Below are positions 1 through 64,000 of a stretch of DNA of 64,000 nt, piece after piece. Location: assembly GCA_964374105.1 (NCBI GenBank), contig CAYJXI010000005.1:12440-76439 (forward strand), in the 5' to 3' direction. Within the stretch, counting starts at the first letter, position 1. The number at the start of each line of letters is the position of its first letter. The notes under the pieces were generated by a model. The model saw only the letters and a program-made list of their open reading frames with translations. It was not told the origin of the DNA and ran no database searches. The translations under genes were made by a program, and so were the position numbers. The DNA comes from an uncultured Planctomycetales bacterium. GTDB lineage: Bacteria; Omnitrophota; Gorgyraeia; Zapsychrales; JANLHA01.

Positions 1-3000
1 TTGCTTTTTATATTGTTTTTTGGGACATCCAATGGTCAAAGTAAGGTTATTGAAGGTTATGATCCTATCACCGCAATGCGTCTTTTATATTTTTATTTTA
101 AAAATTATATGCTGAGAAATGATAAAGACATTCAACAATTCGGCAATTTTGTCGAAAGAATATCGAGCGGGGAATTTATAAAGGAACGATGGACGGCCTT
201 AAGTCAATTAATCGAATCCGCAGAAAAAGGGGAAATGGACAAAGAGTTCCTTAATTTAGGATTATTAGAAACCATTGCCTCTTCTGTAGGAGATGATGGT
301 GTTCAGGGTGCTTACAGAGAGTTGAGAAGAGTAGCTACCTACGTAAAGACTGATAAGGTGGCCTCGGGGATTGTGACAGCGGAATTTTTGAAAGAGTACA
401 GTAATGAGGCCAAAGGTTCCACCTCATGGGCTTACATGGCCATTGGAACATTATTTCGCGCCGGCATTGACAAGCGGTATCCGGCGGAAGAGGTTCGGAT
501 ATTTTTAGATAAACTTGTAAACAAATTAGGTGACTCGTGGATAGGTTATCAGAGTCTTGACAGTTTGGTCCGGAGTATTCTTTATGCTAAAGAAATCGAT
601 TCGGCCGTTTTAGATTTGCCTTTTCTTTCTTCCTTGCTCGAGTTTGATAATCCCGGTTTGGTTTTGCAGGCTTATTATCACTTGGCTAAGGCGGGGGTGG
701 TGAACAAAGAAAATTTTGAAAAAATAAAAAACCTTTTTGATATCATCAATGATGGAATTCATCGTTTTAATCGAAGTCCAGATCAAATTTATCAACCTCT
801 TAAGAAATTCATTCAGACGGTTAAGGATAAAGATTTAAACCGCAATGTTCTCAATATGGATGTCCTGGCAGCGGTATTCCGCAATATGCCGGGTAATGAG
901 GATTATCTTGAAAGAGAGTTCACAGCTTTAGAGCATCTGGCAGAAACGGTGAAGGCCGAGGGGCTGAATGAGGTGATTTTAGAACCCCGTGTCCTTTTAG
1001 GATCTTGGACAGGAGCCGGCACGAGCTTCGCTTGGGCTGCCGGCCACTTGCGTAATCTCGCTCGGGCGGTCAAAAGGGGAGAAGTGGATTCTTTTGTCCT
1101 TACCTCGGATTTGTTACCCTTTATGGCGGAGAATCTGCAGTATGACATCGCTTATGGCGCTTTGTTGTTGCAGGCGATGGCGGAGGCCGGTTTCGTTACC
1201 TCTGAAAATATGAAGGAAGTTAAAGAATTTATTACTGTTTTAGGCCAGGGGATCAAGAAATTCAGGGATGATTTAGCGTCATCCGGGAAGTTGGATGAGT
1301 CTGGCGTTATTCCCAATATGTTGGGTAGGTTAATAGAATTATTCCAAGGTTATGCCCAAAAGCAGATAGACAGCTTTGCGGTTGATTTTAATTTCTTAAA
1401 AGAATTTTTGAATCCAGAAAGAGGGCGCTTGAATGATGCACCGGCCAACTTACTAGCCCTTAACGATTTCGCGGAGGTCCTTAAAAGACAAGGGATTGAC
1501 CCTAAGACAATTCAGTATCCTATTGTGGAAGGCACCCAATTGACGAAGTGGGGTATCCAAAAATTTATTTTAGGGATGGGCCATGCTAAGATTGCCCCAT
1601 CTTTGGATATCATGAGTGTTTATCTTGATAAGGGAGGGATTAATGCCGAGAATATCAAGGATCTTTTAGATCTTGGGGCGGATTTAGGGGGTATCGTCAC
1701 TGGTTCTTATGGTCTCTCCCCGGAAGCATTGCTTGAGATCAAGTATCTCCTCAAAGCGGCAGGGCCGCAGGTCATCGATATTCCTTACTTAAATAGCCTT
1801 TTGAACACACTATGGCATAATCATTATGATGTGAAGGCCTCTATCCCTTTCTTCACCATGATGGGAAATCATGGGCTCTTGCGTCAGGATAACAGCAATG
1901 GGATTTCTTCGTGGTTGATGGGTATTTTCCATTTAATTAAAGTCAATTCAGGTCAGCAGCATTTCTCTGTTGCGTTGGAGGATGTATTGGCAATGCTAAA
2001 ATTAATGCTTGAACACGGCATTGTCAAGGAAGACAACCTAAAAATATTAAAAGAAATCATTAAGGAAATCCCGCCAGACAATGCCGTGCATTATTATAAA
2101 GGTATTGAAGATTTAGTTAATTTAGGTGTCGTGAAGCCATCGGATTTAGAGGAATTGAAGGTTTTGATCCATAATATGAATAAGATAAAGGAACTTAGTG
2201 CCCCAGCCAGACGCGCCGATCAGTCTTATCATTATGTTATAGATTTAATTAATAAGGTCAAACAGGAAAATTTAAGTCCGGCGGTTTTAGATATTAAACT
2301 TCTTAATACCCTCTTAGTATCTTTATTAAAAAACAGAGGGGATCTTCTTATTAATAGCGACCTAGCGTTCAGCGAGTTGGAAAGGCTGGCTTTAACGATC
2401 AAAAGAGAGCGGTTGACACCAGAGGTCTTTTTAAACCGTGATCTTTTGATCGCTTTGGTGGAAAAAGCGAATAGTATATCTGTAGCTTTCCATCGTTATC
2501 AAGAGATATTGATAGCTTCCGGCCATGAAATGTCCGAGATGATCCTTGGCCAGATACTTGATGGGATTAATATTTTTTACGCTCATGGGAGAATGAGTAT
2601 CGAAGAGTATCTGAACAAATTGCCTACTTTTCGAGCGGCTTGGCCGCCCAGTGATTTCATCAGGCACTCTCCGCTTTATGCTGCGGTTGAGTTGTTAGAG
2701 AACAAGGGGTCTCTTATTGAAGAAGTGGAATATGGCACCGACATTCTTCTCTACGAGATGGTTTTGCGAGGTCGGGTCTATCTTTTGCTTCTGCCGCCGG
2801 TATTGGCCGAGCAGCTTAAAGGCAATACCGCCCGGGAGATGCTTAAAGATATTAATCCTTCCAATTATGAAGAAGAGCTTCATCTGGCCGCCCTCTTTGT
2901 CACGCTGCGCCAGGACATCCCCTTAACCGCTGGATTAAGCTATGAGGAGTTTCTGCGTATTGTTAAAGGTGATACGACTTCCAAATACACCCCCATTATT

Positions 3001-6000
3001 TCCGCGTATATCCAAAAGAATGTCTTTGGCAAGGTCGAAAGACTAAACCTTAAGCAGCAGGACCAGATTATCGCGTTAGGGATCGCATTGCACCGGGCTG
3101 TCTTAGGGATGGTTAAAAAAGACGGCGGGAACGAAAATGTTATCACTTTTCGGGAATTGATCCGCTTCAACGAAAATTTCAGCCGATTTTATCTGAGAGA
3201 TACCGGCCTTAAAAATGTCTTGGAACTATTTATTTTGACGGCAACGAATATCTACGGACGAGTGCTCGACACCAGTGACAAACGCAAAGAATTCGCCAAA
3301 ATCCTTATCAAGCTCTTGGAAGGCCACCGGGAATTGTTAGGCCAGGCCCAGGTGGAGTCCGAGGGGTTAAGAGGCAATCTTGAGGACGTTGTTAAGAATA
3401 TTATGCTATTTGGAGATTATGAACATCTGGGGCGGCAACCGCAGGCCGAAGAAATTGTCCCTGAGATCAACATCCGGGCGCTGGTGGAAAGGGCTAGGCA
3501 GGTGGGCAGTGCCTCGCTTTTGATTGTCGATGATGACAATGCGGTCGTGGTCAATAGTGTCTTGACTCAGATGAGCCAGGAAGAAGATACGGTGATGATT
3601 CGTCTTTCGATGAACGGCTTCAGCCGCCGCCAGGAACTCTTTGGGATGTACATACCTAAGACGAGGCTGTCGGAAACGGAAATTAACTCCCAGTTAACCG
3701 CGGTCACTGAAGAGGAGGTTAAGAAGGCCCTAAAGGATATCCTTGGTTTAAAGGACGAGGAGATGGAGGCCGCCTTGAACGAGTGGCAGAAGTCTTTGAT
3801 TTTGAACACCAATCCTTTACTGCGTGAGGCGGTTGCCTTGTATCTGAAAAAGGGCGGTCAATGGCGGGAGTTTATGGAGTGGCAGGACGGGCTTTTAGTG
3901 AAACTGCGCGACCTGGCGAAAAAAAATCCTAACAAGAAATTTCTGTTAGCGATGGAGAATATCTCAGCGGCGCCGGATGGCGTGCGGCTTTTGTTAAACC
4001 CGGTCCTTTGGGAGAGGATGGTAGAGATCCCGGAAAAAGGAAGGCGGATTGAGCTGCCGGAGAATATGAATTTTATCTTGACGATGCACAAGGACACGGT
4101 GATTAAAGATGAGTCATTTATGAACCGGCCGCTGGTGCAGTATGTGCCTGATATGACCCAAGACGATTGGCAGAAGTATCTGACCATTAAGACAGGGCTG
4201 CCGGCCGCGGAGGCAGAGAATTTGTTGACGATTTTCAATCAGCTGGGAACGGTGAGGTTTAAAGAGGCGGTGCGGTTTAACGGTCATGATCTTTTGGAGA
4301 TCGCTCAACGTATCAAAGGCGTTAGCGAGGAAAAAACCGTCAAGGTCCCCGAATTCTTGCTGAAGGAGATTTATGATTATTTACTGTTACGTCTTCGTAC
4401 TCCGGAAGACAGGGAAAAATTGACTGCGGTCGTTTCGACATTCCCCGGATTTGAGATTCAGCCGCCGGTGATTGAAGTGGACCGGGAAAGGGCGGTCGTT
4501 AACTTCGATGGAGTTCAAGTCAAGGTGAGTAAGGCCTTTATCGACTATGCCCGTCGCAATCCTCAAAAAGATTTTGTGGCCTTGATGAATGACCGTTATC
4601 GTTACATTGTGACGGAAATGGAAATGCGGCTTCTCTCGCAGCTGGCCCGGGCCACGAAAGGCTACGGCAATAAGGCGATTCAACTGGAGGGCCCTTCGGG
4701 GGAAGGAAAAACAGAGATTGGCAGGGTCTGGGCGCGTCTGCTTGGGTTTAACTTACGCGAACGCACAATTAATCAGGATACGAACTTAAGCGAATTCCGC
4801 GGCCAGATACGCCCCACCAAAGACGGCCGGTATGAGTTATATGAACCCCAATATTTAACACAGATAGAAGAAGCACGGAATATCTTTTTGTTCAACGAAA
4901 TCAATACGAATGAATCCGGTAGTTTGTATTACTGGCTGTTTCCGGAGATGACGGGCCGGGCAGAGAAAGCCTTGGGTGAATTTGCCCAAACCTCGGATGA
5001 GTCAATTGTCAAAACAGCGCGGATTAATCAAAACAATCTGTGGCTTTTCACGGTCAATCCTGAGGCCAATTATTATGGACGAGGCATGACCCCGCCGATT
5101 GTTTCCTCTCATGTCACTGTCTTCACTATGGCCCAGGATTTAAATAACCTCCCGCAGGTCGTGGAGGGCCACCTTAGACGTAACGGACTCGCCAAACGAT
5201 TAAAGCCGGAATCCTTAAAATACGTCGTCAAGCGCCTAGCGGCTCTGCATTATCATTTAAAGCAGTTCAAAGCGGAAAAACGCCTATCTTCTCCGCAGGA
5301 TATCACTCCCCGGGATATCATCAGTGTGACGGATAAGTTTAAACAGTATTTAAGCGAAAAGATGGATCCCAAGCAGGCCTTGCTCCGGGCGGTCGAAGAG
5401 GTTTATGTTTATACCTGGCAGAAAGGCGCCGATGTTCAATTATCCCGTCTCGAGGTCAAAAAATTTTTTGGCAGAACGGAACAGACAACAGCGCTGGAGG
5501 CTCTGACAGCGGCCCTTAAACAGAAAGAACGTCCGGTGATGGTCTTTGGGAATGCTACCAATGATCCTCAGCAAATCAGAGAATATTTAAAGAAAGCAGA
5601 GCCAGAGGCCATTATTAAAGATGTGCCTTTAAGTTATTTCCACCGTCAGCGGCATTTCCTCGGGGGACTCATGCCCCTGGCCCGAGAGAAAAAGGAAGGT
5701 CTTGAGGCCAAGATCGATGCCTTAAGGCCGCCGCTAGAGGAGAAGTTAGGTCTTCTGCCAAGCCTTATTCAGGAGGCAAGGTTGAATCCCAATCGGACAG
5801 TCTTTGTCCTTCTTTATGAATATTCCCATTTAAACCCACAGGTCGCTCCTCTGTTAAACGAATTTTTCCAGACCGGCCGCATTGACGGCATAGAAGAGAT
5901 GGTGACGCTGGCTATCAGCGAAGAGCTTATCAACCTGCTTGCGGCTAAGGGCAAGTGGCAGCAGTTCCGGGAAGAGTTTCCTGGTCTGTTGCCGGAAGAG

Positions 6001-9000
6001 ATGGAGTCCTTAACAGAGGAACAAAAATTATCCTTTGCCCGATGGTTTTACAGCCAGGCCCCAAAGAATCTGCGTTTTGTTGCAACCAGTTCTAGTGTGG
6101 AAGAAATCAAGTTAAGCCCGGCCGAGATCAACCGTTTTCTCACCGTGAATATCTCTGAAGAATTCAATGCCCTTTGGCTTGAACGCTATCTGCGCCAGCA
6201 TATTTCAACGAAATTGAAACCTTATACGGCGTTGATTGGGAAAATTGTCCGCGAGACGTTTGATTTGTATGTTCAGCAAGCCAGAAATTGGGAGTATGAG
6301 CATAACCGGTTAGGCCGGCGCGATATCGCTGCCTTCTGGGAGCGCCTGGATCAAGAGAGCAGACTGGATGAAGATAAAATTAAGAAATTGGCCTTCTATA
6401 CGTTGGCTATGGGCTTAAGGACAAAATACCGCGAGGAATGGGAAGAGAAAATCGATTACCAGGAAGATTTGGCGGCCGCCAGAGACCAAGAAAGAATAAG
6501 TTATGCCCAGCGGAAGGATGGCATTTATTTGATTGTGGATGGCCTTGAGTTTAAAACCCGGTTGACCAAGATTCCAGAGGAAAAATTTTTAGCCCCTACC
6601 AAGGCCTATGTGCGGCAGTTGGCCTCGATTCTCTTAGGGTTAGAAAGCGGACGGCCTATCATTACGGAAGGGTATCCCGGCGGCGGCAAGACCTCCGGTA
6701 TAGAAGATGCGGCCAAGCGGATCGGGTTAAAATTTTATAAAGATTTAATGTATGAGGATATCGATTTAGGGGAATTTTTAGGCCGGTTGTCCAAAGAGGG
6801 CCAAGAATTTTTGGTCACGGCCTTAAAGCACGATGCGAACGGCCACCGGGTCGTAAAATTTTTGCGCGCTTATGCCGAAGGCGGCATTCACCTTTTGGAT
6901 GAAGGGGCGGTGGGAACAAATTCTCAGGAAGTGATTACCTTTTTAAGTGTGTTGTCGCAACTGCCTGCTATTGATTTAGGTGTTTTTCACCCCGGGTTAG
7001 CAGGCGAGGTCATCAAGAGACACAGGGATTTTCATCTTGCTATTGCCCAGAACCCGGCGCATTCGACCGCTGGGCGGGAAAAGATTTTATACAGTACCGA
7101 TACCTTGGCCCATAAAATCTGGACCGATAACGCCTTAGACCAAGAGGATGCCTTAGCGATTATTAATTATCATCTCGATAAGCCGGACGCTGTTCTTCAA
7201 TCGTTGAAAGAAGAGATGGCCACGATCCACCGGGAATTCACGGATGTCCATCCCCGCAGTGATGAGATAAGCCCGCGGCAGTTGATTATGATTGCTCGTA
7301 TCCTGAATCAGGCCCTGGAGGAAGGCCAGGACCTTGACCGTGCGGCCTTTGAAGGGGTTATGGCCGCCTATTTAACCGGTGTGTCCAAACAAGAATTTGA
7401 ACAAATATGGACAAAGGTGTCAGAAATCACGCAGGGCCGATTCGACCGGTATCTTGAGGAATGGAAAGAACCGATTGATGTGAAGATTAATGACGGATAT
7501 GTCCAGTTTAACGGGATGCGTCTGCCGAAATCTGTACCCAAGGGCAATATCCAACAAAATGACGTATTTATTATTGAGGATCTGCCTTTCGAGAGCCGGA
7601 GTCTGCGGGCCATGGCTTTGGGAGTCTTAATGAACATGCCGGTGGCGCTGTTAGAGGAAGAAGGGGCTGATGCCTTTGATCTTATCAAAAAGTTTGCGTA
7701 TTTAACAGGGTATGAACTGGTGCCTCTGTGGAGCCATCCGCAGATGACCAAGATGCATTTGCTGACAAGTTTACTGCCTAAGTTTGAGGCTCTGATGGAC
7801 CGTTATGGGATTAAACGGGAAGAGGCAGGTCAGGAATTTTTGATGAGTTTAGGGTTTATTGCGCGTTACCTTATGGAAGAAAAGGAATATAACGCCTTTA
7901 ATGAGGAAGAACGCCAGGCCCAAGCACAGAAACTTTTATTCTTCCATTTGATGGACGCGGTTCCGGAACGGCAGCGGGTGATGCTCAATGAGCTCTTAAC
8001 AACGAGCAAGATTCAACTCTTAAACGAAAAGGGAGAGGCGGTCACGTATGTCCTGCCGGAATGGGTCCACATTGTTGTCTCTTCCTCGTTAGAGCATAAA
8101 TTTTCTTCTGCCTTTATTAACCGATTTTTGCCTATTCAGGTCAATACCCTGGAGAATCTGGACGAATTGATCCATGTTATCCAGAACCGTTGGCCCCTCG
8201 TGCGCGAGGAAGAGGTGAGTTGGCTTAAGAAGGTGGTAGGCTTGGTAGTCCGTTATGAAAAACAAGAGGCCTTTGGTCTGCATTACGGATTTAGCCCGCA
8301 GGACATTTATAAACTCGCAGCGCTGATTCATCTGGAGAAACAGCGCGATATGGAAAACAATCGGTTTAATACCAACCCCTTATATTATTTCCTTAAGGCC
8401 ATAACTATTGTTTATGGTCTGGGGTTAGCCGAGGATGATGCGAAGATTTTTGAGGAAAAAATTGTGCAGGAAGGCCTCTTGGGGCCGTTATTGAACACGA
8501 CCGATAAAGATAAACTTGAGGACATCTATGCTCGTCTGCTGGCGCAGATCAAAAAGGATTTGGTGACCTTAGATCGGGAGGTTTATGAAATCCGCATCGA
8601 TGTTTCGCAGCTGGGCGAAGGCGAAGGACTTAAGGTCGCCAATGGCATGAGTATTAAGAGGAATGGCCAGGGGTATATCATCGAGACAGCCGGGGCTAAT
8701 ATTTATCAGGTGAGCGATCAAAATTTGAATGACTGGACTGATCTGACCAAAGGAAACGGGGAGCTCTTGGTCAAACAAGAGGGGGATCATCTCGTCTTTC
8801 AATTGAAGTTAATCAAGAGTATCGGTGGAGTGATTCTGCCCAGAGACGAATTTAACAGGATGAGGAGTCTGCCGGAGAACGAGGTGCCGACGAAAGAATT
8901 TATCCGTTTTACTCCGGAGATGCGTATGTTAGGGGCAGCTGTCCTGCGGGGATGGCAGCCGGTCGAGGATCATTTAGGGCGCCTCCGTCCTCCACGGGTA

Positions 9001-12000
9001 TTGCTCATGAACGGCAGAACCGGAACAGCTAAGACAACATTCATCCGCAATCTTTCGCGCGTCTGGGGCGTGCCGCTTTATATCCTGAATGCCTATGAGG
9101 ATATGAAGGTCTCGGATATGACGGTGGGTTTAAAGTTGGAGGAAGGGAAATTCCAGGTTGGGATCAAGGAATTCTTGGCGAGAGTTGGGAAGATTAACGG
9201 CCAGAGAATCAGTGTCCCTTCCAAAACCACTTCTAACCGCAACATCCTGCTCATTGACGAAGCCAATGCGGCACCGGATATTCTGTATTCTCTAGCGCCC
9301 CTTTTACGCGGCGAGAAAAAGTTTACGGTGGAATATGCGGGCGAGAGTTTTGAGGTGGAGGTTGACGATGAGGTTTTAATCGCCTTGACATTTAATCCGG
9401 CTGAAACTTATGCCGGCAGAGGCGCCTTTGACCGTGAACTGATTGCCCATGCCGAGAAATTGTGGGCCCCGGATCCTTTAAGATATCCGGACTTGACGCT
9501 GATTGACATTTTAAGGGAGTACCATCGCCGAGGAATTACGAAAGCGCAGCAGGAGTTGAAAGAGCAGTTGCCAACCGTAGGTTTGACGATGCACGAGGCC
9601 TTTGCGAAGGTTTCGCCTTATCAAGAGACAGTCAAGAATCTGGAACATCCTGCTCTGGAAGAGCTGGGGAAGGTTGGGGAAGAGGGTCCAGAGAAAACAC
9701 AGGCAACTGAGCCACCGGCAGTTGCCCCGACACTTGAGCCGGCTAGTGTGGCTACACCCCAGGTTGCGGAGATTAGCTATGATGTGAACATCATTAGGAA
9801 GAATGCCCAAGAGTTTACGAAGGATCAAGGGCATCTTGATTTTGCCAGGGACATTCTGGCTGGATTTTTGTTAGCCTTAGGTGACGGCGAGCAGGGGTTA
9901 AATGATGTTGTCCTCAAGGCCGCCAGCATATTAGGGCCGGATGTGGTTGAAATCCTGCAGGACATCGTCAGCCTGTACGGTCGGGAGATTGTTAAAGAAA
10001 GCGAACTGAAAGGGAAGTTTCTTAAATTAAGAAGGGTCTTCATGGCGCATGATGTAGCCCTTTTTATGAAACGGCCGAAAAAGAGGGCTTTGATCATTTT
10101 ATCAACGGAAAAGGTCAAGCGGCGCTTAGCAATGAGCGATGAAAATTTAACTCGGCTGGGAGAAGATCCGGCTAAGTATGCTGATCTTAAGTCTCAGGCC
10201 GCAGTGGTGGGAGGCGAGGAGTATTCACGGCCGGGCGTAAGCGGATTTTTTGAGGGGGAATTTGCCTTTGCCTTTGAGAAGGCAGTTCGCCAGGAGCTGG
10301 CCGCAGCCGGCGTAGAGACTCTTAAAAATGTTACTTTCGAGGAATTTGTGGAATGGGTGGCCTTCCATGAACTTGGGCATGTCATGGATAATTTAAGATT
10401 AAGGGTAAGAGGCTATAAAATCCCGCGGTTGATCCGCTGGACGAAATTAGCGCATGATGTGAATGCCTCTGTCATTGGGTTGTGGCTGTCCGAGAACCTG
10501 GAACTCAATTCAATTCTTTTTCCGTTGATTTTTTCTCCCAAGGCCAAAGAGTATGCCCTTTATGAATTGGTCAATACCATTAGGAAGAATAAGGATAAGA
10601 AAAGTTATTATGTGCAGGCGGCTAAGGGAATTCTTAACGGAATTCTCCTCAAACAAAAAGGTGAGAAAGAACCTTTGATTACGGATGAATTAGAGGAGGA
10701 CCGCATTGACGCAGTAAAGAAGCTAATTGAAGGCCTAACGTCCGAGGAACTCAACAAAATTGCGGTTGAGCTTTATCAACAGCCAAAAGAATATTTGGCC
10801 ACGGCCAAGGCCGGGGCGTATAAGGGCAAGGTCTTGATTAGCGATGGGGGGACAAGCCTTGAGGATATTAACCATGGCGTTGACGGCACCCCGGATGTTG
10901 ATATGGAGTATGAGGATGGGAAAGCGGAAATGAAAATCAAAACCCCCAAAGGCAAAGGCCCGAAGGTCATTGAAGAACCCAAAGGCGGGAAACGTAAACC
11001 CGATGCGGGAGGGAAGAAAGGGCCGAAGGTCAAACCTGAAGATAGTAAAAAGGACGAAAAAGATGAAGAGGAAGAGACTCCTGCAGAAGAAACAGAGGAA
11101 AAGGAACCGGATATTTCGGGAGTTAAGGGAGATATCATTAAGCTCGCCCAGTTATCTCCGGGATTGATTTCGCGGTTTTTGGAAATATTTGCCGGTGTCC
11201 CCAAGATCATCAAGGTCTATGCCGAAAGCGGGGATGAAATCGATATTGAGCGGATTATTACAGGTGACCTGGAACCGTTTTTCCGGCAGAAGATCATTCA
11301 GGCCCTGGCGTCTTTAAGCAGTGGTGTGACTGTGGATATCAGCGGCAGCACGCTTAGTAGGGGTCTGCATGAGGCCTTTGTGCAGATGTCCAAATACTAT
11401 GCCTCCCTATTTTATTATTCGGCTGTGCGTAATAAAGAGGTGGAATTTTCCATCAGCGCCGTCGGCGATTCTTTTCACCCCCTACTGGATTTCCGCGATT
11501 CCCGAAACAAAATGGCGGTGGAAGAGGGATTAACCAAGATATCGACAACAAACGACTATGGGGGAATAAATACCAAAGAGGTACTGGAAGGGCTTAAGAA
11601 GAAATATGCCGACCAGAAGCACAAAAAATATAAGATGGAGATGGTCTTTACAGACGGAGAGGAGACGTCAGGATTGAGTTTTGAGGAATTGCGGCAGATG
11701 GCTGATAGTTTAGAAAAAGAACTGGGGATCGATATTGTTTTTATCGGCCTTAATACGGATGATGTAGAGAATTACTCAAAATTCATTAATCTAAAAAACG
11801 AGGTTTCGGCCGAGCAGTTGGTGGATTTGATTATCCGTATTTCTCTGCTTAAAGTCGAGCGGGGGATGCTGCCCCACGGAAATTTGGCAGAACGGTTTGG
11901 GATGGAAGATAAAGCGGCCAAAGAGGATATTGGAGAAGAGGAATTTTTGCGTCCTGAGTCTGGACTTAAGAAAATCCCTAGCAAAGATTCCGCAATATTA

Positions 12001-12255
12001 ACAAAAGTGTCGGATAATGACCAACCAACACAGCCGCCCGGTGGTATTGATCTTAATCCGATGCATCTTAACTTGGAGATTAAACGGGATTCCCAGGGTG
12101 TGCCTTTGCCCGTGCCTTTACAGCCCATTGAACAGATGAAGATAGAAGGATTTGTTCCGATTATTATTAATATCACCCCCATAACTCGTCTACCCTTTTT
12201 CTTAGGGGCAAAGGAGGAAAATGGGGATCCATCTTTTGATTTAAGCCAGCGCTAG
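1..12255 (+). CDS. Giant multidomain protein A, 5'-truncated by the window (at least 4084 aa). It has helical repeats, three AAA+ (AAA_5/midasin-like) modules, an HExxH motif and a C-terminal vWA/MIDAS domain. It is a paralog of the gene at 13096..27921.
   Basis: Uninterrupted 12.2-kb frame-1 ORF running from the window edge. Walker A GPSGEGKT (4690-4713) with Walker-B-like IFLFNEIN (4882-4905). Walker A GYPGGGKTS (6670-6696) with LLDEG (6892-6906). Walker A NGRTGTAKTT (9001-9039) with ILLIDEANA (9244-9270). HELGH at 10366-10380. vWA MIDAS D-I-S-G-S at 11335-11349 and FTDGEET at 11647-11667. K/E/P-rich linker around 10935-11115. Conserved C-terminal tail at 12034-12183. Collinear with giant B at roughly 50-60% identity from about nt 2860 onward, estimated by eye. 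Confidence 0.85.
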   Translation: MLFILFFGTSNGQSKVIEGYDPITAMRLLYFYFKNYMLRNDKDIQQFGNFVERISSGEFIKERWTALSQLIESAEKGEMDKEFLNLGLLETIASSVGDDGVQGAYRELRRVATYVKTDKVASGIVTAEFLKEYSNEAKGSTSWAYMAIGTLFRAGIDKRYPAEEVRIFLDKLVNKLGDSWIGYQSLDSLVRSILYAKEIDSAVLDLPFLSSLLEFDNPGLVLQAYYHLAKAGVVNKENFEKIKNLFDIINDGIHRFNRSPDQIYQPLKKFIQTVKDKDLNRNVLNMDVLAAVFRNMPGNEDYLEREFTALEHLAETVKAEGLNEVILEPRVLLGSWTGAGTSFAWAAGHLRNLARAVKRGEVDSFVLTSDLLPFMAENLQYDIAYGALLLQAMAEAGFVTSENMKEVKEFITVLGQGIKKFRDDLASSGKLDESGVIPNMLGRLIELFQGYAQKQIDSFAVDFNFLKEFLNPERGRLNDAPANLLALNDFAEVLKRQGIDPKTIQYPIVEGTQLTKWGIQKFILGMGHAKIAPSLDIMSVYLDKGGINAENIKDLLDLGADLGGIVTGSYGLSPEALLEIKYLLKAAGPQVIDIPYLNSLLNTLWHNHYDVKASIPFFTMMGNHGLLRQDNSNGISSWLMGIFHLIKVNSGQQHFSVALEDVLAMLKLMLEHGIVKEDNLKILKEIIKEIPPDNAVHYYKGIEDLVNLGVVKPSDLEELKVLIHNMNKIKELSAPARRADQSYHYVIDLINKVKQENLSPAVLDIKLLNTLLVSLLKNRGDLLINSDLAFSELERLALTIKRERLTPEVFLNRDLLIALVEKANSISVAFHRYQEILIASGHEMSEMILGQILDGINIFYAHGRMSIEEYLNKLPTFRAAWPPSDFIRHSPLYAAVELLENKGSLIEEVEYGTDILLYEMVLRGRVYLLLLPPVLAEQLKGNTAREMLKDINPSNYEEELHLAALFVTLRQDIPLTAGLSYEEFLRIVKGDTTSKYTPIISAYIQKNVFGKVERLNLKQQDQIIALGIALHRAVLGMVKKDGGNENVITFRELIRFNENFSRFYLRDTGLKNVLELFILTATNIYGRVLDTSDKRKEFAKILIKLLEGHRELLGQAQVESEGLRGNLEDVVKNIMLFGDYEHLGRQPQAEEIVPEINIRALVERARQVGSASLLIVDDDNAVVVNSVLTQMSQEEDTVMIRLSMNGFSRRQELFGMYIPKTRLSETEINSQLTAVTEEEVKKALKDILGLKDEEMEAALNEWQKSLILNTNPLLREAVALYLKKGGQWREFMEWQDGLLVKLRDLAKKNPNKKFLLAMENISAAPDGVRLLLNPVLWERMVEIPEKGRRIELPENMNFILTMHKDTVIKDESFMNRPLVQYVPDMTQDDWQKYLTIKTGLPAAEAENLLTIFNQLGTVRFKEAVRFNGHDLLEIAQRIKGVSEEKTVKVPEFLLKEIYDYLLLRLRTPEDREKLTAVVSTFPGFEIQPPVIEVDRERAVVNFDGVQVKVSKAFIDYARRNPQKDFVALMNDRYRYIVTEMEMRLLSQLARATKGYGNKAIQLEGPSGEGKTEIGRVWARLLGFNLRERTINQDTNLSEFRGQIRPTKDGRYELYEPQYLTQIEEARNIFLFNEINTNESGSLYYWLFPEMTGRAEKALGEFAQTSDESIVKTARINQNNLWLFTVNPEANYYGRGMTPPIVSSHVTVFTMAQDLNNLPQVVEGHLRRNGLAKRLKPESLKYVVKRLAALHYHLKQFKAEKRLSSPQDITPRDIISVTDKFKQYLSEKMDPKQALLRAVEEVYVYTWQKGADVQLSRLEVKKFFGRTEQTTALEALTAALKQKERPVMVFGNATNDPQQIREYLKKAEPEAIIKDVPLSYFHRQRHFLGGLMPLAREKKEGLEAKIDALRPPLEEKLGLLPSLIQEARLNPNRTVFVLLYEYSHLNPQVAPLLNEFFQTGRIDGIEEMVTLAISEELINLLAAKGKWQQFREEFPGLLPEEMESLTEEQKLSFARWFYSQAPKNLRFVATSSSVEEIKLSPAEINRFLTVNISEEFNALWLERYLRQHISTKLKPYTALIGKIVRETFDLYVQQARNWEYEHNRLGRRDIAAFWERLDQESRLDEDKIKKLAFYTLAMGLRTKYREEWEEKIDYQEDLAAARDQERISYAQRKDGIYLIVDGLEFKTRLTKIPEEKFLAPTKAYVRQLASILLGLESGRPIITEGYPGGGKTSGIEDAAKRIGLKFYKDLMYEDIDLGEFLGRLSKEGQEFLVTALKHDANGHRVVKFLRAYAEGGIHLLDEGAVGTNSQEVITFLSVLSQLPAIDLGVFHPGLAGEVIKRHRDFHLAIAQNPAHSTAGREKILYSTDTLAHKIWTDNALDQEDALAIINYHLDKPDAVLQSLKEEMATIHREFTDVHPRSDEISPRQLIMIARILNQALEEGQDLDRAAFEGVMAAYLTGVSKQEFEQIWTKVSEITQGRFDRYLEEWKEPIDVKINDGYVQFNGMRLPKSVPKGNIQQNDVFIIEDLPFESRSLRAMALGVLMNMPVALLEEEGADAFDLIKKFAYLTGYELVPLWSHPQMTKMHLLTSLLPKFEALMDRYGIKREEAGQEFLMSLGFIARYLMEEKEYNAFNEEERQAQAQKLLFFHLMDAVPERQRVMLNELLTTSKIQLLNEKGEAVTYVLPEWVHIVVSSSLEHKFSSAFINRFLPIQVNTLENLDELIHVIQNRWPLVREEEVSWLKKVVGLVVRYEKQEAFGLHYGFSPQDIYKLAALIHLEKQRDMENNRFNTNPLYYFLKAITIVYGLGLAEDDAKIFEEKIVQEGLLGPLLNTTDKDKLEDIYARLLAQIKKDLVTLDREVYEIRIDVSQLGEGEGLKVANGMSIKRNGQGYIIETAGANIYQVSDQNLNDWTDLTKGNGELLVKQEGDHLVFQLKLIKSIGGVILPRDEFNRMRSLPENEVPTKEFIRFTPEMRMLGAAVLRGWQPVEDHLGRLRPPRVLLMNGRTGTAKTTFIRNLSRVWGVPLYILNAYEDMKVSDMTVGLKLEEGKFQVGIKEFLARVGKINGQRISVPSKTTSNRNILLIDEANAAPDILYSLAPLLRGEKKFTVEYAGESFEVEVDDEVLIALTFNPAETYAGRGAFDRELIAHAEKLWAPDPLRYPDLTLIDILREYHRRGITKAQQELKEQLPTVGLTMHEAFAKVSPYQETVKNLEHPALEELGKVGEEGPEKTQATEPPAVAPTLEPASVATPQVAEISYDVNIIRKNAQEFTKDQGHLDFARDILAGFLLALGDGEQGLNDVVLKAASILGPDVVEILQDIVSLYGREIVKESELKGKFLKLRRVFMAHDVALFMKRPKKRALIILSTEKVKRRLAMSDENLTRLGEDPAKYADLKSQAAVVGGEEYSRPGVSGFFEGEFAFAFEKAVRQELAAAGVETLKNVTFEEFVEWVAFHELGHVMDNLRLRVRGYKIPRLIRWTKLAHDVNASVIGLWLSENLELNSILFPLIFSPKAKEYALYELVNTIRKNKDKKSYYVQAAKGILNGILLKQKGEKEPLITDELEEDRIDAVKKLIEGLTSEELNKIAVELYQQPKEYLATAKAGAYKGKVLISDGGTSLEDINHGVDGTPDVDMEYEDGKAEMKIKTPKGKGPKVIEEPKGGKRKPDAGGKKGPKVKPEDSKKDEKDEEEETPAEETEEKEPDISGVKGDIIKLAQLSPGLISRFLEIFAGVPKIIKVYAESGDEIDIERIITGDLEPFFRQKIIQALASLSSGVTVDISGSTLSRGLHEAFVQMSKYYASLFYYSAVRNKEVEFSISAVGDSFHPLLDFRDSRNKMAVEEGLTKISTTNDYGGINTKEVLEGLKKKYADQKHKKYKMEMVFTDGEETSGLSFEELRQMADSLEKELGIDIVFIGLNTDDVENYSKFINLKNEVSAEQLVDLIIRISLLKVERGMLPHGNLAERFGMEDKAAKEDIGEEEFLRPESGLKKIPSKDSAILTKVSDNDQPTQPPGGIDLNPMHLNLEIKRDSQGVPLPVPLQPIEQMKIEGFVPIIINITPITRLPFFLGAKEENGDPSFDLSQR

Positions 12256-12316
12256 AAAGAAAGTACAACCGCGCCTACTTTTCTACAAATTTAACCCGGA
12301 TAGAACACCCCCATCG

Positions 12317-12844
12317 CTAATTTTTTAATAATTCTGTGTGTGTCCTTAAGAAATCTCTCACCTTTTCATTGAAGGGAACAAATACTTGATAGAGCTTTAG
12401 ATCCCCTGGCGCTTGAGGTTTGAGGATGCGGGCGACTCGACTTTTGAATCGAAAGCTTGTGGGGATGAGAGTTTCTTCCTCTTTTTGGAAGCCAATAGTG
12501 ACATTGGTTTCTGTATTAAAAGGAATAAATTTGGGGATACTACAGGAAAGACCGATTAAACTGATATCATTAGTTTGGCAGTTAAAATTTTCTTCAGATG
12601 TTTTAATCTGAACGGGGAATTTAAAATTGAATCGGCGATGACGTCTCTTTTCCGATAAGATGTTATCGGGATTTTTTAAACTCAAACGAAACTGTTTAAA
12701 CCCTTCCCCGTAGCGTTTGATCCAGTCTAAGGTGGCGGTGGCAAATCCAATTTCATATCCTATTTTTTCGCTTTCAATCCATTTGTGTTTACGGATTTCT
12801 AAAATAGCCAGCTCATCTTTGAGAAATGAATACGGATTCTTCAT
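12317..12844 (-). CDS. PilZ-domain protein (putative c-di-GMP receptor) with an uncharacterised N-terminal roughly 65-aa domain
   Basis: 175-aa ORF on the minus strand with a strong RBS (AAGGAGGG) 5-8 nt upstream of the ATG at 12844. It contains the RxxxR motif (RRHRR) followed about 21 residues later by D-I-S-L-I-G, matching the DxSxxG PilZ c-di-GMP-binding signature. The N-terminal segment has a W-x-ESEK-x-G...DW pattern that I do not recognise. Confidence 0.6.
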   Translation of the reverse strand: MKNPYSFLKDELAILEIRKHKWIESEKIGYEIGFATATLDWIKRYGEGFKQFRLSLKNPDNILSEKRRHRRFNFKFPVQIKTSEENFNCQTNDISLIGLSCSIPKFIPFNTETNVTIGFQKEEETLIPTSFRFKSRVARILKPQAPGDLKLYQVFVPFNEKVRDFLRTHTELLKN

Positions 12845-13095
12845 TCAACCCTCCTTCTTTTTAAAGGTTAAACGGATTATATCAGATCGCTTTTTCAAAT
12901 CAAGCGATATTTCAACTTTTTATCGACGGAGAGGATGGGTTTTAAAGAAGTCGAAGGAAATTCATAAAAAGAAATTGGGATATGGCAGACTCACCAGTCT
13001 GATAACCAAATTTGTTATTTATAATAATATATTTTATACTTATTCTGACTCATCTTTTAAATTATCTCAAAATTATTTTAAAGCTCTCATTCAAT

Positions 13096-16000
13096 ATGCG
13101 GATTTCAAAGCCTTTCCAACGATTTGTAGCTTTGTGGGTCTTGATTTCTTTTCTGGGGACCTCAAGCTATGCCCAAACCATATTAAGCCTTCCTGCCCCC
13201 GGCACAATGGTGACCGTAAGTGAAGGGTTTATGCCCCCCACCTTAAGGGGAGTCACCATCCATCCGGATAACCCATTGAGCTTCGACTTTATTTTGGATA
13301 TGGGAGATTCCCAGCTTAAAACGCAAGATCTGGAAAGGGAATCATCAAAACTGATCAAATATTTCCTTGCCTCGTTAACGATCCCAGAAAATGAACTTTG
13401 GGTCAATCTTTCTCCTTACGAAAAAGAGAAAATCATCTCGGATCAATTTGGTTTGACCGAGATGGGAAGGGATTTATTGGCGCAGGATTATATCTTGAAG
13501 CAATTGACGGCCTCACTCATCTATCCGGAAAATGAGCTGGGAAAGAAATTCTGGGATCGGGTTTATCAAAAGGCCTATGAGTTGTATGGGACGACCCAGA
13601 TTCCAGTCAATACCTTCAATAAAGTTTGGATTGTCCCCGAACGTGCGGTTGTCTATGAACAGGGGAATACTGCCTTTGTGGTAGACACGCATCTTAAAGT
13701 CATGTTGGAAGGGGATTACTTGGCCCTCAGTGAAAATTTTAAGAGAAGAAATTTTACGGAAGATCAATTGTTAGACAAAGAGGTCAAAGAGCTCGATCAA
13801 ATGAGCTCAAGTATCGTCAAAGAGGTGATCTTGCCTGAGATTGAAAGAGAGGTTAATGAAGGCGAGCATTTTTCCCAATTGCGGCAGATTTATCATTCGT
13901 TAATCCTTGCCGTTTGGTATAAGCAAAATTTGAAGGAGAGTTTATTAAGCAAGGTTTATGTCAATCAGGGAAAGGTGGATGGGGTGGATATCGAAGATAA
14001 GCAGAGCAAGGAGAAGATTTATGAACGGTACCTCGAGGCCTTTCAAAAGGGGGTCTATAACTATATCAAAGAAGATTACGATGCTCATACAGAAAGTTTG
14101 ATCCCCCGAAAGTATTTTAGCGGCGGGGTTCAGTTCAGCCTGGAAAAGGTCAAAGATCAGGCCATTTTGACCACGGTCAAAAAGAAAGAACAGCTGCCCC
14201 TTGAGTCCCGAAAACAATTGTTAAGACACATCGAACGGGCGCGTCAAGGGCGATTTAATCTGATCGCCGCAACCTTAGCGGAAACAACCGGGGATGCCCA
14301 AGCCTTCTTAAGGAATCACCTCGCAAGGCTTAAGACCGAAGATTCGGATCCTCTTTCCCAAGAGTCACGTTTAAATCAAGGATTATCTGAAATCACAACC
14401 GGATTGATCGGCAAACAGTATGAGGTGACTGATGTCCGCGTTGAAAAAGAACGTCTTATCCTCACCACCAAGGATAAAAAGACCATCTCTTTGAATGTCA
14501 GGGAAAAGAAATGGATAACTCAGGATGAGCTGGTTGCCAGATTCAAAACCGCCTTTACCGGCAATGGAAATTTGAAACTCATCACGGATATTGTCAAATT
14601 GTTGCCGGAAAAAATCCAGGTCTTGACCTTTGAAAATCTAGAAGGAGACCTCCTGGGGCTGGCCTCACGAAAATTAGGACTATTGGCCCTGCATCAAAAT
14701 TTGGCCAATAATCCTACCGCCCTTTTTCATGAAATCGGGGAGTTCTTGGGACAGAGTGAGGGAGAGGCACAAGCTCCTTTGAATCTGGAATTTAAGATCA
14801 CCAAAACTCAAGCCAAAACTTTGGGGTTTCTTTATGTCCGTGATCAAAAGGGGAGGGCCATGAGAAAGCTTGCCGTTGAACAACCAGAAGTCGTGGATCT
14901 TTTTCAAAAGGGGCCTAAGAATCATCATTACTTATTGAGGGGCATGCAAAGGATTCTCTTACCACAAGAGGATAAACAATTGTCCATCGAGATTAAAAAG
15001 GCCTTGCATGAAGAGGAGCTGAAAAAGGAGACCAGGGCTGTATTTAAGCGAATCGAGGAAGAGGCAACAGGCAACGTCTCTCTCCAAGATAAATTGACAA
15101 ACGATCAAGCCCAAATCAAAGAGATCCTTGACCTTTTAACTTTGGCTTATCTTGTTAGTCAAAGGGCGGTTGAGAGGGACTCTTTGAAGGCGATTTTTAT
15201 GGGAATCCTTCAATCCGATTCTAGCGAATTTAGGAATTCAATTTATGAATCATTGAAGAATCTTGGGCGATCAGCCATCTTAGAAGAGCTGAATCCACAC
15301 CTTATCCGTTATGATATTCTTGCCCGCCTGATTTCAAAAGGAGGAGAGCAAAGTCCTCTTTTGATCAACATCACCCGATCCTTTGCGCAAGCGAGAATTC
15401 TGACGGGAGACAACCTCGATAAATTTGAATTTCTTATGCTCAACGTTATCCCATCGAATTCTAAAAGGGGAGAGATCTATCAGTCTTTGTTAAAGCTCTC
15501 TGAGCTAGCTCTTGAAGAACTCGATTCCTATGTGATTTTAGGAATTCTGAATTTAGACTTCATAAGACAAATTTTAGATGAGTTAAAACAAGATACACCG
15601 AAGGCGCTTAAGATATTAATTGGATTAACCCAATTAGGAGTCATCACCCAAGAAGCTAAAAGGGATAAACTGAAAACCTTAAAGGCCCTCTTCAGCGGCC
15701 GTGATACAGAAAGGTATCGAAAACAGAAAATTTATGATAGCCTCCTTCATCTTACAGAGACATTTGCGGAAAAAGGGTTAAATCCGCAAATTCTTGATTT
15801 AGAAATCATCCGAGCAGATTTTCTGGCGATATCTAAAAATTCTGATGTCGCCATGGACACTTTTCTTGCCTTGACTGAGATAGGTTTCATTGAACCAAAG
15901 ACACTTAAGAGAATTAGTGGCCTTCTATCCACCCTTGGCATGGGTGATTATAATTCAAAAGACAATTATGACTCTTTGCTGAAATTAGTTAAAGCCGTTA

Positions 16001-19000
16001 AAACAGAAGACTTACCTTCCCAGTTGTTGGATTTTGATTTGTTGAGTACAGTTATCAGTTCTTCTAGGCTAGGTTCCCATCGAGTTCTTGACATGTTATT
16101 AGAAATGGGAAGGGCGGTTAAGACCAATGGGGTAAACCCTGTCATTGTCGATTTAACTCTGCTTAAGGCAGTATTGAATCATTCTCCTTGGCATTCTCAT
16201 GATGTCTATAAAGAAATCTTAAGTTTGGCGGAAACTGTTAAATCTCATAATTTACCTGTTGGAACCCTTTCCAAAGATACCTTAATGAGTCTCCTTGAAT
16301 ATACAAAGATAAATGCAGGAAAAGGAATTCAAATTTTGAAGGCACTTGCTATAGGCGGGGCCATCAAATATGGCGAACTTGATCGCGTAAGAGGTCTTTT
16401 TGTCATTTTTACCGGACAAGATTCGGAATTTTATAATTCTACTTTGCAACACATAGAGGAATCAATCCGGCTCCAATTGGACCCAGTTGTCTTGGACTTT
16501 GATTTGATGAAAAATATCTTTATGCAGAAAATAGCTCCTATTGATTCCAGTTTTAGGGCTTTAAGGGAATTAGCCGAGGCGGTCAAAACAAAGGGGCTGG
16601 ATCCCTCCTTATTGGATGTGAGGTTGCTTGGGGTCGTCACCAAAAAAGAACGGCCCGGATTAGCAGAAATGATTAACGGCTTAAAGACATTGGGAGAATA
16701 TGTCAACAAATACCACTTAGCGGATTTAAAGCACAATATTCTCGATGTCGAACTGCTTAAAACAATCGCAGAGGAAGCGGATGAGAATATTTATAAAAGT
16801 CTGGCCATGTTAGCCAGAACCGTCAAAGAGAAACACTTGGATGAAATAGCGTTGGATCGGGAACTTCTCATCGACATCATTCGCCATTCCAAAGGTTTTG
16901 CGACGGCCAAGCAATTGGATCTCCTGAGCAGTATAGCCAAAGCGGGGCTTCTTTATCCGGATAACCTAGAAAGATTTAAGGATTTTATCAGACAAATTAA
17001 CGAGTTGAGAGAATCCTTTAGAGACGATTTTTCGCAGATTTTTGAAGCCATCGCTGGTTTATTTGATTCCGCTCAAAAAGGGGAGATCAATGAATTCATC
17101 ATTGATTTTGATTTAATTCTTGGGATTTTAGAAAGATCACCAAAACCGATTTCTATTCTTAATTCCCTTAAGGAGATCGGCAAGGCGGTTAAGGTCAAAG
17201 GAGTGAACTTGACCGTGAAAGGCCTTGAGGGGCCGTCAGCGCAAGAACAGGAATATAATTTGGCAACAAAACTGATCCAACAATCGACACATACGGCCAC
17301 TATTCACAAATCTTTGGATCTTTTAACTGAATTGATTGAAAGCGGGTTTGTTCAGCGTGACATCAAACAGGCGGCTCGGTTTATTGCGTTGGTTAATGAG
17401 GATTTGTTTGATGTTTTGATAGAACTCCTTCGAAGTTTTCGAAAGAAAAATGTCAATACCTCGGTCTACGATCCGGATTTTATTTCCCAAGTGATTTCCA
17501 TGACTAAAGACGCAAATGTCTATGGGATTGAAGCCTTAAAGGAGTTGGCAGAAGCGGATATGTTGATCGAGGGTCGGAAAGAAGAAATTATGACATTTTT
17601 CCAAGATATTACTAACATTGTTAAAGAAGAGTTTAGAGCAGATGCCTTTCAGGTTTTAAGTCACTTTATCAAATCTTCAGTGATTAAGTTCGGTCGTTTT
17701 AAAGAGATCATTGATTTCTATAACAAAATTAATAAGTTAAATAATCAGCCTTGGCCTTATCAGGCAATTTTGGCTTTGGATAAAGTTGGTCGAGTAAGAT
17801 TCGAGAATTTAAAAGATTTAGAGACTTTGCTGTTGATCATTGATCAGAAAACCTCTTCTTATGATTATTTAAATTCTATCATTTCCTCAACACAATATGT
17901 CAAAGATAACGAATTGGCCACCGTCATCCTTGAACCTAAATTATTGACAGAAATCCTTGCCAAAGAAATTTCCCATCCTGAATTTAAAAAGATTCTCGAT
18001 CAATTGATCGAATTGGCCAAAGTGATTAAAAGGAAAGATATTCCCATTCAATTGGCTATCCATTTGGATTCCTTTCGATATATTTTTGGGAATTTTGCTC
18101 CAAACTATAGCCTAGAAATTTTTAAATGGTATACGGACTTTCTCAAAGAAAATAGTGAATCGCTTAACTCTGTCCTCATAGAAGGTATTTGGGATGGGAT
18201 GAAACTCGTTAAGACAATCAAGGAAGAACAAGGTGGTGAGGGTCAAAAGGAAGTCTCCCAATTTTTAAATTGGTTTAGTTCGCATTTTGTAAAGGATAAA
18301 GAATTGTTTCCTTTGCATTTTAGTTTCAAGACATTTGCCGAGGAAGGCAAATTTACAATTGACCGGTTTTCGGTTGAGAACAATCTGTATTTACTCCCTA
18401 CCGAGATCCGCCAAAAGATTAAAGAAAAAGGATTTGAAGAGATCTTAAAAGAGGTAAATCCCTCCAATTATCTTGAGGAAGTTTATGCCGCCTCACTCTA
18501 TGTGGCTTTACGTCGAGATGTACAGGTTGCCATCGGTTTGACCTTTAAGGAATTCTTGGAGATCTTAAACGGAAAGGCCAATTCTCCCTTTAGTTCCCTC
18601 GTGACTTCCTTGATACAAAGAAAGGTCTTTAAAATGGAATTGGAGCTCACCCCCAGCCAGCAAGAACAAATCATTACTTTAAGTATTGCCTTGCATAAGG
18701 CCATGTTAGATCTCTTCCATGAATCGGCAACAAGCGGAAGCGTCACCTTCCGTGAGCTTATTCGATTCAACGTCAGTTTCAGTAAATTTTATTTGCAACA
18801 GATTGGGTTAGAGAATGTGATCGAGTACTTTATTTTAACCGCCTATAATATCTATGGCCGAATTATTGATACCCAAGAGAAAAAAGAAAAGTTTACAAAG
18901 GCCATGATCGGACTTTTATATTCAGATAAGTTTAAGCTTTTGCTGGGACAGGCGCAAATTGAATCCGAGGGAATCAGGGGGAAAATCTCCGAAATTATCC

Positions 19001-22000
19001 AGAATATCGTGGATTATGCGGATTATACGGATTTGAAACGCTTACCCCAGGAAGAGGAAATCCCCTTAAAAGTCACCATCAAGGCCGTGATTGAGCGGTC
19101 ATTACAGACAGACAGTGCTCCCCTCCTAATTGTTGATGATGACAATTCCATCCTAGTCGAGGAGGTTTTAGAAGAGTTGAGCCAACAAAAAGATACTGTC
19201 ATGATCCGCATCACGATGAATGCCTTCAGCCGGCGGCAGGAGTTGTTTGGCATGTATCTGCCTAAAAAGCTTTTGTTGGAAAGGCAAGTCAATGCGCTTG
19301 TTGAGACGGCCCCCCAGAGCGATATTCAAGCTGCCCTCAAAGAGATTTTGGGGTTAAAAGAAGATGAGGTCGACTCTTATTTTAAGGAATGGCAGAACAC
19401 CTTGAGTTTAAGGGAAGACCATTTTCTGCGTCAGGCCATAGCCACCTATTTGAATAATAAAGAAGATTGGCGTCAATTTATGGAATGGAAAAACGGGGTT
19501 TTGGTCAGGTTAAAGGAGAAGGCCAAGAAAGACAAAAAGAAAAAGTATCTCATCAATCTCGATAACATCTCCGCCGCCCCGGATAGTGTGCGGCTCCTTT
19601 TGAATCCTGTTTTGTGGGAGCGAATGGTGGAAGTTCCTGAAAAAGGAATGCTTTTAGAATTACCCTCTAATTTGAATTTCATCATGACCATGCATAAGGA
19701 TACAAAAATCATCGACGACGCATTTATGAACCGTCCCTTAGTCCAACACGTTGCCCCTTTGAGTCAGACAGATTATATTCGTTATTTGACAAAAAGCGTC
19801 GGCCTTCAAAAACAAGTGGCCGAACATCTATTGGGAATATTCTCTGAGATTAAAAGACAAGGATTTTTCGAAGACCCGAGACTCAATTTTCATGATCTTA
19901 TCGAAATCGCCAAACGTGCGACACGGGTTTCCTTAGAAAATGATTTGAAACAGGAAGATGTCCTTTTTAAAGAAGCCTTTGATTACCTGTTCTTAAGGAT
20001 GAGGAATGAAAAGGATCGAGACAATTTGAAAAAAATCTTGTTCAGTGACAAAGAGCAAGGTCTTTATCATCCTCTTAAGATCACCGTTGATCGAGAGAAT
20101 GGTGAGATCAACTTTGATGGGGTGAGGCTTAAAGCCTCACCAGCATTCTTGGGTCATTTAAAAGAAACCCCCGAAGCTGATTTTATTAAATTGATGAATG
20201 ATCATTATGGATATATCGTGACGGAATTAGAGATGAGTATTCTTTCTCAGTTGGCGCGTTCCATGAAATATGGTAACAGGGTCGTTCAGTTGGAAGGGCC
20301 TTCCGGGGAAGGGAAAACGGAAGTCGGCCACGTCTTTTCTAAGCTCATTGCTCTTAATCTGGTTGAGCGCACAATCAATCAAGAGACAAATCTGTCAGCA
20401 TTCCGCGGGATCATTCGGCCCACCAAAGCAGGGCGTTATGAATTGTATGAGCCGGTGTATTTAGAACACATTGAAGAGGGCGGGAATTTATTTTTATTGA
20501 ATGAGATCAATACCAATCAATCGGGGGGATTGTATTATTGGCTGTACCCTGAGATCACTCAGCGTGATCACAAAACATTAAGTGAATTCGCTGACATAAG
20601 CGATGAGTCAATCGTCAAAAGGGCCCGGATCGACCAAAATAACCTTTGGCTGTTTACCGTGAATCCGTATGGGTTTTTGGGGCGCGGCATCACTCCTCCC
20701 ATTATCCCCTCCCAAGTCAGTATCTTTTATATGGCCCAGAATCCCGATTCCCTTCCCGAAGTCATCCGCGGTTATTTTGAACGAAACGGTTTACGTGAAG
20801 TTCTTTCCGGTGATTTGTTCAAAGAATATGTGGATAAATTGACATCCATCCATAAGGCCTTAAGAGAGCTTAAATTCACCTATCGATTGCGTTCTCCCCA
20901 AGACATTACCCCACGGGAACTGATCAGTGTCACAACAAAATTTCGCAACTTCATGGTAGAGGAAAAATTAACGCCTAAGGGAGCCTTCCAACGCGCCGTT
21001 GAGGAAACTTATACTTATGTTTGGAAGAATTTAGAGGATATAAAACTGGTGCGTTCGCTGGTCAATGAGATCAATGGGCATGCGGGAAATACGTATCAGG
21101 ATAGAGCGTTTTTGAATAGGGTTGTTGTCGAAGCAACTCGGCCAGTGATGATCTTTTTAACGGCCGCCAATGATCTTACCCAATTGGAAGGATCCATCCA
21201 GGAAAAAGATCCCAAGGCCCAGCTTTTTCATATTCCGTTAAGCTATTTTCACCGCAACCGGCAGTTTGTAGGAGGATTGATTCCTAAGGGGGAAAAAAAG
21301 GTTTTGAGCGGCCGATGGAAAGAAGTCCATCAGTTGACAGCGCAGTTAGAAGAGGGGTTAGGGATCATCCCGGAATTGATCAAAGAGGCGAGGTTTAATC
21401 CCGAAAGAAACATTTATGGCATTTTATATAATTATACGCATCTTAATCCTCAAGTGGCTCCCTTATTGAACGAATTTTTCCAGAAAGGATACTTAGAGGG
21501 AATCGAGGAGCTTATCACCTCAAGGGTCAGTGAGGAATTGTTAAGGCAACTGAAATCACAACCTCAAACCATTTGGCAACAACTCCGAGGAGACTTCGCT
21601 GGCAGTCTTCCCGGGGAGATTGAGCAATTGTCAGATGAAGAAAAACTTTCCTTTGCGCGGTGGTTTTATTCAAAAGCACCCCGGAATTTACGATTCATCG
21701 CAACAGGCTCGAGTGTAGAAGAAACCAGTTTAAGTCCGGCCGAATTGAATCGCTTCTTGGCGGTTAATATTTCTGCAGAAATGGACCTTGAATGGTTAGA
21801 GAATTATTTGGGAAATAAAATAAGTCAAAATGGCTTGGATGCTTATGAATCACAGATCAGTCAAGTGGTGATTCCCGCCTACCAATTCTATCAGCAACAA
21901 ATGGCCCTTTATGAATACGACCACAATCGTTTGGGGAGAAGTGATGTTGATGCTTTTATTGAAACCTTGAAGGAATATCCCAGCCTCAATCCTTCTCTTA

Positions 22001-25000
22001 TCAAAAAATTAGCTTTTTATACATTCGGGATGGGATTAAGGCCGAAATTCAGGGATGAATATCAACTTAAGATCAAATATCAGGAAGAATGGGGACAGCA
22101 GACCAATCTCTTTCGATATGAAACCAGAGCAGATGGTATTTATCTTATTGTGGATGGGATTGCCATGAAAACACAACTGAAAGAGATCCCTAAGAAACGA
22201 TTTTTAGCCCCCACCAAAAATTTGATCCGGCAGATGGCCTCCATGCTGATAGGTTTAAAAAGGGGGAGGATCCTCATTATCGAAGGGGAACCTGGAGGAG
22301 GCAAAACCTCAGGATCAGAGGATCTGGCCGAGCGCTTAGGGTTGGATTTTTATAAGGAGCTCATGTACGAGGATATCAATCTGGGAGATTTTTTGGGAAG
22401 GCTTTCTAAGGAAGGGAATGAATATGTTCTGACAGCTTTAAAGAAGGATCCTCAGCAAAGACCCTTGATCAGATTTTTGAAGGCTTATACACAGGGAGGG
22501 TTATTTTTATTAGATGAAGGGGCTATTGGTTTTAACTCCCAAGAGGTGATTTCCTATCTAACGGAATTAGCCCAATTGAAGGAATTTGATTTAGGCTTGT
22601 TTCATCCGGGATTAAAGGGGCAGGTTTTGAAACGTCATCCCCAATTTTATTTGGCGATGGCCCAGAATCCGGCCAAAACAACCAAGGCCAGAAAGCCGGT
22701 TCCCTATCGAGTGGATACCCTGGCTCACAAGACATGGTCAGACAATATCCTTGATGAAGAAGATGCGATCCGAATCATGGATTATTATCTCACCAGTCCT
22801 GAAGCCATCTCTCTGGATTTGAAAAAGAAAATCGTCAACATCCATATCCAGTTTTCCCGGCAGCATCCCCGGAAAGAAGAATTAAGCCCCCGACAAATCA
22901 TTATGATCGCCCGACTTTTAACCCGGGCCATTGAGGAAAATGCCAATCTTGAGCGAGCCATTTTTGAAGGGCTTATGCTGGGGTATTTAACCGCCGAGTC
23001 GCAAGAGGAATTCACCAAATTATGGTCGGTGGTTGACCAGCAAATGCAAGGGAGGCTCAATCGATATTTAGCCGAATGGAAAGAGCCAGTGAAGATCGAA
23101 AAAGAAGACAATTTTATTCGATTAAATGGAACTAAATTGACCAAATCGGGGACGGAAGGCAATGTCTCGGAGAGAGACTTCCAAATCATTGAGAATTTAC
23201 CTTCCCAAAGCAAGAGTCTTCGGGCGCTGGCCTTAGGGTTATCCATGAATATGCCGATTGCCCTTCTTCAAGAGGATGGGGCCGATGCCCTCGATTTAGT
23301 TAGGAAATTCGCCTATAAGGTCAACTACGAACTTCATACGTTATGGTCTCATCCGCAAATGACTAAGATGCACGTTCTGGAAAACTTATTGCCCAAATTC
23401 AAAGCCCAATTTGATCGTTACGGGATCAAAGAGGAAGAGGTCACGAAAGAATTTATTATGGGATTAGGATTTTTGGCCAGGCATCTCATGAGACACGCAG
23501 AATATGAAAAACTTGACCTTAAGCAAAAAACCACCCAAACCCAGAAGATTCTTTTCTTTCATTTGATGGATGCGATCCCAGAGAAACAGCGGGTTTTATT
23601 AAATGATTTACTGAATACAAACAAAATTGAACTGATCGATGAGAAGGGAGAAGCTGCCATTTATATTTTACCCGATTGGGTGCATATCATGATCTCCTCT
23701 CCGGTAGAACACAAATTTTCCTCCGCATTTATCAATCGTTTCTTACCCATTCGGATTTCCCCGATTTCTGATTTAGATGAGATAACAACCGTCATTCAAA
23801 ATCGCTATCCTTTGGTTAAGGAAGATGAGGTTGTTTGGCTAAGACAAGTTGCAAACACGGTTTATGAATTCGATAGAAATGGTGTCTTTAGTCTTCATTA
23901 TGGATTTAGCCCCCGGGATGTTTTCAAACTAGCCGCCTTGGTGCAATTAGAAAAGCAGCGGGATATCGAGATGGGGAAGTTGAGTGACGATCCGCAAAAC
24001 CCAAAACGAGTTTCTCTCTACCAGAATCCCCTGTATTATGTGATGAAGGCATTCTTTCTGACTTATGGGTTGGGGATCAAAGAATCCGACTACGCGATCT
24101 TTGAGAACGAAATCATTAAGAAAAAGTTCTTAATGCCATTGGGGAAGGGGAGAGAACCACGCATCGTCAATGAGGTGTATGAAAAGATCAAAGCCAGAAT
24201 AAAGGAAGATTTGTCCGGATTAGAGACCGAGGACTATATCTTGAGGGTGGATATAGGTCAGATGGTGGAAGGCAAACTTGAGACCCTCCCGAATGGAATG
24301 AATATAACTCGAACGAAGGGAGGTTTTATTATTACCACTCTGTCGGCCAATGTCTATCAAGTGAGAGATGACCAATTGAAGGATTGGGTAAACCTAAATC
24401 CGGACAGCGATGAATTTTCTCTGAAGCTTGAAGAAAATCAAATGATTTTTAAATTAAAATTGATAAATAGTATCGGAGGGGTCTTCATCCCCAGAGATGA
24501 AGTCAACCAATTATTGAGTTTACCGGAAAGAGAAGTCCCTACCAAAGAATTTATCCGCTACACTAAAGAAATCCGATACCTTGACTCAAGCATTTTGCGG
24601 GGATGGCAAAGGTTCAAAGATTATAGCAATCGGATGGAGGCCCCCCGGGTTCTTTTGCTGAATGGCCTCACCGGGACAGCCAAAACAACCTTGATTAGAA
24701 ATATTGCCAGAATTTGGGGGGTGCCCCTGTATATCCTTAACTCCTTTGAGGAGATCAAAGTGTCGGATTTGACCGTGGGACTTAAGTTGAGGGAAGGGAA
24801 GTTTCAGGTCGGAATTAAGGAATTTTTGGCTCGGGTGGGTAAAATCAACGGGACTCGCTTCAGCATCCCTTCCAAAACCACCTCAAACCGTTCTATCCTT
24901 TTAATTGATGAGGCGAATGCCAATCCAGAAATCCTCTATGCCCTAGCCCCCTTATTCCGGGGGGAGAAAAAGTTTACTGTGGAATATGTAGGGGAAAGTT

Positions 25001-27921
25001 TTGCGGTCGAGGTTGATAGTGAGGTGATGGTTGTTTTGACATTTAATCCTGTCGAAACTTATGCCGGGCGGGGAAAATTTGCTGATGAAATTGTTTCGTT
25101 TGCAGAAAAACTTTGGGCGCCGGATCCTCTCAAATACCCCGAGGAGGTTTTGGTGAGTATTTTGCAGGAATACCACCGGCGGGGCATCACAAAGACTCGT
25201 CAGGAAATTGAACGGCAACTGCCCAGTTTGCCCTTGATCTCTCAAGAAGGGTTTAAAGAGGTTGAGCCCTCTATGGTGGAAGTCAAAGCCGCGCCCCATC
25301 CTTTGGTGGAAAGTTTAGACTCGGTTTTGGGAGGGCCTAAAGAACCAGAAGCTGAGGGTGAGAAACCCGAGGTCAAGATAGAAGAGAAGAAACCCAAAGA
25401 AAAGATCCAGATCAAGATAGAGTACGATACCACACTGATCAAAGAGGCGGCCAAGCAATTTAAAAAGGAAGAGGGTCCTTTGTTCTTTATCGAGAATATT
25501 TTGAATGGATTTCTCTCTGCGATCGCCAATGGCAATTCTGATGAAGAGCTAAGAGAGTTGGTTTTAAAGGTTTCCGATCTCCTCGGAGTGGACGTTGGGC
25601 GAGTAGTTAAAGATATCATCGAGATTTATCAAAAGAATTTGATCAATGAAGGTGAGCTCAAAGATGCACTTCTTGAATTAAGACGAGTTTTTATCAAAAG
25701 AGGACTTGCCGTATTTATGAAAATCGTAGTCAAGGATGATACCCCGTTCATTGTTTTGACGACTGAAGAAATTCAGCGCATGAAGAGATTAAAAGCCGAT
25801 GATTTAAGCAAATTGGGAGAAGATTGGGTCAAATATAAAAGGAATCTTCCTCGGACGTTGGTAGTCAAAGGGAATAAATATAAACGCCCGGGAGTGAGTG
25901 GATTTTTTGAAGGGGAATTGGCCTTCGCCTTCGAAGAGGTGGCTCAGAATGAAATGATAACAGCCAAAGTATCGGCCATTTCGAATGTGACTTTTGAAGA
26001 ATTCGTTGATTGGATTGCCCTCCATGAACTAGGACATGTCATGGATAAGATGAGACTTAAAGTGAGGGGATTTGAGGTTCAAGAAAAGAAACCCTGGGAA
26101 AAATTGATTCAGGATGTGAATACCTCCGGAATCGGGGTATGGCTTTCTCAGAATATTGAATTGAATGCGATGATCTTACCCTTGATATTCTCCCCGAAGG
26201 CTAAAGAGTTTGCTTTATACGAACTGGTTCATATGGCCAACACCTTAAGAGATGTTAATGATTATTATTTTCAAGCCGCCCGGGGAATCTTGAATGCCCT
26301 TATGAAATACCTCTACGAAAAGGGGGAAATCAAAGAGTTGGTTGTATTAGAAGAAGATTTTACCGATGAATTTGACCGGCGACTCAATTTGATCAAAAGT
26401 GTCATCGAGAAAATGACTTCTAAGGAGCTGAATGCGATGGGGGCGGTTATTTATCAGAATCCGGCTAAGTATTTCTTTGAGGTCAAGGGAGGAAAGTATA
26501 AATCGAAGATTCTAGTCATGAGCGGTCCCGATAGTATTGAGGAAGTTTCTTTGGGGGTAGATGGGATACCGGATGTCGATATGCAGTATGCAGAGAAAGA
26601 GGGTGAAGTTGAAATTACAACTCCACCCAGCGAAGGGAATAAGTCCAAATTGATTCGGGAACCGAAATGGAGTGAGGCCACAGAAGAAGGAGAAGAAGGC
26701 CCTAAAGGGCCGCCGAGCGGTCAAAAAGGCGAAATAGAGGAGGCGGTCAAGGAAGAGGAATTGACTTCAGGATTAAAGAAACAAATTGAGACTTTGAAGG
26801 AAATCAATCCTAATCTGATTTCTCGATTTTTAGAGAATTTTGCGGGGACCCCAGAGACGATTAAGGAATATGCTGATACCGGAGACCGGATTGATGTAGA
26901 AAGAGCCATGATAGGGGATCCGGAGGCCCTCTTTACCGAAAAGACCTTGGAGAGACTCGCGCAATTAAGTATTGGCTTGACGATTGATGTCAGCGGAAGT
27001 GTCCGTGGGTGGTTGCTGAATCAGTTTATTACGATGGCTCGGTATTATTCGTCTTTATTTCATTATGCTTCAGTGAAAAATAAAGAAGTCGATTTTTCGA
27101 TCAGTGCGGTTGGGGATTTTTTTCATTCTATTTTGAAATTTATCGATGCCAGAAACAGGGAGGCCGTGGAAAAGGCCTTAGATAAGATCTCTGAGATTCG
27201 TGACAGCGGGGGGATCAACACGCTATCCGTGATCAAAGGCCTTCGAAATAAGTATTCACAGCAAAAAGACAAGGTTTATAAGATGGAGATTGTCTTAACC
27301 GATGGCGGGGAAACCTCGGGAGTCGCTTTTAAGGAATTGCGGGAGAAAGTTATTCAATTGGAAAAGGACCTCGGGATCGATGTGGTTTTTATTGGGATCA
27401 ATACAAAAGAGGTCAGTAATTATTCTAAGTTTATCGTTTTGGATAAAAATCCAAAGGCCGAAGATCTGATTCAATTGATTATTAAACTGTCCATGTTAAA
27501 AAGCCGGGAAGGCATGTTGCCTTACGGGGATTTAGGTGAGTTATTAGGAATCGTCCCCAAAAAGAAGGGGGAGGCCCCCGAGGCCCAATTAATCCCTGAG
27601 CGTCAATCTCCAAATCCAACTTTAAAAAGATCTGATAAAGCCATATTGACCAACCAACCACCCGGAGGGATTGATCTTAATCCAGCCAATTTCCAATTAG
27701 AGATCAAGCGGGATGAAAACGGCATCCCTCTTCCTATTCCTTTACAGCCGATTGAACAAATGAAGATTGATGGTTTTGTACCCATTATCATCAATATCAC
27801 ACCCATTCATAACCTTCCCAACATTTTTGGGGGGCTTCCGAATAAAGACAAACCCTCTGACTCCTCGACCTTAAGTTATCGCCAGGAATCGGAGATGGAA
27901 TTGGTGGGTACTACCCCTTAA
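13096..27921 (+). CDS. Giant multidomain protein B (about 4941 aa). It has a Sec signal peptide, an N-terminal domain, an array of ~45-aa helical repeats, three AAA+ (AAA_5/midasin-like) modules, an HExxH motif and a C-terminal vWA/MIDAS domain.
   Basis: Uninterrupted 14.9-kb ORF. The ORF track starts at TTG 13012, but the in-frame ATG at 13096 gives MRISKPFQRFVALWVLISFLGTSSYA|QT, a textbook signal peptide. Walker A GPSGEGKT at 20296-20319 with LFLLNEIN at 20488-20511. GEPGGGKTS at 22285-22311 with LLDEG around 22510-22521. NGLTGTAKTT at 24661-24690 with LIDEANA at 24901-24921. HELGH at 26023-26037. MIDAS D-V-S-G-S at 26986-27000 and LTDGGE at 27295-27312. Conserved C-terminal tail at 27658-27807. 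Confidence 0.85.
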   Translation: MRISKPFQRFVALWVLISFLGTSSYAQTILSLPAPGTMVTVSEGFMPPTLRGVTIHPDNPLSFDFILDMGDSQLKTQDLERESSKLIKYFLASLTIPENELWVNLSPYEKEKIISDQFGLTEMGRDLLAQDYILKQLTASLIYPENELGKKFWDRVYQKAYELYGTTQIPVNTFNKVWIVPERAVVYEQGNTAFVVDTHLKVMLEGDYLALSENFKRRNFTEDQLLDKEVKELDQMSSSIVKEVILPEIEREVNEGEHFSQLRQIYHSLILAVWYKQNLKESLLSKVYVNQGKVDGVDIEDKQSKEKIYERYLEAFQKGVYNYIKEDYDAHTESLIPRKYFSGGVQFSLEKVKDQAILTTVKKKEQLPLESRKQLLRHIERARQGRFNLIAATLAETTGDAQAFLRNHLARLKTEDSDPLSQESRLNQGLSEITTGLIGKQYEVTDVRVEKERLILTTKDKKTISLNVREKKWITQDELVARFKTAFTGNGNLKLITDIVKLLPEKIQVLTFENLEGDLLGLASRKLGLLALHQNLANNPTALFHEIGEFLGQSEGEAQAPLNLEFKITKTQAKTLGFLYVRDQKGRAMRKLAVEQPEVVDLFQKGPKNHHYLLRGMQRILLPQEDKQLSIEIKKALHEEELKKETRAVFKRIEEEATGNVSLQDKLTNDQAQIKEILDLLTLAYLVSQRAVERDSLKAIFMGILQSDSSEFRNSIYESLKNLGRSAILEELNPHLIRYDILARLISKGGEQSPLLINITRSFAQARILTGDNLDKFEFLMLNVIPSNSKRGEIYQSLLKLSELALEELDSYVILGILNLDFIRQILDELKQDTPKALKILIGLTQLGVITQEAKRDKLKTLKALFSGRDTERYRKQKIYDSLLHLTETFAEKGLNPQILDLEIIRADFLAISKNSDVAMDTFLALTEIGFIEPKTLKRISGLLSTLGMGDYNSKDNYDSLLKLVKAVKTEDLPSQLLDFDLLSTVISSSRLGSHRVLDMLLEMGRAVKTNGVNPVIVDLTLLKAVLNHSPWHSHDVYKEILSLAETVKSHNLPVGTLSKDTLMSLLEYTKINAGKGIQILKALAIGGAIKYGELDRVRGLFVIFTGQDSEFYNSTLQHIEESIRLQLDPVVLDFDLMKNIFMQKIAPIDSSFRALRELAEAVKTKGLDPSLLDVRLLGVVTKKERPGLAEMINGLKTLGEYVNKYHLADLKHNILDVELLKTIAEEADENIYKSLAMLARTVKEKHLDEIALDRELLIDIIRHSKGFATAKQLDLLSSIAKAGLLYPDNLERFKDFIRQINELRESFRDDFSQIFEAIAGLFDSAQKGEINEFIIDFDLILGILERSPKPISILNSLKEIGKAVKVKGVNLTVKGLEGPSAQEQEYNLATKLIQQSTHTATIHKSLDLLTELIESGFVQRDIKQAARFIALVNEDLFDVLIELLRSFRKKNVNTSVYDPDFISQVISMTKDANVYGIEALKELAEADMLIEGRKEEIMTFFQDITNIVKEEFRADAFQVLSHFIKSSVIKFGRFKEIIDFYNKINKLNNQPWPYQAILALDKVGRVRFENLKDLETLLLIIDQKTSSYDYLNSIISSTQYVKDNELATVILEPKLLTEILAKEISHPEFKKILDQLIELAKVIKRKDIPIQLAIHLDSFRYIFGNFAPNYSLEIFKWYTDFLKENSESLNSVLIEGIWDGMKLVKTIKEEQGGEGQKEVSQFLNWFSSHFVKDKELFPLHFSFKTFAEEGKFTIDRFSVENNLYLLPTEIRQKIKEKGFEEILKEVNPSNYLEEVYAASLYVALRRDVQVAIGLTFKEFLEILNGKANSPFSSLVTSLIQRKVFKMELELTPSQQEQIITLSIALHKAMLDLFHESATSGSVTFRELIRFNVSFSKFYLQQIGLENVIEYFILTAYNIYGRIIDTQEKKEKFTKAMIGLLYSDKFKLLLGQAQIESEGIRGKISEIIQNIVDYADYTDLKRLPQEEEIPLKVTIKAVIERSLQTDSAPLLIVDDDNSILVEEVLEELSQQKDTVMIRITMNAFSRRQELFGMYLPKKLLLERQVNALVETAPQSDIQAALKEILGLKEDEVDSYFKEWQNTLSLREDHFLRQAIATYLNNKEDWRQFMEWKNGVLVRLKEKAKKDKKKKYLINLDNISAAPDSVRLLLNPVLWERMVEVPEKGMLLELPSNLNFIMTMHKDTKIIDDAFMNRPLVQHVAPLSQTDYIRYLTKSVGLQKQVAEHLLGIFSEIKRQGFFEDPRLNFHDLIEIAKRATRVSLENDLKQEDVLFKEAFDYLFLRMRNEKDRDNLKKILFSDKEQGLYHPLKITVDRENGEINFDGVRLKASPAFLGHLKETPEADFIKLMNDHYGYIVTELEMSILSQLARSMKYGNRVVQLEGPSGEGKTEVGHVFSKLIALNLVERTINQETNLSAFRGIIRPTKAGRYELYEPVYLEHIEEGGNLFLLNEINTNQSGGLYYWLYPEITQRDHKTLSEFADISDESIVKRARIDQNNLWLFTVNPYGFLGRGITPPIIPSQVSIFYMAQNPDSLPEVIRGYFERNGLREVLSGDLFKEYVDKLTSIHKALRELKFTYRLRSPQDITPRELISVTTKFRNFMVEEKLTPKGAFQRAVEETYTYVWKNLEDIKLVRSLVNEINGHAGNTYQDRAFLNRVVVEATRPVMIFLTAANDLTQLEGSIQEKDPKAQLFHIPLSYFHRNRQFVGGLIPKGEKKVLSGRWKEVHQLTAQLEEGLGIIPELIKEARFNPERNIYGILYNYTHLNPQVAPLLNEFFQKGYLEGIEELITSRVSEELLRQLKSQPQTIWQQLRGDFAGSLPGEIEQLSDEEKLSFARWFYSKAPRNLRFIATGSSVEETSLSPAELNRFLAVNISAEMDLEWLENYLGNKISQNGLDAYESQISQVVIPAYQFYQQQMALYEYDHNRLGRSDVDAFIETLKEYPSLNPSLIKKLAFYTFGMGLRPKFRDEYQLKIKYQEEWGQQTNLFRYETRADGIYLIVDGIAMKTQLKEIPKKRFLAPTKNLIRQMASMLIGLKRGRILIIEGEPGGGKTSGSEDLAERLGLDFYKELMYEDINLGDFLGRLSKEGNEYVLTALKKDPQQRPLIRFLKAYTQGGLFLLDEGAIGFNSQEVISYLTELAQLKEFDLGLFHPGLKGQVLKRHPQFYLAMAQNPAKTTKARKPVPYRVDTLAHKTWSDNILDEEDAIRIMDYYLTSPEAISLDLKKKIVNIHIQFSRQHPRKEELSPRQIIMIARLLTRAIEENANLERAIFEGLMLGYLTAESQEEFTKLWSVVDQQMQGRLNRYLAEWKEPVKIEKEDNFIRLNGTKLTKSGTEGNVSERDFQIIENLPSQSKSLRALALGLSMNMPIALLQEDGADALDLVRKFAYKVNYELHTLWSHPQMTKMHVLENLLPKFKAQFDRYGIKEEEVTKEFIMGLGFLARHLMRHAEYEKLDLKQKTTQTQKILFFHLMDAIPEKQRVLLNDLLNTNKIELIDEKGEAAIYILPDWVHIMISSPVEHKFSSAFINRFLPIRISPISDLDEITTVIQNRYPLVKEDEVVWLRQVANTVYEFDRNGVFSLHYGFSPRDVFKLAALVQLEKQRDIEMGKLSDDPQNPKRVSLYQNPLYYVMKAFFLTYGLGIKESDYAIFENEIIKKKFLMPLGKGREPRIVNEVYEKIKARIKEDLSGLETEDYILRVDIGQMVEGKLETLPNGMNITRTKGGFIITTLSANVYQVRDDQLKDWVNLNPDSDEFSLKLEENQMIFKLKLINSIGGVFIPRDEVNQLLSLPEREVPTKEFIRYTKEIRYLDSSILRGWQRFKDYSNRMEAPRVLLLNGLTGTAKTTLIRNIARIWGVPLYILNSFEEIKVSDLTVGLKLREGKFQVGIKEFLARVGKINGTRFSIPSKTTSNRSILLIDEANANPEILYALAPLFRGEKKFTVEYVGESFAVEVDSEVMVVLTFNPVETYAGRGKFADEIVSFAEKLWAPDPLKYPEEVLVSILQEYHRRGITKTRQEIERQLPSLPLISQEGFKEVEPSMVEVKAAPHPLVESLDSVLGGPKEPEAEGEKPEVKIEEKKPKEKIQIKIEYDTTLIKEAAKQFKKEEGPLFFIENILNGFLSAIANGNSDEELRELVLKVSDLLGVDVGRVVKDIIEIYQKNLINEGELKDALLELRRVFIKRGLAVFMKIVVKDDTPFIVLTTEEIQRMKRLKADDLSKLGEDWVKYKRNLPRTLVVKGNKYKRPGVSGFFEGELAFAFEEVAQNEMITAKVSAISNVTFEEFVDWIALHELGHVMDKMRLKVRGFEVQEKKPWEKLIQDVNTSGIGVWLSQNIELNAMILPLIFSPKAKEFALYELVHMANTLRDVNDYYFQAARGILNALMKYLYEKGEIKELVVLEEDFTDEFDRRLNLIKSVIEKMTSKELNAMGAVIYQNPAKYFFEVKGGKYKSKILVMSGPDSIEEVSLGVDGIPDVDMQYAEKEGEVEITTPPSEGNKSKLIREPKWSEATEEGEEGPKGPPSGQKGEIEEAVKEEELTSGLKKQIETLKEINPNLISRFLENFAGTPETIKEYADTGDRIDVERAMIGDPEALFTEKTLERLAQLSIGLTIDVSGSVRGWLLNQFITMARYYSSLFHYASVKNKEVDFSISAVGDFFHSILKFIDARNREAVEKALDKISEIRDSGGINTLSVIKGLRNKYSQQKDKVYKMEIVLTDGGETSGVAFKELREKVIQLEKDLGIDVVFIGINTKEVSNYSKFIVLDKNPKAEDLIQLIIKLSMLKSREGMLPYGDLGELLGIVPKKKGEAPEAQLIPERQSPNPTLKRSDKAILTNQPPGGIDLNPANFQLEIKRDENGIPLPIPLQPIEQMKIDGFVPIIINITPIHNLPNIFGGLPNKDKPSDSSTLSYRQESEMELVGTTP
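15280..17240 (+). repeat. Array of tandem degenerate ~45-50-aa alpha-helical repeats inside giant protein B, seen at the protein level. Consensus is roughly h..L..LAxxVKxxGLxPxxLDhxLL.
   Basis: Repeated segments with a similar pattern, for example NPQILDLEIIRADFLAIS, LPSQLLDFDLLSTVISS...LLEMGRAVKTNGVNPVIVDLTLLKAVL, LDPVVLDFDLMKNIF...LAEAVKTKGLDPSLLDVRLLGVV and INEFIIDFDLILGIL...IGKAVKVKGVNLTV. Giant A carries analogous repeats in roughly nt 300-2300. Confidence 0.4.
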
Positions 27922-28038
27922 GTAACAAGATAACTCTCCCAAAGGGAATGCACCTTTACAAAGCAAATCATGGAAGATATAATACCTTGCAACTAGTAAA
28001 TAGAACCATTTTTCAAAAGACATCCTGAAGGCAAATCT

Positions 28039-29301
28039 ATGTTAACTCTTCTTTTAATTTTGGGATTGGTTAATGCGGGCTTACTAATCCTCGTTCTTAT
28101 TCGTACATTTCCTAAAGAGGTGACTCAACTGACAGGTAGGCTAGAATCCCTGGAAAAAATTCAGGAGAGGTCAGAAAGGCTTCTGTTGGAAGAGATCGCC
28201 AAGAATCGGGAAGAATTAAGGCAGAGCCTCCAATCTTTTAACGATTCGGTTTTATCCCGGATGACAGAGATTTCCACCCTTCAGAAAAATCAACTGGATA
28301 GTTTTCAAAATCACTTGTCTTCCTTAACCCAGATCAATGAAACAAAATTGGATAAAATCCGAGAGGTGGTTGAGGAAAGATTGAGGACTCTGCAGGAGGA
28401 TAATAATCAGAAGTTGGAAAAGATGCGGGAAACAGTCGATGAAAAACTGCACTCCACCTTAGAAAAACGTTTAGGAGAATCCTTTAGTATCGTTAGTGAA
28501 CGGCTGGAGAAGGTGCATCAGGGTTTAGGCGAGATGCAGAATTTGGCCTCGGGGGTCGGGGACCTTAAAAAAGTATTAACCAATGTCAAGACCCGTGGGA
28601 TTTTGGGAGAGGTTCAGCTGGGATCTCTCTTAGAGCAGATTTTGACTCCCGCTCAATACGAAAGAAATGTTATTACCAAACGAACAGGAAGAGATTCTGT
28701 CGAGTTTGCTATTAAGCTTCCGGGGAAGAATCATGACGAGGTGTATTTACCTATTGATGCCAAATTTCCTACCGAGGATTATGAAAAATTACAAAATGCT
28801 CAGGACGAAGCCAATGTGGAAAGAATTGAAGAAGCCGGCAAAGCCTTGGAAAGAAGATTAAAATTAGAGGCAAAGAATATCCGGGATAAGTATATCGATC
28901 CCCCTCACACCACGGATTTTGCTATTTTATTTCTCCCCTTTGAAGGACTTTATGCGGAGGTCTTACGGCGTCCAGGACTTTTTGATCAATTGCAGCGGGA
29001 GTTTCGAGTTGTGGTGGCAGGACCCACGAACATTGCCGTCCTTTTAAATAGTCTGCAATTGGGATTCCGCACCTTGGCCGTGGAAAAACGGGCCAGCGAG
29101 GTGTGGAGACTTTTGGGATCCGTCAAAACCGAATTTGGCAAATTTGGAGAACTTCTTGATAAAACAAAGGATAAACTCAAACAGGCCAGTGATAATATCG
29201 AGGATGCGGCACGCAAGTCCCGCACGATCGAGAATCAGCTGAAGGAGGTTCAACAACTGCCGGTTGCCTCGCAACCAGATTTATTGGATCAAAAGGTCTA
29301 G
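28039..29301 (+). CDS. rmuC: DNA recombination protein RmuC
   Basis: 420-aa protein with an N-terminal TM helix, long coiled-coil region and a C-terminal RmuC-type domain (ILFLPFEGLYAEV...VVAGPTNIAVLLNSLQLGFRTLAVEKRASEVW). Confidence 0.75.
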   Translation: MLTLLLILGLVNAGLLILVLIRTFPKEVTQLTGRLESLEKIQERSERLLLEEIAKNREELRQSLQSFNDSVLSRMTEISTLQKNQLDSFQNHLSSLTQINETKLDKIREVVEERLRTLQEDNNQKLEKMRETVDEKLHSTLEKRLGESFSIVSERLEKVHQGLGEMQNLASGVGDLKKVLTNVKTRGILGEVQLGSLLEQILTPAQYERNVITKRTGRDSVEFAIKLPGKNHDEVYLPIDAKFPTEDYEKLQNAQDEANVERIEEAGKALERRLKLEAKNIRDKYIDPPHTTDFAILFLPFEGLYAEVLRRPGLFDQLQREFRVVVAGPTNIAVLLNSLQLGFRTLAVEKRASEVWRLLGSVKTEFGKFGELLDKTKDKLKQASDNIEDAARKSRTIENQLKEVQQLPVASQPDLLDQKV

Positions 29302-30006
29302 ATGGTTTCGTTTGATCAATTTTTCCCTTCTGGTGTCCACGCCTTTGTCAGTGATCGAACGGTTGATTTTAAGTCCCATCCCAAGACAGAAGGATTCACC
29401 TCCCAACAAAAAAGTTATTTACAGGCGCATTTCCCTTATTCCTATCAAAGGCTCGTGAATATCCATCAGGTCCACGGCGATTTTGTTTGGGCGATAGAAA
29501 AAGAGGATTTAGATCAGCTGAATGGTGCCCAAGAGGCCGATGGGGTTATCACCCATGTAGTGGATGTCTTAATCGCGGTGCGAACGGCCGATTGTCTTTC
29601 GATTTTTATTTATGATCCCAAGAGAAAATGCCTAGGTTTGGTCCACGCCGGTTGGCGGGGGACACATAAGCAAATTATTATGAAAGCCCTGCAGGCGATG
29701 AAAGAACATTGGGGGTGTTCCTTGGGAGATTTGCTGATTGCCTTTGGCCCTTGTATCCGTAAGTGTTGTTATCAGGTGGGAGGTGAATTCAAAGACTATT
29801 TCCCGCAAGATATTGAAAAGCATGCGGGAAAATATTATCTCGATTTACTCCTCGTTAATAAAAAACAATTGATCCAGCAAGGAGTGAAATCTAGCGCAAT
29901 TTATGATTGTCAAATTTGCACCTGTTGCGACAAAAGATTTTTCTCTTTCCGTCGAGAGAAGGAGGCGGCTGGCCGGCAGATTTCTCTGATGATCCTTAAA
30001 ACTTAG
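29302..30006 (+). CDS. pgeF: Peptidoglycan editing factor PgeF / YfiH family (DUF152, laccase-domain purine nucleoside phosphorylase)
   Basis: 234-aa protein with HQVHG, DG..T.......RTADC and HAGWRG motifs typical of the YfiH/PgeF family. Its start overlaps the rmuC stop (TAGATG). Confidence 0.75.
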   Translation: MVSFDQFFPSGVHAFVSDRTVDFKSHPKTEGFTSQQKSYLQAHFPYSYQRLVNIHQVHGDFVWAIEKEDLDQLNGAQEADGVITHVVDVLIAVRTADCLSIFIYDPKRKCLGLVHAGWRGTHKQIIMKALQAMKEHWGCSLGDLLIAFGPCIRKCCYQVGGEFKDYFPQDIEKHAGKYYLDLLLVNKKQLIQQGVKSSAIYDCQICTCCDKRFFSFRREKEAAGRQISLMILKT

Positions 30007-30122
30007 GGAGACTTTAAGGGGGGGAAATATTCAATTTGAAAAATAAAGGTTTATCAGTATAATGTAAAGAATTCAAGAAGAGCGAAATTCGTTGTGACCA
30101 CACCGATGGGAGGTAAAGAAAA

Positions 30123-30446
30123 TTGAAGGGGTCGTATATCGTCATATTTGTGACAGTGAAGGATTTAGAAGAAGCAACCAAGATTAGCCACACCTTATTG
30201 GAGAAGAAACTGGTTGCTTGTGTGAATATTGTCAAAGAAGTTCAGTCTCATTTCTGGTGGCAAGGAAAGATTGATCAAGCAACGGAAGCCTTACTTGTCA
30301 TCAAGACTCAAAAGGCCCTTTTAAAATCAATTATTAAGATCGTGCGGTCTTTACATAGTTATACGGTGCCGGAAATCATTGCTCTTCCTATCATTGCGGG
30401 ACATAAAGATTATTTAGACTGGGTCAGTGAGTCTACCGTCCACTAA
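30123..30446 (+). CDS. cutA: Divalent-cation tolerance protein CutA
   Basis: 107-aa CutA1-like sequence (YIVIFVTV...LVACVNI...SHFWWQGKI...LLVIKT...HSYTVPEIIALPI). TTG start with GGAGGT RBS at 30108-30113. Confidence 0.75.
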   Translation: MKGSYIVIFVTVKDLEEATKISHTLLEKKLVACVNIVKEVQSHFWWQGKIDQATEALLVIKTQKALLKSIIKIVRSLHSYTVPEIIALPIIAGHKDYLDWVSESTVH

Positions 30447-30454
30447 TCCCATTA

Positions 30455-30575
30455 TTGACTCGTTCGACGGCGCTCAAGCCCCGCCCTTCAGAGCGAGGAA
30501 AGAGGCGCCGCTTAAGAGTCAACCCTTAAGCCAAGCCCCGCTCTTTTAGAGCGGGGATAGTCAAAGGGTTGACTC
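30455..30575. repeat. Two adjacent GC-rich palindromic (REP-like) units sharing the core CAAGCCCCGC...CAGAGCG(A/G)GG, flanked by inverted TTGACTC/GAGTCAA
   Basis: Seen directly: TIR TTGACTC (30455-30461) and GAGTCAA (30514-30520). A perfect 9-bp hairpin CCCCGCTCT-TTT-AGAGCGGGG at 30536-30556. A second hairpin GTCAA-AGGG-TTGAC at 30560-30573. Confidence 0.5.
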
Positions 30576-30617
30576 AATTCAAAAAGGAAGATAGACTTTA
30601 AAAGAGAGGACATTCAA

Positions 30618-31190
30618 ATGAAAAATAGGGTGCGAACAATTCTGTTATTTATTTTTTTGATGATGATCTTTTCTCTAACAAGATCATCTTATTCTTTCGG
30701 ACAACTTTTCTTTTTCGAGAATCCATTGATAGGCAAACAAGCTCCGGATTTTACCTTGAAGACATTGAGTGGCAAAAGTTTGAATTTGAATCAATGGCGT
30801 AAGGGAGATCCCGCTATTGTATTTTTTTGGGCAACGTGGTGCCCGCATTGCCGCCAGCAGTTGGGGGAGTTAAATGATCAGAGTCAGCAGATAGCGCAAA
30901 AGGGGATCAAACTTATCTTGGTCGATTTGGGAGAGGAAGCCAAAAAGGTGCGCTCTTATATGGAGAAGAATCAATATTCTTTTGATGTTTTTTTGGATGA
31001 GGATTCCTCCGTATCAGAAAAGTATGGAATTATAGGAGTCCCCACTTTCTTTTTCGTTGATAAAGCTGGGATCATTCAAGCGGTGGAGCATGCCATTCCG
31101 GAAGACTATGACAAGATTTTTTTAGAGGAAAACAAAGGCGAAATTGAAAAGGGGGTTGAAGGTAAGAAAGAGGTTAAAGATAAGACGTAA
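30618..31190 (+). CDS. Periplasmic thiol:disulfide oxidoreductase of the TlpA/ResA/DsbE thioredoxin family
   Basis: 190-aa protein with a signal peptide/TM (ILLFIFLMMIFSLT) and a thioredoxin fold with WATWCPHC CxxC active site. RBS AGAGAGG upstream. Confidence 0.75.
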   Translation: MKNRVRTILLFIFLMMIFSLTRSSYSFGQLFFFENPLIGKQAPDFTLKTLSGKSLNLNQWRKGDPAIVFFWATWCPHCRQQLGELNDQSQQIAQKGIKLILVDLGEEAKKVRSYMEKNQYSFDVFLDEDSSVSEKYGIIGVPTFFFVDKAGIIQAVEHAIPEDYDKIFLEENKGEIEKGVEGKKEVKDKT

Positions 31191-31240
31191 ATTTTTAAGA
31201 ATTCCCTTCTGTAGCTAAAGGAGTGTCCCGGGACTTTCAG

Positions 31241-32737
31241 TTAGTTTCTTTCACTGTTTTGATCCAAAAGTTTTGAGATATTGTCTTCCAAATCTGCCCG
31301 AAGCCTTAAAAGAGTTAAAAAGTCATTGAAGGCCGCAGTTTTCATCTCGAATAACAGCGTCTTGCTAAAAGCCTCTTTTTGTTTTTCAAATTCCTTCTGA
31401 TCAATCGGAATTCGGCTATCCAGGTGTAAGATACAAAAACCGGTTTCTGTCTCAACGATTCCCTCCGATAATTTCCTCTCTTCATTTAAGGAGAAAGCCA
31501 TTTCCTGAAAATCCCTTGAAATCCCAATTTTGGGGAGATATTCCCCCCGGCTGAAAACAGGGGTCTGATGGATTTCCAATCCCTGGTTTTTGGCAATATC
31601 AACAAAGTCAGGCCTTCTTAAAGATTGAAAAGTCTGTTGGATCAATTTTAAATTTTCTTCTGCTTTCTGTTGGGCAATTTTTTTGGCTTGCGATTTGATC
31701 CAGGCCTCTTTGACTTTATCTTTGGTTTCCTCATAGTCAGGAATGTTAGTATCTTTTTTTTCCAAGATTCTTAAGATTTGAAATCCTTTAGGGGTTTGAA
31801 GGGGTTCACTGATTTCCCCTACCTTTAATTGGAAAATTTTTTGCAGGATAGGATAAGACCAGCCGACTTTAAGATTGGGTTGTTCAATGCTAAAAAAGTC
31901 ACTTCTTTCTACCGTAAGATTAAATTTCGCAGCGACTTGTTGAAAGTCAGCCACCTGAGAAACTTCTGTCCTAACCTGCTGGACTGTAGAATAAACATTT
32001 TCCTGATCTTCCTTTGACGCATTTTCCGGATAGTCGAAGGAAATATATTCCACATTGATCATCTCAGGCAACTGAAATTTTTCTTTGTTCTTTTGATAAT
32101 AGTCTATGGCTTGGTCTTCATCAAAGGTGACTTGGTTGGTGTAATTTTCCGGAGAGAATAAGATATAGCTGATTTGAATTTTTTCCTTTTTTTTCTTATA
32201 GGCGTTGAAAATTTCTTCATTTGAGATAGTGATTTTAGCTGTTTGTTTTTCAAATAATCGCATCAATTTTAGATTTTCTCGGATTCCTTCTTCAAAATCT
32301 CGAGATCGAATGGAAAAAGCCTTGCGAAGAATCACATCATAGAGTCTTTTATCAAATTGTCCATTGGTTTGAAACAAGGAATTCTCTTTTATGGTTTTAA
32401 TTACATCTTGGTCGGGAATTTTAATTTTTTGCTTTTGGGCTTCATGAAGCAAAATGATCCGATCCCATGTCTTGGCCTCCAAGTTTAGATATTCCTTTAT
32501 TTGCCGATAATTTTCGGGGTATTGAATCATGGCTTCAATTTGAGTAAGAAGATAATGACGTTCAAATTCTTTAGGAGGGATCTTTTTCCCAAAGATCTTT
32601 CCGGCATAATTCAGTCCTTGGGGTTCATTTAAGGAATAGGTCTGCCAGAAGATACCAAAAGAAAGGATGATCCCAAAGGTGATCATCCATAAAATTTTTT
32701 GCATAACTCCTTTTTTCCGGAGAATTTTAAGAACCAT
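31241..32737 (-). CDS. ppiD: Membrane-anchored periplasmic chaperone of the PpiD/SurA family (peptidyl-prolyl isomerase-like with a degenerate parvulin domain)
   Basis: 498-aa protein with an N-terminal TM anchor (ILWMITFGIILSFGIF), a SurA-N-like region and a parvulin-like segment. Confidence 0.6.
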   Translation of the reverse strand: MVLKILRKKGVMQKILWMITFGIILSFGIFWQTYSLNEPQGLNYAGKIFGKKIPPKEFERHYLLTQIEAMIQYPENYRQIKEYLNLEAKTWDRIILLHEAQKQKIKIPDQDVIKTIKENSLFQTNGQFDKRLYDVILRKAFSIRSRDFEEGIRENLKLMRLFEKQTAKITISNEEIFNAYKKKKEKIQISYILFSPENYTNQVTFDEDQAIDYYQKNKEKFQLPEMINVEYISFDYPENASKEDQENVYSTVQQVRTEVSQVADFQQVAAKFNLTVERSDFFSIEQPNLKVGWSYPILQKIFQLKVGEISEPLQTPKGFQILRILEKKDTNIPDYEETKDKVKEAWIKSQAKKIAQQKAEENLKLIQQTFQSLRRPDFVDIAKNQGLEIHQTPVFSRGEYLPKIGISRDFQEMAFSLNEERKLSEGIVETETGFCILHLDSRIPIDQKEFEKQKEAFSKTLLFEMKTAAFNDFLTLLRLRADLEDNISKLLDQNSERN

Positions 32738-32953
32738 GGGAGCCTCACATAAATTAGATCAATGAAATTAAATTTCCAAATTGCAGTCATTATATCTTTG
32801 AAATTCTTCTTTGACAAGATAGAACAAGCATATCCTGCAGTTTAAGATTAGACTTGTTTTTAAAAAACAAATTTTCTTTACAAGGTTTATACACAAAGTT
32901 ATAATACCCCCTGTTTATAAATAATAGTAATAGAGCTATTAGGATAACTAAAA

Positions 32954-33844
32954 GTGATGAAAAAATTAGAGAATAAATTGAAATTGGGATTACCTAAAGG
33001 AAGCCTGCAAGAGGCCACGGTCAAGGTCTTTGAAAGGGCGGGATTTAAAATCTATGTTTCTGAGCGTTCGTATTTCCCCGTCATTGATGATCATGAAATT
33101 GAGCCCGTCCTACTCCGGGCTCAGGAGATGTCTAGGTATGTGGAGGATGGGGTCTTAGATTGTGGGATTACGGGGCATGATTGGATTTTAGAAAATCAGT
33201 CGGAAGTCGTAGCGCTGGCAGAGTTGGTTTATGCCAAACAATCCTCAGTGAAGGTCCGCTGGGTTTTAGCTGTCCCGGAAAATTCTAACGTCCATTCGGT
33301 TAAAGATCTCAATGGTAAGAGAATCGCTACCGAACTTGTGACCGTTACAAAGAATTTCTTAAAACAAAATAAAGTCAGAGCGGATGTCGAGTTTAGTTGG
33401 GGAGCAACCGAGGCTAAAGTCGCCACCGGGCTTGTGGATGCGGTTGTGGAACTGACGGAAACAGGAACAAGTTTAAGGGCCAATAAATTACGCATCGTGA
33501 CCACCATCTGTGAGTCTTCTACTCAATTTATCTGCAATAAGGAAGCTATTAAGCATTCTTGGAAACGACAGAAAATGGAACAAATCACCATGCTTTTAAA
33601 AGGGGCAATTGAGGCCGATGGGATGGTTGGGTTAAAAATGAATGTTGAGAAGAAAAATTTGGATAATGTATTAAACTTGTTGACTTCATTAAAAAATCCA
33701 ACGATCTCAAATTTGAGTCAGGCCGGCTGGCTGGCCGTTGAAACAGTCATCCATGAGGGAAAAGTCCGTACTTTGATCCTGGAACTTAAAAAAGTCGGAG
33801 CTCAAGGCATCATTGAATATTCCCTTAATAAAATTATATACTAG
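32954..33844 (+). CDS. hisG: ATP phosphoribosyltransferase, long form with C-terminal regulatory domain
   Basis: 296 aa. Motifs LGLPKGSL, D(C)GITGHDW and TGTSLRAN, plus a C-terminal HisG_C-like domain. No other his genes are nearby. Confidence 0.8.
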
Positions 33845-33889
33845 TAGTATGAGAAAAGTTAAAAACCCAATAAAGTAAAGGTAAAGATT

Positions 33890-33991
33890 ATGCCTTGCGG
33901 CAGAAAAAGAAAATTAAGAAAAATTAGAACTCACAAGCGAAAAAAACTTAGAAAGGCCCTGCGCCACCTCAAAAAGCGGGATTGGGCATAA
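33890..33991 (+). CDS. 33-aa extremely basic small protein resembling ribosomal protein bS22-like peptides; missed by the 60-aa ORF cutoff
   Basis: ORF MPCGRKRKLRKIRTHKRKKLRKALRHLKKRDWA. Its composition and pattern (MPxGxKRK...THKRKK.LRK.RH.KK) are like bS22-type peptides. Call made from memory of the family, with no search. Weak RBS (AAAGG). Confidence 0.45.
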   Translation: MPCGRKRKLRKIRTHKRKKLRKALRHLKKRDWA

Positions 33992-34180
33992 GCTGATTTT
34001 AAGAATTGGTTGCAACAATTATGAACAAAACCTCAATCCATTAGCTTTTCGGTGGTGGGGTTCAAGTTTTACAAATTTTTGTACTTAAAGTCAATTATGT
34101 TTGAGACAGTTTTAAAGTTAGCCTTGAGTTAAGCTTAAGATAAGATTTAAAAAATTTTATCAAAAGGGGCATAGAGAGTT

Positions 34181-35161
34181 ATGAGGAAAAGCAGAGATAT
34201 TAAATTATACTTAGTGATCTTCTTCACTTTAGGATTTTTTAGTCAATTTCTGACTCCCTCTTTAGCCAATGAAGATCTTAATAGGCGGGCGAAGAGTCTG
34301 GCCGCTTATACGCTTGGTGTCATATACGATCTTCAAGGATTCCCGGAAAAGGCCATTGACGAATATGAAAAGGCCGCAGAAATGGAAGATCATTCTGCTA
34401 TCCATTTGCGGTTAGGTGCGGATTTTGCCAGGCTGGGAAAGCTGGATCAAGCTATAGTCCACTTGCAGCAAGTTCTTGAAAAAGATTCCAGTAATATTCA
34501 AGCCCGATATCTTCTTGGCCTTATCTATTTTACGGAAAAACAATACGACAAGGCTGCCCAACAATATGAAATTATTCTTCAATCGCTTGCACAAATTGAA
34601 CCGGAAAATATTGAAATCTACAGCAATCTTGCGCAATTATATTATTCCCAGAAAGATTATGAAAAGGCCATTCATCAGTTTGAAAAAATTCTTTCTATTG
34701 AACCGAGCAATGTGGATATCCTATATCTTTTAGGATCTTTGTACGTCGAATTGAATAAACGCGATCAGGCCATTGAATTGTTTACAAAAGCTATCAAAAT
34801 TGACCCCGACCATGATGGGATTTTGAATTCTCTAGGTTATTTGTATGCTGAGGATGGAATTAATTTGGATGAAGCCCAAAGCCTTATTGAACGGGCCTTG
34901 AAACTTAATCCGGAAAATGGGGCTTATTTGGACAGTTTAGGATGGGTTTATTTCAAAAAAGGTCAATACGAACAAGCGCTCAAATATCTAAAACAAGCAG
35001 ACAATTATCTTAAAGATCCAGTGATTTATGAACACATAGGGGATGTTTATTTCCAATTGAATAAGACAGAAGGAGCCAAAAAATATTGGAGTCTATCCTT
35101 AGAATTATTCCCGGATCAGGAAAGAGTTGTAAATAAATTAAAATTGTTGAAACAAAATTAG
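34181..35161 (+). CDS. Exported tetratricopeptide-repeat (TPR) protein
   Basis: 326-aa protein with a signal peptide (LYLVIFFTLGFFSQFLTPSLA) followed by multiple 34-aa TPR units (Y/A/L/G periodicity, for example AxxxLGxxYxxxxxYxxAxxxFxKAL). Confidence 0.75.
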   Translation: MRKSRDIKLYLVIFFTLGFFSQFLTPSLANEDLNRRAKSLAAYTLGVIYDLQGFPEKAIDEYEKAAEMEDHSAIHLRLGADFARLGKLDQAIVHLQQVLEKDSSNIQARYLLGLIYFTEKQYDKAAQQYEIILQSLAQIEPENIEIYSNLAQLYYSQKDYEKAIHQFEKILSIEPSNVDILYLLGSLYVELNKRDQAIELFTKAIKIDPDHDGILNSLGYLYAEDGINLDEAQSLIERALKLNPENGAYLDSLGWVYFKKGQYEQALKYLKQADNYLKDPVIYEHIGDVYFQLNKTEGAKKYWSLSLELFPDQERVVNKLKLLKQN

Positions 35162-35293
35162 GTTATAGCTTTCGCATAGCCCTTAACCAAAGAAAAATCG
35201 CACGTTATATCAATATTTCAAGCTTTATCCCAAGGAGTTTTTTCAATCCATTCAAAATGATTTTTATCACAATTTGAGTTCGATATATATTAG

Positions 35294-36151
35294 ATGAGTA
35301 GTATTACCCTTCGATCCCCTGCCAAACTTAATCTTTTCTTAAGAGTCCTCAATAGAAGATGGGATGGCTATCATAATCTGGAGACATTATTTGAGAGGAT
35401 TAATTTGTGGGATGATATTGAGTTGAAAACGAATAAAACGGGGCGAATCCGAGTCTATTGCAATCATCCCCATGTCCCGCAAGGACCCAAAAACCTTGTT
35501 TATCGTGTTGCGCATATTTTAAAGCAGAATTATAAGATTTCAGATGGAATTGACATCAAAATCACAAAACGAATCCCTGTTGCGGCCGGTTTAGCGGGCG
35601 GTTCAAGCAATGCAGCGAGTGTTCTTCTAGGACTCAATAAAATCTGGAAATTATTCTTACCTTTGCAGAAACTGGTTTCGATTGGGCAGGGGTTAGGAAG
35701 TGATATCTCATTTTTCTTATATAACTGTAGCTGGGCTTTAGGATTAAACCGGGGTGACCGAATAAAAATAGTTTTTTTATCAACTCGACTTTGGCACATC
35801 CTGATTGTGCCTTGCGTCAAAATGTATTCGTCAGAAGTATTTACGGGGCTTAATTTGCAGTTGACAAAGAGAGTTGATAATGTTAATATTTTAATCCACT
35901 ATTTAAGGAAAAATTGCCTTAAAGAAGCCGGTGTATTATTACATAATGATTTGGAGTCAAGCATTTTAAGACTTCAACCTCAGCTGAAAACCCTGAAAGA
36001 AAGGTTACAAAAGTGGCCCGTTCTAGGGGTCTGTTTCTCTGGGAGTGGTCCTTCTCTTTTCGGATTAACCCGAAATAAGCAAGATGCAGAAAGGATAAGA
36101 TTAGCCCTTAGTAAAATTTATAAGCAGGTATTTGTTGTTACCACATTGTAA
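35294..36151 (+). CDS. ispE: 4-diphosphocytidyl-2-C-methyl-D-erythritol kinase
   Basis: 285-aa GHMP kinase. N-terminus SPAKLNLFLRV..RR.DGYH.L and ATP-binding loop PVAAGLAGGSSNAASVLLGLN. Confidence 0.8.
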   Translation: MSSITLRSPAKLNLFLRVLNRRWDGYHNLETLFERINLWDDIELKTNKTGRIRVYCNHPHVPQGPKNLVYRVAHILKQNYKISDGIDIKITKRIPVAAGLAGGSSNAASVLLGLNKIWKLFLPLQKLVSIGQGLGSDISFFLYNCSWALGLNRGDRIKIVFLSTRLWHILIVPCVKMYSSEVFTGLNLQLTKRVDNVNILIHYLRKNCLKEAGVLLHNDLESSILRLQPQLKTLKERLQKWPVLGVCFSGSGPSLFGLTRNKQDAERIRLALSKIYKQVFVVTTL

Positions 36152-36159
36152 TAGGAGTC

Positions 36160-36270
36160 CTTCGGCCTCGCCTCACACCTCGTGCCGAGCCTCGGTGCGA
36201 GGCAGGACGATAGATGCCCAACACCTGCTTGTCGCCTGCCTGACGGCAGTCAGGGCAGAGAGGCGCCAAA
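36160..36270. repeat. GC-rich palindromic intergenic element, a member of a dispersed family with the core CCTGCCTGACGG(C/T)AG
   Basis: GCCTCGC...GCGAGGC stem (36165-36202). CTGCC-TGACGGCAGTCAG-GGCAG hairpin with an internal CTGAC-GGCA-GTCAG motif around 36236-36258. About 65% GC in a roughly 40% GC context. Related cores occur at 39361-39380 and 63594-63615. Confidence 0.5.
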
Positions 36271-36329
36271 ACTATTTTGGGTAATAAAAATGGTGAAGGG
36301 CCTGAACCATAATAGGAGGAAAACATCTT

Positions 36330-36734
36330 ATGCATATCACAGAGATCAGGGTGTTTTTAAAAGAAGGACAGGATAAGAAATTAAAGGCTTATACAACAGT
36401 CACTTTTGATAATGCCTTTGTCGTAAGGAATATTAAAGTCATTCAAGGGGCAAACGGGTTATTTATTGCTATGCCTTCAAGAAAGGTCAAAAATCCCTGC
36501 CCCAAGTGCAGTTTTAAAAATGAGGCAGGGAGTAAATTTTGCAATCAATGTGGTGCGTCAGTTCCCGCACATGCTCAGGAGGAACATGAAACACACGATG
36601 TTAAATCAGATCATCGTGATATAGCCCATCCTATAACCCAGGAATTCCGGGAGTATTTGCAAAAAGAGATCCTAGAGGCTTACAAAAAAGAAGTGGAGAA
36701 AAACCCTTCCCAAGGACGCTCCTCGGGCGTTTGA
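36330..36734 (+). CDS. spoVG: SpoVG-family protein fused to a C-terminal zinc-ribbon and an acidic His-rich tail
   Basis: N-terminal roughly 85 aa are SpoVG-like (MHITEIRVFLKEG..KLKAYTTVTFDNAFVVRNIKVIQGANGLFIAMPSRK). This is followed by CPKCSFKNEAGSKFCNQCG (CxxC-x10-CxxC) and HAQEEHETHD..DHRDIAH. GGAGG RBS 9 nt upstream. Confidence 0.75.
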   Translation: MHITEIRVFLKEGQDKKLKAYTTVTFDNAFVVRNIKVIQGANGLFIAMPSRKVKNPCPKCSFKNEAGSKFCNQCGASVPAHAQEEHETHDVKSDHRDIAHPITQEFREYLQKEILEAYKKEVEKNPSQGRSSGV

Positions 36735-36787
36735 ACCTCCGAGAGTAATCCTTAAGGTCTGTTGATAAAAACGACAAAAGGAATTAT

Positions 36788-36859
36788 TGCCCGGTGGTGT
36801 AATTGGTAACACACGAGACTTTGGATCTCGGTTTCCTGGTTCGAGCCCAGGCTGGGCAG
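36788..36859 (+). tRNA. tRNA-Gln (anticodon UUG)
   Basis: Hand-folded 72-nt cloverleaf. Acceptor stem TGCCCGG/CTGGGCA with one G-T wobble. D-arm GTGT-AATTGGTA-ACAC. Anticodon arm CGAGA-CTTTGGA-TCTCG gives anticodon TTG. T-arm CCTGG-TTCGAGC-CCAGG. U1:A72 and G73 are tRNA-Gln identity features. CCA is not encoded. Confidence 0.75.
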
Positions 36860-36995
36860 TTTCTGGTAAGTCATCTACGATTCGGAGGCTTTGGTTAAGG
36901 AAATGTAAGCTAAAGAAGTTTCACGACAAATTTAATAGTTATATAACATTTGTTAAAATTATCAAAAAAAATGTCTAAGGAAGTGAAAAGAATTT

Positions 36996-38258
36996 ATGAA
37001 AGGATTGCGAACGATTATCTTGGCGGCAGGGAAAGGAACTCGGATCAAATCTGAGACCCCTAAAGTTTTACATTCGGTTTGTGGGAAGCCTTTGCTCCAA
37101 TATGTCTTGGATGTTGTTTTTGATATCGGTTCTGTGAAAAATTGTGTCGTCTTAGGACATCGAAGTCAACAAGTCAAAGAAGCTCTACGGAATGATATTC
37201 AAGTTGTCATCCAAAAAAGACTTCTAGGCACAGCAGATGCGGTTAAATGCGCTTATAAATATTTTAAGAATTATAAAGGGGATGTTTTGATATTGTGTGG
37301 GGATACACCCCTTTTACATCCAGAAACGCTTAAAAAATTAATCAGAAAACACCGCAAGACCAATGCCGCTTGCACCTTTTTGACAGCGTTTGTTCAAGAA
37401 CCCATTGGTTACGGCCGAGTATTAAGAGATTCCAAGGGGATGGCGGTTGCTATCCGAGAAGAGAATGATGCAACCGAATTTGAAAAGAATATTATCGAGA
37501 TCAATGTGGGGGTTTATTGCTTTAAAAGTAATATTTTATTTCAATTGATTAATGACATTAGAGTCAATAAGAGGAAAAAAGAGTTTTATTTAACCGATAT
37601 CATCGAAATTTTGACTCAACAGGGAGATAAGAACGAAACGTTAGAAGTTGAAGAGGCTAACGAAGGGCTAGGAATTAATACAAGAGAGGATTTGGCCAAA
37701 TCGGAGGCGATTTTACGGCAGCGTATTTTAAAGGAATTCATGTTGAAGGGCGTAACCATCGTTGATCCTCAAACGGCTTTCATTCATGCAGATGTAAAAA
37801 TTGGCCAAGATACAGTTATTTGTCCTTTTACGATTATAGAAAGCAATGTGGTCGTTGGAGCTAATTGTATCATAGGACCTTTTGCTCATTTAAGGCCAGG
37901 AACAAAAATCGGGAATCATGTCCAGGTAGGAAATTTCGCTGAGGTGTCTCGAACTCAGCTTGGAGAGCGTACCTTGATGAAACATTTCTCTTTTTTAGGT
38001 GATGCCCAGGTGGGGTCGCATGTCAATATTGGGGCGGGAGTCGTCACCGCCAATTTTGATGGAAAGGTAAAAAATAAGACGAGGATTCTCGATAACGCCT
38101 TTATCGGTTCAGACTCCATCTTAGTGGCACCCGTGAAGATTGGCAAAAAAGCTATTACTGGGGCAGGATGTGTTGTGACCAAAGGGAAAATCATTCCCGA
38201 TCGCAGTGTGGTAGTGGGGGTACCGGGAAGGATTCTTAAAAGAAAAGTAAAAAGTTGA
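36996..38258 (+). CDS. glmU: Bifunctional UDP-N-acetylglucosamine pyrophosphorylase / glucosamine-1-phosphate N-acetyltransferase
   Basis: 420 aa. N-terminus ILAAGKGTRIKS..PKVLH, with C-terminal left-handed beta-helix hexapeptide repeats. Confidence 0.85.
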   Translation: MKGLRTIILAAGKGTRIKSETPKVLHSVCGKPLLQYVLDVVFDIGSVKNCVVLGHRSQQVKEALRNDIQVVIQKRLLGTADAVKCAYKYFKNYKGDVLILCGDTPLLHPETLKKLIRKHRKTNAACTFLTAFVQEPIGYGRVLRDSKGMAVAIREENDATEFEKNIIEINVGVYCFKSNILFQLINDIRVNKRKKEFYLTDIIEILTQQGDKNETLEVEEANEGLGINTREDLAKSEAILRQRILKEFMLKGVTIVDPQTAFIHADVKIGQDTVICPFTIIESNVVVGANCIIGPFAHLRPGTKIGNHVQVGNFAEVSRTQLGERTLMKHFSFLGDAQVGSHVNIGAGVVTANFDGKVKNKTRILDNAFIGSDSILVAPVKIGKKAITGAGCVVTKGKIIPDRSVVVGVPGRILKRKVKS

Positions 38259-38344
38259 GATTAAACATATTTTCATTTTTTTTAAGATTTTTAAATGAGA
38301 AATGGGAAGAGATCCTCGTTGGTTAATATAAGGATTCTACGATA

Positions 38345-39304
38345 ATGAATGATCTGGCTGTTTTTGCGGGTAATGCCAACAAAGCCTTGGCGGAAAAAAT
38401 CGCTACCAGTTTGAAAGTTTCTCTGACGGATGTTTTGGTCAGCCGGTTCAGCGAGGGGGAAATTCAGGTCCAAATCAAGGAAAATATCCGGGGGAAAGAT
38501 GTTTTCATCATTCAGCCGACCTGTCCGCCACCCAATGAAAATTTAATGGAGTTATTGATCTTGATTGATGCCGCGCGCCGGGCTTCTGCACAAAGGATCA
38601 CCGCGGTTTTGCCTTATTATGGTTATGCAAGACAGGATCGCAAAGATCAACCGCGGGTACCGATTACGGCTAAACTGGTGGCTAATCTCATCGTTGCGGC
38701 CGGGGCCAATCGAGTCTTGGCTCTGGATTTGCATGCCAGTCAGATCCAAGGATTTTTTGATATTCCCGTAGATCACTTATATGCCATTAACACGATGTGT
38801 GATTATATTGTGAAGAAAAAATTAAATAAAAAAGATTTGGTGGTGGTTTCCCCAGACGTTGGGAGTCTTAAAATGGCGCGTGCCTATGCCAAAAAATTAA
38901 AAGCGAGTTTCGCCGTTGTGGATAAAAGACGAGTTAACAGTACTCAAATAGAAGTGTTGAATATCTTAGGTGACGTTAAAGGAAAGACTGCGCTGATGGT
39001 GGATGATATTGTTGCTACGGCAGGTTCTTTGGTGGACGCCGTACAAGGACTGGGGAAGAGCGGCGTCATAAGCGTCTATGCGACTATTACTCATGGGATT
39101 CTTTCGGGGAATGCTCTTCAGAAGATTAATGATTGCCAGATTCTTAAGGAAGTATGTATCTCGGATAGTATTCCTTGCAAAGATGGGAACAATCCGAATT
39201 CTAAGATAAAGATTGTATCGGTGGCTTCCATGCTGGCTGAGGCTATTCAAAGGATTCATAATGAGAAGTCGGTCAGCTGTTTATTTGACGAACCGAGAAC
39301 CTAA
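38345..39304 (+). CDS. prs: Ribose-phosphate pyrophosphokinase (PRPP synthetase)
   Basis: 319 aa. Start LAVFAGNANKALAEKIA, with conserved GY(A/C)RQDRK and DLHA..IQGFFD motifs. Confidence 0.9.
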   Translation: MNDLAVFAGNANKALAEKIATSLKVSLTDVLVSRFSEGEIQVQIKENIRGKDVFIIQPTCPPPNENLMELLILIDAARRASAQRITAVLPYYGYARQDRKDQPRVPITAKLVANLIVAAGANRVLALDLHASQIQGFFDIPVDHLYAINTMCDYIVKKKLNKKDLVVVSPDVGSLKMARAYAKKLKASFAVVDKRRVNSTQIEVLNILGDVKGKTALMVDDIVATAGSLVDAVQGLGKSGVISVYATITHGILSGNALQKINDCQILKEVCISDSIPCKDGNNPNSKIKIVSVASMLAEAIQRIHNEKSVSCLFDEPRT

Positions 39305-39309
39305 TTTTT

Positions 39310-39462
39310 TTATTAGAAACGGTTTCATAATCTCCTTTTGTCATTCCCGAACGTCTTAACCTGCCTGTCGGCAGACAGGTCGGTCCCACCCAGGTGGGAC
39401 TGCTTTCGCAGGAATGACACCGGAGACGGAGGAGTTAGAGGTTATGAAACCACTTCTAATAA
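39310..39462. mobile_element. MITE-like GC-rich palindromic element of about 153 nt with 21-bp terminal inverted repeats
   Basis: Outer TIR TTATTAGAAACGGTTTCATAA (39310-39330) versus TTATGAAACCACTTCTAATAA (39442-39462), 19/21 complementary. Inner inverted repeat GTCATTCC (39343-39350) / GGAATGAC (39411-39418). Internal hairpins CCTGTC-GGCA-GACAGG and GTCCCAC-CCAG-GTGGGAC. The inner part is homologous to the repeats at 36160-36270 and 63589-63679. Confidence 0.55.
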
Positions 39463-39545
39463 GAAGGAGTGATGAAGATAGTAAGCTGTGCTAAAGAGGT
39501 TGACCCACGAAACGAAATTAATGAATTTTGAAGAGGTGAAAGGCA

Positions 39546-40265
39546 ATGGAAGAGATTAAATTAGATGTGCAAATTCGCAATGAAATTGGAACACGACATG
39601 TCAAAAGAGTCCGTCGTCAAGAGTTTGTTCCGGGGGTGATCTACGGTCGAAGCCAAAAGTCTACCCCCATTAAAGTGGATCGAAAAATTTTTGAACGTAT
39701 TCGACGTCAGCAGCAGACAGGAAATATCATTTTTCACCTGAATGTAAAGGAAGGCGATAAGTTATTGAAAGATTATTCGGCCATTGTCAAGGAAGAGCAA
39801 CATGATCCGGTAACGGATCGTATTCTGCATATTGATTTTAATAGCATTTCTTTGACGGAAAAGATTGAAGTGAAAGTTGCGGTGGTGGCCAAGGGAGAAC
39901 CTATAGGGGTTAAGGTGGATGGAGGGTCGCTGGAACATGTCCTTTGGGAATTGGATGTCATCTGTCTTCCGACACAGATCCCGCAAAGTATCGAAGTGGA
40001 TGTTAGCCAGCTTAAGATTGCGGACAGCATTCATGTGAAAGATATTCAGTTACCAGAAGGAGTTACTACCAAGCATGATCCCGAAGCTATTATTCTTGCC
40101 GTGGCGGCACCCATGAAAGAGGAAGTTGTGGCCCCAACGGCTGAGCCAGTGGAATTAGAGGTTATTAAAGAAAAGAAAGAGCTTCCTGCTGAGAAGAAAC
40201 CCATTGAAACAGAAGAGAGAAAGGAAGAAAAGAAGGAAGAGAAAAAAGAGAAAAAGGAGAAATAA
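39546..40265 (+). CDS. rplY: 50S ribosomal protein L25 / general stress protein Ctc, with a K/E-rich C-terminal extension
   Basis: 239 aa. The L25 N-domain and beta-barrel domain are recognisable (RGKG..RRLR..G.VPGVIYG). Ends with EKKEEKKEKKEK. Confidence 0.8.
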   Translation: MEEIKLDVQIRNEIGTRHVKRVRRQEFVPGVIYGRSQKSTPIKVDRKIFERIRRQQQTGNIIFHLNVKEGDKLLKDYSAIVKEEQHDPVTDRILHIDFNSISLTEKIEVKVAVVAKGEPIGVKVDGGSLEHVLWELDVICLPTQIPQSIEVDVSQLKIADSIHVKDIQLPEGVTTKHDPEAIILAVAAPMKEEVVAPTAEPVELEVIKEKKELPAEKKPIETEERKEEKKEEKKEKKEK

Positions 40266-40347
40266 GGAAAATTTCCTCGTGCGCCAATTGAGAGTGGGGC
40301 GGAAGGTTTAAGGGAAATTCGCTGATGAAACTTATCTAAAGAGGTCT

Positions 40348-40959
40348 TTGAAAGAGGAGATTTTAGGTTTGCGAGAAATTATGGTTATTGTAGGGTTAGG
40401 AAATCCAGGGAAGGAATATGAATATTCAAGACATAATCTGGGTTTCCAGGTGGTTAGGCATTTAGCCAATGAATTTCATTTAAAATTCGGGAAAGAATCG
40501 TATTGTGAAGGACTGATCGCTAAAGGGGAAATTTCGCAAAGAGATTGTATGTTATTGATGCCTGCGACGTTTATGAATCATTCGGGTCTTGCGGTTAAAC
40601 AAATTGTCAACAGAAACAGCATAGACCTAGATAAGATTTTAGTCGTTTGTGACGATTTCAATTTAGATTTTGGCTTCTTAAGATTACGCAGGCGTGGAAG
40701 TGATGGAGGACACAACGGATTAAGTTCGATCATTGATCATTTGGGATCACAGAATTTTGCTCGTTTAAGATTGGGGATTGGTCAAAAGACCAAGGCCGAT
40801 TTTAATGACAAGGTTACATTTGTGCTGGGGGTATTTGATCAAAAGGAAAAACAGAAACTCAATTCTTTTGTTAAGTTGGCGTCGGATTGTTGCTCAGCAT
40901 GGTTAATTCAAGATTTCGATCAAGTGATAGCTCAGTTCAATAATCGGCAGGTGGAATGA
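40348..40959 (+). CDS. pth: Peptidyl-tRNA hydrolase
   Basis: Contains IVGLGNPG..Y..RHN.GF and the conserved D/H residues. The ORF-track start is TTG 40348. The true start may be TTG 40368 (GAGGAG RBS 8 nt upstream) or ATG 40381. Confidence 0.8.
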   Translation: MKEEILGLREIMVIVGLGNPGKEYEYSRHNLGFQVVRHLANEFHLKFGKESYCEGLIAKGEISQRDCMLLMPATFMNHSGLAVKQIVNRNSIDLDKILVVCDDFNLDFGFLRLRRRGSDGGHNGLSSIIDHLGSQNFARLRLGIGQKTKADFNDKVTFVLGVFDQKEKQKLNSFVKLASDCCSAWLIQDFDQVIAQFNNRQVE

Positions 40960-41015
40960 ACTTTAAGGAGTTGACTTTAAGGGTTGCGTTTTATCTGTTA
41001 ATGAAGGAGTAAAAC

Positions 41016-41303
41016 ATGAACAAATATGAGATGGTGGTCATTGTGGATGCGACCACGCCCCAAGGGGAAAAGGAGACTATTGTGAAAGAAATGACCGATG
41101 CCATCACAAAGTGTGAAGGGAAGGTAATCAACAGTCAGGTGTGGTTGGAAAAACACAAATTTACTTTTCGCATGAGAAGAAGTACCGAAGGAACCTATTA
41201 TTTGATCAATTTTGAGATGTTGCGTTCCACCCTGGCAAAATTGCGACAAATTGTGAAGTTAAATGAGAGGATTTTGCGGTCGTTGATTATTAGAATTGAT
41301 TAA
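41016..41303 (+). CDS. rpsF: 30S ribosomal protein S6
   Basis: 95 aa. MNKYEMVVIVDATTPQGEKETIVKEMTDAI...EGKVINSQVWLEKHKFTFRM parallels canonical S6. Confidence 0.85.
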   Translation: MNKYEMVVIVDATTPQGEKETIVKEMTDAITKCEGKVINSQVWLEKHKFTFRMRRSTEGTYYLINFEMLRSTLAKLRQIVKLNERILRSLIIRID

Positions 41304-41418
41304 TTTTCCTTTTGTGGTAGCTTATATATGTATTTATATTCGTATTTGATATTCGTAAATTCCATTGATTATTGGGGAAGAAAGTTTAGTTAAAACAAAT
41401 ATTGTGAGGGAGGGTAAA

Positions 41419-41877
41419 ATGGCGAATCTGAACAAGGTATTTTTAATCGGCAATTTAACTCGAGATCCTGAATTAAGGTATACCCCAGCTGGGGTGGCAG
41501 TGGCCAATTTGGGTTTGGCGGTCAATCGCAGATTCCGTGATAAATCCGGAGAACTGAAAGAAGATGTCTGTTTTCTTACCGTAACGGTCTGGGATAAACA
41601 GGCCGAGGCTTGCTGCCAATATTTACAAAAGGGAAGTCCCATTTTTGTGGAAGGGGTATTACAATCACGTTCTTGGGAAACCAGTGATGGTCAAAAAAGA
41701 AGCACCATTGACGTCCGTGCCGAACGTGTTCAATTTCTAGGAAAGTTTTCCGCAGATAAACAGACGGAAGAGGTATTTCAGAAGAATACCGATCAGGTCA
41801 TGGATCATGCCCCCGCATCCAGTCCGCAATTGTCAGCAGATACGGTGAGTCCTGCGGATGTGGCTTGGGATGAATAA
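41419..41877 (+). CDS. ssb: Single-stranded DNA-binding protein
   Basis: MANLNKVFLIGNLTRDPELRYTPAGVAVANLGLAVNRRF... OB-fold with an acidic C-terminal tip (DVAWDE). GAGGGAGGG RBS directly upstream of ATG 41419; the ORF track extends upstream spuriously to 41365. Confidence 0.9.
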   Translation: MANLNKVFLIGNLTRDPELRYTPAGVAVANLGLAVNRRFRDKSGELKEDVCFLTVTVWDKQAEACCQYLQKGSPIFVEGVLQSRSWETSDGQKRSTIDVRAERVQFLGKFSADKQTEEVFQKNTDQVMDHAPASSPQLSADTVSPADVAWDE

Positions 41878-41890
41878 TAATCTAGCTCTT

Positions 41891-41975
41891 AAGCTTTCAG
41901 TTATCAGCTTTCAGAAAAAGGATGAAGGAGTTGTTTGTCAACTGAAAACTGAGGGCTGAGAGCTGATAACTTTAG
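41891..41975 (+). promoter_or_regulatory. 16-nt near-perfect inverted repeat, a potential long stem-loop, in the ssb-rpsR intergenic leader
   Basis: AAGCTTTCAGTTATCAGCTTTCAG (41891-41914) versus CTGAGGGCTGAGAGCTGATAACTTTAG (41949-41975). The cores AGTTATCAGCTTTCAG and CTGAGAGCTGATAACT are complementary at 15/16 positions. Possible attenuator or r-protein autoregulatory structure; function not established. Confidence 0.3.
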
Positions 41976-41991
41976 TTTTAAGGAGGGACAA

Positions 41992-42267
41992 TTGTTTCAA
42001 GAACATAGACGAAGAACAGACATAGAGGGTCGCCCTCAAGCGCGCGGGATAAAACCGACTAGAATTATGAAATATCTTATCCCTAAGGATGCGAAGATAG
42101 ATTATAAGAATTTACCTTTAATACAAAAATTCATAACTGATCGTGGGAAGGTTGTTCCACGACGAGTTACAGGGGTTTCTTCAAAAGAACAAAGGGAATT
42201 AGCCAGGGCTCTTAAAAGAGCGCAATTCTTAGCCTTGGTACCAGTGGGGAGTACAAAAAGACGTTGA
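41992..42267 (+). CDS. rpsR: 30S ribosomal protein S18
   Basis: TTG start preceded by an AAGGAGGG RBS. Basic N-terminus (HRRRTD) and conserved core [33 protein letters not shown]. Confidence 0.85.
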
Positions 42268-42414
42268 TCTTTCTTTGGGTCTAAAATTCCCTCCCAAAAT
42301 CCTGTTTTTAACAATTGAGAATTGTTTTGTTAATTCCTAAGAGTATTTTTCTCCGATTTGAGATAAGAAGAGAGGAAATTCTAAAAGTTATTTTTGTCGG
42401 GAGGAGTAAAAATT

Positions 42415-42858
42415 ATGGAAATTATCCTAGGTCAAGATATCCCCAAATTAGGGAAAGTCGGAGATGTGATTAAGGTGAAAGATGGTTATGCCCGCAATTT
42501 TCTTATTCCTAAGAAAATGGCGTACGTGGCTACTCCTGATAATTTAAGGAGAATCGAACGGGAGAGGGTCCAAAAAGTTGCCCAAAACGAAAAGGTTAAA
42601 AAAGAAGCCGAGGCCTTGGCCGAAAAAATAAGCAAGGTCTCTTGTACACTCACTGTGGAAGTCAATGATCTAGAAAAACTTTATGGATCAGTTTCGGAAA
42701 ATGATATTGCCAAAGCTCTCGAGATTGAGGGATTCTCGATCGATAAAAAATCCATTATCCTCGAAAAGCCAATTGAAGAATTAGGCATCTTTGAGGTTAA
42801 GGTTAAAGTTCACCCAGAAGTCATGGCTAAAATTCGAGTATGGGTAGCGAAGAAATAA
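42415..42858 (+). CDS. rplI: 50S ribosomal protein L9
   Basis: MEIILGQDIPKLGKVGDVIKVKDGYARNFLIPKKMA... GGGAGGAG RBS upstream of ATG 42415. Confidence 0.9.
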   Translation: MEIILGQDIPKLGKVGDVIKVKDGYARNFLIPKKMAYVATPDNLRRIERERVQKVAQNEKVKKEAEALAEKISKVSCTLTVEVNDLEKLYGSVSENDIAKALEIEGFSIDKKSIILEKPIEELGIFEVKVKVHPEVMAKIRVWVAKK

Positions 42859-44171
42859 AAATTCCCCCCCAGAATTTAGAGGCAGAACAGTGTGTTCTGG
42901 GGGCCATGCTCATTGATGAAGAGGCCATTGCTTTGGCTCTGGAAATTCTTGATGAAGATTGGTTTTATGAGGAAACCCACCGCAAGATCTATTCTGCCAT
43001 TCTGGATGTTTATAATAACAGAAAAAATGTGGATTTGATCACTCTGACGGATAGACTCAAGAGTGAAGGACTCATGGAAACGGTTGGGGGGGGGGCCTAT
43101 TTATCTCATTTGATTGACATGGTCCCCACTTCTGCCAATGCGGAACATTACGCTGGTATTGTCAAAGAAAAGGGGATTTTAAGAAAGCTTATCAAAAATG
43201 CTACCCAAATTGTGAGTCATTGTTTTGAATCAAAAGGTCATGTTCAGGAAGTCGTTGATAACGCCGAACGACTGATCTTTGAAGTAGCCGATTTAAAACA
43301 TCAGCAAAGCTCCGCACATATCAAAGACCTTGTCAAGAGCAATATTGCCCTCATCGATAATCTTTATCAGCGAAAAGAGCATGTTACGGGATTGGCCACG
43401 GGATTTACGGAATTTGATCGTTTGACTTCTGGATTGCAGGCCTCAGATCTTGTTATTTTGGCGGGACGTCCTTCAATGGGTAAAAGTGCTCTAGCCATCT
43501 CCATGGTTCAACACATTGGGACCGAGTTAAAGAGGGCGATCGCTTTTTTTAGTTTAGAGATGTCGAAAGAACAGCTGGTACAAAGAATGCTGTGTTCCCA
43601 GGCCCGGGTCGATGCCCATAAAGTGAGATCAGGTTATTTATCCCCCTCGGATTGGCCTAAATTAACCTCGGCCGCGGGGAAATTGTCATCCGCTTCCATT
43701 TTTATTGATGATACCCCCGCCATTTCGGCTTTAGAGTTAAGGGCCAAGGCAAGACGTTTGAAAATGCATCATGATATACAATTGTTAGTTTTGGATTATT
43801 TACAAATGATGCAAGGCCACACCCGGAGCGATAGCCGCCAACAAGAAATTTCCGATATCTCTCGAGCCATCAAGGCCCTTGCTCGCGAATTAAAGATTCC
43901 TATTATTGCGTTAAGCCAGTTATCTCGAGCAGTGGAAAGTCGTCAGAATCATCGGCCACAGCTGTCCGACCTACGTGAGTCAGGGGCGATTGAACAGGAT
44001 GCGGATGTGGTTGTCCTTTTAATGAGAGAGGAATATTACAATCCAACGGAGGATAATAAAGGAATTGCCGAAGCCATTATAGCTAAACAACGAAATGGAC
44101 CGGTTGGCACCGTTAAACTCACATTCATTAAAGAATATATGCGATTTGAAAATCTTGCACAACCCGATTGA
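42840..44171 (+). CDS. dnaB: Replicative DNA helicase DnaB
   Basis: 443 aa. N-terminal PPQNLEAEQCVLGAML. Walker A GRPSMGKSALAI. Characteristic motifs, including the SGAIEQDADVV motif. Overlaps the rplI 3' end, completing the rpsF-ssb-rpsR-rplI-dnaB arrangement. Confidence 0.9.
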   Translation: MGSEEIKIPPQNLEAEQCVLGAMLIDEEAIALALEILDEDWFYEETHRKIYSAILDVYNNRKNVDLITLTDRLKSEGLMETVGGGAYLSHLIDMVPTSANAEHYAGIVKEKGILRKLIKNATQIVSHCFESKGHVQEVVDNAERLIFEVADLKHQQSSAHIKDLVKSNIALIDNLYQRKEHVTGLATGFTEFDRLTSGLQASDLVILAGRPSMGKSALAISMVQHIGTELKRAIAFFSLEMSKEQLVQRMLCSQARVDAHKVRSGYLSPSDWPKLTSAAGKLSSASIFIDDTPAISALELRAKARRLKMHHDIQLLVLDYLQMMQGHTRSDSRQQEISDISRAIKALARELKIPIIALSQLSRAVESRQNHRPQLSDLRESGAIEQDADVVVLLMREEYYNPTEDNKGIAEAIIAKQRNGPVGTVKLTFIKEYMRFENLAQPD

Positions 44172-44202
44172 CAGATCCAATGCGAACTTTTATAATCACC
44201 TC

Positions 44203-46527
44203 ATGTTGTTTATAAAAATCATATTGTGTTTCATATGTCAAATCGTTTTTTTGGTATCGACAGTTTTCGCTCAACCCTCTGAAACTGCCCCCTCTTCTTT
44301 CCAAACAGAGAAGAAACTTATTAAGGTTGTAGAAGTTAAGGGAAATAAAACAATTGGTTTATCTGTCATTTTATCCAAAATCAAAACCCGCGTGGGTCAA
44401 GAATGTTTACAGAGTATTATTAGTGATGATTTAAAACGTTTGTATAACACTGGTTATTTCTCGGATGTGAATGTGGATCGACAGGATTATGAGGAAGGTG
44501 TGAAGGTTATCTTTTATGTGACCGAGAAACCACTCGTTGATAAAATCACTTTTTCCAAAACTCGCTATTACAGTGCAAAAGCTCTACTCAAAAAAATCAA
44601 TACCAAATCTGGGAGGTTTCTTGATAATAAAACGTTGAATGATGATGTTCGTAAGATTGAAGAAATTTATGTTAAGAAAGGGTTGACCTTTGCTTCTGTT
44701 AAAGTGGAAACGGAAAAAGATGAACTCACTAATAAAGTCAATGTTCATTTTGTCATTAAAGAAGGGGGACAGATTCGGATCAAGAGAATTAAAATAGAAG
44801 GGAATCAGGCTTTCAAGAATAAAAGGATTCTTAGGATCATTAAGACACGATCCCGTTGGCTTTTCAATTCAGGATTTTTGAAAGAAGAAGTCCTGCAAGA
44901 GGATATGGAGCGCATTAAATCCTTCTATGAGAAAGAAGGTTTTATCGATGCGGCTGCAAATTTTGAATATGAAAATATCAGCGATGTCTATCGTAATGTT
45001 GTCATCCATATCAATGAAGGAAAGAGATATTATGTCGAATCTATTTCTGTCATAGGCAATAAGATACTGGAAAAGGAAAAAATTATTGAGGTTATGAAAG
45101 AGGTCAAAACGGGCGGTATTTTTAGTCGAGAAAAATTAACTGTAGATATATCTAACATTCGTTCTTTATATTTCGATAAAGGTTATATTTTTGCTAATGT
45201 CCGGGAGTCAACCTCACTGAATCCTATGACAGGGAAGGTAGAGATTAAACTTGATATTGAAGAGGGGAGTTTGGCTTACATCAATAAGATTAAGATTCAG
45301 GGGAATGAACGCACTCGGGATATTGTTATCCGTCGAGAATTGCGGTTATACCCCGGGGATCAATTTGATGGTGTAAAACTTAAAAGAACAAAGGAACGAT
45401 TGAATAACTTGGGTTATTTTGAAGATGTCAGTTACGACATAGAAGATACCGACATCCCTGACCGTAAGGATTTAATTGTTCAAGTCAAAGAAGCCAAGAC
45501 CGGTTCCTTAAGCTTTGGGGGAGGGTACAGCACCGTTGATCAGTTCGTGGGTTTTATTGAAATCGAACAGAAAAATTTTGATTTTGCCAACTGGCCGACT
45601 TTTACCGGAGGAGGACAACACTTGGAATTAAGAACTGAGTCCGGTTCAACGCGTAGCAATACCCGTTTGAGTTTCACTGAGCCTTGGCTTTTTGATTACC
45701 CGGTTTCCGGTGGGTTTGATGCCTACATCACTGAGCGAGAAAGAGAGCGAGATGTGGGGTATTCCTTTGATGAAAAAAGGGTGGGGGGTGACGTCCGACT
45801 TGGAAAAGACTTTACGGAACACGTCTCTGGGGGTATCGCCTATCAGATGGAAAATATTGAGATCGATAATTTTGATACCGGTGTTTCGGCAGATTTATTG
45901 GCGGAACAGGGAGAAAATACCATCAGCAGTGTGGGGTTATCCTTGAGCTTCGATTCCAGGGATAGTGTATTTAACCCAACGAGTGGGATATTCTTAAGTC
46001 AGACAACGGATATTGCAGGAGGAATCTTGGGTGGAGATAAGGATTTTGTTCGCTGGACAGGCCGATCCAGTTATTTCCTTCCTTTGAAACTCGATTCTGT
46101 ATTGGAATTTCGGTTGCGAACTGGAATTGTGGATGCCTATGGTGATACAGGAAAGGTTCCCATTTTCGAACGTTTCTATTTGGGTGGCGCTAGGACCATC
46201 CGCGGATACAATGAACGTCAAGTCGGCCCTTTGGATCCTGTGACGGAGGATCCTATCGGTGGGGAGAGTATGCTGGTAGGAAATGTTGAATACTTGATTC
46301 CATTAATTGATTTTGTTAAAATGTCCGCGTTTTTTGATATTGGTAATGTCTGGTCAAAACTCAAAAGTTATGGATCGGGAGGATTTAAGGCAGGGGCGGG
46401 TCTGGGTTTGCGGGTCAAGACCCCGATTGGACCGATCAGTTTGGATTATGGTTATCCCTTAAATGATGAACCTGGGGAAGAAGAACGGTCAGGAAAATTT
46501 TATTTTAGCGTAAGCCGGGGATTCTAG
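44203..46527 (+). CDS. bamA: Outer membrane protein assembly factor BamA
   Basis: Signal peptide MLFIKIILCFICQIVFLVSTVFA from ATG 44203; the ORF track extends upstream to 44095. Repeated POTRA-like modules. C-terminal beta-barrel ending in an aromatic residue (SRGF). Confidence 0.85.
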   Translation: MLFIKIILCFICQIVFLVSTVFAQPSETAPSSFQTEKKLIKVVEVKGNKTIGLSVILSKIKTRVGQECLQSIISDDLKRLYNTGYFSDVNVDRQDYEEGVKVIFYVTEKPLVDKITFSKTRYYSAKALLKKINTKSGRFLDNKTLNDDVRKIEEIYVKKGLTFASVKVETEKDELTNKVNVHFVIKEGGQIRIKRIKIEGNQAFKNKRILRIIKTRSRWLFNSGFLKEEVLQEDMERIKSFYEKEGFIDAAANFEYENISDVYRNVVIHINEGKRYYVESISVIGNKILEKEKIIEVMKEVKTGGIFSREKLTVDISNIRSLYFDKGYIFANVRESTSLNPMTGKVEIKLDIEEGSLAYINKIKIQGNERTRDIVIRRELRLYPGDQFDGVKLKRTKERLNNLGYFEDVSYDIEDTDIPDRKDLIVQVKEAKTGSLSFGGGYSTVDQFVGFIEIEQKNFDFANWPTFTGGGQHLELRTESGSTRSNTRLSFTEPWLFDYPVSGGFDAYITERERERDVGYSFDEKRVGGDVRLGKDFTEHVSGGIAYQMENIEIDNFDTGVSADLLAEQGENTISSVGLSLSFDSRDSVFNPTSGIFLSQTTDIAGGILGGDKDFVRWTGRSSYFLPLKLDSVLEFRLRTGIVDAYGDTGKVPIFERFYLGGARTIRGYNERQVGPLDPVTEDPIGGESMLVGNVEYLIPLIDFVKMSAFFDIGNVWSKLKSYGSGGFKAGAGLGLRVKTPIGPISLDYGYPLNDEPGEEERSGKFYFSVSRGF

Positions 46528-46586
46528 TTTTAAACAAAGTAAAAATTTAACAATCAAAAAGTCAAGAAAAATAAAGGAGGACTATT

Positions 46587-47117
46587 GTGAAAAATCTAAG
46601 ATTAGTGATTTTACTTGTAGGGAGTGTTTTCGTTTTTAATTCATTAGCGCTAGCCCAAACCTCAAATTTAAAAAAGGTTGGATTTTTAGACTTAAGCAAG
46701 ATTTTTGACAGTTATGAAAAAACCAAAGAGTATGATGCAATGCTGGAAGGGAAACACCAAGAATATGTTAAGCAACACAATCAGAAGATGGAAGAAATCA
46801 ATGAGAAGACAGGGAAATTGGCCCTTCTCAAAGATGATGAGAAAAAAAAGATTCAGGATGAAATCGATCAGAAGAAACGGGAACTGGCCGAGTTTGATCA
46901 GGCGGCAAGGACGGATTTGACCAAACAGCGCGACGAAAAAATCAGAGAAATTTTATTGGAAATAGAAAAGATCGTTAGTGATTTTGCCAAGAAAGAGGGT
47001 TATGATATGATATTAAATGATCGTGTTCTTATTTTTGGCAATGAGCAAATGGATGTGTCTGATCAGATATTGAAAGTCTTAAACGAAGATTATAATAAAA
47101 AAGAAGAGAAGAAATAG
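46587..47117 (+). CDS. skp: Periplasmic chaperone Skp (OmpH family)
   Basis: GTG start 6 nt after an AAGGAGG RBS. Signal peptide LVILLVGSVFVFNSLALA. Coiled-coil K/E-rich body typical of OmpH/Skp. Canonical position between bamA and lpxD. Confidence 0.7.
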   Translation: MKNLRLVILLVGSVFVFNSLALAQTSNLKKVGFLDLSKIFDSYEKTKEYDAMLEGKHQEYVKQHNQKMEEINEKTGKLALLKDDEKKKIQDEIDQKKRELAEFDQAARTDLTKQRDEKIREILLEIEKIVSDFAKKEGYDMILNDRVLIFGNEQMDVSDQILKVLNEDYNKKEEKK

Positions 47118-47127
47118 TTCTTAAACA

Positions 47128-48189
47128 ATGATGCCTAAGACTCTCGGAGAGATTGCCGAACTGATTGAAGGGGAATTGATAGGAAATTCAACCCTCGTCA
47201 TTACAGGATTATCGGGAATTAAAGAGGCCCAGCAGGGTGATTTGACCTTTGTTGCTAATTCCAAATATTTCCCATTGGTTGCCAAGACCAAGGCCTCTGC
47301 GATTATTACGCCGAGGGAAATGGATTTAAAAGGATCGACTTCCATCATACGAACCGAGAATCCCTCGCTTGCCTTTGCTAAAGTGGTTTCCTTGATTTTC
47401 GGTCATCCCTCGCCCTTCTCTCAAGGAATTCACAAGAGCGCCATCATTGCCGAAGATGCGGAAATTGGCCCTGGTGTCAACATTGGCCCCTCTACTGTTG
47501 TGGAAGAGAAAGTCAAAATTGGAGCCAATACCACGATCGGCAGTGGTTGTTTCATCGGTCATTTGACCACCATTGGTCGTGACTGCCTCATTTATCCTAA
47601 CATCACTATTCGAGAGAGAATTGCCATTGGAAACCGAGTTATTATTCACAGCGGGACTGTTATTGGATCGGATGGTTTTGGTTTTGTGAATGTCAAGGGG
47701 ATTCATCAAAAAATCCCTCAGATCGGGACGGTGGAAATTCAAGATAATGTAGAAATCGGTGCTAATGTCACGATCGATCGAGCTCGTTTTGACAAAACCA
47801 TCATTGGTCAAGGAACTAAGATCGATAATCTGGTGCAGATTGCTCACAATGTGAGAATCGGAAAGAATTGTATCATTGTTTCCCAAGTTGGTATCTCGGG
47901 AAGTACTGTCCTTGAAGATAACGTGACCTTAGCTGGTCAGGTGGGTTTAACCGGACACATCACAATTGGTGAAGGAGCCGTTGTGGCTTCCCAGTCGGGA
48001 GTGTCCAATTCTGTCCCTCCTTATACAACTGTTTGGGGGTTCCCTGCCAAACCTCATATGCACGCAAAGCGGGTGAATGCCTGTGTGCAGCGATTACCTC
48101 ATTATGTCAAAGTTATTCAAGATTTAAAGAAGCGGATCGAAGGACTTGAGGCAAAACTGAAAGAAGAAAAACCCAAAAGCAAATCTTAA
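47128..48189 (+). CDS. lpxD: UDP-3-O-(3-hydroxyacyl)glucosamine N-acyltransferase
   Basis: 353 aa. N-terminal LpxD domain plus a long left-handed beta-helix with hexapeptide repeats (IGxNVxIGxxxxI...). Confidence 0.85.
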   Translation: MMPKTLGEIAELIEGELIGNSTLVITGLSGIKEAQQGDLTFVANSKYFPLVAKTKASAIITPREMDLKGSTSIIRTENPSLAFAKVVSLIFGHPSPFSQGIHKSAIIAEDAEIGPGVNIGPSTVVEEKVKIGANTTIGSGCFIGHLTTIGRDCLIYPNITIRERIAIGNRVIIHSGTVIGSDGFGFVNVKGIHQKIPQIGTVEIQDNVEIGANVTIDRARFDKTIIGQGTKIDNLVQIAHNVRIGKNCIIVSQVGISGSTVLEDNVTLAGQVGLTGHITIGEGAVVASQSGVSNSVPPYTTVWGFPAKPHMHAKRVNACVQRLPHYVKVIQDLKKRIEGLEAKLKEEKPKSKS

Positions 48190-48227
48190 GGAAATTTTTA
48201 AACTAAAATACACCCCGGGAACTCCCC

Positions 48228-48265
48228 ACACACCCGGTGTTTGTCTTAACAAACACCGGGTGTGT
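48228..48265 (+). terminator. Perfect 17-bp stem-loop (ACACACCCGGTGTTTGT-CTTA-ACAAACACCGGGTGTGT) between lpxD and lpxC/fabZ
   Basis: Seen directly. It lies 39 nt after the lpxD stop and is followed by GTTAATTTGA, only weakly U-rich. It could be an intrinsic terminator, an attenuator or an RNA-stability element. Confidence 0.4.
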
Positions 48266-48313
48266 GTTAATTTGACCTAATTAAAATTTGATAAGAAAAT
48301 CAGCATAAAAACA

Positions 48314-49642
48314 GTGGAATTACAAAAGACTATTAAACAGGAATTGTCAATTAAAGGGGCGGGACTGCATACGGGCTGTCGGGTTACGGTTCGATTGAAA
48401 CCCTCCCCAGAAAATAGCGGGATCAGCTTTATTAGAGTCGATGGCCGCCAGCAATCTGTTATCAAAGCAAGTTACGAAAGTATTCTCATCAACTCAAAAA
48501 TCCCGCGTTGTACTTCGATCGGCAATGGGAAGGTTGTGATTCATACGGTTGAACATCTGATGAGTGTTTTGTATGGATTGGGAATTGATAATGCGATGAT
48601 AGAAATAGATGGGGAGGAATTGCCGGGCCTCGATGGGAGCGGATTGGAATTCTTAAGGGCTATTAAAAAAGTAGGGATTATTGAACAAAGAGCCCCTCGG
48701 CAATACATTGAAATCAAGGAACCCTTGGTTGTCCATGAAGGGGATTCTTCCATTATCATTGTCCCTGATCAGGAGTTAAAAATTTCCTACACCTTGGCCT
48801 ATCAGCATTCTTATTTAAATTCGCAATTTTTTACTGCCACGGTTAATAGTATTACTTATGAACAAGACATTGCCCCCAGTAGAACCTTCTGCCTCGAAGA
48901 AGAAGCACAGTTCCTCCTCTCCCAAGGCCTTGGGAAAGGGGCCAATTATGAAAATACCTTGGTGATTGGCAAGAACGGGGTGATCCAAAATCAACTGCGA
49001 TTCAAGGATGAGTTTGCCAGACATAAGGTTCTGGATTTGATTGGGGATATCTATTTGTTAGGAAAACCGATCCGCGGCTATATCTTTGCTATCAAGAGTG
49101 GTCATTATCTCAACATAGAATTGTTGAAAAAGATATGGCTTCATGATCAGCCTAGTCAGAAAAAGAGTTTTATCCCGGAATACGCCTTGGGGGACAAAAA
49201 AGAATTGGATATCCACCAAATTATGAAAATCTTACCGCACCGTTTCCCATTTTTATTGGTCGATCGGGTGATTGAATTAGAAAAAGCCAAGAGAATTGTC
49301 GGTATTAAAAATGTTACGATCAATGATCCATTTTTTGCAGGACATTTCCCTTCTCGTTCGATCATGCCGGGGGTTTTGATTGTGGAAGCCATCGCTCAGA
49401 CCGCCGGGATTCTGGTGCTTACTGACGAAAATCACCAAGGGAAGGTGGCCTTATTTTTAGGCGCTAACAATATCAAATTTCGGAAGTTGGTCGGACCTGG
49501 AGAACAATTGATCATGACAGTGGAAATGACGAGGGATCGTTCAAAGACGGCTATCCTTTATGGTCAAGCCAAAGTCAATGGAGAAGTTGTGGCAGAGGTT
49601 GATCTGATTTTTTCATTTACAAATGCTTCTTTTCTGGATTGA
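48314..49642 (+). CDS. lpxC/fabZ: Bifunctional UDP-3-O-acyl-N-acetylglucosamine deacetylase / 3-hydroxyacyl-ACP dehydratase (LpxC-FabZ fusion)
   Basis: GTG start. N-terminal roughly 280 aa are LpxC-like ([10 protein letters not shown].....P). C-terminal roughly 150 aa are a FabZ hot-dog domain ([13 protein letters not shown]....G.K....[16 protein letters not shown]). Confidence 0.85.
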
Positions 49643-49711
49643 GTCTGATAAAAAATTAGTGTATAATAAAAACCAACTTTTGAAATTATCCTATCAACTT
49701 TTTAAAAACGT

Positions 49712-50497
49712 ATGGAAAGTGTGCAATTGCATAAGACAGCGGTGATTCATCCCTCCGCCAAATTGGCTTGCGGTGTTGCGGTTGGTCCTTATTCGGTCAT
49801 TGGACCTTATGTCACCATTGCTGAGAATGTGAAGATAGGCAGTCATTGCATTATCGAAGGCCAGGCCGCCATCGGAAAAAATTGTCAGATTTTTACGGGC
49901 GCCATTATTGGCAGTGCTCCACAGGATAAAAAATACAATGGCGAAGAGGATGTTTCTTTTACGATCGGGGAGAACAATATCATCCGGGAATACGTGACGA
50001 TGAATACGGGAACCTCGGAAGGAGGAGGGAAAACCATTGTTGGGAATAATAATCTTTTTATGGCTTATTCTCATGTGGCGCACGACTGTATCATTGGCAA
50101 CAACTGTGTCCTGGCCAATGCGGGAACTTTAGCCGGGCATGTCACCCTGGAAGATAATGCGGTGGTGGGGGGATTGAGTGCGGTTCATCAATTTGTCCGC
50201 CTCGGACGTCTTTCCATTGTAGGAGGCTGTTCTAAAGTGGTGCAGGATATTCCTCCTTTTTCCATGTGTGATGGTCATCCGGCAAAGGTTTATGATCTGA
50301 ATTATACAGGGCTAAAACGCGCTAAAATTTCACTAAAGACAATTAATTTATTAAAACAAGCCTTCAAGATTCTTTTTCACAGTGGCCTCTCCAAAACCCA
50401 TGCCATTGAGAAGATTGAAAAAGAAATCGAACCTTCTCCTGAGGTTGAGCACCTCATCTTTTTTGCTAAGACAACAAAACGGGGACTCTGTAGTTAA
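49712..50497 (+). CDS. lpxA: Acyl-ACP--UDP-N-acetylglucosamine O-acyltransferase
   Basis: 261 aa. N-terminal hexapeptide-repeat beta-helix (IHPSAKLACGVAVGPYSVIGPYVTI...) and a C-terminal LpxA helical domain. Confidence 0.85.
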   Translation: MESVQLHKTAVIHPSAKLACGVAVGPYSVIGPYVTIAENVKIGSHCIIEGQAAIGKNCQIFTGAIIGSAPQDKKYNGEEDVSFTIGENNIIREYVTMNTGTSEGGGKTIVGNNNLFMAYSHVAHDCIIGNNCVLANAGTLAGHVTLEDNAVVGGLSAVHQFVRLGRLSIVGGCSKVVQDIPPFSMCDGHPAKVYDLNYTGLKRAKISLKTINLLKQAFKILFHSGLSKTHAIEKIEKEIEPSPEVEHLIFFAKTTKRGLCS

Positions 50498-50636
50498 CGG
50501 TTCCTAGTGAATGGTTAATTGTTAATGGCTTTAAGGTAGTGAGAATAAGTGTTTGCTTTAAAAACTCCCATCTCAATCCAAATCACAGACCATTAACTAT
50601 TGACCGTTTACTGTTTAGGGGTTACCATTCAATCAT

Positions 50637-51446
50637 ATGCAAATTCAAACTCTGGGATTGATTGCGGGTAATGGGAAATTCCCACTTCTTTTTGCCCAGG
50701 CGGCTAAAAGGCAAAACATCAAAATCGTTGCGGCCGGGATTCGTGGGGATACGTCATTAACTTTAAGATTTTTTGTTGATAAATTTTTGTGGTTTAAGGT
50801 GGGAGAACTGGAGAAACTGTTCTCCTATTTCAAAAACGAGGGGATTAGATATGTCCTCATGGCTGGTCAGGTTAACCCCAAAAATTTATTTGATCAAAGG
50901 ATTCAATTGGACCAAAGATTCCAAAATCTCATTCAATCTTTGGAGGATCGTAAGGCGGATACGATTTTCTCAGCGATTGCCCAAAAATTAAAAGAGGAGG
51001 GGATGGAACTCTTGGATTCAACCTTTCTTTTAAAATCGCATATTGCCCCCAAAGGGACATTAAGTCGTCGAGGTCCAACCCTTCAGGAATTAGAGGATAT
51101 TGAATTTGGCAGGAATATTGCTAAGGCCATGGGTGGCTTAGATGTTGGTCAGATGGTGGTGGTGAAGGACAAGGCCATTGTCGCTATTGAAGCCCTGGAA
51201 GGAACAGACCGCTGCATCTTCCGAGGTGGAAAGATCGCAAAGAGAGGTGCCGTGGTTGTCAAGGTCAGTAAACCCAAACAAGACGAGCGTTTCGATGTCC
51301 CCGTCATTGGTCCCCAAACAATAAAAACAATGAAACAATGTCAAGCCAGGTGTCTTGCCATTGAGGCCGACAAGACCTTAATCATCGATCGGAAAGAATG
51401 TTTACGCCTTGCCAACAAAGCCGGGATCTGTATTGTCGCTTTCTAA
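50637..51446 (+). CDS. lpxI: UDP-2,3-diacylglucosamine pyrophosphatase LpxI (DUF1009 family)
   Basis: 269 aa. LGLIAGNGKFP...AAKRQNIKIVAAGI at the N-terminus and a C-terminal catalytic domain (DVGQMVVVKDKAIVAIEALEGTD). The placement after lpxA matches lpxI organisation in LpxH-lacking lineages. Confidence 0.6.
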   Translation: MQIQTLGLIAGNGKFPLLFAQAAKRQNIKIVAAGIRGDTSLTLRFFVDKFLWFKVGELEKLFSYFKNEGIRYVLMAGQVNPKNLFDQRIQLDQRFQNLIQSLEDRKADTIFSAIAQKLKEEGMELLDSTFLLKSHIAPKGTLSRRGPTLQELEDIEFGRNIAKAMGGLDVGQMVVVKDKAIVAIEALEGTDRCIFRGGKIAKRGAVVVKVSKPKQDERFDVPVIGPQTIKTMKQCQARCLAIEADKTLIIDRKECLRLANKAGICIVAF

Positions 51447-51544
51447 TCATGAATTGCGAGGCTTAAAAAAATGGAAACGACAGAAGAGGGATTGAGGTTA
51501 AGTGTTTTAGGTAATCCACTTAAAACTATAAGTGCAATAAGCCA

Positions 51545-51724
51545 ATGAACGAAGACATCCTAGCTGATATCCGTAACAAACTCACTGTTCCGAGGATTGC
51601 CTTAGAGAGACTGGCCAAAGGGGAGAAGGTGCCAAGTGAGTTTCTCGAATTGGCTTTGGAAGAGTTAAACTCGGTCATTAATGCGATGGAAAACTATTTT
51701 AGAAAAATGAATCCTTTAAGGTAA
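51545..51724 (+). CDS. 59-aa predicted helical protein (hypothetical), below the ORF-track size cutoff
   Basis: ORF MNEDILADIRNKLTVPRIALERLAKGEKVPSEFLELALEELNSVINAMENYFRKMNPLR, found by manual translation. No recognisable family. Sits at the edge of the accessory islet. Confidence 0.3.
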   Translation: MNEDILADIRNKLTVPRIALERLAKGEKVPSEFLELALEELNSVINAMENYFRKMNPLR

Positions 51725-51789
51725 ATTCTTAAGTACAATATCATCTCCTGATCGAGGGGTGTTGTCATGCCGCTTTATGAAGGAATCTT

Positions 51790-52218
51790 ATGCCTTTCAA
51801 GATCAACGATGAATACGTCCAAAATCTCTTTACAAAACATTTAAGGGCAACTGAAACAGATCTCATTTATGGTTTTGGATTTAACATGGGTCCTTTATGG
51901 AGTCATGCCTTCTTGGGGGCTTTAACTGTTTTCTTTATGAAATTTTATTTTCTCGGACTAACCCAAGAACGCTTGCTTGTGTTGGAAGTCGATATGATGT
52001 ATAAGGAGAAACGCTTGCTACCAATCGAATTTGTCCAGATTGATGAAATCAAGATCAAAAATTTGTTCTTAGGCTTAAGGGTGTTCATCATTAGGTTGGT
52101 CAATGGGAAAAAATTTAGTTTGACGATGAGTCCAAAACCCATAGGACTCAAAAACGCCAAAGACCATTTAGAACGAATGTGCCAGATCTTCTACGCACGT
52201 AATTTACGGCGGTCCTAA
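51790..52218 (+). CDS. Hypothetical membrane-associated protein with a bacterial PH-like (bPH/DUF304-type) C-terminal domain
   Basis: 142 aa. Hydrophobic segment WSHAFLGALTVFFMKFYFLG followed by a ...LLVLEVD...IKIKNLFLGLRVFIIRLVNGKKFSLTMS pattern reminiscent of bPH domains. AAGGA RBS 7 nt upstream. Confidence 0.4.
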   Translation: MPFKINDEYVQNLFTKHLRATETDLIYGFGFNMGPLWSHAFLGALTVFFMKFYFLGLTQERLLVLEVDMMYKEKRLLPIEFVQIDEIKIKNLFLGLRVFIIRLVNGKKFSLTMSPKPIGLKNAKDHLERMCQIFYARNLRRS

Positions 52219-52243
52219 GCAGGGGTTTTAACAGAAATTTCCG

Positions 52244-52507
52244 ATGGCCAAATTCCGTTGGGCCAAAATTCCGATGCCAACACGACTGGACCCAAATGAA
52301 TTTAAGTTATGTCGTGTGACCCAAGAATCCCAAGGGGATGTGGTTTTGGACCCATTTGTCGGCAGTGGAACAACATGCGTTGCCGCCTTGAAAACCAAAA
52401 GACATTATATCGGCTATGATACCAACAAAGAATACTGTAAGTTAGCGGAGAGAAGAATTGAGAGTTCTCTTCAAGAGCAAATTTCTTTGTTTGAGTCCAA
52501 AAAATGA
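52244..52507 (+). pseudogene. Truncated remnant (C-terminal about 50 aa) of a beta-class N6-adenine/N4-cytosine DNA methyltransferase
   Basis: The 87-aa ORF contains [41 protein letters not shown], which is the AdoMet-binding motif I region (DPFxGSGTT) that lies C-terminal in beta-class MTases. The upstream catalytic (D/N/S)PPY region is absent. The length is about a third of a functional enzyme. Confidence 0.6.
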
Positions 52508-52555
52508 ATCATGGAAAGATTTAGCTTCTTCAATGCAGGGGCTATTTAGGATAAG

Positions 52556-52588
52556 AAAGGACAGGTTAAAACCTGTCCTTTCTTATAC
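52556..52588 (+). terminator. Rho-independent terminator-like hairpin after the methyltransferase remnant
   Basis: GGACAGG-TTAAAA-CCTGTCC stem-loop (52559-52578) followed by TTTCTTAT. A second perfect palindrome ATTGTGGCC-GGGC-GGCCACAAT lies about 40 nt downstream. Confidence 0.5.
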
Positions 52589-52719
52589 CCCAAGAAGCGG
52601 CGGTGGGGAAATGATGCGTCAAATTGTGGCCGGGCGGCCACAATTGGGGAAAAGGGTAAAAAAAGTAGTGTCGGTCCCGACTTTACCGACTTTAAAATAA
52701 ACAATAAGATTGAAAGATT

Positions 52720-53574
52720 ATGGAAAATAAAGATGATTTTGACAAGGCTATAGAAGAACTTGAGAAAGCACATAAGTCAGGTAATATTAAGGACGTTAAA
52801 TTCTATAGTCAGTATTTGGATATTAAATTAAAGAACCAGCAAAACCAATTAAATAAAATTGCGATTGAAAATCTTAACAAGATTAGTGATTTAATAGCTG
52901 GTTTAAAAAAGGAAATCGAAAGCAGTACGGATAGAATAAACAATTCAAACAAAATTTTGTCTGATCAACAGAGTGGGCAAAACAAATGGATGTTGTTTTG
53001 GACAGCTATTGTCGCGGTAACATCTATCTTTGCAAGTATAACTTCATGGAATAGTGCAAAAAGTGCAAATTTATCGGTTATTCAAGCAGAAAATACAGCT
53101 AAAGCTCAATTGCGTCCGTATCTTCTTATTGAACTGGTTAAGAACCAATTACCATGGGATGGTAAAGCAAAAATAGTTTTGCCAGTAAATTTAAGAAATA
53201 TAGGACAAACTCCAGCTTTAAAGATTTTAAAAGGATATAATAGTTTTTTGCTAGATAAATCAGGAGTTAATATTTTGGTACAACCTTTCAGGGAGAGGGC
53301 CGGAGAGGAAGACTCACTCTCACCAACCCAGATTTCTGCAAAACATATGCTCGATATCAATATAACAGGATTTAATCTTGAAAAGAATTTAGCTATTAAA
53401 GTTGAGCTCCTAATTTCTTACGAAGGATTCCATGAAATCGATTCTAAGCGATACTTTTCAAAATCAATTTATATAATGACTCCAAGAAAGACAGCAAATG
53501 GTACTGTTGTCTTCATAGTATCTCAACCCAAGTTGGCATTTGGATATGCAGAAGATGGGTGGGATTATAAATAG
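52720..53574 (+). CDS. Hypothetical protein with an N-terminal coiled coil, one TM helix and a roughly 170-aa C-terminal domain of unknown function, in an AT-rich island
   Basis: 284 aa. Coiled-coil heptads in residues 1-90. TM segment WMLFWTAIVAVTSIFASITSW. No recognisable family. The local sequence is visibly more AT-rich than the flanking housekeeping genes. Confidence 0.5.
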   Translation: MENKDDFDKAIEELEKAHKSGNIKDVKFYSQYLDIKLKNQQNQLNKIAIENLNKISDLIAGLKKEIESSTDRINNSNKILSDQQSGQNKWMLFWTAIVAVTSIFASITSWNSAKSANLSVIQAENTAKAQLRPYLLIELVKNQLPWDGKAKIVLPVNLRNIGQTPALKILKGYNSFLLDKSGVNILVQPFRERAGEEDSLSPTQISAKHMLDINITGFNLEKNLAIKVELLISYEGFHEIDSKRYFSKSIYIMTPRKTANGTVVFIVSQPKLAFGYAEDGWDYK

Positions 53575-53650
53575 ATATAGTGGAATCCGGGGGACAAACG
53601 CCGAAACCCAAATTAAAAACTAAGGTATTAGACATTTCTGAGAGAGGATG

Positions 53651-53688
53651 CGCCCTAGGGTTGGATTGACACCTTAGGGCTTTTTCTA
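53651..53688 (+). terminator. Hairpin plus T-run downstream of the 52720..53574 ORF, overlapping the lysS -35 element
   Basis: GCCCTAGGG-TTGGATTGACA-CCTTAGGGC (8/9-bp stem) followed by TTTTTCT. Confidence 0.4.
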
Positions 53689-53694
53689 TATAAT
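53666..53694 (+). promoter_or_regulatory. Consensus sigma70-type promoter for lysS (TTGACA-17 nt-TATAAT)
   Basis: TTGACA at 53666-53671, a 17-nt spacer, and TATAAT at 53689-53694. This lies 43 nt upstream of the lysS ATG at 53737. In an AT-rich genome, -10-like hexamers occur by chance; the perfect -35/-10 pair with ideal spacing is the evidence. Confidence 0.45.
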
Positions 53695-53736
53695 CATGTA
53701 ATTCTTTTATACTATTTTTAAAATTAATATTAAATT

Positions 53737-55203
53737 ATGGATCCTCAAGAAATTAAAAGTGTTAGACTGGAAAAACTTAAAGATCTCTTAACCAAAGGGG
53801 TTAACCCTTATCCCGGCCGTTTTGAACGACTTTTTCAAATTGGAAAGGTTTTAGCCGATTTCGTGGAAGAGAAGGAAGTTAAACTTGCCGGCCGGATTCT
53901 GGCTAACCGCAAACACGGCAAAGTCCATTTTATGGATCTGGGTGATTTGACCGGCAAGATCCAGTTGTTTGTAAAAATCGACTATGTGGGAGAAAGGCTT
54001 TTTGAGATTGTGCAGAGCCTTGACATAGGGGATATCATTGGCGTTCGAGGGATCCTCTTTAAGACCAGAACCGGGGAACAGAGTGTCCGAGTGGTGGAAT
54101 TAACGCTTCTTACCAAATCCCTTATGTCTCTGCCAGAAAAATGGCACGGCCTTAAAGATGTGGAGATCCGTTATAGGCAGCGTTATGTGGATTTGATTGC
54201 CAATAAAGAAGTGAGAGAGGTCTTTATTAAAAGGAGCAAGATCATCTCCTTCATTCGCTCATACTTGGATGAATGTGGATTTATGGAAGTGGAAACACCG
54301 ATGTTGCAATCCCTGGCAGGGGGCGCTCGCGGCAAACCCTTTAAAAGCAAACACAATGCCTTTGATATGGAAGTTTACTTACGCATTGCTCCGGAACTGT
54401 ATCTGAAGCGACTTTTGGTGGGGGGATTTGAAAAGGTTTATGAAATCAATCGGAATTTTCGTAATGAAGGGATTTCCACTCGCCATAATCCGGAGTTTAC
54501 GATGCTAGAAGCTTATCAAGCCTATGGGAATTTTGAAGACATGATGAAGTTAATGGAGGATCTTATCAGCGGCACCGTTAAGGCTATCCTAGGATCCTAT
54601 AAGGTGACTTATCAAGGCCAAGAGATCGATTTTACCCCACCCTGGCAAAGGCAGTCATTTGCAACAATCGTTAAGAAAGAATTTGATATCAATCCTTCCG
54701 ATGACGCCCAGACAATGAAGGTTAAGGTTTTAAAGAAGCACAAAAATAAAACGGTAGAACTGCAGAAATTAACTCGTTCGTCGGTCATGAAGATTGTGGA
54801 GGATTATTTGGAAGAGCACGCTTCCTTGAATCCAGTATTCTTGACTGAATATTTTACCTTTTTGTGCCCTTTGGCCAAGACCGCGCCAGGAAACCCATTG
54901 CTTTCCGAACGTTTTGAATTATTTATCGGAGGCTTAGAGATAGGCAATGCCTATTCTGAGTTGAATGATCCTCAGGAACAAAAGAAAAGACTGCTGGAGG
55001 ATCTTGAGGATGACACCGAATCTGGATTAAGAGCCATTGATGAGGATTTTATTCATGCCTTGGAATATGGTATGCCACCGGCCGGTGGATTAGGTATCGG
55101 AATAGATCGTTTGGTCATGTTGTTGACCGATTCTCCTTCTATTAGGGATGTGATTCTGTTCCCATTATTGAAGCCAGTTGCAGAAGGACACAAAGAAACA
55201 TGA
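53737..55203 (+). CDS. lysS: Lysine--tRNA ligase (class II)
   Basis: 488 aa. N-terminal OB anticodon-binding domain (GRILANRKHGKVHFMDLGD) and class II core motifs (FRNEG, ...GGLGIGIDRLVMLLTD). Confidence 0.9.
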   Translation: MDPQEIKSVRLEKLKDLLTKGVNPYPGRFERLFQIGKVLADFVEEKEVKLAGRILANRKHGKVHFMDLGDLTGKIQLFVKIDYVGERLFEIVQSLDIGDIIGVRGILFKTRTGEQSVRVVELTLLTKSLMSLPEKWHGLKDVEIRYRQRYVDLIANKEVREVFIKRSKIISFIRSYLDECGFMEVETPMLQSLAGGARGKPFKSKHNAFDMEVYLRIAPELYLKRLLVGGFEKVYEINRNFRNEGISTRHNPEFTMLEAYQAYGNFEDMMKLMEDLISGTVKAILGSYKVTYQGQEIDFTPPWQRQSFATIVKKEFDINPSDDAQTMKVKVLKKHKNKTVELQKLTRSSVMKIVEDYLEEHASLNPVFLTEYFTFLCPLAKTAPGNPLLSERFELFIGGLEIGNAYSELNDPQEQKKRLLEDLEDDTESGLRAIDEDFIHALEYGMPPAGGLGIGIDRLVMLLTDSPSIRDVILFPLLKPVAEGHKET

Positions 55204-55276
55204 CACAAGTTAGAGGTCAGAAGTCAAAGGTCAACAGTCAAATTAAAATTTTATTAACAAATTGTCTTTTGATTTC

Positions 55277-55331
55277 AGCCCTCCCTGGCCCGCCAGTTGC
55301 CAAGGCCAGGGAGGGCTGACTTCTGACTTTT
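55277..55331 (+). terminator. Perfect 14-bp GC-rich stem-loop after lysS, followed by CTGACTTTT; embedded in a larger imperfect palindrome
   Basis: AGCCCTCCCTGGCC (55277-55290), loop CGCCAGTTGCCAA, GGCCAGGGAGGGCT (55304-55317). Flanked by inverted GTCAGAAGTCA / TGACTTCTGAC copies. The downstream ACTTGAGGACTTT motif is also found at 63631-63647. Confidence 0.5.
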
Positions 55332-55356
55332 CACCTGTGACTTGAGGACTTTAGAT

Positions 55357-56553
55357 ATGAATTACGAAAATTGGATTAGCTTCCGATATATTAAAGCCAA
55401 AAAGACGGGCTTTCTTTCCTTCTTGAATTTTATTGCAGTAGCAGGAGTGGCCATTGGGGTGGCCGCTTTGATTGTGGTGACCGGTGTGATGACAGGTTTT
55501 GGCAATAATCTACGGGAAAAAATTATTGGGACCACCCCGCACATTGTGATTGAAAAAGAAACGGGCGTCAGTCATTTCGAGGAAGTCCAAGAAAAATTGA
55601 ATCGTATGGAAGGGATTGTCGGTTCCTCTCCTTATATCCATGGGAATATTTTCCTAGAAGAGTCAGGGAGGGCCTTTGGCATTGCGATCCGGGGGATTCA
55701 TCCTAAAACGGAAGAGAAGGTCACAAAGATTAAGCAATATCTTATTGAAGGCAAGATGGAGGATTTAGAGCGTAATGATGGGGTCATCATCGGAAGCGAA
55801 CTGGCCAGATATTACGGTTATTCTTTAGGAGATCAAGTGACATTGATTGCCCCGGGATCAGGGATCGCCGGTCATGGTTGGCGGTACCAACTGAATGTGG
55901 TGGGAATTTTTAATACGGGCATGATCGATTATGATACGAATCTTGTTTTGGTCAGTCTTAAGAAAGCCCAAGAGATTTTTAATCTGCCAGTGGAAAAATC
56001 CACTGGGATCGGGATCAGAATAAAAAATCCTTATCAGGTGCGGGAAATTAAAGAGGAGCTTTATAGAAAATTTGGGTACAGTTATGTTGTTAAGACGTGG
56101 ATTGATGTCAATCGCAATTTGTTTGAGGCCTTGTTCTTGGAAAAGTGGGGATTATTTATTATCTTGACTCTTATGGTGCTAGTTGCCTCTTTTAATATTA
56201 TTAGTACTTTAATTGTTACGGTCACAAGTAAGATCCATGACATTGGCATCCTTCAGTCATTAGGTGTTCCTAAGAGGTCGATCAAGAGCATTTTCACCAA
56301 ACAGGGGATTTTTATTGGGATCGTGGGAACTTTTTGGGGGGTGGTGGGAGGGGTGGTTTTAAGTTACCTCTTACGGACTTATGTCAAGGTCCCGGAGGAG
56401 ATTTACTCAATCGACCGGGTCCCCATTGAGTTGCAGCTTAAGGATATGCTGATTATAGTGGCCGCCTCACTTATCATCAGTTATCTAGCGACAATTTACC
56501 CCGCGGCTAAGGCAGCGAGTCTTCAGCCGGTCCAAGCTTTGCGTTATGAATAA
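55357..56553 (+). CDS. lolC: Lipoprotein-releasing ABC transporter permease (LolC/LolE family, FtsX-like)
   Basis: N-terminal TM, a large periplasmic MacB-like domain, and three C-terminal TM helices (FtsX fold). The ORF-track start is TTG 55342. The ATG at 55357 (MNYENWISFRYIKAKK) is more typical. Confidence 0.75.
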   Translation: MNYENWISFRYIKAKKTGFLSFLNFIAVAGVAIGVAALIVVTGVMTGFGNNLREKIIGTTPHIVIEKETGVSHFEEVQEKLNRMEGIVGSSPYIHGNIFLEESGRAFGIAIRGIHPKTEEKVTKIKQYLIEGKMEDLERNDGVIIGSELARYYGYSLGDQVTLIAPGSGIAGHGWRYQLNVVGIFNTGMIDYDTNLVLVSLKKAQEIFNLPVEKSTGIGIRIKNPYQVREIKEELYRKFGYSYVVKTWIDVNRNLFEALFLEKWGLFIILTLMVLVASFNIISTLIVTVTSKIHDIGILQSLGVPKRSIKSIFTKQGIFIGIVGTFWGVVGGVVLSYLLRTYVKVPEEIYSIDRVPIELQLKDMLIIVAASLIISYLATIYPAAKAASLQPVQALRYE

Positions 56554-56618
56554 GCGGCCCAAATATCGATTCAAATTGAGGAAAATCTTCTTAACGTTTA
56601 AAGAAAATTTAAATTTTT

Positions 56619-57326
56619 ATGTTTAAGGATAGTAAATGTGTAGTATATTATTACCCGATGATCGAAGCCAAAAATGTCCACAAAATCTATGATCATTTAG
56701 CCAATCGATTGCATGTTTTAAAGGGAATATGTCTTAAGATTGAAAAGGGGGAAGTCCTTGCGATTGTAGGGCCTTCGGGAGCAGGGAAGTCGACTTTGCT
56801 CCACATTCTAGGAGGGCTCGAAACACCAACGGAAGGCGAGATTGCTTTTGAAAGTAAAGATATTTACAAGCTCAATGATGAGGAAAGGGCTAAACTGAGA
56901 AATCAAAAGATTGGTTTTATTTTTCAATTCTATCATTTGTTGCCGGAGTTTACCGCTTGGGAAAATGTCCTTTTACCTACCCTTATTCATTCGAAAGGGA
57001 AACCGTTAGAGTCCTTAAAGTCAAAGGCCGTCGATTTGCTGAACCGGGTGGGTTTAAATGACCGTCAAGAACATATGCCCAATGAACTTTCGGGTGGAGA
57101 ACAACAGCGGGTGGCCATTGCCCGGGCCATCATCAATGATCCAACCATCATTTTTTGTGATGAACCAACCGGCAATTTGGATTCGGAAAATGGGGATAAA
57201 ATCATTCAATTGCTTCTGGAATTGAATACGAAGAATCAACAGACTCTGGTCATTGTGACACATGATGAGCAATTGGCATCTCATTCGCATCAGGTTATCC
57301 ATATGCGAGATGGATGCCTTGTTTAA
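56619..57326 (+). CDS. lolD: Lipoprotein-releasing ABC transporter ATP-binding protein
   Basis: Walker [13 protein letters not shown] signature [14 protein letters not shown] and Walker [13 protein letters not shown]. Alternative start ATG 56658 ([11 protein letters not shown]). Follows lolC/E directly. Confidence 0.75.
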
Positions 57327-57360
57327 AGAAGGTTAAGAGTTCAAAAAAAGGATTTCAGTT

Positions 57361-58224
57361 ATGAAAATTTATCTCAATGGTCGGTTTGTCAGTCGTAAGG
57401 AGGCTAAAATTTCGGTTTTTGACCATGGGCTGCTCTATGGGGATGGTGCGTTTGAAGGGATTCGATCCTATAACCGATTAGTGTTTAAATTAGAGGAGCA
57501 TGTCAACAGGCTTTTCGAAACCGCCCATACCTTGATGATCTCAATCCCTTTGAGTAAAAAGGAGATGATCAAGGCGGCGGTGGCTACTTTAAAAGAGAAT
57601 AACTTAAAAGATGCTTATATTCGGGTGGTGGTCACCCGAGGTGAGGGAGACTTAGGGCTTGATCCACGCAAGTGTTATGGCCGGCCGGAAATTATTATCA
57701 TTGCCGACAAGATTACCTTGTATTCTGAGGAACTTTATAAGAAGGGGATGGCGATCATTACTGTCCCTACTGCGCGCAATCATCCGGAGGCTATTAACCC
57801 GCAATTGAAGTCCTTGAATTATCTGAATAATATCTTGGCAAAGATTGAAGCCAATAATTCGGGATTTGCCGAGGCCATCATGCTAGATACCCAAGGATAT
57901 GTGGCCGAATGTACGGGGGACAATATCTTTATTCTTAAAAGAAAAGTGCTGATGACCCCCTCGCAAGGACGTTTGCGTGGGATTACGCGCGATACGGTTT
58001 TAGAACTGGCCGAAAAAATCAAAATGAAAACCAGGGAAGGCCAGATCACTCGGCACGAAGTTTATAATTCGGATGAATGTTTTTTAACCGGAACGGCGGC
58101 GGAAATTATTCCAGTTGTCAAAGTTGATGGTAGAATAATAGGGGACGGCAAGCCCGGTAAAATAACAAAAACAATGATGACATTGTTTAAGGAAGAAACA
58201 AAGAAAAAAGGTGTGAGGTATTAA
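57361..58224 (+). CDS. ilvE: Class IV (fold type IV) aminotransferase, IlvE-like branched-chain amino acid aminotransferase
   Basis: 287 aa. YGDGAFEGIRSY, the LxxHxxRL motif (HVNRLFETA) and the conserved PLP-lysine region. The short length leaves D-amino-acid aminotransferase or PabC as alternatives. Confidence 0.65.
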   Translation: MKIYLNGRFVSRKEAKISVFDHGLLYGDGAFEGIRSYNRLVFKLEEHVNRLFETAHTLMISIPLSKKEMIKAAVATLKENNLKDAYIRVVVTRGEGDLGLDPRKCYGRPEIIIIADKITLYSEELYKKGMAIITVPTARNHPEAINPQLKSLNYLNNILAKIEANNSGFAEAIMLDTQGYVAECTGDNIFILKRKVLMTPSQGRLRGITRDTVLELAEKIKMKTREGQITRHEVYNSDECFLTGTAAEIIPVVKVDGRIIGDGKPGKITKTMMTLFKEETKKKGVRY

Positions 58225-58264
58225 TTGAAGCACAGATCATCTGTGCCTTAAGAGAGGGAATTGA

Positions 58265-58774
58265 ATGCAATGTGATATTTGCGGTAAAAAGAAGGCTACT
58301 GTCCATTTAACGGAGATCGTTGATGAACAGATGTCTGAAATGCATTTGTGCGAGGAATGTGCTCGCGAAAAAAGTGTCCAGATGGAACAGCAGTTTGGCT
58401 TAGCCGATCTTTTGGCGGGCTTAGCGGATTTCGGTAAGCAGGTCAAAGATTTTGAAAAGGTAAAATTAGAATGTCCTAACTGTACGATGAATTATGATGA
58501 TTTTAAAAAGTTAGGCCGGTTAGGATGCAGTGAATGTTATACGGCCTTTAAGGATCATCTGGCTACCTTACTGAAAAAAATTCATGGATCCAATTGTCAT
58601 TTGGGCAAATCACCGGAATCGATACCCAAATTGGGTAAAAAAAAGATGGAGGATTTACGCGATTTGCGCAACCAAATGCAACTGGCTATCCAAAATGAAG
58701 ATTTTGAAAAGGCAGCACAATTGCGGGATAAAATCCGTGATTTAGAGAAGAAAGAAGAAATAGGTAATCCTTAG
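58265..58774 (+). CDS. mcsA: McsA-like activator of protein arginine kinase (zinc fingers plus a C-terminal UVR motif)
   Basis: 169 aa. CDICGKK...HLCEECA and CPNC...CSECY Cys4 pairs. C-terminal UvrB/C-type motif EDFEKAAQLRDKIRDLE. Located immediately upstream of mcsB-clpC. Confidence 0.6.
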   Translation: MQCDICGKKKATVHLTEIVDEQMSEMHLCEECAREKSVQMEQQFGLADLLAGLADFGKQVKDFEKVKLECPNCTMNYDDFKKLGRLGCSECYTAFKDHLATLLKKIHGSNCHLGKSPESIPKLGKKKMEDLRDLRNQMQLAIQNEDFEKAAQLRDKIRDLEKKEEIGNP

Positions 58775-58802
58775 AAATTTAAGGGGGGGGTAGAAAATAG
58801 AC

Positions 58803-59855
58803 ATGACGCTCGATGATCTTATTCAACGCACCGGAGAGTGGATTAAAGGGACTGGTCCGAATTCCAATATTGTAATGTCTTCCAGGATTCGGCTAGCCCG
58901 AAATATAGCAAAAATTCCATTTTCCAACAAGGCCTCCAAAAAGGCTTTGCAAGAAGTGATGGATAGTATTCAGGCGGCGGTCAAAGATGATAACTATCTT
59001 AAGAATTCCCTATTTTTGAAGATGAACGAAATGGATAATATTGATAAACAGTTCTTAATTGAACGTCATCTGATGAGCCATGAACATGCAACCGGAATGG
59101 ATGGTAAGGCCTTGGTTGTGTCTACCGATGAGGTTGTCTCGATTATGATCAATGAAGAAGATCATTTAAGGATCCAGGTGATTCAATCAGGGTTTAATTT
59201 AGGGGAAACGTGGAATATCATCAATACGATTGATGATAACCTCTCTAGAAAGTTGGATTTTGCTTATTTATCGCAATGGGGATACCTAACGGCTTGTCCC
59301 ACCAACACCGGCACCGCGATGCGAGGGTCAGTGATGCTTCATTTGCCGGCCTTAGTTATGACAAAACAAATTAACAAGGTCTTAGCGGCTATTGCGAAGT
59401 TAGGATTCGCCTCACGCGGTTTTTATGGAGAGGGAACGCAGGCCAGAGGAAATTTTTATCAGATCTCTAACCAGGTTTCTCTGGGCCACAGTGAGGAGGA
59501 TATTATTCAGAATATTATCGGTTTGATTCGGCAAGTGATCGAACAAGAGGAACAAGGTCGTCAGGCTTTGGTTGTTCAGAATAAAGCGATGCTGGAGGAT
59601 AAGATTTTTCGTTCTTTGGGATTATTGAAGAATGCCTATATCATTTCCAGCCAAGAAACCATTGAGCTTCTTTCGATGGTGCGATTAGGAATTGATCTGG
59701 GGGTCATCAAGGAAATCGATCGCTTAACCATTAATGAGTTATTCATTACCATTCAACCTGCTCATCTTCAGAAGACGGAAGGGAAAAAATTATCCTCTTC
59801 CGCTCGAGATACAAAAAGAGCGAGTTTAATAAGACAAAAATTGGGAGGTCAATAG
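58803..59855 (+). CDS. mcsB: Protein arginine kinase McsB (ATP:guanido phosphotransferase family)
   Basis: 350 aa. Phosphagen-kinase catalytic signature ...TACPTNTGTAMRGSVMLHLP... and a conserved arginine-binding region. Confidence 0.8.
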   Translation: MTLDDLIQRTGEWIKGTGPNSNIVMSSRIRLARNIAKIPFSNKASKKALQEVMDSIQAAVKDDNYLKNSLFLKMNEMDNIDKQFLIERHLMSHEHATGMDGKALVVSTDEVVSIMINEEDHLRIQVIQSGFNLGETWNIINTIDDNLSRKLDFAYLSQWGYLTACPTNTGTAMRGSVMLHLPALVMTKQINKVLAAIAKLGFASRGFYGEGTQARGNFYQISNQVSLGHSEEDIIQNIIGLIRQVIEQEEQGRQALVVQNKAMLEDKIFRSLGLLKNAYIISSQETIELLSMVRLGIDLGVIKEIDRLTINELFITIQPAHLQKTEGKKLSSSARDTKRASLIRQKLGGQ

Positions 59856-62282
59856 ATGTTTAATAGATTCACAGAAAGAGCAAGAAAAGTCATCGTTTAT
59901 GCCAAGGAAGAGGCACGAAGATTTAATCACGATTATATTGGCACCGAGCATCTTCTCTTAGGTTTAATCCGCGAAGGAGAAGGGGTGGCCGCCGCGGTCC
60001 TGCAAAAATTGGGTCTGGATTTGGAGACAATCCGGATTGAGGTGGAGAAGTTAGTTCAGCCCGGTCCTCAGACCCAAGTCTTGGGGGATATCCCTTTTAC
60101 GCCTCGTTCGAAAAAGGCATTGGAATTATCCGCTGAGGAAGCGCGTGCCTTAGGGCATAATTACATTGGAACCGAACATCTTCTTTTAGGTTTAGTCAAA
60201 GAAGGGGAAGGAATGGCTTATCGGGTCCTTCTTAATTTAGGATTAGATTTAGGGAAATTACGCAATGAAGTGATGGAACTTTTGGGATCGGGAATTCCAG
60301 GGTTTGGATCCCAAGAGCCAGTGAAGATGGGGAAAACCCCTGCCATTGATGCCTATGGCCGCAATTTGAATAAATTGGCCAAAGAAGGGAAATTAGATCC
60401 CGTTATCGGCCGTCAGAATGAGATCGAAAGAATTGTGCAAATTTTAAGTCGCAGGACAAAGAACAATCCTGTCCTCTTGGGGGAGGCAGGGGTTGGGAAG
60501 ACTGCCATTGTGGAAGGATTAGCCCAGCTGATTGTTCAAGGTGATGTCCCTGAGCTCCTGAGGGATAAAAATATTATTGTCCTGGATCTGGCCCTTATGA
60601 TAGCCGGGACAAAATATCGGGGGCAATTTGAGGAGCGGATTAAGGCTATCATGGATGAAATCAAACGCTCGGGGAAAATCATTCTTTTTATTGATGAGTT
60701 GCATACGCTCGTTGGAGCAGGGGCGGCAGAGGGAGCCATTGATGCGGCCAATATTCTAAAACCAGCTTTGTCCCGAGGAGAAATCCAGTGCATTGGGGCA
60801 ACCACTCTGGATGAATATCGCAAACATATTGAAAAAGACGCGGCCCTAGAGAGACGTTTCCAACCCATCATCGTTGATCCTCCTACGGTGGAAGAGGCTA
60901 TCCAAATTATGAAAGGTCTTCGGGACAGGTATGAAGCTCATCATCGGGTCAAATATTCCGATGAGGCCTTGGAGGCGGCGGTGAGGTTATCGGATCGTTA
61001 TATCTCGGGGCGATTTTTACCGGATAAGGCGGTGGATATTTTGGATGAGGCTGGTTCACGGGCTCGTCTGAAAGCCATGGAGGTCCCCCAAGATATCAAG
61101 GATCTGGAAGGCCAGATTGAACAATTAAGAAAAGAAAAAGAATCCTATATCAAAAGTCAAGACTTTGAGAAGGCGGCCCACATGCGTGATGAAGAGCGGG
61201 GCATCCGAGAGAATTTGGAGAGAGCCCGCAATGAATGGCAGCAAAAACGAGATAATATTACTTTGACTTTAGGAGAGGATGATATCGCCAGGGTCATTTC
61301 CCAATGGACTAAGATCCCTCTTGTGCGTTTGGAGCAAAAGGAGAGCGAAAAGTTGCTCAATATGGAGCAACATATAAAAAAGGTTATCATAGGCCAGGAG
61401 GAGCCCATTGGGGCTATCGCTCGGGCCGTGCGTCGATCCCGGGCCGGCATTAAGAATCCTCGTCGGCCGATTGGTTCCTTTGTCTTTCTTGGGCCGACCG
61501 GTGTCGGGAAAACCCTTTTGGCTCGGGTCCTCTCTGAATTTATGTTTGGGGATGCAGAGGCCCTGATCCAAATTGATATGTCGGAATACATGGATAAATT
61601 CAATGTGTCTCGTCTTATCGGTGCTCCTCCGGGGTATGTGGGATATGAAGAGGGAGGGCAATTGACAGAAAAGGTGAGACGCAAGCCATATTCTGTGGTC
61701 CTTCTGGATGAGATTGAAAAAGCTCATCCAGATGTGTTCAATCTTCTGTTGCAAGTCTTTGAGGATGGCCGTTTGACGGACAGTTTGGGCCGCAAAGTGG
61801 ATTTTCGTAACACGATCATTATTATGACGTCTAATGTGGGAGCCGAGATGATCAGATCAAAAGCGGCTTTAGGATTTGTTTCTCAAAAAGGGGATACGAC
61901 CTATGAGGATATGAAGACCCGGTTGCTGGAAGAAATTAAAAAAGTTTTTAAACCGGAATTCTTAAATCGGATTGATGATATCATTGTTTTTAAATCGTTG
62001 ACAAGGGAAAGTCTTTATTCGATCGTTGATCTTGAGATTAAAGAGGTGGTTAAAAGACTTAAGGATAAAGAAATTGATATAGAATTAAATCAAGAGGCTA
62101 TTGAACTTTTTGTCGAAAAAGGATTTGATCCGATTTATGGGGCAAGACCCTTAAAAAGGACCATCCAACGCCTCCTTGAGGACCCCTTAGCCGAGGAAAT
62201 TATTGCCGGACAACATAAGGAAGGAAGCAAAATTAACGTCTCAAGGCATAATGATGCTCTTGTCTTTAATAAATCTAGATAA
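59856..62282 (+). CDS. clpC: ATP-dependent Clp protease ATP-binding subunit ClpC
   Basis: 808 aa. Duplicated Clp-N repeats ([11 protein letters not shown] twice). AAA+ D1 ([15 protein letters not shown]). UVR motif ([11 protein letters not shown]). AAA+ D2 ([12 protein letters not shown]). ClpP-binding IGF-type loop context. Start overlaps the mcsB stop. Confidence 0.85.
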
Positions 62283-62355
62283 GACATTCCATCTATTAAT
62301 GGCCTTAGAGAAATTCACTTCTCTTGACCTATGAGGGCAATGTTTCTTTACGGTG

Positions 62356-62410
62356 CCGAAGCTAGTGGTTCGACCCCGCCTCTTGTCCCGCTAAGCGGGA
62401 CGGCGGGGCT
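62356..62410 (+). other. Nested GC-rich stem-loop structure downstream of clpC with a tRNA-like GGTTCGA motif but no cloverleaf
   Basis: CCCCGCC-TCTT-[GTCCCGC-TAA-GCGGGAC]-GGCGGGG nested hairpins (62371-62410), preceded by AGTGGTTCGACC. I could not fold a complete tRNA or a tmRNA tRNA-like domain, because no complementary acceptor strand is present. Confidence 0.3.
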
Positions 62411-62536
62411 CACCAGTAGTCCTCAAGCAAAGTGAAAAGATTAATTTGTCGAAGGACTAGAACTAAAAAAGAATTTGAAATCAGCTAAAAATCTAATGAT
62501 AAGGTTAAATCATTTGTTCGATTTAATTGCAAACGT

Positions 62537-63559
62537 TTGTCCCAATTCCGTTATCGGCTTCCCCTAATCACAGAACGATCCATGATCAGAAATTCGATTC
62601 TTTTTTGTATTATCGTAGTTTTTTGGATTGTTCCCATTCCCTTACTGGCAGATATTCATATCCCACTGGAAGGACAAATTGACTTTTTGAGAAAGAAACT
62701 GCATATAACGATCAATTCTATGAATGAGAATCCTATCCATGTGAACATTGTTCAAAGCTCTTCCGATTTTTATCATTTTGCTATCGATATGAATCAGCTA
62801 TCAACACCTCTTTTTGAAATTTCAACTTTGATTAAAGGAAAGTTCCAAGTGCAGAAAGCCAAGAAGGATGGGATTCTTTCCTTTCGGGGGAAGATTTGGA
62901 GTCAATATATATTGATCAATGATCAATCTGGCAGAGAATTTTTTGGCGAATTTCATTTTAAAAAAGACAGGTTGTATATTCGATCATTACATTTTAGAGG
63001 GGTCTTCTGCCGGGGGACAATTGAGATCATGCCACCCTATCATACCGAATTAGTTTTTAAGGTATCCTCGATGGCTCTTAAAGATTTTTTACTTTTTTTC
63101 GCAAGCCAAAAAAAATATAGGGCCCAGGGGAATGTGGATGGAGAAATCCTTGTTTCTGGAAATGCGGATCAACTGCAGTTGAAAGGGAATCTTTCAGCGT
63201 ATAAAGGATATATCAACAAACTTCAATTTAGCAATATCTTTGTGAATCTTACCGGGCAATGGCCCAGAGTTCAACTTTCAAATTCAACGATCACAAAAGA
63301 AGATGGCCTGATTTTTAACATTCTCGGTCAGATCGACCTTAATGACAGAAAGAATTATGTCAAACAAATCAAGGCATTAACGCTGACACCTTTGATCAAT
63401 AATGATCTTAACAAATCGGAGTGGACTTTAAAAAGGATTACCTCGAAAGAACACTTTGGTATCACTGAGTTCAAGTATCTTCGCCAAAAGGGAAATGAAA
63501 AGAATTTTCAGGAAGACAGTTCCGAGATGTTGAGAATTGAGCGAAAATTGGAATTTTAG
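62537..63559 (+). CDS. Hypothetical exported or membrane-anchored protein
   Basis: 340-aa ORF. Probable start at ATG 62582 (MIRNSILFCIIVVFWIVPIPLLA: signal or anchor). Beta-rich composition with no recognisable family. Confidence 0.5.
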   Translation: MSQFRYRLPLITERSMIRNSILFCIIVVFWIVPIPLLADIHIPLEGQIDFLRKKLHITINSMNENPIHVNIVQSSSDFYHFAIDMNQLSTPLFEISTLIKGKFQVQKAKKDGILSFRGKIWSQYILINDQSGREFFGEFHFKKDRLYIRSLHFRGVFCRGTIEIMPPYHTELVFKVSSMALKDFLLFFASQKKYRAQGNVDGEILVSGNADQLQLKGNLSAYKGYINKLQFSNIFVNLTGQWPRVQLSNSTITKEDGLIFNILGQIDLNDRKNYVKQIKALTLTPLINNDLNKSEWTLKRITSKEHFGITEFKYLRQKGNEKNFQEDSSEMLRIERKLEF

Positions 63560-63588
63560 AATAGTAGGGCGGTCCAAATTATTCAATT

Positions 63589-63773
63589 GTCATTCCTGCC
63601 TGACGGTAGGCAGGCGAAAGCAGTCCTTCGATTACACTTGAGGACTTTGCCCTTAAGCGAAGTCGAAGGGCAGGAATCCAGAAGGGGAATTTGGACCCCC
63701 GATTATCACGCCAAAGGCGTGATCCGCCTAGGGCGGAAAACATACCTGCCTGCCGGCGGGGGTGACAGAATCC
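63589..63773. repeat. Cluster of GC-rich palindromic elements including an inverted copy of the 39310-39462 element core
   Basis: GTCATTCCTGCC (63589-63600) ... GGGCAGGAATCC (63668-63679) TIR-like ends. Internal CCTGCC-TGACGGTA-GGCAGG. CGAAAGCAG, matching the reverse complement of CTGCTTTCG in the 39310 element. Then ATCACGCC-AAA-GGCGTGAT (63705-63723), CCGCC-TAG-GGCGG (63724-63736) and CCTGCCTGCCGGCGGG (63745-63760). The ORF-track 66-aa ORF here is probably spurious. Confidence 0.5.
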
Positions 63774-64000
63774 ATTTCTCGAATTAGCATCATCATCATC
63801 GATAAGTTATTACTATTTATTTTTTCCATTAATGTATGGTCACAACCTTAACCAGATCTCTATCTCCCATATTACGATTTATAGGCTATATAGGTCAGCT
63901 ATCGATTCTTCTTTGGCAAACCTTATGCTGGACATTTATCCCACCTTTTAAAAAGGATCGATTCCTTTTCCAGGCGCAAAGGGTAGGATGGGGGAGTTTT

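What the first reader, a model, noticed from the sequence alone, without database searches (positions are those of the whole stretch)
26023..26037. Conserved HExxH zinc-binding motif between the last AAA+ module and the vWA domain in both giants
Both paralogs conserve (A/L)(F/L)HELGHVMD (giant A 10366-10380; giant B 26023-26037). Downstream they conserve L..SxN(L/I)ELN(S/A)(I/M)(L/I)(F/L)PLIFSPKAKE(Y/F)ALYELV, which contains candidate third-ligand Glu residues at a gluzincin-like distance.

An embedded metallopeptidase-like module inside an AAA+/vWA megaprotein would be unexpected. It could indicate a self-processing or substrate-cleaving activity. Alternatively, HExxH can occur by chance in helical proteins; conservation across roughly 50% diverged paralogs argues for function.
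Basis: partly seen in the sequence, partly recalled or inferred. Interest (0 to 1): 0.55.

Follow-up and report, generated by a model that had tools for sequence, protein, structure and literature searches.

The report
Conserved zinc-protease-like module in giant ATPases
Both giant ATPase proteins in this window carry a previously unnamed ~390-residue domain whose zinc-protease-type motif (HExxH plus a downstream Asn-x-Glu and a Tyr) is conserved in almost every relative, but its predicted fold matches no solved protease, so it looks like a new metal-dependent hydrolase family rather than a known one.

Summary
Each giant has exactly one HExxH (A nt 10366-10380, B nt 26023-26037; about 0.1 expected by composition). 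It lies between the last AAA_5 module and the vWA domain.

The motif is not chance. It sits in a ~390-aa module (B 25411-26589, A 9769-10911) found in 67 cluster representatives among 1.84 billion. These are almost all Candidatus Omnitrophota, annotated only as "AAA family ATPase", "DUF58" or "hypothetical".

Across 84 non-identical modules, H, E and H are each kept in 75/76. A downstream N-x-E is kept in 75/77 and 77/78, and a Tyr in 76/78. The single exception (P0056) has lost all of these residues together.

AlphaFold models are confident (pLDDT 92 and 95.5) and have a zincin-compatible order: beta-sheet, then the HExxH helix, then a Glu at the next helix start. Foldseek found no significant match in PDB or BFVD. 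Pfam, NCBIfam and PDB sequence searches gave only sub-threshold gluzincin hits (M3, M9, M60).

Best reading: a new gluzincin-like hydrolase domain tied to MoxR/midasin-type AAA+-vWA machines. Catalysis and zinc binding are inferred, not shown.

The parts
13012..27921 (+). Giant B ORF (4969 codons from the first possible start). The likely start is ATG at 13097, giving MRISKPFQRFVALWVLISFLGTSSYAQ, which looks like a signal peptide.
24652..25056 (+). Giant B, last AAA_5 (MoxR/dynein/midasin-type) ATPase module, P-loop GLTGTAKT
   Evidence: Pfam PF07728
25411..26589 (+). Giant B, HExxH module (393 aa). An N-terminal 5-helix bundle, a 5-stranded sheet, the HExxH helix, and then further helices.
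   Evidence: AF2 pLDDT 92.1 / pTM 0.90; core pLDDT 95.5; 67 homologues
25885..25935 (+). Giant B, RPGVSGFFEGELAFAFE beta-hairpin just upstream of the HExxH helix. It contains near-invariant G164 and invariant G168. Candidate substrate-binding edge strand (inferred).
26023..26037 (+). Giant B, HELGH (module residues H205, E206, H209) in the middle of helix 195-218 (nt 25993-26064). The finding itself.
26065..26151 (+). Giant B, clade-specific insertion between the HExxH helix and the N-x-E motif. Shared with A, P0001-P0005 and P0014; absent in most of the family.
26152..26160 (+). Giant B, N-I-E (N248, E250). Invariant Asn and Glu at the N-cap of the next helix; the candidate third metal ligand.
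26263..26295 (+). Giant B, YYFQAARGILN. Invariant Y286, Q288, I293 and N295 at the start of helix 285-303. Y286 is a candidate transition-state-stabilising Tyr (inferred).
26590..26979 (+). Giant B, charged linker (23% D+E, 13% K+R) between the module and the vWA domain
26980..27420 (+). Giant B, vWA domain with an intact MIDAS DVSGS motif (26986-27000)
   Evidence: Pfam PF00092
27664..27849 (+). Giant B, C-terminal tail motif GGIDLNP..LEIKRD..G.PLP...QP......GF.P.II.I.P. Shared with other large Omnitrophota proteins.
1..12255 (+). Giant A ORF (N-terminus cut by the window start), a tandem paralogue of B
9001..9369 (+). Giant A, last AAA_5 module
9769..10911 (+). Giant A, HExxH module (49% identical to B's)
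10228..10278 (+). Giant A, RPGVSGFFEGEFAFAFE hairpin
10366..10380 (+). Giant A, HELGH
10495..10503 (+). Giant A, N-L-E (candidate third ligand Glu)
10606..10638 (+). Giant A, YYVQAAKGILN
11332..11787 (+). Giant A, vWA domain with MIDAS DISGS (11335-11349)
12040..12225 (+). Giant A, C-terminal GGIDLNP... tail motif

Best explanation
The HExxH lies at the centre of a previously undescribed ~390-residue domain that most likely forms a zinc-dependent hydrolase active site of the gluzincin type.

Proposed active site (module numbering for giant B):
- The two His of HELGH (H205, H209) and the invariant Glu of the downstream N-x-E (E250) would hold the metal.
- The Glu of HExxH (E206) would act as general base.
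- The invariant Tyr (Y286) would help stabilise the transition state.
- The conserved GYFEGE-x-A-x-x-F beta-hairpin just upstream would form the substrate-binding edge.

The domain always sits N-terminal to a vWA or DUF58 (MIDAS-type) domain that works with a MoxR-clade AAA+ ATPase. In the giants of this window the ATPase is fused in the same chain. In a ~1150-aa membrane form it is encoded by the next gene.

The most likely mechanism is that the vWA/MIDAS domain captures a target, the AAA+ motor remodels it or repositions the tail, and the module cuts it. Alternatively the module cuts its own charged linker.

Shown here: motif, position, family-wide conservation, joint loss in one member, secondary-structure order, and domain and gene context. 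Inferred: metal binding, ligand identity, hydrolysis, peptide substrate, and coupling to the ATPase.
For: - One HExxH per giant against about 0.1 expected.
- 67 homologues in an exhaustive HMMER search, with the motif present wherever the region is covered.
- In a 33-sequence alignment with 33% mean column identity, only 10 of 393 columns are invariant: G168, H205, E206, H209, N248, E250, Y286, Q288, I293 and N295.
- Over 84 non-identical modules: H 75/76, E 75/76, H 75/76, N 75/77, E 77/78, Y 76/78.
- The only full-length exception, P0056, replaced H, E, H, N, E, Y and Q together (T, T, L, A, W, S, V). It kept the structural G168, W201, G208, P257, Y267, I293 and N295. This is the pattern expected of an inactivated enzyme paralogue.
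- HE(L/I/F)GH with Gly at the fourth position (63/76) is the form seen in many gluzincins (own knowledge).
- The AF2 models are confident. HExxH lies mid-helix (195-218), is preceded by a 5-stranded sheet, and is followed by a helix whose N-cap carries E250.
- In most relatives the Glu is about 19 residues after the second His.
- All weak database echoes are gluzincins: oligopeptidase A/M3 at E 0.56-1.8; Peptidase_M60 in 3/33 members; ImpA HExGH family in 2/33; collagenase G/M9 with the highest TM and probability in Foldseek.
- Context: AAA_5 upstream and vWA with intact DxSGS downstream. The short class is followed by MoxR in 7 loci.
- Peptidase domains fused to vWA partners of MoxR are documented, with metallopeptidases as rare cases (PMC7159879).
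Against: - No significant structural match to any solved zincin. Foldseek against PDB gave best E 0.086 for the full module and 0.76 for the core. Collagenase G scored only TM 0.28 at rmsd 12 A. BFVD was also negative.
- No peptidase family was reached by Pfam, NCBIfam or PDB sequence searches. hhalign to thermolysin aligned only the HExxH helix, with probability 0.5%.
- The weak hits are anchored on HExGH itself, so they are not independent of the motif.
- The M3 alignment puts E250 opposite a Glu that is not the M3 zinc ligand (plus own knowledge of thimet oligopeptidase E502).
- I could not read model coordinates, so the His-His-Glu geometry is unverified. E250 sits at a helix N-cap rather than inside a 'glutamate helix'.
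- A compartment paradox remains. The module appears extracytoplasmic while the giants' ATPase modules need ATP.
- There are no experimental data.
Confidence: 0.55

Rival explanations
1. The site binds a metal but is not a protease. It would be a metal-holding or metal-delivering site, or a regulatory metal switch. This fits the fact that many MoxR-vWA pairs (NorQD, CoxD/E, Mg- and Co-chelatases) insert metal centres into client proteins.
For: The domain is found only next to vWA/DUF58 domains that partner MoxR-clade ATPases. MoxR-vWA systems are linked to metal insertion (PMC13036017 abstract; PMC7159879). No zincin fold match was obtained.
Against: The Glu next to the first His (E206) is as invariant as the His residues (75/76). 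That is expected for a general base and not required for plain metal binding. An invariant Tyr, Asn and Gln around the site also suggest catalysis. The neighbouring genes do not point to any obvious metalloenzyme client. The operon partners are a radical SAM protein and a DUF362/4Fe-4S protein, and only in some loci.
Confidence: 0.15
2. It is a zinc hydrolase, but its substrate is not a protein. It would cleave, for example, an amide bond in peptidoglycan stem peptides or another cell-envelope polymer of prey or host.
For: The module appears to face outside the cytoplasm. It is flanked by two TM segments with a positive-inside pattern in the short class. The giants have signal-like N-termini and 0 Cys in 9053 aa. 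Giant Omnitrophota proteins have been proposed to act in prey cell-wall degradation (bioRxiv 10.1101/2023.11.21.568195).
Against: No similarity to known peptidoglycan hydrolases or amidases was found in any search. HExxH plus Glu sites are overwhelmingly peptidases (own knowledge). The topology itself is only a prediction.
Confidence: 0.15
3. The conserved residues serve a structural or protein-binding role, such as docking onto the AAA+ ring or the vWA domain, with no metal and no catalysis. The HExxH would then be coincidental with a protease motif.
For: No known zincin fold or family was detected. The module occupies the place of the mechanical 'linker' between the AAA ring and the MIDAS domain in midasin (own knowledge of Rea1/Mdn1 architecture).
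Against: The invariant columns are polar catalytic-type residues (H, E, H, N, E, Y, Q) spread over three helices, and they are lost all together in P0056 while the scaffold residues remain. The short class keeps the motif although it has no fused AAA ring. Chance occurrence is excluded by the expected count of 0.1 per protein and by homologous placement in 75/76 sequences.
Confidence: 0.1

Closest known systems
Gluzincin metallopeptidases (MEROPS clan MA(E): thermolysin M4, oligopeptidase A/thimet M3, collagenase G M9, enhancin/ImpA-like M60)
   Same: HExxH lies on a helix preceded by a beta-sheet. An invariant Glu follows about 19 residues later in most members, and a further conserved Tyr lies downstream. 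Gly is the fourth motif residue, as in M3, M48, M60 and M78. The only sub-threshold database echoes are to these families.
   Different: There is no significant sequence or Foldseek similarity to any of them. The candidate Glu is at a helix N-cap within an N-x-E motif rather than inside a classical glutamate helix. An N-terminal 5-helix bundle and the YxQAxKGIxNG helix have no counterpart that I could identify. The window's clade carries a 22-29-residue insertion between His and Glu.
FtsH / Yme1-type AAA+ proteases (AAA+ fused to an M41 HExxH peptidase)
   Same: One polypeptide combines an AAA+ ATPase with an HExxH domain. This is the functional analogy for ATP-driven remodelling coupled to cleavage.
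   Different: The ATPase here is of the MoxR/dynein/midasin type (AAA_5), not classical-clade AAA. There is no Peptidase_M41 match. A vWA/MIDAS domain follows the module. The chain holds several AAA modules in tandem rather than forming a homohexamer of single modules.
Midasin (Rea1/Mdn1)
   Same: A giant chain with tandem AAA_5 modules, a weak midasin AAA-lid match, a charged D/E-rich stretch and a C-terminal vWA domain with an intact MIDAS DxSxS motif.
   Different: These proteins are bacterial (Omnitrophota). Only three AAA_5 modules are detectable by Pfam. The ~1700-residue helical linker of midasin is replaced by the 390-residue HExxH module. They also have a signal-like N-terminus, no cysteines and a lineage-specific C-terminal tail. 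No solved Rea1/Mdn1 chain appeared among the Foldseek matches listed.
MoxR-vWA/DUF58 systems, including the vWA-MoxR conflict systems with peptidase effectors (Kaur, Burroughs, Iyer, Aravind 2020, PMC7159879)
   Same: The short class is a DUF58/vWA protein followed by a MoxR AAA_3 gene. That paper reports peptidase domains fused to the vWA component, with rare metallopeptidases.
   Different: Here the module is a new family, is present in essentially all members, keeps its catalytic-type residues, and in the short class lies between two TM helices. There were no PADLOC hits. VMAP, FtsH or beta-propeller third components were not found in the neighbourhoods examined.

Membership tests
Zincin / gluzincin metallopeptidases (clan MA) | HExxH motif located on an alpha-helix | tested here: met
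   HELGH is at module residues 205-209, inside predicted helix 195-218. The models have pLDDT 92 and 95.5.
Zincin / gluzincin metallopeptidases (clan MA) | Third zinc ligand is a Glu on a following helix, at least ~18 residues after the second His, positioned to complete the metal site | tested here: inconclusive
   An invariant Glu (E250, 77/78) lies in N-x-E, about 19 residues after the second His in most relatives and 41 in the window. It sits at the N-cap of helix 251-260.
Zincin / gluzincin metallopeptidases (clan MA) | Zincin fold: significant structural similarity to solved zincin catalytic domains | tested here: not met
Zincin / gluzincin metallopeptidases (clan MA) | Sequence membership in an existing peptidase family model | tested here: not met
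   Pfam, NCBIfam and PDB searches with single sequences and profiles gave only sub-threshold hits. hhalign to thermolysin gave probability 0.5%.
Zincin / gluzincin metallopeptidases (clan MA) | Binds zinc and hydrolyses peptide bonds | not testable with these tools
   This needs biochemistry.
Midasin / MoxR-clade AAA+ with vWA partner | AAA_5-type (MoxR/dynein/midasin) ATPase modules | tested here: met
   PF07728 hits in B at about aa 2427, 3088 and 3881, each with an intact P-loop, and a weak AAA_lid_7 hit.
Midasin / MoxR-clade AAA+ with vWA partner | C-terminal vWA domain with the MIDAS motif DxSxS | tested here: met
   PF00092 above threshold in both giants. DVSGS is at 26986-27000 and DISGS at 11335-11349.
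Midasin / MoxR-clade AAA+ with vWA partner | Six AAA+ modules in one chain forming the ring (midasin proper) | tested here: inconclusive
   Only three modules are detectable by Pfam. The conserved ~2300-aa region between the paralogues is long enough for six, but that is inference.
MoxR + DUF58/vWA operon pair (short-class relatives) | DUF58/vWA protein encoded next to a MoxR AAA_3 ATPase | tested here: met
   DUF58 hits lie at the C-terminus of the short-class proteins. A MoxR gene (AAA_3, E 4e-63) is immediately downstream in L003, L006, L009, L010, L012, L013 and L019. It is not seen within the flanks of L014, L015 or L023.
Known anti-phage defence systems (PADLOC) | Match to a PADLOC protein model | tested here: not met
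   No hit for the giant's C-terminal 1306 aa, the short-class protein, its MoxR neighbour or the next gene.

The most novel reading that the evidence does not exclude
The module founds a new metallopeptidase family with a fold not represented among solved structures. It would turn midasin/MoxR-type AAA+-vWA machines of Omnitrophota into ATP-coupled proteases.

The giants carry signal-like N-termini, contain no cysteine and share a C-terminal tail tag, and the short form displays the module outside the membrane. On this reading the giants would be exported effectors: motor, protease and MIDAS 'hook' in one chain, working on or inside prey or host cells and possibly using the victim's ATP.
Probability: 0.2. 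Interest if true: 0.85.

Novelty: new variant of a known kind. Interest (0 to 1): 0.6.

Why it matters
If active, this is an unannotated hydrolase family. Database names for its carriers are only "AAA family ATPase", "DUF58 domain-containing protein" or "hypothetical".

It would be specific to a poorly understood and probably predatory or parasitic phylum. It would also be a clear case of a MoxR/midasin-clade AAA+ motor hard-wired to a protease-like domain and a MIDAS domain.

That gives a concrete, testable handle on what bacterial midasin-like giants and membrane DUF58-MoxR pairs actually do, which is a long-standing gap. The module is small, predicted with high confidence, and has an obvious point mutant (E206A in module numbering) for testing.

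The apparent export of ATPase-bearing giants would be surprising if confirmed.

Tried and rejected
- Word-index homologue search with the single module and with the 33-sequence core alignment found nothing, although the family is in the collection. I treat these as tool misses, not absence.
- The first genome-contig scan, with a 2-sequence alignment, found nothing. The second, with the deeper alignment, gave 26 loci.
- Foldseek against PDB with the full module, against PDB with the trimmed core, and against BFVD all gave no significant match.
- PDB sequence and profile searches gave only M3 oligopeptidase A at E about 1. I rejected this as evidence of homology. The match is anchored on HExGH, and it aligns E250 to a non-ligand Glu of M3.
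- hhalign against thermolysin aligned only the HExxH helix.
- PADLOC gave nothing. tblastn against phages and plasmids gave nothing.
- An exact look-up of a window housekeeping protein, to identify the source genome, was not on record.
- Chance occurrence of HExxH is rejected.
- The KAKE and YEL glutamates are rejected as third ligand because they are not conserved in the family.
- Literature searches found no description of this module or of Omnitrophota midasin-like proteins.

Full report
**1.
Window 26023-26037 reads CAT GAA CTA GGA CAT, which is HELGH. It is in frame with the 4969-codon ORF 13012..27921 (giant B), within ALHELGHVMD. Window 10366-10380 reads CAT GAA CTT GGG CAT, also HELGH, in the ORF 1..12255 (giant A, N-terminus cut by the window), within AFHELGHVMD.

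The Leu and Gly codons differ synonymously between the paralogues while the peptide is kept. The downstream block is also as described: WLS(Q/E)N(I/L)ELN(A/S)(M/I)(I/L)(L/F)PLIFSPKAKE(F/Y)ALYELV.

Each giant contains exactly one HExxH, where its His and Glu content predicts about 0.10-0.11.

Pfam places an AAA_5 module upstream (B aa 3881-4015) and a vWA domain downstream (about aa 4657-4803). Both are above their curated thresholds. "Between the last AAA+ module and the vWA domain" is therefore correct.

**2. The motif belongs to a real, conserved, unnamed domain.**
I delimited a ~390-residue module between the AAA lid and a charged linker: B nt 25411-26589 and A nt 9769-10911. The two copies are 49% identical. 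The module has no Pfam, NCBIfam or PDB sequence match.

An exhaustive HMMER search of 1.84 billion cluster representatives with the two-paralogue profile found 67 proteins, 37 of them at E <= 1e-30. They fall into two groups. One is giants of 2.6-7.6 thousand residues. The other is a class of about 1130-1260 residues.

A scan of one genome per species returned 26 loci. Nearly all are Candidatus Omnitrophota MAGs. A few are labelled Planctomycetes, Chlamydiae or Auribacterota. The window itself is a diderm bacterial chromosome, with BamA, SurA-like, HisG, Prs and RmuC genes. It is probably from the same phylum, but its genome is not in the collections.

Database names for relatives are only "AAA family ATPase", "DUF58 domain-containing protein" or "hypothetical protein". 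I found no paper describing the module.

**3. Conservation pattern.**
In a 33-sequence alignment (25-47% identity to B, mean column identity 33%), only ten of 393 columns are invariant. They are G168, H205, E206, H209, N248, E250, Y286, Q288, I293 and N295, in module numbering for B.

Over 84 non-identical modules from the protein hits and the loci, the counts are:

| Residue | Conserved |
|---|---|
| H205 | 75/76 |
| E206 | 75/76 |
| H209 | 75/76 |
| N248 | 75/77 |
| E250 | 77/78 |
| Y286 | 76/78 |
| Q288 | 73/77 |
| N295 | 74/76 |

All other deviations are truncated fragments.

The single full-length exception is P0056 (5055 aa). It has T, T, L, A, W, S and V at H205, E206, H209, N248, E250, Y286 and Q288. 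It keeps the scaffold residues G168, W201, G208, P257, Y267, I293 and N295. Joint loss of exactly these polar residues is what an inactivated enzyme paralogue looks like. It argues that they act as one functional unit.

The family signature is:
- G-Y-F-E-G-E-(F/Y)-A-x-V-F (a beta-hairpin), then
- W-(T/V)-x-x-H-E-(L/I/F)-G-H-(V/L)-x-(D/E)-x-x-R, then
- about 12 residues, then N-(I/V)-E-L-N-x-x-L-F-P, then
- further downstream, Y-x-Q-A-x-K-G-I-x-N-G.

The Glu that matters is the one in N-x-E (B 26158-26160, A 10501-10503). The KAKE and YEL glutamates are not conserved. In most relatives this Glu is about 19 residues after the second His. The window's clade (A, B, P0001-P0005, P0014) has a 22-29-residue insertion there, giving 41.

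**4. Predicted structure.**
AlphaFold2 with the family alignment gave confident models. The whole module scored pLDDT 92.1 and pTM 0.90. The core (B nt 25696-26478) scored 95.5 and 0.92.

The order of elements is:
- a five-helix N-terminal bundle;
- a five-stranded sheet ending in the GFFEGE-LAFAF hairpin;
- a short helix that is missing in the short-class relatives;
- a long helix (195-218) with HELGH in its middle;
- the clade-specific insertion;
- a helix (251-260) whose N-cap carries E250;
- further helices, one of which (285-303) starts with Y286.

Sheet, then HExxH helix, then a Glu on the next conserved helix is the order found in zincin catalytic domains (own knowledge of thermolysin-like and mini-gluzincin architecture).

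The direct fold test did not succeed. Foldseek against 350,542 PDB chains gave no match at E <= 0.001 for either model (best 0.086 and 0.76). For the core, the hit with the highest TM-score and probability was the peptidase domain of collagenase G, an M9 gluzincin. It scored only TM 0.28, probability 0.18 and rmsd 12 A. BFVD was negative too.

Family-profile searches of PDB sequences returned only oligopeptidase A (M3) at E 0.56-1.8. Per-member Pfam and NCBIfam scans at E <= 10 returned Peptidase_M60 (3/33), M90 (1/33), the ImpA HExGH family (2/33) and Lit (1/33), all below threshold. hhalign to thermolysin aligned only the HExxH helix.

These echoes all point to gluzincins, but they are anchored on HExGH itself. 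They are therefore not independent evidence. The M3 alignment also places E250 opposite a Glu that, to my knowledge, is not the M3 zinc ligand.

**5. Context.**
Three architectures carry the module.
- (i) Giants: a variable N-terminal region, tandem AAA_5 modules, the module, a charged linker, vWA, and a C-terminal tail.
- (ii) A small soluble form: one AAA_5, the module, vWA and the tail (P0041).
- (iii) The ~1150-residue class: an N-terminal region, a strong hydrophobic segment, the module, a second hydrophobic segment, and a C-terminal DUF58/vWA-like domain.

In class (iii), a canonical MoxR ATPase gene (AAA_3, E 4e-63) follows immediately in 7 loci. A radical-SAM gene and a DUF362/4Fe-4S gene follow that in some loci.

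The module is thus always tied to a vWA/DUF58 domain that works with a MoxR-clade AAA+ ATPase, whether fused or adjacent. Both window giants keep the MIDAS motif (DVSGS, DISGS) and three intact P-loops.

Peptidase domains fused to vWA partners of MoxR have been described, with metallopeptidases as rare cases (PMC7159879). No PADLOC model matches.

**6. Most likely mechanism.**
I commit to a zinc-dependent hydrolase, most probably a peptidase, of gluzincin type.
- H205, H209 and E250 would act as ligands.
- E206 would be the general base.
- Y286 would stabilise the transition state.
- The conserved hairpin would pair with the substrate.

It would be coupled to the MIDAS domain for capture and to the AAA+ motor for remodelling or positioning. 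This is functionally analogous to FtsH but built from the MoxR/midasin lineage. Confidence is about 0.55.

What is shown: the motif, its placement, its family-wide and correlated conservation, the secondary-structure order, and the domain and gene context. What is inferred: metal binding, ligand identity, catalysis, substrate, and coupling.

Rivals are:
- a non-catalytic metal site related to the metal-insertion roles of MoxR-vWA systems (0.15);
- a hydrolase acting on envelope polymers rather than proteins (0.15);
- a non-metal structural or docking role (0.1).

The invariance of E206 alongside the histidines argues against the first. Nothing tested here bears directly on the second. The joint loss in P0056 argues against the third.

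**7. An unresolved puzzle.**
Giant B begins (ATG 13097) with MRISKPFQRFVALWVLISFLGTSSYAQ. This looks like a Sec signal, with three K/R before the hydrophobic core and none after. There is no other TM-like segment. Many homologous giants start similarly.

The two giants contain no cysteine in 9053 residues, against 0.97% in the other 28 ORFs of the window (P about 1e-38).

In the short class, K/R counts put both termini in the cytoplasm and the module outside.

So the module looks extracytoplasmic everywhere. Yet the giants' ATPase modules would then be outside the cytoplasm, where there is no ATP. I cannot resolve this.

One possibility is export as effectors that act in prey or host cells. 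Omnitrophota are suspected predators or parasites, and their giant proteins have been linked to predation. That reading is speculative.

**8. Verdict.**

This is best classed as a new variant of a known kind. It is a new, unannotated HExxH hydrolase-like domain family embedded in MoxR/midasin-type AAA+-vWA proteins of Omnitrophota. Interest is 0.6.

Noticed in passing
window 1-12255 and 13012-27921: Neither giant contains a single cysteine (0 in 9053 residues), whereas the other 28 ORFs of the window have 0.97% Cys (P about 1e-38). Close relatives are also Cys-poor: P0001 has 0, P0003 has 1 and P0041 has 0. More distant giants have 20-40.
   Followed up: partly
window 13097-13180: Giant B starts with a Sec-signal-like N-terminus, MRISKPFQRFVALWVLISFLGTSSYAQ, and has no other TM-like segment. 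Many homologous giants have similar N-termini. This conflicts with an ATP-dependent motor in the same chain.
   Followed up: partly
window 12040-12225 and 27664-27849; L006:3061-7911 (C-terminus); C-termini of P0001, P0003, P0060 and P0041: A shared C-terminal tail motif, GGID(L/F)xPxxLNLEIKRDxxGxPLPxxxQPxxxxxIxGFxPxIIxIxP, ends both giants, several homologues and an otherwise unrelated 1616-aa Omnitrophota protein. It looks like a lineage-specific sorting or anchoring tag. It has no Pfam or NCBIfam match.
   Followed up: partly
window 13012-18400 versus the N-terminal part of giant A: The tandem paralogues are 45-80% identical over the C-terminal ~3100 residues (ATPase region, module, vWA, tail). 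They are only about 10% identical over B's first ~1800 residues, which have no Pfam hits. This looks like a swapped or rapidly diverging N-terminal 'head'.
   Followed up: partly
short-class relatives, e.g. P0007 aa 254-281 and 730-755; L006:8906-12481: In the ~1150-aa class the HExxH module is bracketed by two strong hydrophobic segments. K/R distribution predicts the module outside and the DUF58 end inside the cytoplasm. A conserved (L/I)ExxYR motif sits near their N-termini.
   Followed up: partly
L006:12506-17381; L013 and L019 equivalents: A conserved gene string lies downstream of the short-class gene: MoxR (AAA_3), a radical SAM protein, and a DUF362 protein with 4Fe-4S ferredoxin motifs. 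In L006 an unannotated 435-aa ORF sits between MoxR and the radical SAM gene.
   Followed up: partly
P0056 (5055 aa), module at about aa 3985-4385: This giant homologue's module has lost H, E, H, N, E, Y and Q together but keeps the scaffold residues. It is an apparent pseudo-enzyme copy.
   Followed up: partly
window 42840-46527: A 443-aa ORF lies directly upstream of, and slightly overlapping, the BamA gene (Omp85 plus 5 POTRA). By position it may be the RseP-type site-2 protease, another HExxH protein. I did not check this.
   Followed up: no

Follow-up and report, generated by a model that had tools for sequence, protein, structure and literature searches.

Dockerins, the small C-terminal modules common to many different cellulosomal enzymes, are helical, duplicated calcium-binding folds that pair with cohesins and are used for docking. 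MARTX toxins and LapA-like RTX adhesins keep conserved N- and C-terminal regions around variable modules and carry short motifs at the module boundaries, which in MARTX toxins are processing sites. Both are type I secretion system (T1SS) substrates that have no Sec signal peptide, and both contain a cysteine protease domain as well as glycine-rich RTX repeats. T1SS signals show little conservation. The C-terminal domains (CTDs) of the type IX secretion system (T9SS) of Bacteroidota form a phylum-restricted, strictly C-terminal module on heterogeneous proteins with an N-terminal Sec signal peptide, and fold into Ig-like beta-sandwiches of 70-100 residues (PMC11285876). Giant proteins of Omnitrophota itself, namely the Archaeovorins, the Dockerin-type proteins and those of a long-protein catalogue, combine signal peptides with metabolic or regulatory Pfam content (10.64898/2026.06.07.730766; 10.1101/2023.11.21.568195), and the latter source discusses giants in connection with T1SS-like components. 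A surface 'coat' has been proposed for Velamenicoccus, as have predatory or parasitic lifestyles for the phylum (PMC10066038).

The window analysed here, a stretch of 64,000 nucleotides, encodes two giant proteins, A and B, whose common C-terminal tail was originally predicted to be a sorting or anchoring signal matching no recognised motif. A comparison with the features of T9SS CTDs, sortase-type signals, RTX signals and dockerins indeed places the tail in none of these classes. It shares phylum restriction, position, heterogeneous hosts and the Sec signal peptide with T9SS CTDs, but measures about 60 residues, has no predicted fold, is obligately coupled to a conserved head and is not matched by the NCBIfam CTD models. 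Its invariant Gly-Gly-Ile, with a more hydrophobic stretch behind it, recalls the tiny C-terminal signatures of LPXTG, PEP-CTERM, GlyGly-CTERM and MYXO-CTERM signals; however, it is about three times longer and lacks a transmembrane helix and a basic cluster, and no cognate sortase was identified. The conserved ends and boundary motifs resemble those of MARTX and LapA-like proteins, whereas the family has a Sec signal peptide and neither RTX repeats nor a cysteine protease domain. Unlike dockerins, the tail has no Pfam match, helices or partner family. Term searches of the two sources on Omnitrophota giants found no passage describing the tail, head or junction motifs, and the tail-bearing family extends beyond giants, spanning about 560 to 5,000 residues.

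The tail forms the core of an end-module at the C-terminus of proteins that belong to a very large and unannotated family of Omnitrophota. A profile search of 1.84 billion representatives (clusters at 50% identity) matched 3,157 protein clusters at E<=1e-3 and 1,463 at E<=1e-10, always 2-87 residues from the C-terminus, and the tail is thus far from limited to two paralogs. All named matches are hypothetical proteins of Candidatus Omnitrophota. Searches of Pfam, NCBIfam and PDB sequences gave no match to the tail, and the literature searched does not mention it. The consensus of the end-module reads (P/V)GGIDLNPxxLxLxIKRDxxGxPLPxxxQPIxxMxIxGFxPVIINxTPxxNLPxLLG, and a short extension, mostly acidic, comes after it; about 10% of the tail is proline and about 10% glycine, and its best-conserved parts are the Gly-Gly-Ile and the beta-branched, strand-like GFxPVIINxTP.

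In the window, the residues of both tails (Table 1) read in translation exactly as predicted, and both tails form the C-terminal ends of their ORFs (1-12255 and 13012-27921 in the ORF list). The near-identity of the 50-residue tails amounts to 41 identical positions (82%), against 49% over the full alignment of A and B, and conservation is lower on either side, with 16/32 residues identical upstream, with gaps, and 9/22 downstream. Only 2.2% of 50-residue windows in the alignment reach 82%, and all others of these lie in the AAA_5 core. The 50-residue limits hold for the core, but the conserved module extends some 8-10 residues further, to (L/F)(L/F)G. Identical codons are used at 50% of the 40 identical degenerate tail residues, against a background of 40%; since synonymous sites have diverged, the tail is kept at the protein level and recent gene conversion is out. 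It is under strong purifying selection. A six-frame search revealed no third copy in the window.

Table 1. Positions of the tails and other features of giants A and B in the window
Feature	Position	Strand	Evidence
Giant A ORF, 5'-truncated; 4084 aa in window	1-12255	+	ORF list
vWA (MIDAS) domain, giant A	11332-11787	+	Pfam PF00092, E 1.1e-7
Junction motif DSAILT, giant A, just 5' of tail	11986-12003	+	translation
Tail core, giant A, PPGGIDLNP to GFVPIIINITPI	12034-12183	+	translation; tail HMM E 2.9e-31
Module end (TRLPFFLG) and variable acidic extension ending ...FDLSQR, giant A	12184-12252	+	translation; family statistics for extension
Giant B, complete, 4942 aa	13093-27921	+	ORF list; N-terminus fits family signal peptide and head
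Sec-type signal peptide MRISKPFQRFVALWVLISFLGTSSYAQ, giant B	13093-13173	+	sequence; family statistics
Conserved N-terminal head, giant B (LSLPAPGTMV...HPDNPLSFDF...), ~325 aa, unannotated	13174-14142	+	phmmer
Junction motif DQAILT, giant B, directly 3' of head	14155-14172	+	motif search
Best AAA_5 (dynein/midasin-related) module, giant B	24652-25056	+	Pfam PF07728, E 1.8e-19
vWA (MIDAS) domain, giant B, motif DVSGS	26980-27420	+	Pfam PF00092, E 4.4e-8
Junction motif DKAILT, giant B, two residues 5' of tail	27634-27651	+	motif search
Tail core, giant B	27658-27807	+	translation; tail HMM E 5e-29
Module end (HNLPNIFGG) and variable extension ...TLSYRQESEMELVGTTP, giant B	27808-27918	+	translation

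All complete members examined share one layout. A Sec-type signal peptide comes first, then the head and a junction motif; next come one or more cargo modules, with a junction motif after each, and finally the tail. The signal peptides are tripartite, with an n-region of net charge +3.5 and an uncharged run with a median of 19 aa, and [AVSGT]-x-A precedes Q/E in 101 of 121 family members. The head has 1,454 homologues at E<=1e-10, among which no Pfam domain covers it, and was found by phmmer in 55 of 73 long tail-bearing proteins. It reaches a pLDDT of 80-96 (AF2) in the homologue P0331; its best fold matches, ClyA-family pore formers, are weak and not significant (E 0.1-0.5). Signal peptide and head accompany the tail in each of the 60 genes whose 5' side is intact, and the tail, to judge by these genes, is obligately coupled to the head and is not a free-standing, portable tag. 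Between head and tail, junction motifs (DxAM/DxAIL or ASSPV), enriched 12- to 28-fold over shuffles, bracket modules that include whole enzymes, and the motif preceding the tail is the same one that separates cargo modules. The cargo is of cytoplasmic type: hosts carry PGI (7.8e-195), PGK, PGM, PPDK, malate synthase, NDK, CheR and receiver domains, and those of the window midasin-like AAA+ and vWA modules. Paralogues are many and often in tandem. Head and tail share about 55-70% identity across species. Exported sequence is rarely conserved to this degree, which suggests interaction with a conserved partner.

The tail is predicted to lack an autonomous fold. Modelled alone by AF2 from a 120-sequence alignment, it shows no secondary structure (pTM 0.20), with pLDDT maxima of 81-84 on the GGIDLNP and PIIINITP stretches; within a full-length homologue its pLDDT is about 35, which is compatible with plain disorder, and AlphaFold did not dock it on the head.

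Tentatively, and with confidence a little short of even, we read the tail as an extended peptide of a new kind that serves recognition or anchoring and acts much as C-terminal sorting or anchoring signals do, outside the known classes. A family member would first be exported by Sec; the tail would then be bound in extended form, by strand augmentation, by one conserved envelope component common to the family, which might also cut it at Gly-Gly. In this way the C-terminal end of the exported chain would be fixed or sorted through the tail, and its N-terminal end would be taken care of by the head. From sequence, we infer cleavage at the signal peptide, Gly-Gly and the junctions. The strict C-terminal position, the independence of cargo, the signal peptide at the other end and the predicted absence of a fold agree with the predicted sorting or anchoring role; the coupling to the head, the cytoplasm-type cargo and the genomic surroundings do not. 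Cargo needing ATP or cytoplasmic cofactors (AAA+, PGK, PPDK, receiver domains) sits uneasily with a location in the periplasm or on the surface, and the tail may have no addressing role of its own because it is obligately coupled to the head. It was originally asked whether other large exported proteins share the tail and co-occur with a dedicated secretion system: the tail is indeed widespread, but no such system recurs at the 96 related loci, where clustering of 622 neighbouring ORFs gave no recurrent dedicated partner gene. No secretion machinery was found in the window, whose envelope genes are housekeeping only (BamA, Skp, Lpx and Lol-like), and neither there nor beside the 96 loci was a receptor, peptidase or secretion system for the tail identified.

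Strand-prone tails might instead associate among themselves or with a shared scaffold in a dockerin-like manner, building a multi-enzyme coat or metabolon with no sorting involved. The abundance of paralogues, the stringing together of whole metabolic enzymes (PGM then PGK in P0036), the aggregation-prone GFxPVIINxTP and the coat proposed for Velamenicoccus all speak for such co-assembly. We consider it unlikely, given that no cohesin-like partner family was seen, that the tail has no Pfam dockerin match, helices or calcium-binding repeats, and that the invariant Gly-Gly-Ile and many prolines resemble an enzyme or receptor recognition site more than a zipper. It is distinctly unlikely that the family represents processed, MARTX-like polyproteins, with head and tail as translocation or secretion elements and junctions as cleavage sites releasing modules into a prey or host cell. 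Variable ATP-dependent modules between conserved ends, the bracketing of whole enzymes, the signal peptide, the ClyA-like matches of the head and the lifestyles proposed for the phylum would suit delivery; those matches are not significant, however, neither a protease domain nor RTX repeats nor a T1SS operon appeared in Pfam searches or among neighbours at the 96 loci, housekeeping glycolytic enzymes are odd effectors, and an unstructured tail of 60 residues is small for a translocator.

A type I (RTX-like) secretion signal would likewise be C-terminal and unstructured, and Omnitrophota giants have been discussed in relation to T1SS-like components; the Sec signal peptide, the lack of RTX repeats (Pfam), the lack of an adjacent ABC/MFP/OMF operon (window and 96 loci) and the high conservation of the tail disfavour it and make it highly improbable. 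A membrane tail-anchor or tripartite sortase-type signal (motif, transmembrane helix, basic cluster) is barely credible. The order of invariant GG, spacer, hydrophobic stretch and charged end is superficially similar, and 15% of tails exceed the hydropathy threshold of 1.8, but the median maximal 19-residue hydropathy is 1.54 (1.48 and 1.11 for the window tails), apolar residues run on for about 6 positions at most, three prolines lie within the hydrophobic stretch and the extension is net acidic, not basic; hydropathy, prolines and extension thus contradict it. That the tail is part of the vWA fold, or paralogue similarity kept by gene conversion, is virtually untenable. Pfam VWA does precede the tail in both giants, as predicted, but a gapped linker of some 50-80 residues with a junction motif intervenes, thousands of tail-bearing proteins, including those with PGI, PGK, PGM, PPDK, malate synthase or receiver domains, have no vWA, and the synonymous sites of the tail are as diverged as elsewhere. 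These observations refute both versions, and the tail, on the distribution of its hosts, is independent of the vWA domain.

The cargo of the window is a single module, consisting of a midasin-like AAA+ array, an E/K-rich linker and a vWA/MIDAS domain. In giant A it is dynein/midasin-related AAA+ plus vWA (Pfam AAA_5, 4e-19; AAA_lid_7, weak; VWA), with three Walker A motifs and the MIDAS motif DISGS; DSAILT is its sole match to D-x-A-[IM]-[LMIV], against 0.15 in shuffles. Giant B contains exactly two junction motifs, one after the head and one before the tail. Its start is probably the ATG at 13093, not the mechanically listed TTG at 13012, because the N-terminus from the former matches the family signal peptide and head, and the signal peptide would be cleaved after SYA. 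The extension of giant B has similar counterparts at the ends of P0045 and P0074.

The two giants of the window, the paralogous long genes giant A and giant B, end in a 50-residue core, the tail, whose conservation exceeds that of the surrounding protein. The two 50-residue strings of the original prediction are exact translations of the two tail intervals, and the tails are 82% identical (41/50), while the full-length alignment of A and B gives 49%. An identity of 82% is reached in 2.2% of the 50-residue windows of this alignment, and all other such windows lie in the AAA_5 core. Conservation far above the flanks, as originally proposed, is borne out by a gapped segment preceding the tail (16/32 identical) and a variable segment following it (9/22). 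The same codon is used at half of the tail's 40 identical degenerate residues, against a background of 40%; the identity is therefore kept by protein-level selection, and the codon divergence rules out recent gene conversion as its source. No third copy of the tail was found in the window.

Word-index homology search with a single tail returned only one match, a 66-residue fragment, and was thus uninformative, so that an exhaustive profile search was needed. With HMMER, a three-sequence tail profile searched against 1.84 billion representative proteins matches 3,157 clusters at E<=1e-3, of which 1,463 pass E<=1e-10. In each of the best 150 of the 3,157 clusters the match sits close to the C-terminus, followed by a median of 33 residues (range 2-87). 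All named protein matches are hypothetical proteins of Candidatus Omnitrophota/Omnitrophica, and a scan with one genome per GTDB species yielded 11 tail loci, 8 titled Omnitrophota and 3 'uncultured Planctomycetales'. Viral contigs contained no tail, and a sequence search of the PDB found nothing related to it. Pfam and NCBIfam hold no model for the tail (with the two tail segments as queries, NCBIfam yields 0 families at E<=1), and curated protein libraries current to 2025-2026 hold none for the tail or for the head, the conserved N-terminal domain of the same proteins. The tail occurs in two main variants, GGIDLNPxxLxLxIKRDxxGxPLP...QPIxxMxIxGFxPVIINxTP, the type found in the window, and GGIDL(N/T)...G.(I/V).F..DPAML..LQNAPGFxPVIINIxP, both closed by ...L..(L/F)LG.

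The tail is shown to be a separate C-terminal end-module, present across the phylum, under strong selection and not tied to vWA. The possibility raised at the outset, that it is confined to the two paralogues as part of their vWA fold, does not hold, since 3,157 clusters match and the tail is spread over thousands of Omnitrophota proteins. An extension of the vWA fold was also rejected on domain content: the 31 hosts scanned contain no vWA, and carry PGI, PGK, PGM, receiver domains and others instead.

As modelled, the tail shows no autonomous fold. AlphaFold2, given the C-terminal 106 residues of giant B and a 120-sequence alignment, predicts just three helical turns of 3 residues each and not a single strand (mean pLDDT 69.8, pTM 0.20), with the highest confidence (pLDDT 81-84) on the GGIDLNP and PIIINITP stretches. 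The tail is rich in proline (10.5%) and glycine (9.6%), no apolar run in it exceeds about 6 residues, and the 19-residue hydropathy maxima of the two window tails are 1.48 and 1.11. A transmembrane anchor is ruled out by the low hydropathy, the short apolar runs and the proline content, and an N-glycosylation sequon was rejected because NxT is not kept in the second variant. Beyond the tail comes a brief extension with a median length of about 15 residues and a net acidic character (mean net charge -1; negative for 48% of tails, positive for 20%). Among homologues P0002-P0151, about one tail in five continues into an acidic linker and a conserved final stretch, ...(E)(I/V/L)S(A/L/S)LN-COOH, for example ...KAREPEEISALN, and giants A and B have the related endings ...DLSQR and ...TLSYRQESEMELV. 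This conserved ending may be a second recognition element.

Most long tail hosts open with a conserved signal-peptide-like N-terminus followed by the conserved head. From its probable start, giant B reads MRISKPFQRFVALWVLISFLGTSSYAQ, then TILSLPAPGTMV...IHPDNPLSFDFILDMGD; the exact product of this start is absent from the protein collection, and hence the deposited gene call uses another. By a sequence heuristic rather than SignalP, giant B and its family carry a Sec-type signal peptide, with an n-region of net charge +3.5, an uncharged run of median 19 residues, and [AVSGT]-x-A preceding Q/E in 101/121 family members. At E<=1e-10 the head finds 1,454 homologues; in none of them does Pfam assign it a domain, and its identity across species is 55-65%. 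In an AlphaFold2 model of P0331, a natural minimal head-tail protein of 649 residues, the head (residues ~40-350) forms a confident alpha-bundle with beta-hairpins (pLDDT 80-96), and the tail scores ~35. A PDB sequence search with the head found no relative, and the comparison of its fold with the PDB gave no significant match, the weak top matches being the ClyA-family pore formers NheA, MakB and ClyA. Docking of the tail on the head in cis was considered, and the P0331 model shows no contact, which is weak negative evidence because the alignment over the tail is shallow. Homology of the tail with a similar-looking GFxPxxIxG strand at the head start was likewise rejected (hhalign probability 4%).

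The tail is always paired with the signal peptide and head. We fetched 1.13 Mb of genome and metagenome loci containing 104 tail ORFs, of which 60 have an intact 5' side. The head lies in the same ORF in 55/60, and in the remaining five a head ORF sits just upstream on the same strand, which identifies these two-ORF cases as split genes. Conversely, wherever a head stands alone in its ORF, either the end of the locus truncates that ORF or the tail ORF follows downstream as the other part of a split gene. With all 60 accounted for, head and tail constitute an obligate pair. Small tail-only or head-only proteins on long contigs were considered as separate products and proved to be genes split by frameshifts or IS66 insertion. 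Such interruptions are frequent: a frameshift parts the head from the remainder of the gene or, in locus L015, an IS66 element is inserted; they may be assembly errors, pseudogenes or programmed events. The shortest complete member has 564 residues and the longest about 5,000, and in both giants, as in the family, the tail profile matches less than about 90 residues from the C-terminus. Giant B begins with the signal peptide and the ~325-residue head; the 5' end of giant A lies outside the window. Family genes are frequently arranged in tandem, as in the window. At many loci a new head gene begins directly after a tail gene, and the metagenomic contig ORJL010437495.1 (loci L067, L073 and L087) holds three separate tail-bearing genes within 43.5 kb. 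The arrangement suggests high copy number and tandem expansion of family genes.

Features of the giants (window positions) and interrupted family genes (positions in the fetched locus named)
Feature	Position	Description
Giant A junction motif D-x-A-I-L-T	11986-12003	DSAILT, before the tail
Giant A tail core	12034-12183	ends ORF 1..12255; translation; tail profile E 2.9e-31
Giant B start	13012-13092	TTG at 13012 (mechanical ORF start) probably wrong; family signal peptide begins at ATG 13093
Giant B head	13174-14142	~325 residues, unannotated; conserved across family
Giant B junction motif D-x-A-I-L-T	14155-14172	DQAILT, directly after head
Giant B junction motif D-x-A-I-L-T	27634-27651	DKAILT, two residues ahead of tail
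Giant B tail core	27658-27807	ends ORF 13012..27921; translation; tail profile E 5e-29
Interrupted gene, L012	9827-10378
Interrupted gene, L016	918-5956
Interrupted gene, L015	9878-20935	IS66 insertion
Interrupted gene, L056
Interrupted gene, L023
Interrupted gene, L065

Between head and tail lie domains of cytoplasmic type. A Pfam scan of 31 hosts found phosphoglucose isomerase (E 7.8e-195), phosphoglycerate kinase, phosphoglucomutase, malate synthase, NDK, CofD, CheR, starch synthase and five receiver domains, and the homologue P0038 additionally contains pyruvate phosphate dikinase. Short junction motifs, (A/S)SSP(V/I) or D-x-A-M-(L/V/M), recur at the module boundaries within a protein, one copy following the head and one standing ahead of the tail. 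Their counts in 83 proteins are 38 and 67, respectively, against shuffle expectations of 1.4 and 5.4, a 12- to 28-fold enrichment, with a single type used per protein. Whole enzymes (PGI, PGK, PPDK) are bracketed in this way in P0036, P0038, P0050 and others: in P0050, PGI (1471-1962) is flanked by motifs at 1412 and 1995, and in P0036, PGK (1957-2184) by motifs at 1936 and 2446. The positions of the motifs after the head, between modules and before the tail define a grammar of signal peptide, head, junction, (module, junction)n and tail. The junction motif may serve for processing, or it may be the signature of a linker. Giant B contains exactly two copies of D-x-A-I-L-T. In Pfam scans both giants show AAA_5 modules (dynein/midasin-related), a VWA domain towards the C-terminus and, weakly, the Midasin AAA-lid; the canonical Walker A motif occurs three times in each, and the MIDAS motif DxSGS is intact in both. 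This midasin-like AAA+/vWA block is one module within the frame of head, junction, cargo, junction and tail. The cargo layout in window 1-12255 and 13093-27921, several AAA_5 modules, an E/K/D-rich low-complexity stretch and a vWA with intact MIDAS, resembles that of midasin (Rea1/MDN1). In giant B an ATP-driven motor stands behind a Sec-type export signal, which is topologically puzzling.

The original statement that the tail matches no recognised sorting motif holds for each class compared. T9SS cargo shares with giant B and its family an N-terminal Sec signal peptide (again by heuristic); the T9SS CTD, however, is a compact Ig-like beta-sandwich of 70-100 residues, a fold not predicted for the tail (AlphaFold2, pTM 0.20), the profile models TIGR04183 and TIGR04131 are not matched (NCBIfam, E<=1), and the 64-kb window contains no T9SS machinery. 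Sortase-type signals have a transmembrane helix right after the signature motif and a basic cluster at the extreme C-terminus; the tail has neither, as its hydropathy maxima and negatively charged extension indicate, and no sortase, exosortase or rhombosortase recurs among the neighbour ORFs of family loci. T1SS/RTX substrates lack the N-terminal signal peptide that the tail family carries, and neither giant contains their nonapeptide repeats (no HemolysinCabind and no repeat family in Pfam). Dockerin_1 has duplicated Ca-binding helices, whereas the tail has no Pfam match to it and no predicted helices. The tail would act in the manner of a C-terminal sorting signal, yet it fails the defining features of each class tested. 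A dedicated secretion system co-occurring with the tail, as was envisaged, did not emerge: none lies beside the giants within the window, and when 622 neighbouring ORFs of 96 loci were clustered, no specific partner gene recurred, the top clusters being generic ABC ATPases, a syntenic men operon, oxidoreductases, response regulators and TPR proteins.

The original reading of the tail as a sorting or anchoring signal thus stands in part: the tail is a discrete conserved C-terminal module of proteins with an N-terminal signal peptide, but the head is obligate, no secretion machinery was found in the window or recurring at the 96 loci, and the cargo is of cytoplasmic type. On the reading favoured here, the tail would be an extended peptide bound by a conserved component common to all family members, and this binding would sort or anchor the exported chain; a cut at the invariant Gly-Gly by the same component could be a further step. 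The main rivals would make the tail a co-assembly module, or the end-piece of a processed and delivered polyprotein following a MARTX-like logic. The family presents a paradox, in that the cargo requires ATP or cytoplasmic cofactors and the N-terminus resembles a cleavable Sec signal; a published study of Omnitrophota long proteins notes the same (10.64898/2026.06.07.730766). A more far-reaching reading, possible but less likely than not, makes head and tail the two address labels of an unrecognised phylum-specific protein-handling pathway, in which long Sec-exported strings of whole cytoplasmic-type enzymes and motors, set apart by junction motifs, would be sorted, anchored or delivered, possibly into prey, and possibly processed at the junctions and at Gly-Gly.

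Should the tail prove to be a sorting signal, as on the address-label reading, it would represent a new class of such C-terminal signals, one that has no transmembrane helix, basic cluster or folded domain. The Omnitrophota are ultra-small, uncultured bacteria, abundant and probably living as predators or parasites, and their oversized proteins are a puzzle. Published catalogues record signal peptides on proteins rich in metabolic domains without an organising principle. Taken together, tail, obligate head and junction motifs provide one, in the form of a sequence grammar for thousands of proteins of about 560 to 5,000 residues. The passages of Omnitrophota papers found by term search make no mention of any of the three, and a literature search for 'GGIDL' returned no relevant paper. 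Profile models of tail and head offer handles for phylogenetic profiling toward the missing machinery. The grammar also predicts cleavage sites that are testable in existing proteomes, and makes the site of enzyme action (own cytoplasm, envelope or prey) directly testable.

The window is otherwise ordinary chromosome, with genes for RmuC, HisG, PRPP synthetase, L25, Pth, SSB, L9, DnaB, LysS and a LolCDE-like transporter. A compact outer-membrane biogenesis cluster at 44095-51446 encodes BamA (5 POTRA), Skp, LpxD, a fused LpxC-FabZ, LpxA and LpxI, and these BamA, Skp and Lpx genes indicate a diderm organism with LPS. The protein-arginine-kinase quality-control system McsA/McsB/ClpC is best known from Firmicutes; in this diderm host with BamA and Lpx genes, an operon at 58265-62282 encodes McsA-like (UVR motif), McsB (ATP:guanido phosphotransferase) and ClpC proteins.

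Follow-up and report, generated by a model that had tools for sequence, protein, structure and literature searches.

The 153-nt palindrome that lies between the ribose-phosphate pyrophosphokinase gene prs and the gene of ribosomal protein L25 (ctc) on a contig of an uncultured Omnitrophota bacterium is real. Among the readings that we weighed, we favour by a modest degree of confidence that it is a mosaic palindromic repeat of the BIME/NIME type, probably a fossil, whose 81-nt core derives from NTS/SRM hairpins (GTCATTCC...GGAAT(C)). This palindrome is called element A hereafter. Its core contains, without mismatch, the 5′ segment (20-23 nt) of a hairpin that is present in many phyla, and the boundaries of the core, TGTCATTCC ... 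GGAATGACA, as well as its approximate span, are those of canonical inverted pairs of this hairpin. It is interrupted by a GTCC..GGAC hairpin, a trait common to the core of element A, to a relative in the same stretch of DNA (copy B) and to 23 metagenome contigs, and it holds a further module, M2, that recurs both in the window (the whole stretch of 64,000 nucleotides that was analysed) and in other phyla. A puzzling intergenic palindrome of an uncultured phylum would thereby join a family of repeats for which no enzyme partner had been described until 2025; Omnitrophota is a phylum for which we met no report of the NTS/SRM family in the literature.

Element A begins immediately downstream of prs, 3 nt past its stop codon (Table 1). 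The initial annotation had described its architecture correctly: the outer termini are complementary at 19 of 21 positions, the inner inverted repeat formed by TGTCATTCC (39339-39347) and GGAATGACA (39411-39419) at 9 of 9, and GC hairpins are found at 39359-39384 and 39383-39400, where the GGCA and the CCAG tetraloop readings are both valid. The outer inverted repeat moreover grows to 28 nt, of which 24 are complementary. The whole region folds at -74.3 kcal/mol when treated as RNA and at -39.7 kcal/mol when treated as DNA, with z = -7.6 in both cases and no shuffle as stable, and the + and - strands of element A are equally stable. Over 13.4 kb (36831-50265), the comparison with same-species Logan contigs (L001-L003, from ERR3478686 and ERR4904391) gives one SNP, C to A at 39320, which falls in the left outer arm at a pre-existing mismatch of the stem, element A being otherwise unchanged.

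Table 1. Coordinates of element A, of its relatives in the window and of the adjoining genes
Feature	Position	Strand	Description
Left outer arm	39307..39334	.	28 nt, 86%; includes the 21-nt terminus 39310-39330 (TTATTAGAAACGGTTTCATAA) first annotated as a ‘TIR’
Right outer arm	39438..39465	.	Includes the 21-nt terminus 39442-39462 (TTATGAAACCACTTCTAATAA) first annotated as a ‘TIR’
81-nt core TGTCATTCC ... GGAATGACA	39339..39419	-	Degenerate SRM/NTS-like composite hairpin member
23-mer TGTCATTCCTGCGAAAGCAGTCC	39397..39419	-	First 20 nt are the 5′ part of the many-phyla hairpin
Hairpin GTCCCACC-CA-GGTGGGAC	39383..39400	.	‘GTCC...GGAC’ hairpin of the subfamily; splits the SRM right arm
M2 hairpin module CCTGCCTGTCGGCAGACAGG	39360..39379	+	Three copies in the window; present in other phyla too
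prs (ribose-phosphate pyrophosphokinase), upstream	38345..39304	+	Pfam Pribosyltran_N, Pribosyl_synth
ctc / ribosomal protein L25, downstream	39546..40265	+	Pfam
Copy B	63588..63681	+	TGTCATTCCTGC (16-nt insert forming M2) GAAAGCAG (50-nt insert) GAATCCAG
Copy B with its own outer repeat	63571..63697	.	GGTCCAAATT (63571-63580) / AATTTGGACC (63688-63697)
Third M2 module CCTGCCTGACGGCAGTCAGG	36235..36254	+	ispE-spoVG spacer

The evidence for the origin of the core comes from its minus strand. There, positions 39400-39419 read TGTCATTCCTGCGAAAGCAG and are identical, at 20 of 20 positions, to the first 20 nt of the hairpin TGTCATTCCTGC-GAAA-GCAGGAATCCAG. A scan of one genome per GTDB species for TGTCATTCCTGC-N0-30-GAAAGCAG recovered at least 120 genome stretches, which together represent more than 15 phyla, and the matches listed include Flavobacteriia, Rickettsia, Nitrospirota, Planctomycetota, Omnitrophota (L015 and L072), Ignavibacteria, Desulfobacterota, Patescibacteria and others. 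Counts of the canonical forms are based on the 122 distinct hits among the matches listed. Most of these (104/122) are the simple hairpin TGTCATTCCTGC-GAAA-GCAGGAATC(C/T)(A/G)G, and 37 of the 122 have an inverted partner hairpin, ATTCC-NNN-loop-NNN-GGAATGAC, that ends in GGAATGACA. The inner stem triplets are of eight types and are complementary in 34 of the 37 inverted pairs. Between the TGTCATTCC-type ends, the listed hits span 51-136 nt with a median of 76 nt, to be compared with the 81 nt of the window core.

This hairpin is one compensatory pair apart from the NTS of Neisseria, CCCGC/GCGGG being changed to CCTGC/GCAGG (T:A variant). According to the article that describes it, the NTS is CGTCATTCCCGCGMAVGCGGGAATCYRG and includes dRS3, and SRMs are degenerate relatives of the NTS, hairpin repeats that are bound and cut by SsnA (PMC11893778, Nat Commun 2025). 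SsnA is a single-domain GIY-YIG protein (cd10448) that cuts NTS only as ss DNA and on one strand only; its gene is often found in the order NTS-ssnA-NTS, and in Neisseria the binding of SsnA depends on the C that follows the palindrome more than on any other base (PMC11893778). The hosts of SRM and Ssn named in this article are Neisseria, Wolbachia, Rickettsia and others, its survey having covered the RefSeq reference and representative genomes with the pattern HGTCWYN(0-2)YYVSBRHN(0-5)WNVSBRGN(0-2)RNCYNB (PMC11893778). In the window this pattern has no match, in neither element A nor copy B. The canonical hairpin escapes it as well, because the pattern fits the C-variant and not the T-variant TGTCATTCCTGCGAAAGCAGGAATCCAG. 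Published SRM counts are thus probably too low, since the T-variant missed by the pattern is sequence-identical in more than 15 phyla. The same minus-strand positions of element A (39400-39419) do present the SRM head GTC(A/T)(C/T) followed by the left arm, and both the 12-mer and the 8-mer of this SRM head and left arm are present in copy B. No contiguous 20-50-nt consensus hairpin with the C after the palindrome is intact in the window.

Neighbouring genes provide a link between the many-phyla hairpin and this class of nucleases. GIY-YIG ORFs of about 95 aa (PF01541) are encoded within about 100 nt of the hairpin at loci L064, L093, L048 and L108, and at L064 hairpins border the gene on both sides. 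A GIY-YIG motif scan together with tblastn gave four or five such neighbours; NCBIfam returned nothing specific for them and their assignment to Ssn (cd10448) is putative. All-against-all clustering of the ORFs from 120 loci disclosed no recurrent neighbour family, and neither tblastn nor Pfam found a GIY-YIG or Ssn gene in the 64-kb window. As for viral genomes, a search of 2.9 million IMG/VR contigs finds the 24-mer TGTCATTCCTGCGAAAGCAGGAAT in only 4 (L155-L158), with two copies in one 6.5-kb contig, so that phages are not an obvious vector. In the Omnitrophota locus L015, a GTAG-headed REP-like palindrome, GTAGGGCACGGCATGCCGTGCCCCTAC (7353-7384), adjoins a canonical T-variant SRM hairpin, and several hairpin families thus stand side by side in this phylum. 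A generic scan for ‘GTCWY + hairpin’ was abandoned as unspecific (22 hits against about 13 in shuffles).

In both element A and copy B, a GTCC...GGAC hairpin breaks the sequence just past GAAAGCAG. The full 23-mer TGTCATTCCTGCGAAAGCAGTCC is matched at 23 of 23 positions in 23 metagenome stretches, every one of which has a GTCC..GGAC hairpin at the same site as in A and B; among the metagenome copies this hairpin exists in 12 sequence variants, with pairing kept in all. Since the same interruption recurs in these 23 stretches, they form with A and B a recognisable subfamily. Interruption at one fixed site by a second hairpin is, more generally, frequent among members of the family, some lineages of which also have outer inverted repeats.

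Copy B corresponds to the inner-core relative that had been pointed out from the beginning, and it has TGTCATTCCTGC and GCGAAAGCAGTCC in common with the minus strand of element A. It reads TGTCATTCCTGC (16 nt) GAAAGCAGTCC...GGCAGGAATCCAG. The inserts add 66 nt in total, the 50-nt one being composed of the GTCC..GGAC hairpin and of a hairpin CCCTTAAGCGAAGTCGAAGGG, and the NTS-like 3′ flank GGAATCCAG is kept. Its outer repeat is unlike that of element A. Within the hairpin CCCTTAAGCGAAGTCGAAGGG, the motif AGCGAAGTCGAAGG (63656-63669) recurs in a distant Omnitrophota relative, at 9979-9992 and 4451-4464 of L009, one of these two sites being the prs-ctc spacer of L009. A same-species Logan contig stops at 63635, within copy B; this assembly break is weak evidence that hints at repeated sequence.

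The other core copy proposed initially, in the ispE-spoVG spacer, is likewise present, matching 39360-39379 at 18 of 20 positions, and represents the M2 module by itself. M2 (CCTGCCTGNCGGCAGNCAGG) has three copies in the window, and 1.1 Mb of loci from other phyla yield six more. In A and in B it occupies opposite sides of the GAAA loop, in opposite relative orientation; because of this placement, A and B compare as mosaics and not as a fixed unit. What is visible in the 64-kb window amounts to two SRM-derived copies and three M2 modules, all intergenic, and a k-mer census of the window found no high-copy words. In a WWE3 genome (Patescibacteria; L052, 5546-5640), an SRM-like hairpin GTCATCCTGAA...TTCAGGATC holds a CCTGACTGCCGGCAGGCAGG module (M2) in its loop, a nesting that matches that of copy B in an unrelated phylum.

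How element A departs from the canonical pair bears on its present state. The right arm of the left hairpin and the left arm of the right hairpin are missing, the right arm being replaced after GCAG, and both ends are GGAATG, not GGAATC. Element A has thus lost its two local right arms together with the C that should follow the palindrome, and is probably a fossil. According to the mosaic reading that we favour, hairpin units would have spread in single stranded form with the aid of an Ssn-type nuclease, which we infer to be encoded elsewhere in the genome or to have been so formerly; the modules would nest into or beside one another, and what survives of element A would be just a single long hairpin, to which a locus-specific outer stem of 28 bp adds length.

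A bolder extension can be envisaged, which we regard as improbable for the moment, in which Ssn-type hairpins serve as landing pads. Small hairpins would nest at fixed sites, between TGC and GAAA or right after GAAAGCAG, and form multi-branched, cloverleaf-like ss DNA palindromes that propagate as composites with lineage-specific outer stems, A and B being two products of this process in Omnitrophota. Growth might possibly proceed by Ssn cleavage of ss DNA followed by repair or template switching. If true, it would constitute an undescribed growth mode for bacterial repeats.

The outer stem deserves separate attention. The initial annotation considered the element as MITE-like, with 21-bp terminal inverted repeats, and as a small non-autonomous mobile or REP/BIME-like one. 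It is indeed repeat-derived, non-coding and intergenic, with a REP/BIME-like mosaic structure and relatives in the window; the 21-bp termini, on the other hand, do not define the family, whose signature is the inner repeat with the adjoining 20-23 nt. We examined under this light whether element A could be a true MITE, a unit of 153-159 nt with 21-28-bp terminal inverted repeats moved in trans by a DDE (or similar) transposase and having the SRM-like core as cargo, and judge this unlikely. The outer repeat is highly significant, as none of 3000 shuffles of both flanks matches 19/21 or 24/28, but with as many as four mismatches allowed neither arm has a second copy in the window, and none was found in about 1.2 Mb of fetched loci. 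The outer repeat of copy B is unrelated. In other genomes, outer repeats are found in 8 of 80 SRM-bounded elements, against 0.8% of mismatched-flank controls, and a MITE-like architecture has precedents since such repeats are conserved across loci in two cases: in Rickettsia, SRM hairpins lie inside multi-copy elements with a conserved 25-nt outer repeat (L065, L019), and an element of Thermodesulfobacteriota type, TTAAGGCTACCTCTAAAAA...TTATTAGAGGTTGCCTTAA, is found at no fewer than 6 distinct loci. The former may, we presume, be the published Rickettsia palindromic elements (RPEs).

The target-site duplications expected of such a unit are not visible either, the flanks AACCTAATT and GGAGTGATG being devoid of a common direct repeat; a TA duplication is possible and would stay hidden, since the palindrome itself includes TA. 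No transposase was found among the window's annotated genes. Finally, the modules are arranged differently in A and B, and this difference in the arrangement of M2 argues against copying as one fixed unit. Two apparent relatives of the outer arm were discarded: an AT-rich match of 17 nt in Rickettsia, 1 kb away from the nearest hairpin, was judged to be due to chance, and the likeness to the Thermodesulfobacteriota outer repeat (common TTAGAGGTT) is not significant when the post-hoc choice is allowed for.

Alternatively, the outer stem, and perhaps the nested hairpins, could have been made in place round an old SRM copy by template switching, without any transposition of the 153-nt unit; an inverted duplication during replication would then extend the existing hairpin. 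That the outer repeats are unique, and that those of A and B differ, agrees with such an origin, as does the 16-nt insert of copy B: the CCTGCC arm was already there, and the insert brings its reverse complement and so creates the M2 hairpin. The hairpin is also partially duplicated in L048 and L055. M2, however, occurs alone at unrelated sites and in unrelated phyla with a nearly fixed sequence, to which a propagating module fits better than repeated de novo origin. We hold an origin by template switching to be very improbable, and retain the mosaic of propagated modules.

At the locus itself, element A is probably transcribed with prs, as it starts 3 nt past the stop codon. It would then be at most a passive, very stable stem-loop at the 3′ end of the prs transcript, which might block exonucleases or partially insulate prs from ctc, by analogy with REP/BIME; REPs can stabilise upstream mRNA. 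The role of terminator, also put forward initially, does not agree with the sequence: the promoter/terminator scan gave nothing at the element, no promoter and no terminator-like site, and the stem is followed by GAAGGAGTGATG, not by a U-tract. The practical consequence for the locus is small, and we most likely face a repeat in decay, present as a stable stem-loop behind prs.

Conversely, one may suppose an RNA selected in place, as a 3′ stabiliser or attenuator of prs or as a leader of ctc (L25), in which case the likeness to repeats would come from re-used common hairpin sequences. Such a locus-specific RNA appears quite unlikely to us. The hairpin is extremely stable and very close to the prs stop codon, and the sole same-species SNP is at an already unpaired position; yet both strands fold equally, as is expected of a DNA palindrome rather than of a strand-specific RNA, and over 23 nt the core is identical to repeats that are dispersed in many phyla. 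Rfam gives no family: at the gathering threshold the sole hit in the window is tRNA-Gln, and with permissive settings (E up to 10) the best E-value in the spacer is 0.89, at chance level and far below gathering scores. ARAGORN found no tRNA or tmRNA likeness in the branched core. The absence of a U-tract and of a terminator-like site also speaks against an RNA selected in place.

The L25 homologues identify the host as an uncultured Candidatus Omnitrophota bacterium, with a nearest relative at only 70% L25 identity, and the prs-ctc gene order is kept in two relatives (70% and 65% L25 identity). Their spacers, of 197 and 105 nt, are not homologous to element A, and they conserve neither its sequence nor its architecture, contrary to what an RNA selected in place would predict. 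The spacer of the nearest relative (L006/L007/L008, 9804-10000) nevertheless also contains a long compound hairpin that folds at -63 kcal/mol. This palindrome, of about 150 nt, is unrelated and has AT-rich 40-bp stems and a GC hairpin; its presence is a point in favour of the locus-specific RNA. Either the prs-ctc spacer is a repeated host of palindromic elements or a big hairpin is favoured there.

Hairpin-rich spacers 3′ of genes are a general trait of the host genome. Of the 22 window spacers of at least 80 nt, 7 have a fold z of -3.9 or below, which is why we call such downstream spacers the rule. Strong folding (z -8.4 to -3.9) is seen at 55204-55341, 48190-48313, 63560-63800, 30447-30617, 41878-41991 and 52219-52719. 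Each of these spacers has stems of its own: at 55204 a long stem GTCAGAAGTCA...TGACTTCTGAC surrounds a GC hairpin, and at 30510 a long stem is formed by GAGTCAACCCTT...AAGGGTTGACTC.

Some other features of the window are worth recording. Same-species Logan contigs end at 36831, 52612 and 63635, and two independent assemblies break at the first of these positions, inside the tRNA-Gln gene (36787-36860), which could reflect strain variation or an integrated element. Two giant ORFs occupy the + strand, at 1-12255 (at least 4084 aa, cut by the window start) and 13012-27921 (4969 aa), with a small PilZ-domain gene between them on the minus strand (12317-12844). An 87-aa ORF (52244-52507) displays the motif DPFVGSGTT, as N4/N6 DNA methyltransferases typically do in their C-terminal part, but lacks the upstream catalytic part; judging from this motif, it is probably a gene remnant. 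A suspected frameshift in dnaB was ruled out, the 443-aa ORF at 42840-44171 being intact.

Among known systems, REP/BIME sequences with their RAYT proteins (IS200/IS605-like Y1; E. coli, Pseudomonas) resemble element A as short extragenic palindromes arranged in mosaics 3′ of genes. They also resemble the SRM/Ssn system, in which ss DNA hairpins are recognised by a small dedicated nuclease, with repeats on either side of its gene. The enzyme associated with the hairpin in other genomes is, in contrast, a GIY-YIG protein and not a HUH Y1 transposase. The suggestion that the element could be recognised by a RAYT does not find support, as its head is GTCAT and not GTAG or GTGG, and its signature is that of NTS/SRM rather than of a GTAG-headed REP. 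Pfam annotation of the genes at 36.8-50.3 kb and at 52.6-63.6 kb, and of 10 extra ORFs, found no Y1_Tnp domain; the giant ORFs do not belong to this set.

Structured-core MITEs, such as the Correia/NEMIS elements of Neisseria, the enterobacterial ERIC and the Rickettsia palindromic elements, share with element A a size of 120-190 nt, terminal inverted repeats, a fold into one long hairpin and an intergenic location. They differ in that here the interior is conserved and not the ends, with no second copy having the same termini in the window or the fetched loci and no evident target-site duplication. Intrinsic terminators and 3′ stabiliser stem-loops have in common with element A a very stable stem-loop right after a stop codon, between co-directional genes; element A has no U-tract, its stem is far longer and more branched, and its sequence is shared with dispersed repeats.

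The comparison with NTS/SRM is the closest. Of one hairpin element A holds only 20-23 nt at the 5′ end, and of the other only the terminal GGAATGACA, with neither a contiguous hairpin nor the C after the palindrome; the loop of copy B is expanded to 66 nt, and no ssn gene resides in the 64-kb window. In spite of these differences, the oriented motif, GTCATTCC-stem-loop-stem-GGAATC(C/T)(A/G)G, is the same as in NTS/SRM. The matched hairpin is intergenic and multi-copy in many phyla, its units are assembled in mosaic clusters as are the NIMEs of Neisseria, and in four fetched loci it is adjoined by small GIY-YIG genes.
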